This document shows positions 1-64,000 of a stretch of DNA of 64,000 bases, piece by piece (positions within the stretch are counted from its first letter, which is position 1; each line of letters starts with the position of its first letter). This DNA is from Amphiscolops sp. MND2022 (taxonomy: Eukaryota): the NCBI GenBank assembly GCA_964187785.1, contig OZ076418.1, forward strand, positions 38,874,001 through 38,938,000, written 5' to 3'. Under the pieces are notes generated by a model. It did not search any database and was not told the DNA's origin. It worked only from the letters and a program-made list of their open reading frames with translations. Both the position numbers and the translations under genes were made by a program.

Positions 1-279
1 ACGCAAATGCGGGTTACATCCTCGGCTAATAACTCGAAACACTTTATATGACTTTTATTCTATTCGTCCAAGAAATGCCTCATCAAGTTTCTACACAAAA
101 AATTATCTTTAAATAAATTTGAATCCGAAAAATGGAATATTTGAAACAAACTTCAATTAAATCAACATTTACCATTCTTGACATAACAGAGAAAAGACAA
201 AGATTAGTTAGGACTCGATGCTATTGACATTTAAACAAAAACAATGGTGATAGGAGTAGTAGCAAGGATGAATAAAAAG

Positions 280-651
280 TCAGACGTCAATAAATCTCAC
301 GAAGCAGAGATCGAGTTTGTTGCCTGCACAATGCGTGGGCGAAGCGACAACGTGCCTGAAGACGAGCTTTTCAAGAAAGCCTCCAATGCGAGTTGAGTCC
401 GGGGAGTTGAAATCTCCAATGAAAATGGCAGTTTCATCGGTATAACAGTTTTGCAAGTTATTCATGAAAAGTGAGAAAGGACATTGATGGTTTCTGTAGA
501 CTCCAATAACTGAGAAGTTCGCAGCCGTCAGAAGAACGTTGATCACTGAGTTATGAAATTGTATTTCGCAGTTTGTACGAACCGAAATAACACTTAAACC
601 ACGGCCTCTCCCTTCCTTCAGGTGTCTGGATATCAAAAATTTAGTCTCCAA
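280..651 (-). pseudogene. Endonuclease/exonuclease/phosphatase (APE-like) domain at the Helentron C-terminus
   Basis: ORF has VIGVYR, IFIGDFN and SPTHCAGNKLDLCF motifs typical of EEP endonucleases. Confidence 0.85.
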
Positions 652-849
652 GTCAGGAACTGGATGACTCGTCTGCAGTCATGTTTCAGAAAGCAGAATA
701 TAGTCACAAGAATTGATAAAATAATCTGCCTTAAGATCTTCAATATTGGCATTTAACGACTGGATATTTAGGCAACACAATGTCAGCTTAAAACTGTTCG
801 TGAAAATGTTCGCGGTAGATGTTGCCGACCTTTCGGGAAGCTGCAGAAA

Positions 850-2637
850 GTCGCACATTAACTTGCCTTCAGCATATTATCTTATTTGTCGTGAAGAGAA
901 GTCGCCTGTTGTTGATATTTCCGACATACTTTTGGCCCGGCTAAGCATGACGTATGTCATTCCCGGTTTTAGACTTCGATTCCATTTGATTTTTACTTTT
1001 TGTCCAAAAGAAAAGTTTGACCCTATACTTTAAGACAAGTTAGAGCCCAATCGAGGCGGAAGCGAAGTTGAAGCAAATGTGAACGGGCACCATGTTGACT
1101 TTTTCCACCAACCTGGTAGGATACGAAAGCTTTGAAAATCGTAAAAGCCCCCGGTAAGTCTTTTTAAATTGCGAGTATTGGTTAACAAGAGAGGTACCGA
1201 CGTTCTTGTAATCGAAACTAACTAGCAGACAATCAATTCGACACGAGTCAGAGGAAATAATGCCCACAATTGTTCCCAACTGACCGTTGGTTAGGCCATC
1301 TTGGACATCTACATTACAGACCAACATCACGCGAGATCCCACTTTCAAACTGACCAAGCCATTGAAAGCCGTGTCATCAATTTTCCCACGCTTTGTTTTT
1401 GGTCAACATCAGACTGGAGAGGTAACTACAGAATCAGAAATAAACATTTGTCCAGGTAAACTATTCAGCTTCTCATTATTGTAAGAGTTCACTTCGGCAT
1501 TCTTGTAAAATATGCGGGTAGCGTCTGGTGCTAGGGAAGGGTCGTTTTCAGGTATTTTGAGAGATGATAGAAGGTTATGGTCATCTTTGGTTAGCGAAGA
1601 TGTCCTTGCACGCTGCAGGGTTTCTATCAGTTTGCATTCACCTTTCTGCCAAAAACACAGTATAGGTGAAAGAATAGGCACTACACGTTTCCATAATAGT
1701 GAAATATTGATACCTAACCGATGATTAGCTTGGAGGACGACAGACTGAAACTGCAGCCAGATGTTGAAAAAGTCATAGTACTGGGAATATCTTTGAGCGC
1801 GTGGTTGTTGAAATTTGAAACGACCGCGAACAGGCTTGAGCTGCAGGAGGTCGCCAAAAAGCAGTACGGGAACACGCCCGAAATTGCGATAGTTTTTTTC
1901 ACTGATTGAAGCCTCTCGTGAAGTTGGTAGAAGCGGTCCGAACGTACCATACTAATTTCATCGACAATCAATATGACTAGCTCTTCCAACTTGGACCTCA
2001 ATTTGTCGTGTGGGCTATCAGCAAGATTGGTGAGTTCATCGCCAAATTCAAGTTGAAACGTTGAATGTAACGTACTCCCGTTCACGAGGGAAGCTGCCAT
2101 TCCGGTCGGAGCAATAACCAGCGCTTTTGATTCATCAAGTTACGAACCACCACCAGCTAAAATAGATGAGACGTAGTTTATAACTGTATTGATGTGTTTG
2201 GTCTTTCCAGTACCTGCTTCTCCTTGGACAATAAACAGTGGAGGCGTTGGGATGCCATCACGCAGGAACTGATGGAGGATATGTGCAATCACATCAAAAA
2301 CTTTGCGCAGCTCTTCATGTAACGATCGAATACATTGTCTGGTTTCCGTCGATTGCAAAATCTTGTCACCAATATGGACAAGTCGGTAAGCAGTTGTGTC
2401 AACAGATGTGAGATCTTCTTCAATTAGTTCATTTGCTTGCGTGAAGGGAAAAGTTTTGCACTTGGTTCCGACGATAACTTCCAGATTGTAATGGTATATT
2501 TTGATGGAATCCTCGGTTGAATGTCGATGCAGTTCTCCATGGATAGTATAATAAGCACTCAGAATAAACAAACTTGTGGTTTTCCGTCTCCTTTTGGACT
2601 CATGTAATCGCAAAACACATGGAATTTGTCGCGACAC
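850..2637 (-). pseudogene. PIF1-family (SF1B) helicase domain, fragmented
   Basis: Walker A GEAGTGKT (2140-2637 ORF), GSTLHSTF and LIVDEISMV (1714-2100), LKVGSRVML..N.DVQDGLTNGQLG (1040-1357), and PGMTYVMLSRA read across frameshifts near 930-970. Confidence 0.9.
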
Positions 2638-2872
2638 ATCACACCAGCGTTATCGTTCAAAACAACAAAAATTGGCAAACCATGTTTGTTTCGGACAATT
2701 CGTGTTCGTTTGGCACTTTTTCTGAGGGCATAGTCTTATAGTTGATCACAAAATCTTCTCAACACATGTCAATGAGGGCAGAAGGCTGTTTGCTGTACTT
2801 CTCATGTTTAGCCTTGGTCCACAAGTAAGATGCTTCTCGTCCATCTATTTGGACGGCCTCATTCTGAGGATC

Positions 2873-4200
2873 CTATTCTTCTGTCCAATGCAACAAACGA
2901 TACCTAATTTCCGGAAACCCAGTCGTTAAGAAGAGTGTAGTTATGTTAGAGTTTAAATACATTTTTTTTAAAAGTCTATACGTCGCCTCGCTAGCTCCAA
3001 TCTGCCGAAGAGTAAGATACACGTTTTCCAGAACTTTGAGCGTTTTGTATGCTGATTGACGCTGGTCCATTTACTGTTTGACAGTTTGCTTGAGAACATC
3101 GGTGAGGCCTGTCTAATCTTTCGAGTTGTAGTCACAAATATAGGTAACCACGGCAAAAGAGTCGAAACAAAACTGGAGATCCACGTTCCCGTTCTACGCC
3201 ATCAGCCACTTCGGAATATAATTGTTGATATACAATTCATTGAGGTTCCGTTTTAGGATGACGATGTTTCCTCTTGAAGATATGGAGAGCGCGGACAAAT
3301 ACACTTCGCGAGAGACGTTCAATTGTTCGTAAAAATCTTCGAAAGTGAGTTGCGGTTTAGGACCATTAAATAAACTTTTCGCTTCTTGTAGTACCTGACG
3401 ACCCTGTTCAATGGAATTCTCAACTTCGGTATCCAGTTGCTGAGCTATCAAAGTCACTTCTGATGGGAACTTAGGGAAGCCGAACTTGCACGAGGAAGAT
3501 TTCTTCATACAACATTTTGAATGATGATGTGTTTGAACTTCTTGAGCAACTTGCCGCAAGGGATCGGATTCAGGTGGCAATGCGCAGTTGATGAACTTGT
3601 CAATGAGATAGGCGATTAATTGTTGTTCACTCAAAAAACTCCAATCATGCAAAAACGGTTCATACAATCACAAGCAGCCATGAATTAGGCCATTCCTTGT
3701 AATTGCGTTTCTACACGATATGAATAAAATAAAACCGTCTTCGTTCTTTGACATTACTATTTATTGAATGAAAGTTTGAACTCTTTTGTTGAATATCCTC
3801 GTAAAATGTACGACAAACTGCCGGAGGACAGTACCTCTTTCGATGGGTTGGGATTCCAGAAACAGTTACAATGGCACGTCACCGATAAGTACTCTACTCG
3901 AAAATTTTTACCATTTGGGTCAAACTTGGTTTCAATGCTGATTTTATGTCCTTGCGATTTCAGAATTGTCGCGAAAACCTCGGACCACCACATTTCAGCA
4001 CAAGAGAGCGTGATGATGTACTGGAAAGGGCTGAGCTGCTTAACTTTGCAACTAATTCATTACGAGCGACCCACCAGTAATGACTAGTCCCACGAATTCG
4101 CTGAAAGACTGTTTGTATGTCATCTCCACTTTTTTTGACGGTGTCATTATCCAAACGCTCTGTTTTCTCTTTGCAAAAAGCATTATCGCAGTGCCGTTCC
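2873..4200 (-). pseudogene. Helitron Rep (HUH endonuclease) domain, fragmented
   Basis: IRGTSHYWWVARNEL (3960-4154); decayed motif 2 YSYRVETQLQGM.IHGCL near 3680-3725; QTHHHSKCC..CKFGFPKFPS; NNY.PKWLMAWNGNVDLQFC...TYICDY.SK near 3110-3240; RQIGASEATYRLL. Confidence 0.85.
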
Positions 4201-4415
4201 AGTTATTCTTTTTCTACGCGCTGCTGAGCAGCGAAACATTAGCTACTGTCTTCAGCGAAACGAGAATTTTTTGTTCACAATTCTCTGAAATAATGCTGGG
4301 AACTAATTCTCACCTCCCGTGTATCACTCAATGTAAAAATTCCGGACGGGAAAAAGCAAGGAAAGGATTTCGCTTCGAAGTCCACACTATTCAACCAGTT
4401 CGTCGAAGTTTGTTT

Positions 4416-5683
4416 TCACCTGGAGCGACAACAATAGTTTTGCGAGACAACTCTGCGGACAACACCATAGTTCGAAATCACGTGAGCAGCCAGATTCTGA
4501 GCAATGAAACATGGGTCCAATTTATCTTCGTTCTTCGTTTGAGTTGCTTCCTGGTCATCTTCCGGCTGCACATCCGTTGCAAATAGGGCCGTTTCTTCCG
4601 GGCAAAACATTGCATTCAAGACATCGTTGTTGAAAGGATTTCCGCTGGATTGCAGCCACGCTAGCACCTCGATCAACATGAGCGGACGCACAAGCGCTTC
4701 TGAATGAACATTTTTGAAAAGTTTGCATTGCTTGAATTGCATGTTCACTAGAATCGAACCGTCCAAATTACGTGGAAGAATTTTTGTTTTATTTTCAAGA
4801 CCGGTATGCGTTAAAAACACATTTATAACTTTGTCCTCAACCGCTGCATGCGTGACTTCGGCAAATTGAAAATTTTCATGAACAAAAGATCTTTAACAAT
4901 CAGTTGCATTTCAAAATCGGATAGTTTCAGTTCTTCAGGAATTGACTCGATAGTAAGACTATTGTGAGCAGACATGCTCAGTAATTCACCGTTTTGTAAA
5001 TTTCGATGGCAGCAGTGACACAAAAACTTTGGACCGGAAAGATATTCTGAATTGATGCTTCTTGTAACCAATTGCTTGTCAAGTCAAGAAAAGGCGCTTT
5101 CGGACAATTTAACAACATTCGCGAAGAGTACTCGTTCACTTTTCATTCAAAAAGTTAGGCCCAAACATCTACTGCAACGGAATTCATTCAAAAGTTCACC
5201 AAACGTCTTCGTGAACTTTTTGACTCGATGTTTCAGATGGGAAAGTTCTTTGATTGTCTCCTGGTAATTAATGCGAAGGTCCTCTCACAGAAACTCTTGA
5301 TTCTTGGCCTGGTATTTTGTTTTCCAAGGTTCCTCCAATGAAGCGCGACATTTCAGTTTCAGCAGTTCCTTTAAAGAAGTCTGGTATTTCTTTTCCAAAG
5401 GTCCCTTCAAAAAAGTATGATATTTCACTTCTAGGGAATACCTCAGCTTCTGTGATTTGACACGAATTTGCTCCTTCAATTCGTGGCCTGTACGTATCGC
5501 TTCCTCCAGATTCATTTGATACTTTTCTTTCGATTTGCTCCGCAAGGTTTCTGGATATTTCATCCTCCAAACTTCCTTGCAATGGAATAGGTATTTCAGT
5601 CTTAATTGTTCTTTGAATTTATTTCGGTACCTCTCTTTCAATTTATCTTTCAACGAAACAACATACTTTCTCTTCAACCTCAT
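4416..5683 (-). pseudogene. Helentron pre-Rep region: Lys/Glu/Tyr-rich charged repeats followed by a Cys-containing DUF6570-like domain
   Basis: ORFs 5285-5683 (KERYRNKFKEQ-type repeats), 4823-5071 (FLCHCCHRNL...IPEELKLSDFEMQLI) and 4416-4820 (ALVRP...EVLAWL..GNPF). The DUF6570 assignment is from recalled family resemblance, not a search. Confidence 0.65.
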
Positions 5684-7346
5684 CCACTTTTTTCATACTG
5701 AGATTTATTTCTAATACTGGTAATCATTGTGACAGATCGCGGTTGTCGAATGTCTTTTTCAGTTCTACCTCTGACATAAATTTGCTTTTTCAAGCGTTTT
5801 CGCTGTGCAAGAACTGTCTTGTACAAAGTCCTACCAGCGCTTCGAGAGAAATGCCCGAAAGCCTAATTTTGTTTCTGAAAGGTTGTTGAACAATCCACAT
5901 AAGGCTGTTCGAGATATTTCACGGGGTCGAGAGATGGAACATGCTGGGAAAGTGCATTGCTAGATGCGACTGACTCAAAACAGTTAGTTCTGGTAATATG
6001 CTTACGCTTTTTCCTAATACCTCGGAATGATTTTCCGCAAAAAGTGCATTTGAAGGCGCAATTAAATGTCTGATGAAGAGAGCCAGTTTGACAGCCGTCC
6101 AAGACTTTGCTTGTCCGAAGTTATTGCCACATAGAAACGTTTCGTAAGTGCCAAGTGGTTGATAAAAATGGCTTCCTTTCTGTGGCATCAATAAGTGTAA
6201 CAGATGTGTCTCGACTTTTCAGAAGATGTGTAAAGGAGCAATAAAATGAAGACTGGAAGCATTCGGGGTGCTGGCTGGTTGCCTTCCAGGGGTACCGCAG
6301 CATACACATACGTGAAGCATTCAAACCGATTCCAGCCAATTGATAGCATTCAAGGGATCGGGATGGCAGATGCAACACAAACGCTTTGAATCCATTAAAC
6401 ACTGCTGTTTCGTACAAGAACTGAGTATGACAATCAACAGCGCTCAGCATCAATGGTGTACCACGCACACGTTTTTGGAACCAGCCGATAACAAATTTTC
6501 ATTACAGTGCATAGCAAGCTATTTTGCTGTTTGTCGTGGAATCCGGGACACGAAAATTTCGCTGCTTGTCCGTGGAATGCTTGTTTGTGGAATCCGGGAC
6601 TTATGACGTAATTTGCCAATTTTGCACGGTTAAAGGTATGGTCGTGGAATCCGAGATATTGAAAGCACAAAGTTGCGCTTTGAGCAATAAGGCTTGCCTG
6701 TGCACTCTAATGTTGTTGGAACTTGATTCCCTAGACTATGCAAAAAAGCAGCAGGAAGGATGACATCTGTGATTGTGTTATCATCAACAACCTCTTTGAT
6801 GGCAAGTAAAAAGGCAAGTGTTTCTACATGATCACCATGGTCGTTAGGATTTGAACAGGCAATATCGATAAGTTATCCGAGAGCTTCTTCGGGTAAATTA
6901 TTCATCGACCTGGAAAAAAAGTTAGGTTGCAAAATGAAATCTTAACGAGTAACTTCGTATTTAAACTTCTTTCGACTTCAACGCTCCAAGAGTCTACAAA
7001 ATACGTAAAATGATAAAAATGTATTGAATGAACAAAGTTATCAAAGACACGTATCAAATTGATTGAAGACACAACTCATGAAATAAACTTAATGACCTAA
7101 TGAGATAACTGAATGACATAACGGAGAAAGCTAATTTAATCGTTACAAAAAAAGGCAAAAACAAAACACTTACGAGACAAGGTAGCTTTTTTGAAAAACC
7201 ATATGACAGCTTAACGGTCCTTCCTGATGCAAATCGTTCAATGATGTTTCAGACGGGATAACTCCAGGAAACAATTAAGAGTATAATAAAATAAAAAGAG
7301 CTGAACGAAAACTAGGGCAATCAGTTCAAAAGTATAGGCAAAAACT

Positions 7347-8033
7347 GAATGAACATTTTTGAAAAATTTGCATTGCTTGAAATGCACATTGACTAGTATC
7401 GAACCGTCCAAATTACGTGGGAAGAATTTTCAAGAGCAGTATGCGTTAAAAACACATTTATAACTTTGTCCTCAACCGCTGCATGCCAACCGCTGCATGA
7501 CTTCGGCAAATTGATTATTTTCATGAACAAAAGGTCTTCAGCAATCAGTTGCATTGCAAAATCTGATAGTTTCAGATCTTCAGGAAATGACTCGATAGTA
7601 AGACTATTCCGAGCAGACATGCTCATTAATTCACCGTTTTGTAAATTTCGATGGCAGCAGTGACACAAAAATTTTGGACCGGAAAGATATTCTGAATTGA
7701 TGCTTCTTGTAACCAATTGCTTGTCAAGTCAAGAAAAGGCGCTTTCGGACGATTTAACAACACCATTCGCGAAGAGTACTCGTTCACTCTTCATTCAAAA
7801 AGTTAGGCCCAAACATCTACTGCGACGGAATTCATTCAAAAGTTCACCAAACGTTTTCGTGGACTTTTTGACTCCATATTTCAGATGAAGTTCTTTGATT
7901 GTCTCCTGGTAGTTGTTGCGAAGGTCCTCTCTCACAAATTCCTGATACTTGGCCTGATATTTTATTTTCAAAAGTTCCTCTAATGATGCGCGGTATTTCA
8001 GTTTCAGAAGTTCCTTTAAAGAAGTCTGGTGTT
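7347..8033 (-). repeat. Diverged second copy of Helentron segment ~4700-5392
   Basis: Direct nucleotide similarity with scattered substitutions and indels; ORF 7393-7716 parallels ORF 4823-5071. Confidence 0.9.
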
Positions 8034-10359
8034 TCCTTTTAAAAGAGAAGATTTTCCTTTTTTCTTCTAGAGAACTTCCAGTTTGAGAGGATATGAAGCT
8101 CATATCAAGAGGTTTGGAAGATGATACGAGCGGAGCTGAAAGGTGTTTTCCTTTCTTCGACTTCTCTCCCGACTATTGCCAGTTTTCAGGGTTTGCAGTG
8201 ATCTTCGGATTTTCATTGATACCCTGCCGAATGGCTCTAGTGGGATGTGCAGATGTACACTGGAAACTCCATGTAGGCAACGCTGATGAAAGGTTGCTCG
8301 GAATGATTGGAAATCTCGGAGCACTACTTGGTGACGCTGCAAAGGTTTCGGTTGCAGGAGATAGACTTGTATTGTGAGGTTGGAGTTTTCATTGAGCTGA
8401 GTTTACGAGGAAGTAGGTGTCTGGAACAGGAACCAACAATGTTGGTATTTTCCTGAGGGCGTTTAGAGGATCCGGAAAACTTGGATGTCGCAGTGGGGCG
8501 ATTGCAGTTTCTCAACTTCGCTAATCTCTGCAATGCAGTGAAATCATTAGCGTGGGACCGCTCAGCTGATTTCACTGTTGCGAGCACATCTTTGGGTTGG
8601 GCATATATGATTGCAGCTGTATTTTTGGGATGGAATACGGCTCGATCTATACCTGTCAGTAGGACTAACTCTCCATCAAACAGCCGAGGGACATCCTTCG
8701 TGTTGGAGCATGAAGGTCTTTCCATGATAGCACTGGAGAAGGAAGATTTGGTGGAGAAACGAATGTCATGATTTCTTCCTGAGAACTATCGAGCAGAGGC
8801 AGTAGTTCAGAATCAATTGACATTCTAGACACCGAAACAAGTTCAACATACAAACATACGAACAGCTAAAAAACCAAGAAGACAAAAGCGAGCACACAAG
8901 AAACATATAAAATGACAAAAATGTTTCCAGTAAAACTTCAAACCGTTCCTGGGTTTTTAGATTGTCAAAAAACGCACCGCAAAACAACAACAGGAAGCCA
9001 TCTGAACAGCGTTATAGAGAAATGATGAAAGTATATTATAAACGTATACATTTGTGAAATGCTGGTTTGATAGTCAAAAAATTTCGACAAGCGATTAACA
9101 GTTTTTCGCAGTACCGGAAACCTTGGAAAATAAGAAAAGTTCTTCGAAAAACATCACGAGGCAAAAAAAGTCAAGCGGCTTCATCTATTTAAACCATAAT
9201 ATTTGAAATCACTGAGACAAAATATTTAATTGACTATGTATAATTAATAACTCACCGAGCAGTAAAACTACAAACTCATTTAACCATGAATAAATAGGAA
9301 AACCATAAACCATTTGAATAATCCCCGATTAGAGCACAGTGAGTGCTAAGTAAAACTGACAAAGGCAAAAAAGTGAGTGAATTCTAAAGTTGACAAAACT
9401 GTATAGAAAATTTATTGGAAATGATTGTTAAAGCTCAAATATTGAGGATTTATATTGATCAAAAAAAACTATTGCAGACTTGAATTTAGGATCAAATGCA
9501 ATCCTTTGGATCATTTCAGGTGTAGAATGTTTAGGCTTATTATCAGAGTTCCAATATGGGGCTTCCTGTGGCTGCGATGATTGGGTTCTTGAGAAAACTC
9601 CAGGTAGATGTGGCCTTTTTTACGTTTTTGAATCGAGAAAACGCCTACGCCGCACCAAATGAGTGCGGAGAGAACATACTTCGAGACCTTCATCAGCGAT
9701 GTCATTCTGCGAAGGGGCCTAGACGACAGCTTACTGAGTTAAGCCTTCGAAGTTATCTGCTAATGGACAGTATATCCGGTGCTAGAATCAATCCCCAGTG
9801 CTACAGGTTTTCTATATACTTCCCAAAAATCTCAGAATCGTTGATCGCAACTACTTTTCAAAGAAATTTTTCGAGATTCTAACGTCCCAGCAAAAACTTT
9901 GAAGAGGGGTCACCCGAGCTCCCGACAATGTCATCTCTTTTAAGGAGATCAGTTGTCACGGGGGGTATCTAAGCTTACGAACAAGAGCCGGGCAAATAAG
10001 GTGACAGCAATTGCGTCCAAACAGTATGCGGACCTCCTGCGCATGAAGTTGGGACGCCAAACGGTGCCACCCGAGCTCTAAAAACCCTCAGACGGTCCAG
10101 CTGAGCTTGGTCTAGGAAGGACGTTGCTCCCTAGGGTGACGACTGCTACACCTCCAAAAATTAATAGAACAACCAACAGTTGGTCAGTTGGGTCTGCCAC
10201 ACCCGGATTCGTTCGTTCTGGCGTGCTTGGGACAATTGCCTCCTGAACGAACTTCAACAGTTAACTGTCAATAACAACAATCAGTAAACAACATTCTTTA
10301 CTGGATGATTCTATGGTAATAGCAAACAGCTCCAACGAGTACTTCTCAGTTTTTTACAC

Positions 10360-11700
10360 CAAAACTAATGAATAAATGTAAGTAGATGTCGTATAAAAAA
10401 TGTCGAAGACAACAAGTCCAATGTTATAGATTGTTCTTTAACCGATGTAACGAGTGTATTATCACAAGCCTCAAGTGGTACAGCATTTGACGATTTACCT
10501 GGAAAAATCTTGCGTGAAAGCTCAAATGAATTAACCCCACACTTCCTTAACCTACTTGGTAATATCCTTGCCACAACAATTTTTCCTCAAGTCTGGGAAA
10601 CTTCCTGAGTTGTATCCATTGCAAAGAATAACCAAACATGAAAAATTACAGATTAGCGTCCAATCTTTATCCTGTCGAAGGGCTCCTTCGTGTTGTTAAT
10701 ACTGTTAGGTCTTTCCTTCCAGTTTTTAATGGTGTTCCACATGGTTTAATTTTAGGCCCTGTTTTCTCTCTAGTTTTCATCAATGTTATACCTGACAAAT
10801 GTACAAAAACATTTTTTTTTGTTTGCAGGTGACCTAAAACTAACTGGTAACCGAAAGAAGTCGAGAGAGGTTGACGCGGAAAGAGTCCTCCAATGGGCCG
10901 AAGAGAACGAGATGCGCTTTAACTATTGTAAAACAGTCCTTTTCACGTATCCTTGTTCTACTGTTGAGTTCACTTTCGGGAACTTTTTAGTGAACTCTTC
11001 TTCATCGGTCAAAGATCAAGGTATGGTACTTGACGATTCTCTATCTGGAATCCCGCTTTTGATCAAGGATGTAAACTTGCTTCCAGTGTACTGCTCCAAC
11101 TAAATTGCAGTAAACCCATAAGTGCGTCTCAACAACTCAAACTGCGTCTTTATTCATTGTACGTTCTACCAATCATTCTTTATGGGTGCCAGGTTCTGCC
11201 CTGGAGTATCAGCAGTCTCAATAATCTTGATAGACTACATTCAAGTGCCACACAGTGGTTACTTCTAATTGTAAGATGCTATATAAACAACTACGACACC
11301 TTAGTCTCCTTCCAATATCGCTGAGGCTTCAACTCTATGATATACTATTATTCAACAGTATCTTGAATGGGAAATACACTTTTGACTGGACAGAATATAT
11401 TGAAATTGCCGGAAAAACAAAACCGGTATGCAGCGTGATGAAATTATGCTTTTCAAGTTGAAAATCATGAAGACTGAGAGATCGGAGAAGTCATTTTTCT
11501 TCCAGGTTACCTCTTTGGCAAATAGAATTCACAAGACCTCCAATTGCTCACTGATCATACAGCCTAATTACTTCAAGAAGAAAATCACTGAGGTCTTCTC
11601 AAATTTTCACTCGGATGCCTTTGAACATTTTGGCTGCAATAGATTTTTCATTTGCCACTGCATCACCTGTAAAATTCTTAATATTTACCTTATGCTGTAG
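10360..11700 (+). mobile_element. Degenerate CR1/L2-like LINE reverse transcriptase, 3' part with internal deletion
   Basis: Fragments AFDDLPGKILRES, IFPQVWETS, KNYRL, GVPHGLILGPVF..FIN, LFAGDLKL, ILPIILYGCQV and SFFFQVTSLAN; ends with a Cys motif. Confidence 0.85.
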
Positions 11701-11960
11701 TTTTTTATATTTTGTGACAGACACAATGCACAATATTAGCTTAATTGTTGTGAAAAACCTAATAAATAGAGACGTTTTTGATTGGATTGGTTGTTTACCG
11801 TCAATGGAACTAAATTTTTGGGCAATCGTCACACTCTGGTCTCTGGGACTGTTCCGCGAGTTTGTCTTGCTAAATAGCTTCTATCAAGAATTTCTATGTC
11901 GTTTCTTTTTTTCGTGTTTCTAATATTGTTTGTTGCCCACTCGTTCCCATTACAAATTAC

Positions 11961-14260
11961 ATGGTATTCATTATTGGCGCTAGTTCACTGAACCGAACTC
12001 TTGATTCTATACATTACAAAACTAAAAAACTGTTTATCCGCAGCTGCTTTTCGGTATCAGGGCTTAGCTTTGACGATAATGCCATCAACCGTCATAACAT
12101 TTTTCAAACCCACTTGCCCGAGGATCTCTCAGTAAAGTTACCAATATTAATTTTTGGCACGACGTTATAAATAATTCAAATTCGCCCCTTAGAAGCAAAA
12201 ATTATAAACCAAGTTGGATCAATCAGCTTGTAGATAATCTCCTACTCTTCATGGACAGAATTAAAGCAATAGTTTACAGTCGTGTTGTCGTCTTGGCACC
12301 GGGGACATCAAAAGGCGGTCATTCAGTTCACAGATCATTATCATCGATGTTGTTAGAAAATTAAATTCACACAGGAAACGAAAGGACAACACAATCCTGT
12401 CCGACTTGCAACAGGTGCATCCGCCAGAGCTCTAGAATTCAAGCTTCTGTCAAAAGTCTGGAATCATCGGTATCAAGTACAAAGGTGTAGGAGTGTAGAT
12501 GATAAAAATGAACACCACATTGCCGTCATAAGGAGAGTTCCGTTAGAATTGTCCGCCTCGGACCTGGCATCAGCTCAAACGGTTAATTTCCGCGGTGTCA
12601 GAGTCAGGCGATTTGTCAAACGCGATGGAAAAACACTGCAAATTGTCAAACTGACGTTCCCCACGAAAGCCATGTTGGACAAGGCAACAGCCGATGGTCT
12701 TTTCTTTGACCATTTCTACTACAAACCGGTACAGCAAGGAATACGAATGATTCGCTGCTACAGATGTCAAAAGTTCGGAACTATCAGTTCCAATAGCCAT
12801 TCGAAAATGACAAGCAAACATTGCTTCGGTGAGCACTCTGTCGACAACTGCAAAAACAGTCAGCCTGCCAGGTGCGTCAATTGCAGCGGAAACCACGATA
12901 CGGATTCACTTGACTGTGCAACTCAAAACAAACAGGTACATATAGTTTATCAGGCGCTAGGTGTACAAGCACCGACAACAAGGAACCGTGTATCAAGAAA
13001 AGATGGCTAATCCTAATTTCTCTTTCTTACAGACTATTATATGCGGCCCAAGTGATCATAGTGAAATAGCATTGAATCAATATCTTCAAGAAACTAATGC
13101 TGATATCGCTGTCCTGAATGAAACCAAGACAAAATTGAGCGCAAAAGTTTTAACAATTTCACAATATTCAGTTGTATGAGTGGAAGGTCTGGGAGCGTCG
13201 CATTATCTGGAAAAAACCACATTCCTTACTCAAGACTTGATGAACTTGAGGACACCGCTGTTGATAATGTTGTTCTGACTGTTAGACTGGGAGGAATTAA
13301 GTTGGTTGTAACTACTTCAAATGTAAGACCGAATGACATTGAGGGCTCGAGAAGGGCTCTTTTATGTTCACAAAAATGGCCTGGGTGGAGCTCTTTTCTT
13401 TGGTGACCTCAGTGCAAGGCATATTTTTTTGGGGGGGGGACAAATCGTGGAACTCATTAGTTGAGGAACTAGTTCAAAAATCTGAGCAATTCAGAATTTT
13501 CAACGACGGTCAGCCAACGTTTTTAGCAGCTATTGGCTCCAGCGTTATCGATGTTTGCATCTCTTATGAGCCTGTGTTCGATAGATGTAAACACACTCTG
13601 TCTACAGATGAATTTTCAGAGCTGTTCACTTGTGCTCAATTGAGGGGTCAAATTCTTGTTGTTATGAGATTGGAATGTCGTAGCAACCCTGAAACATCCA
13701 AGAAGTTCTGGATTGAAAAAAATGATTGGTCATGTAGGACTTCTTTTATTGAGGGCCGAATAGATGTTCCCATGGTTATTGAGGAAAACCCTGTTTTTCT
13801 TTGGAACGAGTTCAAAAACCTGCTATTGAAGCTTCGTTTGTTCACAAACCTCTCAAACGTGTTTCAAATCATAGCAAACCGTTTTGGATCACAGAGGTGA
13901 CTGTCGCAAGCAATGAGTTTGGACTTTTACGAAAAAAGTTCAAGTACAAGTCATTTTTTGTGAACGGACAGAAGCTGATGGCAGCGAAAGAACGGTTCAA
14001 ACTTCTTTTCAAAAAAGTGTATCTGAATGAATGGAAAACTACCAGTCATCGCTCGAGCATTGGAAAGGAAGAGAGGTTTGGACGTTAAACATTTTTCAAC
14101 ACTAAACATGAAGAAATTGGACTAATACGCAGTAAAGATGGCAGGCTCTTATATGCTCCAGAAGAAGTTAGCAAAGAATTCGAAACCACGTACTTCGGAG
14201 GAGAACATCTAAAAAAGCAAAGTTTTAACGATGCAAGACAACTGAAAGTAGAAGCCGAAA
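11961..14260 (+). mobile_element. 5' half of a LINE: SGNH-like upstream ORF, gag-like CCHC ORF1 and APE endonuclease, degenerate
   Basis: 12549-13010 has CYRCQKFG.., C..HSVDNC and CVNCSGNH...LDC zinc knuckles; 13000-13900 has DIAVLNETK, GDLSARH and PTF..IGSSVIDVCIS endonuclease motifs; 11961-12370 has IIGASSL..SGLS..WHDVINNS. Confidence 0.8.
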
Positions 14261-15429
14261 TAAACCAACTATGTGATGATCCAGAACATGAAAATGAACT
14301 ATTTCAATTTGCCAAAACGAGCCTCCCTGTCATTATTTTTCGGTAAGAGTCTTGTAGAAATTTTTTTATCAACGTTGCAACAATTACCTTCTCTACCAGA
14401 TTATCGTACAATTCAAAGTGATCTGCGGTCACTTGAAAAGAAGATCTTGGACAGATTGAAATATGCAACCCATTACGGGGTTCAACTAGGTCATTGGATA
14501 GATTTTAATCGTAACTCTTTTCTTGTCGTAATTGCTTCTTTTATAACTGACTCTTTTATAGATGTCGTTCATGTTATCAACTTTAAAGATGTTCTATCTA
14601 TCGGTGGCAATTTTGTTGGATGTGGGGCCCATAGATTATTCTGATTTTGACAGAAGCAACGTCAAACTGCCATTTTTTCAAACAAATAAACTGCTTCTGC
14701 AAAATTGCCTGGACACTAGATGGTACGGAAATTGTAACCAAATCGAATTTACCATAAAACCCTAACCAAGATTCAAGAAGTCCGAAATGTTAATTATTTG
14801 ACGTTTTCTGAGTTAGACGAGAAGGCAGTCAACGACATGCGAAATGTTTTGACCAACAAGAAAATGGCGGGGGAATGTTTTGAGAGCCAGTCGCCAATAA
14901 CTGATAGTATTACTAATACAGTCAGAAAACTGAATATCGCATTAAATAATGTATCAAGAATGGACTCCATCCATCAAACTGTAAGAAACTTCTGCGTATT
15001 GGTGTTAGTTTTATGGGCAAAGAAAGAAGATTAGAATATATCCCTGATGTTCTTTACGGCGCAGCGCTTTCATATCCATCGAAGCTTGCTCGTTCCAGAT
15101 TCATCGACAGCGAAAACGAAAAGGGTTATTTGTATCTTAAAACATTTGCTGATAGCCATCAAAAGGTAATACATCAGCCAGAGGAATAAGATCCCGATCA
15201 AGTTCCAGAAAAAAGCGATTTAGACAAAGTATTTAAATTCTAACGGAATCAGAAACTAGTTTGACTCTAAAAAAAAATCAGCGAAGAATACATAAGAATT
15301 CAAGACACCGTAAACAGTGATGACACCGCATTTGAGTTCTTCAAAAAGGCAAACAAGAATGACCATTTCTTTCAAAGCTGGCCCAATATGTTCTTGGTGT
15401 ATTGCCCTCGCCAGAAGTTGCAGAAAGAG

Positions 15430-16533
15430 ATTTTTTTAAAGTTTTTAGCTTTAATGAAGATCTATTTTAGCTTTGATGAAGATTTTTTGATCTTATTCAA
15501 GTCTTACTTATACTCAAGGTCACAATGTGTATCAATTAATGGCTCCCTCTCCCAGATGGTGGATATTAATAGCGGTGTACTTCAAGGCAGTGTCCTCGGA
15601 CCTCTTTTCTTCATTATTTTTACAAATGATCTTCCTGACAAATTTGTCAATTCCTCATGCTATTGGTTTGCAGATGATAGTAAATTACTGTCTCTTCTGA
15701 CCAAACCTGATTTACAAAGGGATATTGATCACTTTCCTGAATTGTCTTACAGGAACAAAATGGAATATAACATTGACAAGTGCAAGTCAATCACTTTCGA
15801 GGAAACATTAGCGTCGTCGGATCCTCTGTTTCTGAACGGTTATATTGTCCACACCGTTGACTCTAATATTTGACCTTGGAATCACCATTTCAAACAAAAT
15901 TACATGGGACAACCATATTCAAAAGAAATTGGTGGCTGCTAGAAAAGCTTATCTTTTCTTGGAGCGCTCAATTCCTCATAGTGTTAGTTTTTCCACAAAG
16001 CTTATGTACTACAGGTTGTGTGTTCTGAGTATTTTACTATACGGATACCAAAAATGGTACCCCTCCATTAATTACCGACGGAAGTTGGAACTATTCAATA
16101 AAGAATGCTTTTTTGGGTAACTTGTTTACAAAATTTTTCACAGCAGCTGGCAGCGTCAACCACCCTACCTCTATCATTCTATTTGGTCCTAAATGACATG
16201 ATCTTCCTCAACAAGGTCATAAAAAGCAAATATGACCTAAATCTCAGCACCTTTATTTGTTTCAGCAAACGTTGCAAGGATCTCAGAAGTTCCAAATACC
16301 AACAACTCCTGCCAGTCAAAAGATGTCGCAAATTCTCCACGAGAGACTCCTTCTTCCAAAGAGTCTGTGACTACTCCAACTTCCTCGCCACAAAAGAGAT
16401 TGACATTTTTGACCCAACTGAAAAATTTAAACATGAACTCATGGCATACCTACGCAATCTAGTCCCAATGTTCAATTTAGACCGAAGCTGCTCCTGGTTT
16501 ATTAAATGTCTCTGTAGCATCTGCCGCTCTTAG
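15430..16533 (+). mobile_element. CR1/L2-like LINE RT C-terminal fragment
   Basis: SYLYSRSQCVSING, SGVLQGSVLGPLFFIIFTNDLP, WFADDSKL, DLGITIS, LSILLYG and DSFFQRV; ends CSWFIKCLCSICRS*. Confidence 0.9.
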
Positions 16534-16720
16534 ATTTGATCAACTCAGTTTGTAAAAGCCTACATTTTAACTGCTTGAATGTTCCTTTATATGAAAAAGG
16601 AATTAAGTCTTCTAGTACTGGTAGTAGTAGTAAAGCAGGGTACTTGTCTGCTGGACTACGGAACCGCATCTTGACAGAAAAAGTTGAAACTTGTTCAAAT
16701 TTGCAGTGCAATACCACATA

Positions 16721-18715
16721 AGTAGTAGTAGTAGTAAAAGCCTCAATTCACTGAAGACAGGAAGCGTAAACAACAAAACGTATGAGTGCTGCATTTACAT
16801 GTTTGAAAGATATATATTTAGAAAGAAATACGATATCAGGAACGACACACAAAACATCTACTTTTCACATGATAGGTACACATGTTATTGTAGTTAAACT
16901 TTGTTCTAGTCAGATTTGTCAAATATTCAGAAAGTGCATGTTTGAATTTTTCCAACGGCCAATTAAAGTCAATGATTTTATCTGCAAGTAACACATTGCT
17001 TATCCAAGGAGCACGAATACAATGCTTTTCCATGGATTTCCACATTGAGGAGTAGCTGATTTCAAAAAGATCAAGTCGTGAATTTCTGGTTGGATTGCAT
17101 TTTTGCTTCAGAGGCATCGTAATATGGAAATGGACACGTTTGTTCACTATTTTCCAGAGAAAAATGACATCGGCCCAACAAGTTGATAACAAATTGGAAG
17201 GAGATCCAATCTTTCCAAGGTACATTCATAATCCAGGCCAGGACAGATCCATCGGAGCACTTTTTCTGGAAATTTTCCAAGCACTGTAGGCTAAAACAAC
17301 AAGGGGCCCAACAAGGTGAAGCATACAAAAGAATACTCAGAACTGAAGTTTTATACAACATTAACTTCTTTCCAGTTGAGAGACTAAACGGTAACACACG
17401 TCTGATAAATTTGATCCGTTTTTGGATTGCTTTTAGGATGTGATCTTTCCATTTTAAATCTTTTGATATCGGGACACCTAAATCCAATATTTGATCTACG
17501 GAAATGAATGGGTTTTCTCCAAGGCGTAACGTCGAAGGTTGCGTTGAATTTGAGCAGGGGAAAAGCTTCAACTTTGTAGTATTGAACTCCGTTCCGTTAT
17601 CATCAGCCCATTGTAGTAGACTGTTGATATCCATTTGGGTTTCAATGTTGGGTACAGTTGCGATCAGTTTGAGATCATCTGCAAAAAGAAAATCATGTGT
17701 GTATCGAATAACAGAGGGTAAGTCGTTTATAAATAAGAGGAACAACAGGGGACCCAGGGTGCTGCCTTGTGGTACTCCCGAAGTTATGGGCAGAATGCTT
17801 GAGCAAATGTCTTCAGAGCGAACACATTGTGAGCGGTCTGAAAGATAAGAGGCAAGTAACATTGTGACATTTCGATCAAAACCAAAAGACGGGAGCTTTT
17901 TGATGAGAAGATCATGAGGCACAGTGTCGAAAGCTTTCGCAAAATCGAAGTAAACACAAGATAAGGGGATGTTTCGATCCAAACAATCATACAGGGCATC
18001 GAGATAGTGAATCAGTTGGGTTACTGTATTTCGCTTAGTCATAAAACCGAATTGTGATTTGACGATTTCAGCTCTGACACGAGGATAAATATGATCGAAA
18101 AGTATCTTCTCTAGAATGAGTGAAACGCGTGGTAAAATGCTTTTCGGCCGGTAGTTAGTAACACAAGAAATAGATCCAGACTTATGCAGAGGGTTTATGT
18201 AAGCTAATTTCCTTTCGGAAGGCCAGCTACAAGATTGAATATTGTACTGCAGGTGCAATAAGATAGCCAGTATGTTTAAGCACAAAACAAGGAATGCCAT
18301 CGGAAGCACAAGCAGTTGAGTTGTCAGCAAGTGTTAAGAGGGATACGATAGTTTCTAATTTGATATCGAGGTCGTTCAACGAAATTTCAATGTTTTCGGG
18401 CCATACCATGTCATCAAGGTTTACCATAGTAGCTGGTTTGTAGACGGAGGCAAAATATTTATTTAGCAGTTCACATTTTGAAAAATCGTCAGCTGCTGTA
18501 TTGTCACCATTTTTGAGCGTATTTGGTAAGCCCCTTTTTTTTATTAAGAGACCGTAATAAATTGAAACAATGATTAGAATCTTTCAAATGTAGGTTTTCA
18601 ACTAAAGAGGCTTTGTCTAATTCAGTGGAGAAAGATAGATTTTGTTCACAGATAACGAGAGAAGCTGCATAAGAGGCGTTCCAATTTTTATATAATTTTC
18701 TATGTAAAGTGTTTT
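16721..18715 (-). mobile_element. 5'-truncated CR1/L2-like LINE with largely intact RT and an (ACT)n tail
   Basis: ORF 17071-18330: NYRPKSILP, QFGFM, YFDFAKAFDTVPH, SGVPQGSTLGPLLFLLFINDLP, FADDLKL. C-terminus in ORF 16836-17225. (AGT)n tract at 16721-16736 on the plus strand. Confidence 0.93.
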
Positions 18716-18880
18716 TACAATTTGCTAGGTGGATAGTATGAGATGAGAAGTAATATGGATATAATTTGCGCTTTTTACGTTTTTTAGATTTTTTTGGATT
18801 TTTTTTGCGATTTTTTTTCGGAATAAAAAATTTGATTCTCCTAGTTTTGTTTTAATAAAGCTATTATAGAATGGGAACAT

Positions 18881-18996
18881 GACGTTTCGGCAAAGACGTT
18901 TCGGCAAAGACGTTTCGGCAAAAAAAATCGAGACGTTTCGGCAATTTTTTTGCCGAAACGTCCGCCGCCATGTTTTTGCCGAAACGTTCGGAATTC
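18881..18996. repeat. Palindromic GACGTTTCGGCAA/TTGCCGAAACGTC repeat cluster, copy 1 (MITE-like)
   Basis: Three tandem GACGTTTCGGCAAA units followed by inverted copies, ending in GAATTC. Confidence 0.75.
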
Positions 18997-19224
18997 ATAT
19001 CAAGTACCCCTCGGATATGTCCCCATTTCCTCTAGTGCCCTGCGGCCCCTTGGGGCCGCTTATATTCCCATCTTGCTAAGCGAGGTCGAACAGGAGCAAA
19101 GACCTAGCGGGAACGGAGATCGCGAAGCGATCGTAGTGGGAGCTGGTCTTTGCGACGGTGAGGGCGAGCGTGCATACACCGCATATGCCCCACATTATGA
19201 TATTTCCGGGAGTTGACATTTATT

Positions 19225-19570
19225 ATAATAATAATAATAATGGGTTTTTCCCGAAGGAGGGGACAGGGTCCCAGAATTCCACAGGTTCTCCTTAAAGTTG
19301 TCCGGCTTTCGCCTAACTCGTCATTTTCCACGTCGACTTTATATGATAATTGTAGGAATTGGCAAAATATTCTTTGAAAACTTTGGTAAGATCTTCTTTA
19401 ATTGTGGGAGATAGTAGGTCAATGTCTTTCTTGGTCGCTTGGTGAATCGCAATAGACCGGTACCAGAAATTCAGGACGATATTATCGATTCAGTAATTGA
19501 CACTTAAATTGTTTGACAATGTTAATTGGTTGACTTTAATACAAGTTCTTCCTGCAATTTGTTTTTCCTA
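19225..19570 (-). mobile_element. LINE 3' fragment with (TTA)n tail
   Basis: Minus strand reads NFWYRSIAIHQATKKDIDLLSPTIKEDLTKVFKEYF..STW, similar to the C-termini of the other LINEs here; the 3' UTR has TCC-TTCG-GGA then (TTA)n. Confidence 0.6.
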
Positions 19571-19580
19571 TATAATGCGA

Positions 19581-19674
19581 GACGTTTCGGCAATTTTTTC
19601 AGCCTGAGTCGTTTCGGCATATTTTTTTTGCTGAAACGTCCTCCGCCATGTTTTTGCCGAAACGTCCTGAATTC
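19581..19674. repeat. Palindromic GACGTTTCGGC repeat cluster, copy 2 (same orientation as copy 1)
   Basis: Closely matches ~18920-18996 and also ends in GAATTC. Confidence 0.75.
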
Positions 19675-19779
19675 TATAGAATACTATTATTGATTGATTT
19701 TTGCAAATACTATAGTAAATACTATGATAATTGATATTAGGATCATCACTGACAAGAGGTTATTTCTGAAGTGTTGCAC

Positions 19780-20200
19780 TAAAACTCCGCCAGCTTATAA
19801 CACACTATCGCTCCTATTCAACCTCCAAAGTTCTGAAGTTATAAAAAATATATGAATTGCTGATTCGCAATTCTTTCCCTTTAGCAGGTTACTCTTGGAA
19901 AAATTGGCAGACGAAGTCTCCGTATGTCGCCGTGGCAAAAATGAGGAGACTGCCGAACATTTCTCCATGTGGCCTATACAACGACATCATACCTGAAGAC
20001 AGTGACTCATTGAATCTCCTAGACCCTGAAGACTGCAGAACTATTGTGGACTACATCTCATTCAACGAAGTTAAACGGAATCGTATAACTCTCATCATTA
20101 AATTCTAAGATAGCTTTATCCAACTCTCAATGCTTCCTTTGTCTATTTATATGTAAAACGCTCTCCCGCAAATTGGGGTTATTATAATATATATAAAGTT
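19780..20200 (+). mobile_element. LINE 3' end fragment with a C-terminal CCHC-type zinc finger
   Basis: Read across a frameshift: VCRRGKNEETAEHF..CGLYND, a decayed C-x-C-G-x-ET-x-EH-x-C motif, followed by an AT-rich tail. Confidence 0.55.
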
Positions 20201-20249
20201 ATTTTTGTATATATTAAATTTGTACTTTCACTATCATTAAGAATAATTG

Positions 20250-20342
20250 AAGAATTAATCTTCATGATTAATGAGATACAGTTGGGTGATCTTTATTTAA
20301 GATCACCCAACTGTATCTCATTAATCATGAAGATTAATTCTT
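20250..20342. repeat. Perfect 44-bp inverted repeat with a 5-nt loop
   Basis: 20250-20293 is the exact reverse complement of 20299-20342. Confidence 0.97.
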
Positions 20343-20424
20343 TCTTCTTACTACCACCACTACTACTATGTTTACAGACTCACTTGCATTCTTTTTTCTT
20401 GGTGATCAAGTTTTTTTCAGAATC

Positions 20425-20584
20425 ATGTCAAAAGTGAATCAACGGACAACCTTTTGGCACTCTGCACCATCGAAGAGAATAAGTAGGGGTACTGATCCGC
20501 AAGACACCAGAGCTTCGACTCGCACTGGGTTACCTCCGATAGAACTGCATCCAAGCATTTCTTTCGAAGAAACTTTCGTGCGTG
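20425..20584 (+). CDS. Host gene, first coding exon (MSKVNQRTTFW...TFVRG)
   Basis: Acceptor TTTTTTTCAG ends at 20420, ATG at 20425, donor GTAAAA at 20585, phase 1. Confidence 0.65.
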
Positions 20585-23500
20585 GTAAAAATTTTGGTAC
20601 GTTTTTGTTGTATTTTTTTCGCATTTTAATATAATCTTATCATGAATTCATCATTTGATATCCAAGATAACTGCTGTCAAATACGTAGCAATTAGTTGTC
20701 AAATTACCTGGTGAAGTTTTTGAAAATCAAATGTTTCGTTTCAGGCAAACCAGTGAAATCGAATATTGCTGTTCAAGCTATCCCCAGAGACATCAGACAT
20801 GCAGCGGTTGAGGTTAATTCATTTCATATCTCCATTTTGAATTTTGATTACTTCCCAAACCCTGAATGCATGGATACTGTTGAATAAAATATCGCAACGT
20901 TCTGTATGTAACTAATTGATGCTCTTCTTACTATACACAAGCTTAAAAATCTGTATACTCAGTAAGAAAGTTTGATTTTTTGTATTTTTCCTTTTACGTT
21001 ATTAAATCATTCGGAAAGGTCGCTTCAAATACCCTTCGTCATAAAGAAGTCGCTATAGAGTCCAATTTACGTGAATAGGCTCGCACTTTAATTGTTGTGA
21101 AAGAACAAAACTCTTGAAATTGCTTGACGTATTCGCTAGAGTTTTTTGAATGTGTCTTTTAGTTGAGCGAAAAACCGACAGTTTTGTGAGTAAAATGCGT
21201 TTTTCGATGTTTTCTTTGTTTCGAGAATATTTTTCAAAATGTTTCATGATTCGTCGCTATAAAGACGGAAAATTCAAACGGTGAAATAGCAACTTCGTCG
21301 GCATAAAAACCGATTGGTTTATGTTTGCCGTTCTATGAAAGAAAATTGTCATCTTTAACATAAGTTTGAAACTTTGTTCAGATATGGGTCATCAATCTAA
21401 TTTTCATTATCAAAAAACATGTCGCTACAGACGCAGTCATAGTCTCACTCCTCTCTGGTTCCCAAACATCGTAATGCTCAAATGGGCACATCTTATAAAA
21501 ATCGAAAGCGTTGCAGTCAAAAATCAATGGGTGTTAGACTTCACCTGATTTTGTCATAATCGAAAATAACCAAAAATAAATAAAAATTATTTGAAAGTTA
21601 TTTAAGGCATATTACACCATTGTGCATTATAAAACTTTCAATGAGTCTGGAAAGGTGGTTCAGTATTTCGAAATAATGAAATGGATAATAGGTACTTTTA
21701 TCGAAAAAGCTCGGTGTGAAAAAAAATTGAGGCTGTTCTCAAATAGCTGTTTGAAAAAGGCCAAATTTTCGGTAAACTGGTTGATCCAATTGTTGCTGAA
21801 AAATTACAATCCGAATTAAGTGCTTCTTCTCTACGTCTCTCCACTTCGAATCCCCTGTTCATTTGTCCAATGATAGTCGAAATGAAATAACCAGCGCATC
21901 AACTCCGATATCTTTCCTGCACAATAGTTTTTCGGGATGCTTTGGCCAGCCTTTTTTCGGCAATATCAAGTTTTTGCAGTATATCTGTCCACGCCATGTC
22001 TCATTAGATTTCAGAAAGAATGTAAATGAATGGTGGTCTTGTCCTATGTGTTGTACTATAAAATGATATTCTGTCTCTAGATAGACACAGCCCGAGGAGG
22101 TGGTGGTGGCGGTGCTGGTAGACAGAACTACTTGAAGGCCATGATTGCAGATCTGCAGAATGACGTCAGAATGAAGGAGGAGGAGCTGGAACACGTGACT
22201 GAGTTGTGTGACTCCACCAAAGAAAAACTCATCCAAGTTAGTAAGGTTTTTTACGACTGTTGAGAAATTCTCTTTGTATTCACCACTTTTGGTTTCTATT
22301 TTTTTTTCATAATTCTGTTATACTTGAATAGCACGGTCCCGCAAACATTTGAAACATGTTTCTGGGATGTCTCTGTACCACTGTACTTGAGCAGATTTAG
22401 ATCGCGACTACTCTGTTATGATAATCCATGATTCACTTCGTTTCATATTTGAGTCGAGAGTAATTATTTTATTATTTGAGTGATTGAGAAAAATCAATAC
22501 AGACAGAAGCAGTCCGTTTTTGGTGGAAACGACTAACCGAAACTCAATTGGATTTTGAAGACCATCTCGTTTTGAGTTTACTATTAACATCATAGTGTCA
22601 CTATTTTAGGCATTGCTCGACAAATAAGATTACGTCACGATATTTAGTTGGTTTTTGATGTTTTTAGAGTGAGCGCAGAGTGTCTGAGTTGGAGTACGTA
22701 GAGCTGAGAGTTGTTGAGCTTGAGAATGACGTCATGACTAAGGAGAAGATCATCATGGATCAGACTCAGAACATACATCAGCTCAAGACACATCATGCGG
22801 ACACTGTAAGCCGCATGCTCAAAGAGGTATGTGTACTCACTTCTCTGTTTTTATCTGGATGAGGTTTTCGTTTATAGTAGTAGTTTGTTTTTATGTATTC
22901 TGGTCGAACTTAGGGGAGGGGGGGTTTAGTTTATAAAAATTTTGCACAAAGTCCCGGATTCGATCCCGGGACCTCAAGGATGAAAATCAGGGTATCTAAC
23001 CATTATGCCACGAGACCTTCCCAACTAGACATAAGGTTCCATAAATAACGATCACTCATTTAATTCGTAAAAGTTATCAGAGACGGTTGACTCTGTAGGA
23101 ACATGAACGGGACACAGTTGATTTGGGTAGTGCTTTTTGACCTTCACGTTTATTGATGCAATTCTTACAACTCCAATAATATAATCCGACTGTCTAAGGG
23201 GGGTGCGTCAGCTTGCATATTTTTTTGACCGGTTGAAACAAGATTAAGCGGCGCTTGTCTGAGAGGGGTGCGTCAGCTTGCGTCTGTCGTCGAACCCGAA
23301 TAACCTCCGATAGGTCAATTTAAGAACAAAAATTCTCAAAAATATAATAAAAAATCTCCAACTTTGTTGCAAATCAGTTAGCCTCACAAGCAAAAATTGT
23401 TGAACATAACCAATTCTCACATGCAATATTTGATTGGAAATACCATTTCAGATTGAAACTAAAAAAAATCAAAAGAATCAGTGAAACAAACCTATTTCGC

Positions 23501-26500
23501 ATTTTTCTAATTATTATGTCCTTTGGCATATTTCTTTCAACAATCTGATATGCTAGTTTCAATCAACTATTCGTCTTAGTCAAAATGAGAACTTGTGATA
23601 TTTGCCAAAAGAATTTTGGAGACAAAAATTTACTTCGTCATCATCGACGACATGTCCACAAAATTCCTGCTTATCTTTCCCATGGAATGCAATGTTTGCC
23701 ACAATATGGAGCTGTCCGTCGCACTAATTGATCAACCCTTTCGAGAAAAACATGGAACACAATTGGAGAAAATGTGTGTCTTTTGCGGGATTGGATTCGA
23801 TATACCTGAAAAGTTTTACAAACACTTGGAAGAAAAACATGAACTACCACCACCTGCTGAGTCTATCAAAGAGAAAACGAACCCGATATCATCTGCTTTC
23901 AACGGGGCGCTCAAAGTGTGCAAAATTGATGGATCATCAGGAGAAAATGACTTGTTACAGTCATGACTGACATCAAACCACAAATTGATCTATGTTGCTG
24001 GTCGAGATTCATTGTCGAAGAGAACAATCCCCGACACTTATTCGCGACGCAACATATTGGCTCATCAAGCTGAAGAAGAGTTTGATATGCCAATGGGCTT
24101 TGGTCAGATGCTTCGATTGGAAAATTGAATGACTGCAAAATCAACGTGTTTAGATACACTGAAAATTAACTGGTTCCCCTGTGAGTAACTCGAGAAAAGG
24201 GAGATGGTCTTGAAATTGACCTGTTGTTGGTGGATGATGGACAAGAGTATCACTATATTTTGATACTTGATTTATTGAGGCTAGTTTCTATGGTTAAAGG
24301 AACCACAACACTGAATCACAGAGTCGTCTGTAGAAACTGTTCCCCCATTTGCATGAATGAAAGCACTAACAGGTGGCATCAAATCAGTTGCTTGCAACAT
24401 GAACCAGCAGTAGTCAAGATGCCAAAGCCTGAGAAAAACAAACTAAAGTTCACGAATCTGGGTTCCCTGTGGTTTGCACCAGTTGTCATATATTTCGATC
24501 TGGATTCAATCATCCAACCTGTTGCGGGCTCTCAGAATGCAAAGCAGCAAACAAGTATCACAGAAATTTATCAACCCAGTGGCTTCTGCCTTCTTGGAAT
24601 TGATAATGGAAACCCTAATCCTATTTTATTGCAACTAGAGCGCTCTCAGAACTGCATGGAAATATTCGTGGAGGCACTTGAAAACATTGCACAGGAAATG
24701 TATCAAAAGAAGCAAAGCAACTGGTACTTTCGAGACTCAGTACCTGAAAGGCCTCAAGAAGCCGAATTTTGTTGGATATGTGAAGGCCAATTTGGTATAG
24801 TCAGAGACATCGAGGACGACAAGGTCATTGACCATTGCATTACTCGGGAAAGTTTTTGAGATTCGCGCATCCAGAATGCAATCTCAAAAGGAAGGCAATC
24901 AATTTCATACCAGTCATGGCCCACAATCTGTCAAACTATGACCTTCATCATGTGTGTTTATTTATCCACAAGTTCAAACCCTGCTGCAAAGTAGACGTGA
25001 TACCAACTACTGATGAGCAATACATCATTTTAACGATCGGAGTACCTGTGAGGAACTACCAAGTCAAAAACGGAATAACAAAAACTCTGCGTTTGAGTAT
25101 TTGCATTTCATTGCCTCGTTCAGGTTTATGGCTTCTTCACTCGAAAAACTTGCAAGCTATCTGCCAAAAGAAAAGTTCAAGATACTGGACAGTTGCTTTG
25201 CTAACTATCCGGAATCAGACAGACCTCTTGCATCAGAAGGATTTTATCCCTACTCATACATTAGTGAATTTGCCAAATTTCGAGAGGAGAAACTACCACC
25301 GAGAGAACAACAGAAAGATTCACTGCGGAACGGTGCAATAATGCTGACTGAAGAGGAATGGAATCATGCTGAGAAAGTCTTTGAAAGATTCAAATGCGCC
25401 AATTTGGGTGATTACCATGATTTTTACCTCAATACAGACACTCTGATACTAACGTGCGTGGTTGAAGAATTTCGAACCCTCTGTTACAATACCTATGGCT
25501 CGGACCGCGCCCATTACTTCACCTGCTCGCATTTATCTGGTGACGCTTTCTTGAAAAAATGAAGTACTTCAAATCGAACAACAGATACGTGACCGAGCAC
25601 AACTATACTGACTAACACTTACTGGGTGGTATTGTACGCAAATATCTTGTATGGGGGTGTCATTGAAAAGCTACCACTATCATTGAATAGCTTCGAGACA
25701 GTTCAAAAAATTGACCTCAACAAAATCTTGGAAACATCTAACGACTCCGAACAAGGATACATTTTAAAGGTGGACCTTCATTACCCCGATAAACTACATG
25801 ATGGGCATCAAGTATTTCCATTAGCCCCTACGGAAGAGAATATACTACAAAGGCCTCGGAGAAACTCAACAAGAGTTGTTGAAAATAATGGCGAAACTAA
25901 ACCATTCAGTCAAGGTAAAAAGTTGATTCAATCACTGTCGGACAAGAAGAATTACACAGCTCATTATATTACACTGAAACTCTACGTTAGCCGTGGCATA
26001 GAAGTCAAGAAAGTACATCGGGTGTTAAAGTTTAAACAATCTTTTTGGCTTAAACCATACATGGAGCTAAACACAACAGAGAAAAGACTCGAAACAAATT
26101 CGGAGAGTTTCTTCAAATTAATGAATAACTCATGCTACGGGAAAACTCTTGAGAGCAAACGAAACCGCCTCACTGTCCAGCTTGTAAGCAACAGAGAAAG
26201 TCTTTTGAGGAGAACAGACACCCCGTTCATTTGTGAGTTTAAAATCTTCAATGAAAGTCTTGCAGCTATTTCGTCAAGGAAAAGAACCATCTTGTGGAAC
26301 AAACCAACAATTGTTGGAGCATCTGTTTTTTTAGACTTGGCTAAATTCCACAGGTTCAATTTCCACTATAATGTCATGAAAAAGCACCTGAACTGCTTCG
26401 TGTTATACTCAGACACAGATTCTTTGTTGTATGAGATTAAATACACAGACTTTCATGAAGAGCTAGCAACCAATGATGAGCTCCGCCAGCACTTTGACCT

Positions 26501-29500
26501 CTCCAATTACCCTAAAGAACATCACCTCTATAACGTTGATAATAAAATGGTCACACTCAAGTTCAAGGATGAACTTGGAGGAGAGCCAATCGAAGAGTTT
26601 GTCGAACTGAAACCCAAAATGTATTCAATCATGGTTGGAGGAAGGCAGAAGCTATCGGCAAAGGGTTTGACTGAATCATGACCTGTACAAAAAAAATTGA
26701 AAACTGGGGAGTCCTACAAGACTGTAAACATGCAAATAGGCTCGCAAAAGCACCAACTACAAACAATCAAGACGAACAAGGTGTCTCTCAGCTCCTTTGA
26801 TGATAAGCGTTATGTATTGGAAGACGGCATCTCAACATTACCCCTTGGTCACTACATGATCAGAGATGTTCATGTTAAGCAAGACTTTATGAATGAGCCA
26901 GAATGGGGATATGAATAGGAAGAGTTGCCATCAAGTCGCACATGGGATGAATTGAACGGCAATGATCCGCAAGTCACAATCACCCAAATATTCCCAGATG
27001 AGGCTCCGATGCCGGCAAATGCTCCTCTTTCATCAACATTGCGTGTGCGAGTAAGTGAGGATGAGCCAATCTCATTAACTCAACAATTGATGGAAGCATG
27101 GTCGCCTCCCGATCCGGACATGCACCAAAGAGAGTACGGTGATTCCGAGCTGGAAGACCAATTCAGTAACATGGACGAATCAGTTGAGGAGCGAAGCCCT
27201 CCGAGAAATCTTCTACTGACGATGAGGCAGTGGAAGCATCAGATACAGGTGAAACTGCACACGAAGATGACGAAGAGTCAGACCATAACGACTGTATTAT
27301 TGTCGAGACACTGACAGAAGACGAGGCGACGCCATTGAAGACTTGGAATACCTGATTGATTTCGACAATTGCTTCAACGACGATGAATTTGTGAACCGCA
27401 TCAAAAGAGCAAAAAGAAGGCGTCTGGAAATTGTGAGCGAGAGCGAATAGAACTTCATGTTATTTCATTTGCTACTAGCTAGTCTGCATGCTGCGCTTAT
27501 TGTTTTACTTTGTATTGTTCTCAAGTACCTGTTGAGTAAACTTTAAGTAGCTACAAATGCTTTAGTAACTTCGTGAATTCAGTGTTTTGCTCTCATATTA
27601 TTGGCCGGCCTGTTGTCTAATAGCATAGATTCTCCATAAAATGAAATGGAACGAACTTGGCTATAAAAGCAAAAAACTGGGCTTGAATGTCGCCCCCGGA
27701 GGCCCTATTGCGGCCCCATAGCCGTAAAACGGAAAAAGCTAGGCTATAAAAGCAAAATACTACCATTATATGCCGCCACCGCATGCCTTATTGCGGGACC
27801 GTAGCCGTAAAATGGAAAAAGCTAGGCTATGAAAGCAAAATACTAGGCTCACATGCCGCCCACAGGCGTTTTCGCGGCCCCATAGCAGTAAAATGGAAAA
27901 CGCTAGGCTATAGAAGCAAAATACTAGGCTTACATGCTGCCCCGCAGGCCTTATTGCGGCCCCACAGCAGTAAAATGGAAAAAGCTAGGCTAAAAAAGCA
28001 ATAAACTTGGCTTATATGCCGCCCCCGGAGGCCTAACCACGGCCCCATAGCAGTAAAATGGAAAACGCTAGGCTATAGAAGCAAAATACTAGGCTTACAT
28101 GCTGCCCCGCAGGCCTTATTGCGGCCCCACAGCAGTAAAATAGAAAAAGCTAGGCTAAAAAAGCAATAAACTTGGCTTATTTGCCGCCCCCGGAGGCCTG
28201 ACCACGGCCCCATAGCAGTAAAATGGAAAACGCTAGGCTATAGAAGCAAAATATTAGGTTTACATGCCGCCCCACAGGCCTTATCGCGGCCCCATAGCAG
28301 CAAAATGGAAAAAGCTAGGCGATAAAAGCAAAGTACTAGGCTTACATTCCGCCCCGCAGGCCTTATCGCGGCTCCACAGCCGTAGAATGGAAAAAGAATG
28401 CGTTAAAAAGCAAAATACTTGGCTTATATGCCGCCCCCGGGGCCTTACTGCGGCCCCATAACCGTAGAATGGAAAAAGCTTGGCTATAAAAGCCAAATAT
28501 TGGGGTTTAATACCGCCCTCGCAGGCCTTGCTGCTGCCCCATAACCGTAGAATGGGAAAAGCTTGGTAGAAAAAGCAAAATACTGGGCTTTAATGCCTCC
28601 CCCGCAGGCTTTACTGCGGCCCCTTAGCAGTAGAATGGACAAAAGATGCATAATATAACAAAATCTTTGGCTCATATAATGATTTTGTATGCTCATATGG
28701 TTGACTGTAGCTATAAATTGAAAGAAAGTGATATGTACGTACCAGTGTGCAGTGTTCTCTTCTGTTGTTTTCTTCATTCTGCTTCTTTTCTGTTACCGCC
28801 CCCCAAAAGCTTTAATATATCCTAGACCTGACGCGTGGTAAAAACCGTGGAATCGGAAACACCGCAAGAATGACCTTTCACACATCCACAGTCCTTACCC
28901 AGGCCGTTCTCACACATAATTCAATCGTTAGCAAAAAAGTGAGAAGGTTGCTTTACTTGATTTTAGATAATGCCTTGTTAATTGCTCTAATACAAGATAG
29001 AGTATTATCAGAACCAGTGATATCATACTCAGTCAAGTCCATCAGTTCGAAAATTTTGCGTACAAGTGGTGATCCTTTGCAACCTTCATCCTTTTTGGCT
29101 GCTCTGATAACAACTTTCACGTCCTGACATTTGCCTTCCACACACGTAGCCAACTTCTCACCAACAAATCGGAAATTCATCTCAGCAATTTCACGGGCTT
29201 TTGATTCAGCGAGACTTCTTGATTTGCCAATTTTCTCGCCTATGCCAATCGATCCTTTGCCGTCTGCTAACATGACACATGCCAAAAAACGAAAGCGCTG
29301 TTGGGTTTTGCCATCTTTCTCAGTCGAAATTCTCTAGAGGTATGCACTTCAACAGTTCTTATTTTTTCACAGACTCGGGCTGTACAATTCGAACTTTGGC
29401 AGGTGGTACCGCCATCATATTTTTTTCTTCCGAAAGGTCCGAGATCGAACTCTTAATATAACTACGCAGCGCATTTTACTTTCGAGGGCATTTTAAGTCG

Positions 29501-32500
29501 TTCTTCTATATAAAATTATTTTTTTGGTGTGAAGTGTGATCTTGTTTCAAAGTTTGAAAAGTGTTTTGAAAAAAGTACTAAAAGTAAAATCTCTGCAAAA
29601 AGTCAAAGAAACTAACCTTAGTTTGATGATCAAGAGATGAGACGATAGGGAAAAATTTTCTCCGGGATTGTACACTGCTGTCAAGATTCCGAAGGTACCA
29701 ATTCAATGGATATCAGTACACAAATGTTCAATGCATATCAGGATGTAACATTTAATTTCTAGGAGAAACTTTGAAAAATTTCTAAGGAAAGAAAATCTTT
29801 TCAAGAAGCGTAATAACCACTTGATAATTTTTCCGTTCAATTTCATTAGAAAAATTAAACTATGAGTTCATATTAATCCTGATGTGCATTGAGATACTGA
29901 TTCGTTTGCTAAGCTGGGTGATTCATTCAATTTTTCCGGAAAATGTAGACAAAGTCGATAGACTTGATTTTCAGGTGAAATAGAAAAATTAAGCAGAATT
30001 AAACAGTTGGAGAAATGCAACAGATTTATCTGCTGATGCGATGACAAAGTCGATAGACTGGATGATTTCTAGTTGAAAATAGAAAAATTAAGCAGAATTA
30101 AACAGTTGGAGAAATGCAACAGATTTATCTGCTAATGCGAAGCTTGCAAGGGACTGAATAAACAAAGAAACGGTAGTCAGAAATTAGATGAGTAAAAGCC
30201 CGAAAGATGAAGAAATTTGAGACAAGTAAAGCTGCAAAGTTACAAAAGATTTGTTTATCAAAGAGAAAAGTGCAAGGGTCTGATTAAACAAATTGAAGAT
30301 AGCCAGAAGTTAGTTGAGTGAAAAGCTGTCGCAAACAATGTAGTTTGTTAGTTTAAATTTGGACTGACCAAACAAAAGATACACTGCTCAAAGTATTCAG
30401 GCACTTCATCAAACGACAAATGAAGAATTCCGCCTGGAATGGTTCACTTCATATTAGCATTCAAAAGAATTTCCGCATCAATTCACACTAAGAATGTTCG
30501 AGGGTCCAACGAAAGAGTCTGGAAATATGGCAAATGATTTTATGAACCAGAGAATATTTTCGTAAAGTTTGTCAAGCCGAACGCATGTGTTCGAATCCGG
30601 CGAATATGAAGATATATTTTTGGATTATATTTAAAAGCGATGAATGTTGGATTATATTTAAAAGCGATGAATGACAGTTAGTCGCAATAACTAACCGGGG
30701 AGCCGCTACAGGCTGAATGGTTTTATAATGGAAAAAATATATGTCGATTTCAGTTCGCGGTGGTCAAGTGGTTAGCTACTCTGACTTTCTGTCATGAGGT
30801 CCCGGGTTCGAATCCGGGACTTTGCAAAGTTTTTATAAACTAAACCCCCCCCTAAGTTCGACCAGAATACATAAAAACGAACTACTTATAGCTTTTATAT
30901 CGGTTAGATTATTGGACGTAGCTTGAAATCAAATAGGTGTATTTTTAAATCATGCCTGCAAAAGGGGTAATTTGCTAATCAACGCTATTATGATCTGATG
31001 TTTTGTGTCAGTTTTCCTACAACCGGTCTTTCTAGTTTCTTGCGAACTTGCGTATGCTTGAGTAAAGCTTGAATTTTTCCGGTTAAAAACCTGACCGAAT
31101 CTCAACTGAAACCGGTCGTTGTTTGGATTGAAATGAGCCATCGGGAACTAAAATCTGCAGCTCTCGATTTCAATAGAGATCAGGCCGAAAGATTTGGACC
31201 TGAAAAGACAGAAATAACCAGTTGGTTTATTTTTGTTCTACCGTTTTTGTGCTTCGTTGGTGAATGTTTTAAAATTCAAGCTTGATGTTGATCTTTTACA
31301 AAATGAAACGTTTTGATTGTTCAGGCCGATCAAAGGGTTGAAGAAGCCAAGGAGTCTCAGCGAAGCCATGTTGAATTCAAGCAGACCAAAATCAATGACG
31401 TCAAACACGAAATCTCAAACATGATCAACCAGTCATCGCTGTTAGTCGTTCATCATCACGGCTCAGTTATCCACATTCAGTTGCAACGTTACTTTTAACC
31501 CCAGTTAACCTAGCGTCACTTTAAATTTCTTGGAAGTTTGAAGAAATGCCCATGTCTATTGGGGTTGAACTTATTTCATGAAAATGTCAAGATTTATTCG
31601 GTATTATGTTGATACGATTCACATAAGAAATACTACAAACTTCTAGTGCGGATGGGGCAACGGTTATTCGAGTATCTCTGGTTCTGAAATGAAATTTTGA
31701 CGATTCAAGCGGGACATGGCTATAAACACAATACCATCATAGATTTTTTTCAAAATTTTATTAAATAGTTCCAAAAACTTGCATTTCAAGAACTCAAATT
31801 GTTGATATTTAGTCGGCGCTTCATCAAGAGAAGCGCGACTGTTATAGTGACTTTTTTCAATCCACACGAACCGACCAAAATAGTTCTTAAAAGTTATACC
31901 AAAAATTATGGTGTCAAATTGTACCATTTGGCCTAGCGAACTCGACCAAAAAGGTTTTTCCTGTTCTCCCGCGTGACATACCATACCGGGCGAGACCAAA
32001 AGGTCCCCTCTTTCATTTTTTTTCGGCACTGCGAGACTTTTTCGAAAAAAAATTCCTCAAAGGGTCCCCTTCATTTTTTTGCTGTTTTGCGACAATGGAT
32101 GTTGGAAAATCCCAAAGGGTCCTCCCTTTCAGTTTTTTTCGGCACTCTGAGATTATTTTCGAAAATTTTTTTTTCTCCAAAGGGCCCCCCCCTTTCAACT
32201 GCGACAAAAATGTTGAAAACTTCGAACGTGCCATCCTTTTAGCGCGCCAGGGGCTCGCGCTAGCGGGCCCGGCGCGCCACTTGGTCCTTTTTTGGTTTTT
32301 CGATTTTCGAGTACTGTAAAAGAGAATAGTTGACACTTGTAAGTCCTTTTGCTATTTTTGTGCGTTGGATATGGCGCCGACTTATGTGCCGTTCCCGGCT
32401 TGTTAATATGGATAATGCAAATAGTTAAAAGAATATAAACAAAAAAATCTTTAAATGGAATCCGTTAATATAGTATACTAAGATATATCGCTAAAAATAT

Positions 32501-35500
32501 GCAATATTTTCATATATTGCTATATTATCCAAAAAGGCGGATTTATTCGCCGCTTCAATTTTAGGACATTGCACCGCCTAAATTTTGCTTTTCCAGTCTT
32601 GGTGTTGAGTTTAAAATATGCCAACAGTGAGAGAGGGGAGCAGTTGAGAGACATGCAGCAGAGTCTGCTAGAGAGCAAGAAGGAGAGGAGACGGTTGCAG
32701 AAACTAGTGGACCATTACAAGGTTAGTTGAACTAAATACAGCAGCATCAGTGCTTAGAAAGCAGCACGTCAACCCATGTCAGAGTTGGTTGGTGTATGTG
32801 AATTTCGGGCACCTTTATTACAACATTTCAACATTCTACTGATTCTGGCAGAACTTCAGCTTTTTAGCTTGATTTTTCACGAGAAGTTTCACATGTGTTT
32901 CACACTTCTGGAAATATCAAAATAACCTACTACCAGCCTTCAGTGGTACTAATACAATACCAACAGCTAGAGAGAAGTATCACAGTCGAACTAAGAAACT
33001 TGTATGCAATACAAAAATCTCTAATGAATTCATGAGAAAAAGTTTCTTCATAAGGATTCTACCCCTGTGGAACAGCTTACCATCTTGTCTGGTCAAAAAG
33101 AAATAATGCTGACTGAAGAGGAATGGAATCATGCTGAGAAAGTCTTTGAAAGATTCAAATGCGCCAATTTGGGTGATTACCATGATTTTTACCTCAATAC
33201 AGACACTCTGATACTAACGTGCGTGGTTGAAGAATTTCGAACCCTCTGTTACAATACCTATGGCTCGGACCGCGCCCATTACTTCACCTGCTCGCATTTA
33301 TCTGGTGACGCTTTCTTGAAAAAATGAAGTACTTCAAATCGAACAACAGATACGTGACCGAGCACAACTATACTGACTAACACTTACTGGGTGGTATTGT
33401 ACGCAAATATCTTGTATGGGGGTGTCATTGAAAAGCTACCACTATCATTGAATAGCTTCGAGACAGTTCAAAAAATTGACCTCAACAAAATCTTGGAAAC
33501 ATCTAACGACTCCGAACAAGGATACATTTTAAAGGTGGACCTTCATTACCCCGATAAACTACATGATGGGCATCAAGTATTTCCATTAGCCCCTACGGAA
33601 GAGAATATACTACAAAGGCCTCGGAGAAACTCAACAAGAGTTGTTGAAAATAATGGCGAAACTAAACCATTCAGTCAAGGTAAAAAGTTGATTCAATCAC
33701 TGTCGGACAAGAAGAATTACACAGCTCATTATATTACACTGAAACTCTACGTTAGCCGTGGCATAGAAGTCAAGAAAGTACATCGGGTGTTAAAGTTTAA
33801 ACAATCTTTTTGGCTTAAACCATACATGGAGCTAAACACAACAGAGAAAAGACTCGAAACAAATTCGGAGAGTTTCTTCAAATTAATGAATAACTCATGC
33901 TACGGGAAAACTCTTGAGAGCAAACGAAACCGCCTCACTGTCCAGCTTGTAAGCAACAGAGAAAGTCTTTTGAGGAGAACAGACACCCCGTTCATTTGTG
34001 AGTTTAAAATCTTCAATGAAAGTCTTGCAGCTATTTCGTCAAGGAAAAGAACCATCTTGTGGAACAAACCAACAATTGTTGGAGCATCTGTTTTTTTAGA
34101 CTTGGCTAAATTCCACAGGTTCAATTTCCACTATAATGTCATGAAAAAGCACCTGAACTGCTTCGTGTTATACTCAGACACAGATTCTTTGTTGTATGAG
34201 ATTAAATACACAGACTTTCATGAAGAGCTAGCAACCAATGATGAGCTCCGCCAGCACTTTGACCTCTCCAATTACCCTAAAGAACATCACCTCTATAACG
34301 TTGATAATAAAATGGTCACACTCAAGTTCAAGGATGAACTTGGAGGAGAGCCAATCGAAGAGTTTGTCGAACTGAAACCCAAAATGTATTCAATCATGGT
34401 TGGAGGAAGGCAGAAGCTATCGGCAAAGGGTTTGACTGAATCATGACCTGTACAAAAAAAATTGAAAACTGGGGAGTCCTACAAGACTGTAAACATGCAA
34501 ATAGGCTCGCAAAAGCACCAACTACAAACAATCAAGACGAACAAGGTGTCTCTCAGCTCCTTTGATGATAAGCGTTATGTATTGGAAGACGGCATCTCAA
34601 CATTACCCCTTGGTCACTACATGATCAGAGATGTTCATGTTAAGCAAGACTTTATGAATGAGCCAGAATGGGGATATGAATAGGAAGAGTTGCCATCAAG
34701 TCGCACATGGGATGAATTGAACGGCAATGATCCGCAAGTCACAATCACCCAAATATTCCCAGATGAGGCTCCGATGCCGGCAAATGCTCCTCTTTCATCA
34801 ACATTGCGTGTGCGAGTAAGTGAGGATGAGCCAATCTCATTAACTCAACAATTGATGGAAGCATGGTCGCCTCCCGATCCGGACATGCACCAAAGAGAGT
34901 ACGGTGATTCCGAGCTGGAAGACCAATTCAGTAACATGGACGAATCAGTTGAGGAGCGAAGCCCTCCGAGAAATCTTCTACTGACGATGAGGCAGTGGAA
35001 GCATCAGATACAGGTGAAACTGCACACGAAGATGACGAAGAGTCAGACCATAACGACTGTATTATTGTCGAGACACTGACAGAAGACGAGGCGACGCCAT
35101 TGAAGACTTGGAATACCTGATTGATTTCGACAATTGCTTCAACGACGATGAATTTGTGAACCGCATCAAAAGAGCAAAAAGAAGGCGTCTGGAAATTGTG
35201 AGCGAGAGCGAATAGAACTTCATGTTATTTCATTTGCTACTAGCTAGTCTGCATGCTGCGCTTATTGTTTTACTTTGTATTGTTCTCAAGTACCTGTTGA
35301 GTAAACTTTAAGTAGCTACAAATGCTTTAGTAACTTCGTGAATTCAGTGTTTTGCTCTCATATTATTGGCCGGCCTGTTGTCTAATAGCATAGATTCTCC
35401 ATAAAATGAAATGGAACGAACTTGGCTATAAAAGCAAAAAACTGGGCTTGAATGTCGCCCCCGGAGGCCCTATTGCGGCCCCATAGCCGTAAAACGGAAA

Positions 35501-38500
35501 AAGCTAGGCTATAAAAGCAAAATACTACCATTATATGCCGCCACCGCATGCCTTATTGCGGGACCGTAGCCGTAAAATGGAAAAAGCTAGGCTATGAAAG
35601 CAAAATACTAGGCTCACATGCCGCCCACAGGCGTTTTCGCGGCCCCATAGCAGTAAAATGGAAAACGCTAGGCTATAGAAGCAAAATACTAGGCTTACAT
35701 GCTGCCCCGCAGGCCTTATTGCGGCCCCACAGCAGTAAAATGGAAAAAGCTAGGCTAAAAAAGCAATAAACTTGGCTTATATGCCGCCCCCGGAGGCCTA
35801 ACCACGGCCCCATAGCAGTAAAATGGAAAACGCTAGGCTATAGAAGCAAAATACTAGGCTTACATGCTGCCCCGCAGGCCTTATTGCGGCCCCACAGCAG
35901 TAAAATAGAAAAAGCTAGGCTAAAAAAGCAATAAACTTGGCGTAATACAAAAATCTCTAATGAATTCATGAGAAAAAGTTTCTTCATAAGGATTCTACCC
36001 CTGTGGAACAGCTTACCATCTTGTCTGGTCAAAAAGAAATAATGCTGACTGAAGAGGAATGGAATCATGCTGAGAAAGTCTTTGAAAGATTCAAATGCGC
36101 CAATTTGGGTGATTACCATGATTTTTACCTCAATACAGACACTCTGATACTAACGTGCGTGGTTGAAGAATTTCGAACCCTCTGTTACAATACCTATGGC
36201 TCGGACCGCGCCCATTACTTCACCTGCTCGCATTTATCTGGTGACGCTTTCTTGAAAAAATGAAGTACTTCAAATCGAACAACAGATACGTGACCGAGCA
36301 CAACTATACTGACTAACACTTACTGGGTGGTATTGTACGCAAATATCTTGTATGGGGGTGTCATTGAAAAGCTACCACTATCATTGAATAGCTTCGAGAC
36401 AGTTCAAAAAATTGACCTCAACAAAATCTTGGAAACATCTAACGACTCCGAACAAGGATACATTTTAAAGGTGGACCTTCATTACCCCGATAAACTACAT
36501 GATGGGCATCAAGTATTTCCATTAGCCCCTACGGAAGAGAATATACTACAAAGGCCTCGGAGAAACTCAACAAGAGTTGTTGAAAATAATGGCGAAACTA
36601 AACCATTCAGTCAAGGTAAAAAGTTGATTCAATCACTGTCGGACAAGAAGAATTACACAGCTCATTATATTACACTGAAACTCTACGTTAGCCGTGGCAT
36701 AGAAGTCAAGAAAGTACATCGGGTGTTAAAGTTTAAACAATCTTTTTGGCTTAAACCATACATGGAGCTAAACACAACAGAGAAAAGACTCGAAACAAAT
36801 TCGGAGAGTTTCTTCAAATTAATGAATAACTCATGCTACGGGAAAACTCTTGAGAGCAAACGAAACCGCCTCACTGTCCAGCTTGTAAGCAACAGAGAAA
36901 GTCTTTTGAGGAGAACAGACACCCCGTTCATTTGTGAGTTTAAAATCTTCAATGAAAGTCTTGCAGCTATTTCGTCAAGGAAAAGAACCATCTTGTGGAA
37001 CAAACCAACAATTGTTGGAGCATCTGTTTTTTTAGACTTGGCTAAATTCCACAGGTTCAATTTCCACTATAATGTCATGAAAAAGCACCTGAACTGCTTC
37101 GTGTTATACTCAGACACAGATTCTTTGTTGTATGAGATTAAATACACAGACTTTCATGAAGAGCTAGCAACCAATGATGAGCTCCGCCAGCACTTTGACC
37201 TCTCCAATTACCCTAAAGAACATCACCTCTATAACGTTGATAATAAAATGGTCACACTCAAGTTCAAGGATGAACTTGGAGGAGAGCCAATCGAAGAGTT
37301 TGTCGAACTGAAACCCAAAATGTATTCAATCATGGTTGGAGGAAGGCAGAAGCTATCGGCAAAGGGTTTGACTGAATCATGACCTGTACAAAAAAAATTG
37401 AAAACTGGGGAGTCCTACAAGACTGTAAACATGCAAATAGGCTCGCAAAAGCACCAACTACAAACAATCAAGACGAACAAGGTGTCTCTCAGCTCCTTTG
37501 ATGATAAGCGTTATGTATTGGAAGACGGCATCTCAACATTACCCCTTGGTCACTACATGATCAGAGATGTTCATGTTAAGCAAGACTTTATGAATGAGCC
37601 AGAATGGGGATATGAATAGGAAGAGTTGCCATCAAGTCGCACATGGGATGAATTGAACGGCAATGATCCGCAAGTCACAATCACCCAAATATTCCCAGAT
37701 GAGGCTCCGATGCCGGCAAATGCTCCTCTTTCATCAACATTGCGTGTGCGAGTAAGTGAGGATGAGCCAATCTCATTAACTCAACAATTGATGGAAGCAT
37801 GGTCGCCTCCCGATCCGGACATGCACCAAAGAGAGTACGGTGATTCCGAGCTGGAAGACCAATTCAGTAACATGGACGAATCAGTTGAGGAGCGAAGCCC
37901 TCCGAGAAATCTTCTACTGACGATGAGGCAGTGGAAGCATCAGATACAGGTGAAACTGCACACGAAGATGACGAAGAGTCAGACCATAACGACTGTATTA
38001 TTGTCGAGACACTGACAGAAGACGAGGCGACGCCATTGAAGACTTGGAATACCTGATTGATTTCGACAATTGCTTCAACGACGATGAATTTGTGAACCGC
38101 ATCAAAAGAGCAAAAAGAAGGCGTCTGGAAATTGTGAGCGAGAGCGAATAGAACTTCATGTTATTTCATTTGCTACTAGCTAGTCTGCATGCTGCGCTTA
38201 TTGTTTTACTTTGTATTGTTCTCAAGTACCTGTTGAGTAAACTTTAAGTAGCTACAAATGCTTTAGTAACTTCGTGAATTCAGTGTTTTGCTCTCATATT
38301 ATTGGCCGGCCTGTTGTCTAATAGCATAGATTCTCCATAAAATGAAATGGAACGAACTTGGCTATAAAAGCAAAAAACTGGGCTTGAATGTCGCCCCCGG
38401 AGGCCCTATTGCGGCCCCATAGCCGTAAAACGGAAAAAGCTAGGCTATAAAAGCAAAATACTACCATTATATGCCGCCACCGCATGCCTTATTGCGGGAC

Positions 38501-41500
38501 CGTAGCCGTAAAATGGAAAAAGCTAGGCTATGAAAGCAAAATACTAGGCTCACATGCCGCCCACAGGCGTTTTCGCGGCCCCATAGCAGTAAAATGGAAA
38601 ACGCTAGGCTATAGAAGCAAAATACTAGGCTTACATGCTGCCCCGCAGGCCTTATTGCGGCCCCACAGCAGTAAAATGGAAAAAGCTAGGCTAAAAAAGC
38701 AATAAACTTGGCTTATATGCCGCCCCCGGAGGCCTAACCACGGCCCCATAGCAGTAAAATGGAAAACGCTAGGCTATAGAAGCAAAATACTAGGCTTACA
38801 TGCTGCCCCGCAGGCCTTATTGCGGCCCCACAGCAGTAAAATAGAAAAAGCTAGGCTAAAAAAGCAATAAACTTGGCTTATTTGCCGCCCCCGGAGGCCT
38901 GACCACGGCCCCATAGCAGTAAAATGGAAAACGCTAGGCTATAGAAGCAAAATATTAGGTTTACATGCCGCCCCACAGGCCTTATCGCGGCCCCATAGCA
39001 GCAAAATGGAAAAAGCTAGGCGATAAAAGCAAAGTACTAGGCTTACATTCCGCCCCGCAGGCCTTATCGCGGCTCCACAGCCGTAGAATGGAAAAAGAAT
39101 GCGTTAAAAAGCAAAATACTTGGCTTATATGCCGCCCCCGGGGCCTTACTGCGGCCCCATAACCGTAGAATGGAAAAAGCTTGGCTATAAAAGCCAAATA
39201 TTGGGGTTTAATACCGCCCTCGCAGGCCTTGCTGCTGCCCCATAACCGTAGAATGGGAAAAGCTTGGTAGAAAAAGCAAAATACTGGGCTTTAATGCCTC
39301 CCCCGCAGGCTTTACTGCGGCCCCTTAGCAGTAGAATGGACAAAAGATGCATAATATAACAAAATCTTTGGCTCATATAATGATTTTGTATGCTCATATG
39401 GTTGACTGTAGCTATAAATTGAAAGAAAGTGATATGTACGTACCAGTGTGCAGTGTTCTCTTCTGTTGTTTTCTTCATTCTGCTTCTTTTCTGTTACCGC
39501 CCCCCAAAAGCTTTAATATATCCTAGACCTGACGCGTGGTAAAAACCGTGGAATCGGAAACACCGCAAGAATGACCTTTCACACATCCACAGTCCTTACC
39601 CAGGCCGTTCTCACACATAATTCAATCGTTAGCAAAAAAGTGAGAAGGTTGCTTTACTTGATTTTAGATAATGCCTTGTTAATTGCTCTAATACAAGATA
39701 GAGTATTATCAGAACCAGTGATATCATACTCAGTCAAGTCCATCAGTTCGAAAATTTTGCGTACAAGTGGTGATCCTTTGCAACCTTCATCCTTTTTGGC
39801 TGCTCTGATAACAACTTTCACGTCCTGACATTTGCCTTCCACACACGTAGCCAACTTCTCACCAACAAATCGGAAATTCATCTCAGCAATTTCACGGGCT
39901 TTTGATTCAGCGAGACTTCTTGATTTGCCAATTTTCTCGCCTATGCCAATCGATCCTTTGCCGTCTGCTAACATGACACATGCCAAAAAACGAAAGCGCT
40001 GTTGGGTTTTGCCATCTTTCTCAGTCGAAATTCTCTAGAGGTATGCACTTCAACAGTTCTTATTTTTTCACAGACTCGGGCTGTACAATTCGAACTTTGG
40101 CAGGTGGTACCGCCATCATATTTTTTTCTTCCGAAAGGTCCGAGATCGAACTCTTAATATAACTACGCAGCGCATTTTACTTTCGAGGGCATTTTAAGTC
40201 GTTCTTCTATATAAAATTATTTTTTTGGTGTGAAGTGTGATCTTGTTTCAAAGTTTGAAAAGTGTTTTGAAAAAAGTACTAAAAGTAAAATCTCTGCAAA
40301 AAGTCAAAGAAACTAACCTTAGTTTGATGATCAAGAGATGAGACGATAGGGAAAAATTTTCTCCGGGATTGTACACTGCTGTCAAGATTCCGAAGGTACC
40401 AATTCAATGGATATCAGTACACAAATGTTCAATGCATATCAGGATGTAACATTTAATTTCTAGGAGAAACTTTGAAAAATTTCTAAGGAAAGAAAATCTT
40501 TTCAAGAAGCGTAATAACCACTTGATAATTTTTCCGTTCAATTTCATTAGAAAAATTAAACTATGAGTTCATATTAATCCTGATGTGCATTGAGATACTG
40601 ATTCGTTTGCTAAGCTGGGTGATTCATTCAATTTTTCCGGAAAATGTAGACAAAGTCGATAGACTTGATTTTCAGGTGAAATAGAAAAATTAAGCAGAAT
40701 TAAACAGTTGGAGAAATGCAACAGATTTATCTGCTGATGCGATGACAAAGTCGATAGACTGGATGATTTCTAGTTGAAAATAGAAAAATTAAGCAGAATT
40801 AAACAGTTGGAGAAATGCAACAGATTTATCTGCTAATGCGAAGCTTGCAAGGGACTGAATAAACAAAGAAACGGTAGTCAGAAATTAGATGAGTAAAAGC
40901 CCGAAAGATGAAGAAATTTGAGACAAGTAAAGCTGCAAAGTTACAAAAGATTTGTTTATCAAAGAGAAAAGTGCAAGGGTCTGATTAAACAAATTGAAGA
41001 TAGCCAGAAGTTAGTTGAGTGAAAAGCTGTCGCAAACAATGTAGTTTGTTAGTTTAAATTTGGACTGACCAAACAAAAGATACACTGCTCAAAGTATTCA
41101 GGCACTTCATCAAACGACAAATGAAGAATTCCGCCTGGAATGGTTCACTTCATATTAGCATTCAAAAGAATTTCCGCATCAATTCACACTAAGAATGTTC
41201 GAGGGTCCAACGAAAGAGTCTGGAAATATGGCAAATGATTTTATGAACCAGAGAATATTTTCGTAAAGTTTGTCAAGCCGAACGCATGTGTTCGAATCCG
41301 GCGAATATGAAGATATATTTTTGGATTATATTTAAAAGCGATGAATGTTGGATTATATTTAAAAGCGATGAATGACAGTTAGTCGCAATAACTAACCGGG
41401 GAGCCGCTACAGGCTGAATGGTTTTATAATGGAAAAAATATATGTCGATTTCAGTTCGCGGTGGTCAAGTGGTTAGCTACTCTGACTTTCTGTCATGAGG

Positions 41501-44500
41501 TCCCGGGTTCGAATCCGGGACTTTGCAAAGTTTTTATAAACTAAACCCCCCCCTAAGTTCGACCAGAATACATAAAAACGAACTACTTATAGCTTTTATA
41601 TCGGTTAGATTATTGGACGTAGCTTGAAATCAAATAGGTGTATTTTTAAATCATGCCTGCAAAAGGGGTAATTTGCTAATCAACGCTATTATGATCTGAT
41701 GTTTTGTGTCAGTTTTCCTACAACCGGTCTTTCTAGTTTCTTGCGAACTTGCGTATGCTTGAGTAAAGCTTGAATTTTTCCGGTTAAAAACCTGACCGAA
41801 TCTCAACTGAAACCGGTCGTTGTTTGGATTGAAATGAGCCATCGGGAACTAAAATCTGCAGCTCTCGATTTCAATAGAGATCAGGCCGAAAGATTTGGAC
41901 CTGAAAAGACAGAAATAACCAGTTGGTTTATTTTTGTTCTACCGTTTTTGTGCTTCGTTGGTGAATGTTTTAAAATTCAAGCTTGATGTTGATCTTTTAC
42001 AAAATGAAACGTTTTGATTGTTCAGGCCGATCAAAGGGTTGAAGAAGCCAAGGAGTCTCAGCGAAGCCATGTTGAATTCAAGCAGACCAAAATCAATGAC
42101 GTCAAACACGAAATCTCAAACATGATCAACCAGTCATCGCTGTTAGTCGTTCATCATCACGGCTCAGTTATCCACATTCAGTTGCAACGTTACTTTTAAC
42201 CCCAGTTAACCTAGCGTCACTTTAAATTTCTTGGAAGTTTGAAGAAATGCCCATGTCTATTGGGGTTGAACTTATTTCATGAAAATGTCAAGATTTATTC
42301 GGTATTATGTTGATACGATTCACATAAGAAATACTACAAACTTCTAGTGCGGATGGGGCAACGGTTATTCGAGTATCTCTGGTTCTGAAATGAAATTTTG
42401 ACGATTCAAGCGGGACATGGCTATAAACACAATACCATCATAGATTTTTTTCAAAATTTTATTAAATAGTTCCAAAAACTTGCATTTCAAGAACTCAAAT
42501 TGTTGATATTTAGTCGGCGCTTCATCAAGAGAAGCGCGACTGTTATAGTGACTTTTTTCAATCCACACGAACCGACCAAAATAGTTCTTAAAAGTTATAC
42601 CAAAAATTATGGTGTCAAATTGTACCATTTGGCCTAGCGAACTCGACCAAAAAGGTTTTTCCTGTTCTCCCGCGTGACATACCATACCGGGCGAGACCAA
42701 AAGGTCCCCTCTTTCATTTTTTTTCGGCACTGCGAGACTTTTTCGAAAAAAAATTCCTCAAAGGGTCCCCTTCATTTTTTTGCTGTTTTGCGACAATGGA
42801 TGTTGGAAAATCCCAAAGGGTCCTCCCTTTCAGTTTTTTTCGGCACTCTGAGATTATTTTCGAAAATTTTTTTTTCTCCAAAGGGCCCCCCCCTTTCAAC
42901 TGCGACAAAAATGTTGAAAACTTCGAACGTGCCATCCTTTTAGCGCGCCAGGGGCTCGCGCTAGCGGGCCCGGCGCGCCACTTGGTCCTTTTTTGGTTTT
43001 TCGATTTTCGAGTACTGTAAAAGAGAATAGTTGACACTTGTAAGTCCTTTTGCTATTTTTGTGCGTTGGATATGGCGCCGACTTATGTGCCGTTCCCGGC
43101 TTGTTAATATGGATAATGCAAATAGTTAAAAGAATATAAACAAAAAAATCTTTAAATGGAATCCGTTAATATAGTATACTAAGATATATCGCTAAAAATA
43201 TGCAATATTTTCATATATTGCTATATTATCCAAAAAGGCGGATTTATTCGCCGCTTCAATTTTAGGACATTGCACCGCCTAAATTTTGCTTTTCCAGTCT
43301 TGGTGTTGAGTTTAAAATATGCCAACAGTGAGAGAGGGGAGCAGTTGAGAGACATGCAGCAGAGTCTGCTAGAGAGCAAGAAGGAGAGGAGACGGTTGCA
43401 GAAACTAGTGGACCATTACAAGGTTAGTTGAACTAAATACAGCAGCATCAGTGCTTAGAAAGCAGCACGTCAACCCATGTCAGAGTTGGTTGGTGTATGT
43501 GAATTTCGGGCACCTTTATTACAACATTTCAACATTCTACTGATTCTGGCAGAACTTCAGCTTTTTAGCTTGATTTTTCACGAGAAGTTTCACATGTGTT
43601 TCACACTTCTGGAAATATCAAAATAACCTACTACCAGCCTTCAGTGGTACTAATACAATACCAACAGCTAGAGAGAAGTATCACAGTCGAACTAAGAAAC
43701 TTGTATGCAATACAAAAATCTCTAATGAATTCATGAGAAAAAGTTTCTTCATAAGGATTCTACCCCTGTGGAACAGCTTACCATCTTGTCTGGTCAAAAA
43801 GAAATTTTCCTCTGAAGCAATTAAAAGCAAATATAAAGTATATTTCTCAAACAAAATAGCGAAAGAAATGGAACAACCTGAACATAGAAAAAAATGCTGG
43901 AGAGATTACCGCTTCAGTTAATTTTATAATTGATGCATTAATTTTGTTTTTTATTAATAATCACACTGCCTTTTTAAGGAAGCAAAATGATGTCTCTTTT
44001 AGTTAAGGAATTCAGTGTTCTTTTTCATGTAGAAATCCATGTTACTTGTTTTTTCAAGAGTAGTTTTCTCAAATCATTTTTTTGAAAAGTAGTTTGGTGA
44101 TCAATCTATCACTGCAAAATTTCGCAATATGTATCCTAAAACGTGGGAAGTTTGAAACGTTGGGAGCGACGTTTCTTGGCTTAAAGGGATAATACATGTT
44201 CTTTTTGCTAATTGTTTTCAAATATAATGAAGCAAAGTGTCTTAATCTGTTTATTTGCTTCTTCATGGAAAACATGAAACAGAAGTTTCGGAGCATTGAC
44301 CCCAATGAGCTATACCTGAATTTTATCTTTATTTCATTGGTGTAGTGTTTAAGGCTTACTTTCTTTAACTCTAAGGAATGCGACTCAGTTTCTATTTTGA
44401 GATTCCACTTGCATTCTTGTACTGATCAGCAGTATTGTCATGGAATGCAGCTCTGTTATTTGGGTTAATACCTGAACAGGTCTCCTAGCAGTTCACACGT

Positions 44501-47500
44501 GTCTCCTTGATGATTAATTTGCTCAACTGAATGAATCATCAGGAGTTTATTCATTTTCGAAAATGACAAATGTTTTTGTCTAAGTGGTGTCTAGATATGA
44601 ATTTGAATTTTTCTGGTAATTTTTGGGGTTGTGTGGAACCATTTTTCAAGAACGAAATGTTTGTGCATTTTTCCGATTGAATAACTTCACCATCTTCGAG
44701 GTCAAAAATAGAGCGGAATTCATGCATTTCACTTTATACCTAAAGTACTGCACCCAGAAGCAATGTGCTACTGCGTTATTAATGGCAATTTTTTTCAAGG
44801 ATGTTTTTGGTTTTGGACTTGTATGAAGGTTATTTTGTAATCTATATTTTGATTCAAAATCACTCACCCGACTCCAAGTGGGCAATCTTATGATTCGACT
44901 AAAATCTTTTCCTCAATACCAATACCTCGGGAAAACCTTAGTAAATTGCATTTCCTGAAACCATTGTTTCAATGTTTTCCTTTCAACTGAGATTGTGTGT
45001 CCCATATGATGTGTGATGTCTTCTAGGACTCGTGTCCCAGCTGTGAGGAGCACAGAAAGACCATAAAAGGCAGAGACGAGGAGATAGAAGCGTTGAAACT
45101 GAGCGAGACCAACTTGAAGAACGAAGTGCAACAGTTGCAGAGCAAACTCAACTTTCAGGTACAATTTTTCTCGGTTTTTTAAAAAACTAATATTTCAACT
45201 GAATTAAATACAGTTGAATCCGCCTAATTTGTATCGCAAGGGACCGAATAAACTGGTTCGAATAATAAAAAAAACACGAACTAACGGGATGAGATTACTT
45301 TGGTCGTCGGGATACATGGAGTCGGAGATACATACGAATTATGTTGTTGACAAACATAAGCAAGTGACAACTAATGATTGACAGTTCTTTTTGAGCATGA
45401 AACCCCTAAAACTAATATTATTGACAACAACTTTTGACCTCTTACATAACAGGCTGGTATTTTCGCGTCTGGTTCAGACTGTATTCAATAATAAAGCACT
45501 AAAAAACCTTTCATACGGAAATTGTAAACATCATGTGCAGTAAATACATACATGAAAACGATCGCTATTTCTTTTGACATCATTACAGCTTCAAATTAAC
45601 TCTTCGAGTTTTTACTCCTTTTTACTGTCGTCAGTAAAAAATTAAACAAAAATCCAAATTAACCGGACTTGGCTGTATATTTAATAATATTTTGAAATCT
45701 TGTGATGTTTCCCCTAATAAAGCATTTCCAGTTATTGGCCTATGTCATACAACTTTACACAAGGGGCTATTTATCAATGAAACATTTTTCAATCTTTCTG
45801 AGATATTTGAGAAATGTGGGGAGAAGGGAAAAGATCCAAATATTTGGAGGACACATTTATCTTTTAGCTACCCTTTCTTCTGACGTGTTTCCTGATTTTT
45901 GTGTTTAAACCTATTTCGCCCTTTATGAAGAAGCAAGCTGTTATAAACAACGATTTGAAATAATCAAATTAGTCGCTACTAATAGTAATAATAAGAATAG
46001 TCGGATGAGACTGTTGAAAGCAAAAGTGTTTTTTGTCAGCGTACTGTAATGAGTTAGTACTGAGAGTGGCTATTGATGCCCAAACCCAAAAAATACTGGA
46101 CCCTCCCTGTAAGTGACATGAAATGACAAAAAAGGATAGAATAAATTTAATCCCTGTCAAAAAAGCTGATTTTAGTCGAGACCTGCGTTATAGAAACCCC
46201 AAATCAAAACTAACTTTTTTGCGATAAAACTTGTGATTTTGTCTGTATTTTACATGCTTCTGTTGAAGTCATATGAAACTGAAGGATGAATTTCTACCAT
46301 TATTCTTAATTAGTAGACCTCACCCCCCCTCAGATAAAGGATACAGTTGCATCCGCCTAATTCGTATCGCTGGGGACCGAATAAAATAGTGCGAATAATG
46401 GGAAATATTAATTAACCGGATGATATTCGTTTGGTTTTCGCAAAATGGGGTCTCAAATGCATACGAATTGAACGAAGACCCAGATACGAATTAACCAGAG
46501 TTGATTGTATTTTCATATGTACTGTAGACATTGCTTTTCTCGTTTCAGTGCTTGTATAATCGAATTGCCTTGGACCTTGAACTAACTCGATTGGTTTCTT
46601 GGTAACTCCCTTTGGAGGATAACACTGATTAGAGATGTCTGTCTCTCAATCTTCTATCTTGTTGGCTCCCTACAACCCTGTCAGTTGAATAAACAAGGCT
46701 TGCTGAGGTGAGTAGTAATTTATGGAGCTGCTCTCGCTTTTGTAGCCGCTTATGAAACACCAAAGTTCAGGGTTATGACGTCACTTATTGATGGAGCTGG
46801 AAGATACCGTTTAGCGGCAACCGTTTTATTAGCGATTTTTCAAGTGATCTCACTAACCAATCACCGCATTCACGTTGTTTTGTGGACAGCGCTGAAAAAT
46901 TTACAGACGATGTGGAATTTTTAGATTTTGGCGACTTTAGAAAAATCCTATCTATGTTGTTCGAATTAGCTAAGTTAGAATCGACCGCTTTTGCTAAGTC
47001 TTTATTTTGGACGGAAACAGAGATCTGAGGGAAAAAAGGCCACCCCCCTTTTTGGGAAGGACTTATCCGATCAAGCTGAAATTTGGCATGCATAAACTAG
47101 AGGTGTTAACTCAACTTTCGACTCGGAGTACCCGACCTCGTACCTCCCCCCTGTCCCGAGCTATTAGCACCGGAAGTGACCCAGGTCGACCCCCCTACGA
47201 ACTCATCGGCGAAGCACGGAATAAGTCGTATTATATATGGAATTGATAGCCCATATGATACTAAGCGGTTTGCGCACATTTTCGGACACCCACGACGCGT
47301 GTAGGAGGAGCACGGACCCTAAGTAAATAAACCCCGAATGTTATGTAAATAGCCAACGGACGACTCCAAGATCATGAAACTTACCCAAGATGTTCACCTA
47401 GCGACCCTAAGTAATATACATGAAAGATACATTGATCGATCCACTACGCGCGGAGTAATGTTTGTTTGAGGCACGCGGGACCGGACGCACGGGCCCGGCC

Positions 47501-50500
47501 GATAAATGACATTTGATCTTGGCTTGTAATTGTTGACTCTTATTTATGTGTGACTTCTGTTTTATATAGTAATGTCTGGCGGTGGGTTCTAATTCAACCT
47601 TCAACCAACAGTGTTTTCATTGATCTCAGTTCAACATTGGTAGCAGGAGGTGGCACCGATGTCACTATTCAAGAACCCACCGGCCCTTACTGTGGACAAG
47701 GCATATGAGTCCTGGCGCAACGAAGTATTGATGTGGCAAGAGCTCACTGATTTGCCGAAGCCAAAACGAGCTTTAGCCATTGCACTATCGCTAACTGACA
47801 AAGCAGCCCGAGAATATGCTATGGAAATCAACGTGGATATTCTGAAAGCAGATGACGGTGTAGACAAATTACTCGAGGAGCTAGACAAACTGTTTCAGAA
47901 AGATAAAGTGGATCTAGCATATTCTGCGTATAAGAGATTTGACAGTTTTGCCCGAACAAGTGACATGGCTATGTCTGAATTTATAGTGGAATTTGAGAAA
48001 AGATACAACACTGCCAAAAAGCATGTCAATGAGCTTCCTGATACAATCCTAGCTTTTAAGCTATTGGACAGTGCCGGACTAGACGACAGTCAAAAGCAGC
48101 TCGCATTGACTGCCTGCACTGACTGCAAGTTTAGCACCATGAAATCGAGTCTAAACCGTATTTTTGGTGGAAAGGTAAATTCTATGATGGTGCAGCCTGG
48201 GAACAATGATATCACTATCAAAGAGGAAGTGTTCTTTACAAGAGGCTATCGTGGAAGAAATTATCGTGGGCGCGGCTCGCGCAGCACAAACTCCGGCAAT
48301 CGTGGATATCGGTCAAAGCAAAACCCAGTGATTAACGGGTCAGTTAGCAGATGTAACATATGTGATTCGACATTCCATTTTGAACGCAATTGCCCTCATC
48401 GCGATGCTGAGCGACAGGTTTTCGCCAACAACAGTGCTAATGCGGACCAGGTTGAGAATGAAGAGGAGGTGAGTTTGGCGCTTCTGAGTCTTGCGGAACA
48501 CGATGCCCCATATTCTGTCTTTGTTGCAGAAGCTCAGGATTCTGCTGTTCTGGACACTGCCTGTACCAAGACAGTGTGTGGAAGGAAGTGGTTAGAGAGC
48601 TTTATCGACAGTGCTACCAAAGAAGCCTATAGTTCAATATTATTTTTACCGAGTAAAAGACCTTTTCGATTTGGGGATGCGCCTATTGTGAGATCCATTT
48701 ATAAAGTATTGTTGCCTGTTAAAATCGGGGAGCGAAAGTGCTTCATTGAGTCTGAAGTTGTGGACAAGCAGATTCCACTACTTTTAAGCAAAGAGTCTTT
48801 AAAACGGGCAAAGACTCAAATGGACCTGACGAGTGACAACATAACCATGTTTGGTTCTCAAGTGGCGTCATTTCAGACGACCAGTGGCCACTATGCTATT
48901 CCTTTGACGCTGTCATCCTGCTTGCCATCTGAGACAGTTTTGATCACCGCCGTTGATAGTCTCAGCATGCAATCCGATGATGAACTTTCGAAGAGCCTGC
49001 TTAAGATTCACAAGCAGTTTGGTCATGCGTCTTTTGATCGATTAATAGATCTCTTGCGGCGATGTTCACAAAACATTTCTCCTAGACTGAAGCTATGCCT
49101 CGAAACAGTTGTCAAAAGCTGTGATGTATGTAGCCAACGCACCCAGCCATGTCCGCGGCCAGTTGTCAGTTTACCTTTAACAAGTAAATTTAATGAGATT
49201 GTATCAATGGACCTCCATCAACTTGGAGAGAAGCTGTGGTATTTTCATATTATTGACTTGTTCACTCGCCAAAGCGCTGCTGAGATTATTCGATCAAAAT
49301 CTGCTGAAACCATTATTGAGGCCTTTTTTAAATGCTGGATATGTGTCTATGGGGTGCCAAAAGTTGGCGTGTTTTCTGACAACGGGGGAGAGTTCAACAA
49401 TTCACAGTTCAGAGAGATGTGTAGCCTTTTGAACATTTCTGTCAAGACTAGTGCTGGGTACAGTCCCTGGTCGAATGGTGTTGCTGAACGTGGAAATGCC
49501 ATTCTTACCGAGATTGTTCATAAAGTGCGATCTGATCAAAATGTTTCGTGGGAAACAGCACTGGCTTGGGCAATATATGCCAAGAACAATCTCAATAACG
49601 TTTATGGTTTTACGTCTCATCAACTTGTTTTTGGGGAGTCACCTGGAAACCCATCAGTGGAGAACAACAATGTTGCTGGGAACAATTTCTGGACGGCGCC
49701 TTTCATTATGTCAAGAAACATTTATCATGTCTTCACGCAGCACGTTCTGCGTTTATTCAAGCCGAGTCTTCTGAACGAATTAAGCGTGCTCTCTCCAAGA
49801 ACACCCGGCAAACGGGTCAACTATTTAATTCGGGCGACAATGTTTTCTATTGGAAGGATCGTCTTTGGCTTGGACCAGCTAAAGTTATTGGCCAGGAGTC
49901 TAGTGTTGTTCTTATCAGACATGGGGGGGCACTTATAAGAGCACATTGCTCTATAGTTCAACGACGTACACCAGCTTCTAGTAGTGACATGCATGGAAAT
50001 GAAGAATTATCGAAGCAACCAGCGAGCGTTTGTGAACCCCCTGAAGGAAAGGCAACGGTTCCTTCCAGGAACTCAAGACCCTCGTTTTGCCAGACCGATG
50101 AGTCAGACGACGAGAACCCCTCTAGTGATTCCTCTCTGCAATCACACCAGCCTGAGATGACTAGCACCAGTGAACCTTTGGTGCCACCAGACCATTCTAC
50201 TGTAGAATCGAGCCAGCAAGATAAATCTTCCACTGTACCAGTTGTGGATACTTCCAAGATCAAGTGTGGTTCATCAGTGTCTTTTGAGTTAAAGGGCAAA
50301 CATTTTTCTGGGCACGTGATTAGCCGTGCTGGAAAGGCTAAGGGACGCCATTGTAACTGGTACAATGTTAGAACTCAGCAGGAGTATCTGAGCGACTGCA
50401 GTTTGGAGGATGTTAACGCCTACGATCTGAGCAAAGTAGAGAAACTAACGGTTTCGGAAGGTGACACCGTTGCTCAATCCGACGACGCTCCGGACGAAGC

Positions 50501-53500
50501 TGACCAGGTGCTAGTCAATAATGTTGTGTTTGAGAAGGCAAAATCCGACGAACTTTCAAACTGGGTAAAGTTGGGCGTTTACCGGGAAGTGGACGATACT
50601 GGTCAACCACGTGTTTCTTCTCGTTGGGTTTTGTCCATTAAGAATGATGGCACACCAAAAGCCCGTCTTGTAGCACGAGGCTTTGAAGACGAAGAGCTTA
50701 TGCCTCATGAAAAGCAGTCGCCAACATGCTCAAAAGAAGCCATTCGCTTGATCATGACAATTTCGGCTATATTTTCGTGGCCATTGGAGTCTATTGACAT
50801 CAAGTTTGCGTTTCTTCAGGGTGATATGGCAACCCGTACTGTTCATCTTCAACCGCCTAAAGAAGCGGCTACTAACAAGCTTTGGTTATTGACTAAGTGT
50901 GTTTATGGACTTTCTGATGCTTCACTTGGATGGTACAAGAAACTCAAGTCCTCGCTTGAATCGTTGGGGTGTTCTGTTACTCCAAACGATCGTGCCGTTT
51001 TTGTTCTCAAGAAGAATGGAGTTCTACATGGTCTTGTTGCTGTTCATGTGGATGACATCATATGGACTGGGGACGATTTGTTTGTCAAGACAGTTATTGA
51101 ACAATTAAGAGTTCTGTTTCAAGTTCGGTCTTTCCCAAAGGACGATTTTACATATTTGGGATTGAAGGTATCGAGATGTGCTGGTGATATTCAGGTCAGC
51201 CAAAGTGATTATGTGGACATGCTTCAGTTTATTGATAAAAGAAATTTTGCTGATAACGAACTGTATAAATTATGTCGTTCTCGAATAGGTCAGATTATGT
51301 GGTTGGCGTCACAAACTAGACCTGATCTATGCTTTGATGTTAATTGTTTATCAAGTGATATAAATTCTTTTGATCACTCCATTATTCCTCGTGTTAATAA
51401 AGTTATCAAGAAGGCGAAGACTGCAAGTGTCTGCATTAAGTTTCCAGTTTTGGATTTGAAATCTCTTAGTATCTGCGCATTCTCCGATGCTTCACTGGGT
51501 AATGTGAAGAATGGCGGCAGCCAAGGTGGTTATATAGTTTTTCTGCGAGATTCCAAGGGTACCATTGTTCCGTTGACGTGGTGCTCTAAACGGCTGAAGC
51601 GCGTGGTCAGAAGCACGTTGGCAGCAGAGTGTCTTGCACTTGGAGACGCTCTGGATCATGCGATTTTTATTCGAAATTTATTATCCGATGTGTTGGGAAA
51701 GGACATTTCTATTACTTGCTTTACTGATAATAATGATTTGAAGGTAGCACTGTCTTCTCATAAAGACGTAGCAGAGAAGAGATTACGCTTGGACATTATG
51801 AACATCAAGGATGCTATTCTTCATGAAGATGTGACTATCAAGTGGACCGACACAAAGAATCAGCTAGCTGACGTATTCACGAAAGCTGGTGGATTATCTG
51901 ATTTATTACTCGAAACTTTGTTAAACTCCCGCCTGCCTTCTTCTCTTTAAGGAGGGGGTAGATTGTTGACTCTTATTTATGTGTGACTTCTGTTTTATAT
52001 AGTAATGTCTGGCGGTGGGTTCTAATTCAACCTTCAACCAACAGTGTTTTCATTGATCTCAGTTCAACAGTAATATATCAAACGAACCGGAATAACGAAT
52101 GTAGTTGATTGCGATTGTGAACGGATCAGTATTCATAACCCATGCGGGGGTAACCGCCTTAAGTAAACAAACGACACGCATAACATGTAACTCGGGAACC
52201 GTTGACCCTAGGATGTTATAACTTGGTATATAGCAAACTTGGATGAGAGGCAATAACTTCAAGGTCACCGATGGACCTCAAGGTCATTTTAGATGCAACC
52301 CCTGAGGAGATAGGAAAACGTACATTAAAACATGTAAATCAGCGTCTGTAAGTGATAATTTATGCAATTCAGTCAGGCGGAACGATTCGCGATGTATTTC
52401 ACCTAGGATGATAGAAAAGTACCCCTTACGCGTAGAGAACATGTAGACCATGTAGTTGAAGGTCATTGAGCAATTTCTTCGATGTTAAAAATATCTTGGG
52501 TGACTTGGATTATTATTGAAATGTGGACTTCGATCAAGATGATGAAATATTTATCGTTGGCGGCAAGGAATGTTTAGTCGAAGTATAATTAGACGCGTTC
52601 ACCATGCCATAAAAGGAATAGTAAACATGAAGGTAAATACATGCAAACTTAAGACGCCGACGCCCTGTATGTAACGAAAATGTCAAGTATGATAGAAAGT
52701 CAAGATGAGATGACCAGAAACACGTGCGACGAACAAATATAATTGAGGCGGAATTAGAACATAATTGAATAGACAGAACCGAGTTAGAAGGCTGGGAGCA
52801 AGTTGAGTCTCGCGGAGACAAGATACTTCTTCGGATAAATACTCGCGCTTCTCGACAACCGAGTTAGAGAGCTAGAATTCAGTTGAGCCTCAGGACGGGG
52901 GCAAGAGATTCGAACTAGCTGGAGTAACTGGTCGTCGTTAACTCCGGGAGTCAGTGACAGAAATTGTACAAGTCCGGGACTTGACGATTGTTTGATTCAG
53001 TTGGCTGGATCGTGATATATAGATATTCGCTGAGAAATCAATTGGAAGATTGTTTTCATCGTGTTCTGTGATTTCATATCAATTTCTTAACTCGATCGTT
53101 CTAACCTACAGTCTCATTGCGAATATAGAGCCGATAGAGCAATTTGGAGAGAAACTAGTGTCAAGCTAGTCCTATGAGCAGAAGCAAGAACGAAACCTAC
53201 TCACCAAAATCAAACCTTTCTGTTAGGAGTTGAGCCTTGGGTTTTTCTCTCCGACCCCTCTGGCTAAATTTTCTTACAGACGATATTTTTAGGAGTCGGA
53301 GAAAGTTTTCAACTAATGCAATCGTACCTTTTTCCTTCCTATCTTTCGAATGAAAATTCGAAATTTCTCACAAACTGTCCATACTAGTTTTTTTAAAAAA
53401 TTAGCACAGACGCTCAACACCCAAAGGTGCTCCTGCATTCGCAATGGCATCAAAATCGTAAGACTGGGATCTGAGAAACAGCCAAACTTAGTCCAAAAAT

Positions 53501-56500
53501 GACCAAATGACAATAAAGTATGTAATTTGTTTTTCAATATTTTAATCCGTTTCCGACTCCTTTACCGCACATGCGGCTCTGGTTCTTCTATCCATGAGCA
53601 ACCGCATGGCTTTTAGCGGTCAGTATTTTCTATCCATATTCGAATTTTTTCCTACTTTGTGGTTGTAAATCAACTGAAAGACTTTAAAAATTACTCTCTA
53701 ATTAGCGGTTTAGCGATTAGCGGTCAGAATTAGTGATGTCAAAACCCCGCTGAAGTTAGTTTTGTTTCAAAAGACGATGGATGATTTTCGTATCGTTGGT
53801 TATACTTCACAAGTGATTCTCCAAGCTTCATTCTAATTGTTTCCTGTTGCTCAGTAGCATCAACTTTTTCATCCATTTTGTCTTTCGCATGAAATCTAGA
53901 ATAATTATCACCGGATGCAAAATCTCTTAAAAATTACGTTGTTTGTTAGTAGCCTACTCTGTGGTATTGACTCTTTGAAAGAAAGAAAGATTTAAATCAA
54001 GGTTGTTCAGGTGTTTTCAGTGTTGGCTGATTTAAATCAATTGATTTAAATCAACAGTAAAAATCCGATTTAAATCAAGATTTAAATCAAAGCCTTTTTA
54101 GTTGATTTATTTCTAGTGTTATTTGTATATAGTGAAGGAAACTATTCAGTGCATCCTGAGCTGTTAACCCTCAACGGCGGACCTGGAGAGAATTTTTTCA
54201 ACCTAAAGTTGGGTACACTCCAAGGAGTGCAATCGCCTAGGAGTGGAAAAATCAGCAAAGATGGTTTTCGTTCTGAAAACCTTGAACATGTCCCGATGAT
54301 TGTGAAGTATTATATTATGCTTTCTAAGTGTATCATCTGAATTATGAAAGGTTGCACAGGAAAATGTTTTCAAACTAACACTGTAGGTGACCGCCAAGTG
54401 ACTTTGATTTAAATCAAAAAAATCCGATTTAAATAAAAAAATCCGATTTTTTAAATAAAAATCCGGTTTTTTTTCCAACACTGGGTGTTTTATTCATGAA
54501 TAAAACAGGGGAAAAAATAATAAAACGATTTTGAACTTTTTTCAGAAACCTCTTCACAGGTTATGCTGTGGTTTCTGACTGTTCAATGTTTTAGTGCTTT
54601 TTACCTTTTTCAGATCACAATGGCTCGTGTGAAAGATGCCTGAAAAATCCATGTAGTGGCGCTTGCAAATGCGCTTTGTACAATGAAATATTTGGCAAGA
54701 AATGAACCAGCGTTCTCCATATCACGGTAGCTTTCCCGAGAACAATAAAATACAAAAAAGTGTATTTCGGAAAAACGTGTTTGAAACATTTTTCGTGGAA
54801 AAAGCTGTAATTTACAACCCTGATTTAAATGATTGTTTGTGCAAATGTTTGTTTTTCTGTGGTTTCTGACTGGTTTCTGTGGTTTGCTGTGGTTTCTGAC
54901 TGTTCAATGTTTTAGTGCTTTTTACCTTTTTCAGATCACAATGGCTCGTGTGAAAGATGCCTGAAAAATCCATGTAGTGGCGCTTGCAAATGCGCTTTGT
55001 ACAATGAAATATTTGGCAAGAAATGAACCAGCGTTCTCCATATCACGGTAGCTTTCCCGAGAACAATAAAATACAAAAAAGTGTATTTCGGAAAAACGTG
55101 TTTGAAACATTTTTCGTGGAAAAAGCTGTAATTTACAACCCTGATTTAAATGATTGTTTGTGCAAATGTTTGTTTTTCTGCCCAATTTTTCAGCTGAGGG
55201 TTAATGTTTGAATCTGTGTTGCAGACAGAGTTGAAAGTGTCGGAAATGGAGAAGATTCGATCTTTGCATGAGAGCGAAATGAGAAGCAGAGAGACGACCA
55301 TCAAACAACTCAAGACAGAAGTTACCAACACTTGGGATGCAAAGGCTGCGTGAGGACACCTCTTCTTCGCTTGCTTCCCCTTTTCACTATTAAAGCTGTT
55401 TTTTTTAGAAAAACGTTCGAAACAGTGTTTAAAAGTATTCCGAAAAGATCGTTTTGCTTTTTAAAATTACTTTTTACACTTGCGATAAGCAAGTGTTATG
55501 GGAAAGTGCGGGTGCTTTTTTTTTCCGCGCGACAACTCTCTGATTTCACGCGGCAACTCGCACGTTTCACGCGTTCGTGGTCTAGTGGTAAGATGCTTGC
55601 TTTTCAACCCAGAGGTTTCGTGTTCGAACCCGTGGGTATGCGCTAATTTTTTTACAAGTATTCCGAAGCAGAAGGTTCTGACTTTTTTCGGCACTATGAG
55701 ACTTTTCTGCTTTGTGACACTTTTTTTCGAAATGTACCCAAAGCGTCCTCCTTTCAATTTTTTGATATCTTGCAACAGAACGAATGTTATAAAATCCTAA
55801 AGGGTCCCTTTTTCACATTTTTCGGCACTATGCGACTTAGCGGAAACTTCAAAAAAATTCGGAAAATTTTTTCTCAATTTTTAGTTTTAAAAGACCGTTT
55901 TTCTAAAGACCGATCTTTTTTCTATGCGACTTTTTTAAAATTTGTTTTCATCGAAGCCCCTGCTCAATTTTACAAGAAACGAAACGTTTTGCGAGAGGAC
56001 TCCTCAAGGCTTTGCGACTTACCGGAGACCATCAAAAATGTTTTCGAAAAATTTGAAAATTTTTTTCTTCTATTTTCTGTTTAAGGTTTTCCGTTGAGAA
56101 AGAATGGGTTTTTTGCTGTTTTCAGTTGGGGAAGAATGGTTTTCGAGGCTTACGCGTATCCCTTCGGGTATTTTTTGGCGCTGTAAAATGGATGAAATTT
56201 CAATCTCCTTTTACCCTTGGTTTTCCGTATGAAATTGCTTAATTGGTTTTCAAAAGTTCGCAAGTGTTTGCGAAGCACGGCTTCGCCTCTGTGTTCAATA
56301 AGTCCAAATGGTCCTCAATTTGTTTGTTTTTGGGTTATTATGGTGAAATATACTAAAAGGTTCCCCTTTCGGCACTACGCCATTTTTTTAATTAAAGAAA
56401 TGTTCATTTCATTAATGTTTCTCCTTGATTTTGTTGTTTTATGTTAATGAAAAGCCTTTAATAGCCTGAAAAATCCTGCATTCGGATATTTTCGGCACTT

Positions 56501-59500
56501 TAGAGGTTCTGCAAAATATTCTAAATAACTGCTCTTTTTGAAATCGATTTTTGGGCTTTAGTCGGGGGAAACGACTCGTACTATTCCCGGCTTGAAAATA
56601 TTTTCTAGCTATCTACCCGCTATCTACGCTAAACTCGTTTACCCAGTACACGTTGTACTTTTAAACTCCAAGGAAAAAGTAGATTAGAACCAAAGGTGTT
56701 TTAAAGTTTAAAAAAAGCATTTACAATACAGGTATGGCTGAACGGAAATGAAGCAATTTATTGAGAGTTTAGGGAAATCCATTTGAAATAAATACTATGT
56801 TATGTTCAGTGAACTTCGAAGCTCAACTATAAGAGATCATGAAAAATTGGATGTTGCACAGCATAAAAGTATTTCTTGCATTTTTGCTACTACGATTCTC
56901 CAGTTGTTCGTCTTGTTTCCAAGTTTTTGTTACGCTTCAGAAACTATGACCTGTTAACTCATTAAATAAATGCAATGAAGTAGAACTGAATTTGAAGTCG
57001 AGTTATTTTCCATTTTTGGTGGTCTAATGATGACAGTATTTGCTCTTTCAGCTCCGAAGAAAGTCAAAAGTCCTTTTTCTAATAGCAATTTACCCCATTT
57101 TCGAACATAGAAAATGTGAAGGTTTTTATTTTTAGTATAAAATGATACCCCCTTTTTCGACTTGCACCCTGCTCAACAAGGGCTCAATTTTTAGTCGGCG
57201 TTTTTCTTAAGAAAAAAGCCCGGCTATTACAGTCACTCGTTTTTTTTTCTTTTTTTTTATTTAAGACAGACTCGAAGCGACGAACGTTAAAATTAACGTT
57301 CAACCACTAAATAAGTACTAAACTACTGGACCGCTAAAGGCAAACGGGGAGCGGATTCATTTACTTTTTAAACGTTACATACAAGCCCGGACGGGACTAA
57401 AGTTTCGTACCCCCCCCCCTTTCGATTTTTTTTCGGCGCTGTGAGATTTTTTTTCGAATTTTTTTTAATGTCCCCAAAGGGTCCCCCCTTTGAGTTTTTT
57501 GTTATTTTGCTACAGAATGCGTGTTTATAAATCAAAAAGGGTCCCCCTTTTACATTTTTCGGCACTGTGCGACATTTTCCGAAAGAAATTTTTTTCGAGA
57601 ATTTCAAGTTTTTTTCCAAAAAAAATGTTTTGCGCTTTTTGAGCCTTAGATATAGCGCCGACTTGAGGCGTTCTCGTCTTGTTCGCTCTCTACCCTAAAC
57701 TCGGGATTTCACTGCACGCGGTCCTTTTAGACTGCAGGAAAAAGTATATTAGAACCAAAGATGTTTCAAAGTAAAACAAGCTGGGACCAGCTCAAGTCGG
57801 CGCCATATCTAATGCTCAAAAATAGCAAGAGGACTTCAAAGTATTCTCTTCTGCAGTACCCGAAAAAAATTGAAAAAAGTCTCACAATGTCGAAAAAACT
57901 GAAAGGGGGGACCCTTTGAGATTTTTCAACATCCATTCTGTCGCAAAACTCCAAGAAAATTGAAGAGAGACCCTTTGGTGGGAAGAAAATTTCGGAAAAA
58001 AAGTCGCTCAGTGCCGGAAAAAAACTGGAAGGTGACGCTTTAGTCTCGCCTGGTATTGTATGATACGCGGAAAAAAGGAAAAACCTTTTTGGTTCACTTC
58101 CCTGGTCCAACAGGTACAATATAAAATTTTGTAGAACTTTTGGTAGAACTATTTTGGTCACTTCAGGTGTATCGAAAAAAAACACTGACGAAAAGCGATG
58201 ACTATAGTCGACTCTTCTCAAGAAAAGCGCCGACTAAAAACATTTGGGTTCATTCGTTATCTTTAGTAAATGTGAGAATATACTACATTGCTTTCTCAAA
58301 AGCCCCAAGGTTATGACTGGAACAACCGTATCTTGTAAAATGGAAAAAAGATGAACCAAAAAACAAAGACTCGGGTTATTCTAGCCGTATGAGACCGGCA
58401 TTTAAAATAGATATGGCTGAATGGAAAATGGAGAAATTTTGAAAATTTAGAAAAGATTTGGTTATTAGGGTATTTAAAGTTTTTGGCTCAAAATTCGCTC
58501 AGGCAAACTATATGCCCTGGAGCATTTCCATACCAAAAAGTTTCAATGCAGTTTTGTTAACTTTGACAAGATGGTTGCCAACAAATTTGGTTGCAAAACC
58601 ATTTGCAATTGAAATTTTTATTAATTTTTTATCTTTGCTGTTAAACTAAAAACTGCACAAGTTTAATATTCATGTTTCGTAGTCTTTGACAAATGTATGT
58701 TCGTATGGTGAATAAAAGAGGTTTAGGAATTAAGTCAGAAACGGTCCAAGTCGACTCCTCGCTCAAGGCTCTAAACTAGCAAAGTTTTTCGAAAGGGTAC
58801 CTTTTGATGAAATGAAGTTTTTCGAGACAAAGCCTGCCAGTGCCGAAAAAAAATCAAAAGGGGAACTCTTTGATCTCTAGTTTTGCAAACGTAAAATTTA
58901 TACCCATGCGGGATTTGAACCCACGAACTCCTGCTTTCCAGTCACGCACGCAAACCAATGGGTCAAGTGGTCAACCAGTGGGCGTCGAGAATCTATTAGC
59001 ATGATTTTTTAAAGTTTCAGTGTGAGCTGAAAAGAAACTAGTCACTGTTAGAGAATGTTCTGTTTCTTCGAAAAGCGCCAACTAAAAACGCCTGGGAATA
59101 ACAACCCTTGTGGGAAAATGCCCTGGAGAAAAAAGCGTTTGGAAAATATTGGTGGATGAACCTTCTTAAATTACAATCATATTTTTATATTGTATGGCGG
59201 CCTTTCTCAAGAGACGTTTTGCACCGCTCCAGGTCGGCTTCCGTTAAAACCAGCCGCTGGACTATCAATGGCACGTCTCTGCTTCGCTCCTGCATTTAGG
59301 GCACAAGAGGTATTTGACTATAGCTGACTAGGTATTTCAAATATTGGTGTTTTGGGCTTTTTCCGGAGACATTTGTTGTGGGTCGTTTTTCCGGGGTGTT
59401 TTTTCAAAGATACCGAAACTAGTATGTTGCGTTTGCCTATCAGGGAAAGAGTTGGCGAGATGCGCAAAATGGAACGACTGGTGAACACGTTGCAGAAAGA

Positions 59501-61760
59501 GAACTCAGCTTTGAATCTGGAGATCTCTCAAGTTAAACACAGATTGGAAGTCAGCCAAAACAAGATTGAGAAGCTCGAGGCCAAACTCATTCACGTCGTT
59601 AGTACTACTTTTCACATCTCTTCGCATCTATCAACATCAGAGTCGCATTGTCGGAAATACTTTTTTGTCAGCGCTTTTTTCAAAAATATGCCCGATTGTT
59701 AGTGACAATTTTTTTATTAGATGAAAATTTCCACTCTGAATTGACATCTTACAAAAAACTTGGGACACTCTGGCCTTATTGTCATCTTACAAAAGGCGTC
59801 GACTAAAATTTAAGAAATCATGGAGTTACTGATGGTAAATCCATTATATTTCCAGCCATTTCTATCTAAATATTACTGTAAATATCTTAATGATTGATAG
59901 TTCTTGTGTATCACTTGCCTCGATCCATTTTTCGCAAATTATGATACAAATAAGTGTCCTTTTGAAATCAAACAAATTGTTGTTAAATGAACAAATTAAA
60001 ATGAAATTTAAGATGGTAATAATATGAATGTACATGGAAACGAATAAAGACCCGCATTCAACACGTCGGTTAAAGTCGAACAATGTTTCAGAATGCGATG
60101 CGGAATTTTCCAATCTCTTGAAAGTGTAAAATTTCAGCTTTTCTTGATTATAAAACCAAGACAAACTTTTATTTCATCTAGGAACTTTTTTCAAATACTT
60201 TCTGCGAACTATCCCATTTTTGGAACCAGTGATTTAGCGATGTCATCACCCTGGGTTGAACGATTTCGGAGTAATTTCGCCATCCTCATTCAGGGCCATT
60301 TTAACAAAGGTGGTGATTTAAACGTTTTTTTTTGTTCAAAGAAATGCAAAATAACTGCAGGCTCGCAAAATCAAAACATAAAACACCGTCAAAATTTTGT
60401 TTCAGTGAATATAAACAATTTGCATCAACTTCATCTCAATTTCACCAATTCTCGTCCTTCTGTCGGGGCATTTCAATTCAAATCTGAAAGAAAGAAAAAC
60501 ACTTGTTACACAGTAATCACTAAAATATTACTAATAGTAGAAGATATAAGGTTGATATCATAAAACTGTACTAAAAAAAAAACATTTTAAAACCTGTTTT
60601 TTATCCCTTGTTCAAAACAATGCCAATCTTGATTTTAACATGATTATGGCCAGACCATTCCTGCCGTAACTTTGTAATGTGGCAACTTTTTGCGTTCCAT
60701 AAGTGTTAAGCTCTGTTCTAGAACTGATGTTGGATAAAACAATCCGTTGACAACACTGTATTGTGTATAGGCCATATGGTGAATGGTCGATTGATCTTTT
60801 TAACTTGATGATAGTTTTTTTGTAAATATGTATCAATAAATGTCAACAAACCTGCTCATTTTAATTATTTTCAAGGTTAAGTCCGAGAGTTTAGCTCACT
60901 CTCTCACATTAAGTTCCTCAAATTGTTAATTTTTGTGGTTTTTCAGAAAGAGCAGAAAGTGAAGTTGGCAGACTTGCTGGTGTCCAGTCAAGAAGATGCC
61001 CAGAACATGCAGCTAGAGTACGAGGCTCAGCTGGACGAGTTGTATCAGAGACTGGAGGAACAGCTGGAAGAGGAGGAGGATGATCAGGAAGAAGTTACCC
61101 CCTCGAGGAATGGGGCACCTCAGGATAGCATGCTGCAGTCGTACAGGTGAGAAGAGTAGATAGATACCTGAGAACGATTCTAGTCGGCGGCGCCCTGGTG
61201 AAAGCTCAAAAGTTTATTCAAGTGTGCTCTGGTTTTGTTCTCGAGATTATTGTGGAAAAAAACGAAAAATGGACTTTTTGTGATTCATTTTACATGTTGT
61301 TGCACTCGCGTTTTTCTGAATCTCATTTCGTGTGTTTTTTCACAACTTCCTGTGAACATTTAAAAATAAAACATGGGACCAGTTAAAGATATAGCTGGTT
61401 ATAGACAGAATTATTAGTTTTCTCTGTATTTGCTTTCAAGGTTGTGAAAATGCATCGTTTATAATTCACTTATTCAGCGTAATTCAGTGTAATAGCTCAA
61501 ATGAGTTTATATGTTTTTTATTTCGATGACAAATTCTACAGAAAAAAGGCCGCTTGTTTGAGACGCTCTTTGTTTTCAGACCCGAAGAAGACGAAGAGCA
61601 TGGTAGCCAGGTGAACGAGGCATCTGATTGGTCCAGCTACTCAGCCAATGAGAAGAGGAAGAGCAAAGTTAAAAGAAGGCAATCTTCCCTTCAATCCTCT
61701 TCTACTCTATCAAACCGAAGACGTGCCACGGGATCCACTCTGAGAGAAGAACCTATGTGA
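20425..61760 (+). CDS. Spliced host gene for an unidentified coiled-coil protein (about 514 aa, or 584 aa if the duplicated exon pair is used)
   Basis: Manually joined exons 20425-20584, 20745-20812, 22081-22236, 22668-22826, 31325-31440, 32628-32721, (42026-42141, 43329-43422), 45027-45158, 55225-55349, 59444-59597, 60947-61146, 61580-61760. All are GT-AG, phases match throughout, and the product is heptad-rich in E/K/Q/L. An upstream non-coding exon or a further 3' exon cannot be excluded. Confidence 0.85.
20745..20812 (+). CDS. Host gene exon (KPVKSNIAVQAIPRDIRHAAVE)
   Basis: TTTCAG acceptor, GTTAAT donor; phase 1 to 0 links the flanking exons. Confidence 0.7.
22081..22236 (+). CDS. Host gene exon (IDTARGGGGGGAGRQNYLKAMIADLQND...KEKLIQ)
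   Basis: CTCTAG acceptor, GTTAGT donor, 156 nt open. Confidence 0.8.
22668..22826 (+). CDS. Host gene exon (SERRVSELEYVELRVVELEND...RMLKE)
   Basis: TTTTTAG acceptor, GTATGT donor, 159 nt open. Confidence 0.85.
22875..23016 (-). mobile_element. tRNA-derived SINE, family A, with (ACT)n tail
   Basis: Minus strand has A-box-like TGGCATAATGG and B-box GGATCGAATCC, then a body shared with 30753-30888 and an ACTACTACTA tail. Confidence 0.8.
23660..27450 (+). pseudogene. polB: Polinton/Maverick-like protein-primed DNA polymerase B with N-terminal zinc finger, inserted endonuclease VII-like module and acidic C-tail; fragmented
   Basis: C2H2 (CVFC..F....FYKHLEEKH), INVF/DLLL/HYILI, Exo I YFDLDS, CWIC..DHC..AHPECNL, Exo II HNLSNYDLH, YLNTD, decayed motif A VLYANILYG, motif B KLMNNSCYGK, motif C YSDTDS, KFKDE, LKPKMYS and FDDKRY..TLPLGHY. 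Confidence 0.92.
27641..28643. repeat. Tandem array of about 12 units of 81-83 bp with a central 165-bp higher-order dimer (copies 35406-35941, truncated, and 38342-39344)
   Basis: Unit starts at about 27641, 27724, 27807, 27888, 27970, 28053, 28135, 28218, 28300, 28382, 28464 and 28547. Consensus GTAAAATGGAAAAAGCTAGGCTATAAAAGCAAAATACTAGGCTTACATGCCGCCCCNCAGGCCTTATTGCGGCCCCATAGCA. Confidence 0.97.
28953..29418 (-). pseudogene. Highly divergent ribosomal protein uS5 (S5/S2)-like gene
   Basis: ELLKCIP..RISTEKDGKTQQRFRFLACVMLADGKGSIGIGEK..EGKCQDVKVVIRAAKKDEG..GSPLVRKIFELMDL..GSDNTLSCIRAINKALSK aligns by eye to both uS5 domains. Open from 29333 to 28953; one TAA and one frameshift upstream. Confidence 0.75.
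29948..30139. repeat. Tandem duplication of about 95-99 bp (also at +10701)
   Basis: GACAAAGTCGATAGACT...GAAATGCAACAGATTTATCTGCT occurs twice in tandem. Confidence 0.9.
30753..30888 (+). mobile_element. tRNA-derived SINE, family A (duplicate at 41454-41589)
   Basis: TGGTCAAGTGG A-box, GGTTCGAATCC B-box, body TTTATAAACTAAACCCC..AAGTTCGACCAGAATACATAAAAAC shared with the 22.9-kb copy. Confidence 0.8.
31325..31440 (+). CDS. Host gene exon A (ADQRVEEAKESQ...NQSSL); duplicate at 42026-42141
   Basis: TTCAG acceptor, GTTAGT donor, phase 0 to 2. Confidence 0.8.
31790..32404 (+). mobile_element. Non-autonomous repeat family (Helentron-associated/DINE-like), also at 42491-43105
   Basis: Left motif TTAGTCGGCGC, internal TTTTCGGCACT..GAGACT/AAAGGGTCCCC units, GC palindrome at 32240-32280, right end GGCGCCGACTT..TTCCCGGCTTGTT; motifs recur at 55650-59100. 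Confidence 0.6.
32628..32721 (+). CDS. Host gene exon B (ERGEQLRDMQQSLLESKKERRRLQKLVDHYK); duplicate at 43329-43422
   Basis: AACAG acceptor gives the required phase 2 start; GTTAGT donor. An alternative TTCCAG acceptor at 32596 does not match phase. Confidence 0.75.
33102..35215 (+). pseudogene. polB: Second copy of the pPolB C-terminal half
   Basis: ORFs 33391-34446 and neighbours translate identically to 25626-26681 (offset 7765). Confidence 0.92.
36038..38151 (+). pseudogene. polB: Third copy of the pPolB C-terminal half
   Basis: ORF 36327-37382 is identical (offset 10701). Confidence 0.92.
39654..40119 (-). pseudogene. Duplicate of the uS5-like gene
   Basis: ORF 39654-39986 is identical to 28953-29285 (offset 10701). 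Confidence 0.75.
43650..43960 (+). mobile_element. LINE 3' fragment; its 5' part also forms the right end of each triplicated unit
   Basis: FMRKSFFIRILPLWNSLPSCLV..SSEAIKSKYK is a typical ORF2 C-terminus (FF.R...WNSLP). Confidence 0.75.
45027..45158 (+). CDS. Host gene exon (DSCPSCEEHRKTIK...KLNFQ)
   Basis: TTCTAG acceptor, GTACAA donor, 132 nt open. Confidence 0.85.
45211..45481. mobile_element. Tc1/mariner-like MITE
   Basis: TA-flanked, starts CAGTTGAATCCGCCTAAT and ends ..TCAGACTG; 5' end shared with 46344. Confidence 0.5.
46344..46507. mobile_element. Tc1/mariner-like MITE
   Basis: TA-flanked, with imperfect TIRs sharing TAATTCGTATC / GATACGAATTA. Confidence 0.55.
47531..52069 (+). mobile_element. 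Ty1/copia LTR retrotransposon (GalEa-like), full length and very young
   Basis: LTRs 47531-47636 and 51964-52069 (106 bp, TGTTGA..TCAACA, no differences seen), TSD GTAAT, PBS TGGTAGCAG(G)AGG resembling the tRNA-iMet 3' end, PPT AAGGAGGGGGTAGA. Confidence 0.97.
47650..51950 (+). CDS. Copia gag-pol polyprotein with one frameshift near 49680
   Basis: Gag knuckle CNICDSTFHFERNC, protease LDTAC, HKQFGH..CDVC, integrase DL..D-NGGEF..AERGN, RT KARLVARGF, YGL and HVDD, RNase H FSDAS..LAAE..QLADVFTK. The second frame is open from before 49650 to 51950. Confidence 0.93.
54018..54483. mobile_element. hAT-type MITE
   Basis: TIRs CAGTGTTGG/CCAACACTG, 8-bp TSD GGTGTTTT (54010-54017 and 54484-54491), subterminal GATTTAAATC repeats. 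Confidence 0.92.
54565..55180. repeat. Tandem duplication with 321-bp period
   Basis: 54565-54859 is repeated at 54886-55180, with short GGTTTCTG repeats at the junction. Confidence 0.92.
55225..55349 (+). CDS. Host gene exon (TELKVSEMEKIRSLHE...WDAKAA)
   Basis: TTGCAG acceptor, GTGAGG donor, phase 0 to 2. Confidence 0.85.
55571..55650 (+). mobile_element. tRNA-derived SINE head, family B
   Basis: GTGGTCTAGTGG A-box and GTTCGAACCC B-box, without proper acceptor-stem pairing. Confidence 0.65.
55650..56600 (+). mobile_element. Degenerate copy of the DINE-like repeat family
   Basis: Several TTTTCGGCACTATG / AGGGTCCCTTTT units; ends TTCCCGGCTTG. Confidence 0.55.
57175..58245. mobile_element. 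Two inverted, tail-to-tail copies of the DINE-like repeat family (57175-57683 plus, 57775-58245 minus)
   Basis: GCGCCGACTTGAG..CTTGTT end at 57650-57683 and its reverse complement AACAAG..AAGTCGGCGCC at 57775-57800; the left motif appears at both outer ends. Confidence 0.65.
58901..58970 (-). mobile_element. tRNA-derived SINE head, family B-like
   Basis: Minus strand has TGACCCATTGGTT and GGGTTCAAATCCC boxes followed by ATGGGTAT as in 55571-55650. Confidence 0.55.
59444..59597 (+). CDS. Host gene exon (ERVGEMRKMERLVNTLQKEN...KLIHV)
   Basis: TATCAG acceptor, GTTAGT donor, phase 2 to 0. Confidence 0.85.
60947..61146 (+). CDS. Host gene exon (KEQKVKLADLL...EEEEDDQEE...LQSYR)
   Basis: TTTCAG acceptor, GTGAGA donor, phase 0 to 2. 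Confidence 0.85.
61580..61760 (+). CDS. Host gene, probable last coding exon (PEEDEEHGSQ...LREEPM*)
   Basis: TTTCAG acceptor, phase 2 start, TGA at 61758-61760. Confidence 0.7.
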
Positions 61761-61919
61761 AAATCATCAAATCATAGTTCCCAAAAAAACGAGAGGACAT
61801 CTAAGATAGATTCAGATGCTTGAATTTTATTAGAAAAATGTAATTTTAGATATTTAGTCTAGTTTTGTTTTATCGAACAAGCCGAGTATGATCGTTGATC
61901 GAGTACATTCTGAAAAAGA

Positions 61920-62570
61920 TTCAGATATTTTGTTCGGCAGTGAGTATAAGCGTGAGATTTAAAATTCTCAAGCTGCCGACTATATTTGAATTCTCGTGCG
62001 ATGAAGCGAGCGAATGTTAATTATGAATTTGTACGCCGAATTCATCAAGATGAATCGAATGTGTGTTAAGTATTCGTTCGCGGATAGCTTCGCCTGCATT
62101 CAAATACCAATGCGAAACTTTGTATACAGTCCTGTAATGGAAGAATGGAACCCCTAATTGGTAATAATGTTTGGAACACCTATTTTTTCTGCCCGTATCT
62201 CAAACTATTGCTATTCAAGAGAAATGCCTCTGATAAAAATTTCGAAAATCAATCTAGTTTATATTCGTGTTTGTTTGAAGCTTCTCTATGACAAATATTG
62301 GGAAAATTAGCTCTCAATATCTCTATGTAATATTTGGTTTGCAAGCCAAGTTTTTATTTTTTTGTCTATTTTTTAATATTTCTGCGATAGCAGGAATAAT
62401 ATTGAAATCTCAGATGTCTACTTTTTCTCCGTAAAATTTTTGTCGTGATATTGAATAATTCAGATATTTTGCTCGGCAGTGAGTATAAGCGTGAGATATA
62501 AATTTCTGAAGCTACCGACAACAATTCGTTTCTCGTGCGATGGAACGAGCGAGTGATAATTATGCATTTT
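61920..62570. repeat. Pair of ~110-bp diverged direct repeats (61920-62031 and 62459-62570)
   Basis: Shared TTCAGATATTTTG.TCGGCAGTGAGTATAAGCGTGAGAT...TCTCGTGCGATG..CGAGCGA. Confidence 0.85.
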
Positions 62571-64000
62571 GCGCTAAGTAATGATTAAACAGGAGTGTAT
62601 TGGTATTCCAGATATGATTCTACTATAAATGAAAGATTAAAGCAGAAATAATTGTGTGCCCCAGAGGGGTTTATTTTCAAATAACTTAAGTTTTTGTTTA
62701 TCAACCGGTTTATCACTGTTGAGCTGTTAAAAGTTTTAGTAGTTGTTTCTTTTATACGAGTTAGAACTGACATAAGAAGTCTAAGATTTTAACAGCAGAG
62801 TCGTCTTATCTTTTATCTGATACTGGGTAGCTAGCTAGTTCAGAGTACAATCTATTTCTGAGATCTCAGTTCTTGAAGTGCTGGAAGAAGACTGATTGCT
62901 AGGAAGAATTCTCAATTTCTCCAAGTAGATATATTCTATTAACTAGGGTAGGTTTCATCAATTACAATGTGACATCAACAGGATGAATTGGGGAAGCTTG
63001 GTACAGGATATATTAAAAGAAGTTTCTTCTAGAATAATTGGTTTCTAGATTCAATTAGATTTACTAATTTCTTTTGTTAAGAGTTCAGAGTATTTCAGAT
63101 TTATAAAATCTTTGAGGACATGCATCATGGCATCACAATCAACCGGGAATTTAAAAATAAAAATTACATATATGCACTTTTGAGTTTGAGGAGTTCTAGA
63201 AGTTTTTGTTATGTGCATGGGTTTGTTTCATATATGTTGTATTACAGTTGCATGAGTTTTGTTTTGTAGAGTACCATACTTAAGGAGTGAGAACAACCTA
63301 AGACGATTTGACTTCTTACGTCATAGACGATTCAATTGGTGCAAAAAGGTTCAAACAGGTTCAAGTTCTTTCAGTTTCTTTGACCGACAAGTTCTTTGAA
63401 GTTATTGTTGACAACTATTTATTCTTTCATGTTTCTTTTTCGTACGTATCAGCCATCGGCTTGTTGAAAAAGTTTGTTTCATCAACATGAGTTAGTCAGC
63501 ATTGAAAACTTTTCAAGTTGAGGAATTAAAGCGTGAAGTTGTCAATGAATTGTGAACCAACATTGGCGGGTATGTGAACCAAAAGTGAAGAAGTTTTGAA
63601 AAGTCAAGGTTGGAGTGAGAGTTCATTTTCAACAAAGGTGAAGAGTAGAGCAGAAGCAAGAGTTGAAAAAAACTTTGGCTATTTCAAGTTTCAAACATTT
63701 GAAAACTAGAAGTGACATATTTTACAAGTGACAATTTTTAAGAGTTCGAAAGAAAATTTTGGAAAATTTTTTGGGAATGCTTTTGAGGGTTAAAGGAAAG
63801 TTGTAGAACATGTTTTGTAAAAGAAAAATTTTTGTCCAAAAATCTTAGAAAATTTCTTGTGCTGTAAGTAGGACTTGTGTTCTGTAAAAAGACGGGGATT
63901 AAAATGTATTTTGAAGTGGATAATTATGTAAGATAATGTTAAAGTTCTATACACAATACAATGGAAGTAGATAATATTGTGGTTACAAGAATAATTATGG

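Follow-up and report, generated by a model that had tools for sequence, protein, structure and literature searches.

Most Polintons examined in the Amphiscolops sp. genome carry a uS5 (RPS2)-derived gene, very probably exchanged between elements as a hypervariable cassette

Introduction

Polinton/Maverick elements (adintoviruses) are recognized by their AGTAGT termini, inverted repeats and 6-bp target duplications, and by a gene set comprising a protein-primed DNA polymerase B (pPolB), an rve integrase, an A32-type ATPase, an adenain-type protease and a double-jelly-roll capsid protein. The elements described here resemble them in termini, repeats, target duplications and length (15.6-18.7 kb), and in carrying pPolB, an rve integrase, an A32-type ATPase, an adenain-type protease and a capsid look-alike. 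They differ from the described Polintons in three respects. A ribosomal-protein gene occupies a constant terminal slot, each terminus contains a tRNA-like stretch, and a tandem array borders an exchanged cassette; none of these features was found described for Polintons in the literature searched.

Ribosomal-protein sequences can also be found on viral genomes, as in FBR-MuSV, where eS30 lies in antisense. Phages encode bS21, bL12 and bL9 (PMC6375957), and Nucleocytoviricota encode eL40 (PMC11499249), which the latter paper, from 2024, presents as the first ribosomal protein found to be encoded by a eukaryotic virus. In the accessible parts of these two sources, the virus-encoded ribosomal proteins are late-binding or exchangeable, two of them have been shown in ribosomes, and neither uS5 nor a Polinton is named (PMC6375957, PMC11499249). 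The gene reported here shares with them its location on a virus-like genome and the purifying selection, and differs from them in encoding a core subunit without the ribosome-contact loop and in being hypervariable. A core 40S protein present in hundreds of selected copies on DNA elements that integrate into an animal genome would be a second, very different case beside eL40.

Nematode Mavericks carry the cargo genes wasp and krma, which, according to the accessible part of the source (10.1101/2022.07.12.499685), lie near the end of the element, in a region that measures a few kb and shows little conservation, bear introns and are exchanged between elements, as is the case here. These genes encode proteases and kinases and are located between the left repeat and the integrase, unlike the present cargo, which is a core ribosomal protein located downstream of pPolB, with many alleles in one genome. 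In the literature searched, no Polinton is described as carrying a ribosomal-protein gene (annotation could be present in supplementary tables, repeat databases or subscription journals), and the accessible part of 10.64898/2026.10.13.758929 does not mention ribosomes.

The starting point of this work is a 64,000-nucleotide stretch of contig OZ076418.1 from Amphiscolops sp. MND2022 (hereafter the window), in which an original prediction, made from the letters alone, had placed a divergent uS5-fold gene beside a Polinton-like polymerase, with the remark that uS5 cargo was not known to have been described in Polintons; the literature searched agrees with it. With the resulting allele series, one can ask which role a ribosomal-protein fold takes on away from the ribosome and in what way endogenous Polintons cope with control by the host, and the mapped cassette borders show how such elements exchange cargo.

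Results and Discussion

A broken uS5 gene in an internally deleted Polinton

The predicted compact minus-strand frame with uS5 domains, convergent with pPolB and about 300 bp past the array, was recovered at the expected coordinates, with matches in both Pfam and the PDB. The stop-free part (28953-29333, minus strand, 126 aa, P0001) contains the motifs that had been quoted for it, lies ~300 bp from an 82-83-bp tandem array of ~12 units (27644-28645) and is convergent with a broken pPolB. Ribosomal_S5_C matches it above the Pfam cut-off (E 4.4e-6, 26.5 bits) and Ribosomal_S5 slightly below (E 6.2e-6, 26.6 bits; cut-off 27.1), while PDB uS5 chains match it with a best E of 2.9e-7, the 30S and 40S types being interleaved in this single-sequence search. 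This profile check supports the prediction. The gene, which belongs to subfamily A, does not start at 29418, as had been proposed, and its real start is an ATG at 29491 (28953-29491, minus strand). All its damage is located in the first third: the predicted N-terminal stop is present (near 29360), and the frame changes are two (near 29470 and 29325) instead of the single one predicted. An unbroken allele elsewhere in the genome is 93% identical to it over 123 aa. No intron was seen in the window copy, so that its description as intronless holds for this copy and fails for the family, in which introns are present in subfamily F and in group 2.

The gene is part of an element of ~8 kb (22879-30886; full copies have 15.6-18.7 kb), which begins with AGTAGT in its left terminal inverted repeat (22879-22975, plus strand), ends with ACTACT in the right one (30780-30886, plus strand) and is flanked by the hexamers TATAGT and TATAGC, agreeing in 5 of 6 bases. 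From left to right, it contains a pPolB gene split into several frames (~23585-27450, plus strand; one piece matches Pfam DNA_pol_B with E 9e-4), the array, a conserved non-coding block located 3' of the uS5 stop, with a predicted G.U-rich hairpin on the uS5 strand (28815-28915, minus strand), the uS5 gene and the upstream non-coding part of the cassette (29492-30756, minus strand), which includes a 99-bp dimer at 29948-30140. There is no integrase, ATPase, capsid or protease gene in it (when eight marker proteins were searched, only two pPolB queries matched the window). The window copy of the element is a dead, decayed and internally deleted Polinton.

Two further segments of the window repeat this locus. 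The first (33102-35941, plus strand) is a partial copy of pPolB and array, 100% identical to 25337-28176, and the second (36038-43805, plus strand) is a 100% identical copy of 25337-33104, which has a second right terminus (41587), flanking DNA and a second, identical uS5 gene (39654-40192, minus strand). Stretches of 7768 bp and 2934 bp are repeated in the window at 100% identity, flanks included, which corresponds either to a very recent duplication or to an assembly artefact.

uS5 as a cargo gene of full Polintons

The gene order of full elements is: terminal repeat, small frames, A32-type ATPase, integrase, probable minor and major capsid genes, adenain-type protease, a reversed frame, pPolB, tandem array, convergent uS5 and terminal repeat. 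In all 19 full Polintons read at both ends (16/16 of group 1 and 3/3 of group 2, whose polymerase is 54-62% identical to that of group 1), uS5 is located inside the terminal inverted repeats, and the 6-bp target duplications are perfect in 15 of the 16 group-1 elements and shifted by a base in the remaining one. The predicted linkage to pPolB was also found in 27 of 29 uS5 places (chosen without regard to the backbone, with at least 10 kb read at each), the other two being tandem arrays of uS5 pieces. When the protease is used as the starting point, 106 of the best 150 of 1163 candidates have a listed uS5 match 4-13 kb away and in the expected orientation, against a chance expectation of 0.17. 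Among 20 fetched from the 44 without a listed match, a uS5 was present in 11, the slot was occupied by other frames in 6, 2 elements were interrupted and 1 lacked the polymerase. Most of the Polintons examined carry a uS5 (RPS2)-derived gene between pPolB and one terminal repeat, and this gene is dispensable to the element, given the six fetched elements (out of 20) in which other reading frames fill its slot. Such alternative cargo frames (13 frames) match no Pfam family below E 0.04.

The backbone genes are recognizable to different degrees. The pPolB frames have ~1475 aa; a group-2 frame matches DNA_pol_B_2 (E 1.7e-10), and several group-1 frames have no Pfam polymerase match, yet show a tblastn match to other pPolB. 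In sister elements, the integrase matches rve (E 3.6e-12), the packaging ATPase matches Pox_A32 above the cut-off (E 4e-5) and the protease matches Peptidase_C5 below the cut-off (E 0.0044). The capsid candidate is without a Pfam match; among its Atlas look-alikes (at 0.96-0.98), the DJR-like and Capsid_N families are found in 30% and 24% of members, respectively, with a recognition value under the threshold. Between two element copies that lie on separate chromosomes, the identity reaches 99.94% over 8630 bp, and the family has therefore moved recently.

The window uS5 protein has at least 103 matches in the genome (150 of 236 candidates scored), 84 of them without an internal stop and 19 with stops, and for each of the two uS5 Pfam profiles all 150 candidates that were scored matched (out of 318 and 347). 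Merging the three match lists gives at least 263 uS5-derived places, a lower bound in which overlaps are merged, fragments and tandem copies are included, and two host RPS2 and two MRPS5-like loci are left out. As controls, the ribosomal proteins uS8 and eS21 each had a single match, and the four exon matches of uS2 fall at two loci. In the viral contigs searched, no relative of a uS5 allele or of pPolB was found.

The dN/dS check among copies, which the original prediction had proposed, gave values below 0.5 in 22 of 22 within-subfamily pairs with dS between 0.05 and 2 (median 0.18); these NG86 estimates are rough, 103 of 129 pairs being saturated or having dS above 2. Four near-identical pairs have dN/dS of 0.27-0.90 on few changes, two of them at 0.86-0.90. 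At the level of coding sequence, this shows the uS5-derived gene to be under purifying selection, and we regard it as almost certain that it is a functional gene of the element. The proposed long evolution inside a Polinton-like element is likewise borne out by the 19 full elements, the number of uS5 places and this selection. The possibility that these genes are neutral processed pseudogenes of host RPS2, in or near Polintons, would account for the broken window copy and for the 19 matches with internal stops, and is refuted by the linkage, the dN/dS median, the retained introns and a branch (support 96/94) separating element rows from host RPS2. The constant position and orientation, the long branches away from host RPS2 and the fact that uS8, eS21 and uS2 are not multiplied likewise also stand against it, leaving it a negligible probability, as the original prediction had anticipated for a recent processed pseudogene.

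Origin of the uS5 cargo

The family profile, when compared with the PDB, ranks chains named 40S S2/uS5 first (E 3e-44), and the family alignment matches host RPS2 with an hhalign probability of 99.9. The N- and C-terminal S5 domains are both present in one chain of the element proteins (Pfam), and the N-terminal subdomain of host RPS2 is kept in 14 of 47 of them. The host RPS2 is of the canonical type and shows one intron, which interrupts the C-terminal domain. A phase-1 GT-AG intron located 19 codons upstream of where the ALGK motif ends is found in 4/4 subfamily-F genes and in both host RPS2 genes (in one element gene and one host gene, this match depends on the second in-frame acceptor, whose pyrimidine tract is the better one). 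Sharing site and phase with the host, this intron points to the capture of a genomic RPS2 gene; being confined to one nested subfamily, it needs several losses elsewhere or a parallel gain.

The phylogeny is less straightforward. A branch (96/94) sets 24 element rows apart, between rows of eukaryote type and rows of prokaryote type and away from host RPS2 (group labels were assigned by sequence likeness), and a quick tree of 118 rows places them similarly. In agreement with the original prediction, the elements do not nest beside host RPS2 in this tree, and long branches may be the cause of their intermediate place. AU tests weakly reject the elements and host RPS2 as one clade (p-AU 0.023 and 0.034, with 32 and 29 rows); a grouping with bacterial-type rows is not rejected (0.07, 0.13), nor is one with archaeal-type rows (0.19). 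On balance, the donor would be a eukaryotic cytosolic RPS2, and with the weak AU rejection it may come from another lineage than this host's own. The mixed bacterial/mitochondrial character that had been read from the window copy is not sustained by the family as a whole, given the 40S-first profile, the N-terminal subdomain and the shared intron site. The same three observations disfavour a bacterial or mitochondrial origin, even though the bacterial-type grouping is left unrejected by the AU tests.

Fifteen database proteins group with the element uS5 rows. Two of them were tested (P0062 among them), and their best full-length match in this genome is only 45%; further uS5 alleles therefore exist in other samples.

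Very probable exchange of the uS5 cassette between elements

The divergence of uS5 is not that of the elements carrying it. Its silent sites are mostly saturated, and protease and capsid dS is 0.01-0.28 in six elements. Across 43 group-1 elements, the median uS5 identity is 26% (biased low, because the elements were chosen to span uS5 diversity), and the backbone identity is 79-83% in three polymerase blocks and 91-97% in protease, integrase, ATPase and capsid (12-33 elements each). The uS5 distances do not follow those of seven backbone markers (r from -0.08 to 0.07), whereas eight backbone-backbone pairs give r of 0.51-0.87, and the terminal repeat tracks the polymerase (r 0.78) more than uS5 (r 0.33). 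In the extreme cases, uS5 alleles ~23% identical sit on elements 98-100% identical in polymerase, and the DNA of such pairs remains 96-98% identical through the backbone and into the array, where the identity stops, to resume only in the last 60-100 bp. Since the homology ends in the array and resumes in the terminal repeat, the cassette is bounded by these two. Smaller swaps also occur, as in two elements that are 97% identical over 1200 bp upstream of uS5 alleles with dS 1.8. It is very probable that uS5 is a hypervariable cassette exchanged between elements, and we infer crossover during co-replication as the exchange route. Old divergent alleles on young uniform backbones point to ongoing conflict at one gene. 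The idea that uS5 recognises the tandem array was dropped, as 83-bp and 84-bp arrays each accompany several subfamilies.

These data also bear on another explanation, in which uS5 would be a structural or replication helper of the element, acting on nucleic acid in the particle or at the termini, with alleles that diverged in separate hosts and were reunited by horizontal transfer, rarity bringing no advantage. The constant position beside pPolB in two groups with such different polymerases fits this explanation, as do the net basic charge of all 39 element proteins compared (see below) and the related alleles of other samples. Nevertheless, alleles ~23% identical on backbones 98-100% identical argue against a fitted partner within the element, and the six elements with other frames in the slot have sound-looking backbones, making a helper role quite improbable.

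What the protein keeps and what it loses

The AlphaFold model of an unbroken subfamily-A allele (pLDDT 83.5, pTM 0.68) has the strand and helix order of a two-domain uS5. To compare residues, we took 67 positions nearly fixed in 16 cellular RPS2 and counted as kept those retained in half or more of 39 element proteins, namely 16 of 28 G/P/A/C, 3 of 13 hydrophobic, 4 of 12 polar and 2 of 14 basic positions. The kept basic residues are located on neighbouring strands (host K85 in 95% and R100 in 87% of the element proteins), and the net charge is positive in 39/39. The beta-hairpin loop QKQTRAGQ, which contacts rRNA and mRNA in the ribosome, is absent from all 47 element frames. The RG-rich N-tail and the FxxxFG motif, both present in host RPS2, are also absent from 47/47 (upstream exons of group-2 genes left out), as is the C-terminal tail from the element proteins, and several subfamilies have new N-termini. 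The FxxxFG motif has been tied to the PDCD2/Tsr4 chaperone by a predicted model (PMC10216425). The element proteins are thus like cytosolic uS5/RPS2 in both domains, in the modelled fold, in the N-terminal subdomain where it is kept and in one intron site, and unlike it in lacking the two tails, FxxxFG and the loop and in having 25-43% identity to the host protein. We read this as a predicted RNA-binding fold that would have been retained and a ribosomal fit that would have been lost, and consider it likely that the element uS5 is not a substitute ribosomal subunit.

The opposite possibility is a hijack of the ribosome, where variants would replace host uS5 in the pre-40S particle and either bias translation to element mRNAs or act as ribosome poisons. 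The element proteins do keep the two uS5 domains and, in the model, the fold, with the N-terminal subdomain in part of the family, and phage bS21 and bL12 are described as entering 70S ribosomes (PMC6375957). However, the low identity to host RPS2 and the loss of loop, motif and tails speak against incorporation, and uS5 joins the pre-40S particle as this is being assembled, helped by a chaperone of its own (PMC10216425), unlike the exchangeable proteins usually carried by phages (PMC6375957). Additionally, a conserved target would not account for 26% identity among alleles. A hijack is, in our view, rather unlikely.

Non-coding companions of the gene

Most uS5 subfamilies have their own conserved block 3' of the stop codon. 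Such a block is common to 723 of 798 pairs at 50-92% protein identity, versus 15 of 3472 pairs below 30% (counted on 118 rows, with some places fetched repeatedly). The logic of lambdoid phage immunity regions is comparable to that of a self-specific protein-RNA switch, in which each uS5 version would bind the RNA block behind its own stop, the pair constituting an identity module (for autoregulation, export, or exclusion of like elements). The ownership of the blocks is consistent with such a switch, and so is the subfamily-A block, whose 31 genome matches are all located behind subfamily-A uS5 genes, whose folding z-scores are -2.2 to -2.7 on the uS5 strand (-1.3 to 0.4 on the opposite one) and whose hairpin shows modest covariation (4 of 24 pairs changed on both sides). 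The blocks are also 77-97% invariant in five subfamilies, despite the saturated silent sites of the coding sequence there. Against the switch, folding z-scores relative to shuffles are unremarkable for the blocks of subfamilies B, D, F, G and H, modules are common to subfamilies C and D and to A and H, block B is common to two protein subfamilies, with 10 of its 40 scored matches having no listed uS5 beside them, and recombination within the block could explain its conservation. Neither the window element nor any of 20 loci contains an Rfam family at cut-off level, the weak microRNA-type matches falling on a palindromic repeat. We judge the switch unlikely. The broader idea that every 3' block is a stable hairpin was rejected, as it held only for subfamily A and partly for E1.

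A proposed role for the uS5 cargo

The reading we prefer, with a probability of roughly 45% for the whole mechanism, is that the uS5 cargo would act as a host-directed RNA-binding effector, outside the ribosome core and favoured when rare. An ancestral element would have taken up a genomic, intron-bearing RPS2 gene, which would then have lost both tails (the RG-rich and the C-terminal one) together with the chaperone motif, and diversified long ago into ten or more subfamilies. Elements replicating together would pass cassettes to one another through crossover, in the array on one side and at the terminal repeat on the other. The protein, with its uS5 fold and basic patch, may bind RNA or uS5 partners as a decoy, and this decoy would dampen host silencing or translation control. 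Rare versions would escape sequence-specific host control, so that many old alleles would persist on young backbones. Against the rare-allele step, the backbone genes are under the same host silencing, yet they are conserved, and the subfamily-specific 3' blocks fit the self-specific protein-RNA switch equally. An extended version, in which dozens of old uS5 alleles with their own RNA elements, shuffled at the array and the tRNA-like terminus, would form an identity system steering host RNA handling or translation in favour of their own transcripts, while evading host and rival copies, seems to us a speculative one and improbable as a whole.

A cargo of this kind might also be a toxin or addiction factor, harming cells or offspring without the protector. 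Maverick cargo is reported to have given rise to a toxin-antidote element in nematodes, msft-1 being the Maverick-derived toxin (10.1101/2022.07.12.499685), and a dominant-negative uS5 could conceivably be harmful. A second protein in the cassette was looked for and rejected, as no conserved frame upstream of uS5 is common to divergent alleles in 19 cassettes, and hundreds of copies coexist in one genome, which makes a toxin very unlikely.

Outward-facing tRNA-like stretches are present at both termini of the elements read. In the window element, one is located at the inner edge of the left repeat (22945-23015, minus strand, reading toward the element end), where A-box and B-box look-alikes are seen in the sequence and neither ARAGORN nor Rfam made a call, and the other at the inner edge of the right repeat (30757-30825, plus strand, reading outwards). 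ARAGORN leaves the window without a tRNA call, and among 35 stretches it makes a single one, a tRNA-Glu(TTC) at locus L042, which is the counterpart of the right-hand stretch of the window element.

Element architecture and cargo

In six of the loci read from the Amphiscolops sp. genome (G000), the uS5 slot, lying between pPolB with its tandem array and one terminal repeat, is filled by other frames, in elements whose backbone and terminal repeat are the same (L151-L154 and L156, at about 6200-9600, and L161, at 6998-7966). The replacement cargo consists either of two frames of 115-122 aa or of one 323-aa frame, which by eye has a JmjC-like look; a Pfam search of these alternative slot frames, including the 323-aa one, gave no match.

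The arrangement of the genes and of the elements also varies. At G000 C7:42.17-42.19 Mb (L055-L057, with at least five near-identical copies) and C12:37.27 Mb (L109, L110), whole or fragmentary uS5 genes are arrayed in tandem, and no polymerase was found at either array in the 20-30 kb read. At L068-L070 (G000 C1:26.07-26.09 Mb), two inward-pointing uS5 genes, about 10 kb apart, flank polymerase sequence, an arrangement which suggests a palindromic or doubled-end element. In one further element (L091), the far terminus is duplicated together with the first small frame (1036-1228 and 2495-2687, 1.46 kb apart); in this lineage, the frame has an EGF-like match (E 4e-4).

Outward-facing tRNA-like stretches were seen at both Polinton ends (in the termini of 17 elements), as at 22945-23015 and 30757-30825 in the window element and at 1986-2058 in L042, and the match between the two ends of one element often stops within them. 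They may be promoters for RNA polymerase III, act as insulators or mark the borders of recombination. Additionally, in many elements, units of 62-64 bp form a second small array upstream of pPolB (window, about 23190-23290; L035, about 3040-3230; L041, 3058-3423; L049, 3674-3926).

Putative exons and introns of the uS5 genes

In group-2 Polintons, long acidic runs are apparently encoded by upstream exons of the uS5 genes (L076 784-1264, L105 9465-9945 and L075 2013-2493), apparently joined to them by GT-AG introns. Pyrimidine-rich, TTTCAG-like acceptor motifs are found 15-45 nt upstream of the uS5 ATG in several subfamilies and at many loci. In most subfamily-A alleles, a splice-donor-like GGTAAG (about 30 nt past the uS5 stop in L004, L006, L009, L012, L021 and L023) directly precedes the conserved non-coding 3' block, which may therefore be located inside a 3'-UTR intron; the window's uS5 copy is devoid of this motif.

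Host loci and the rest of the window

Host RPS2 is present at two loci in G000 (C5:874 kb and C5:66.37 Mb), as is an MRPS5-like gene (C1:84.64 Mb and C1:86.41 Mb). Window positions 25337-43805 hold nested duplications of 7768 and 2934 bp, 100% identical and including host flank, which may be an assembly artefact. The window also carries a copia-type retrotransposon (47644-51950, plus strand, with the integrase before RVT_2), two reverse-transcriptase remnants (17071-18333, minus; 15271-15873, plus) and a PIF1-like helicase remnant (1409-2649, minus).
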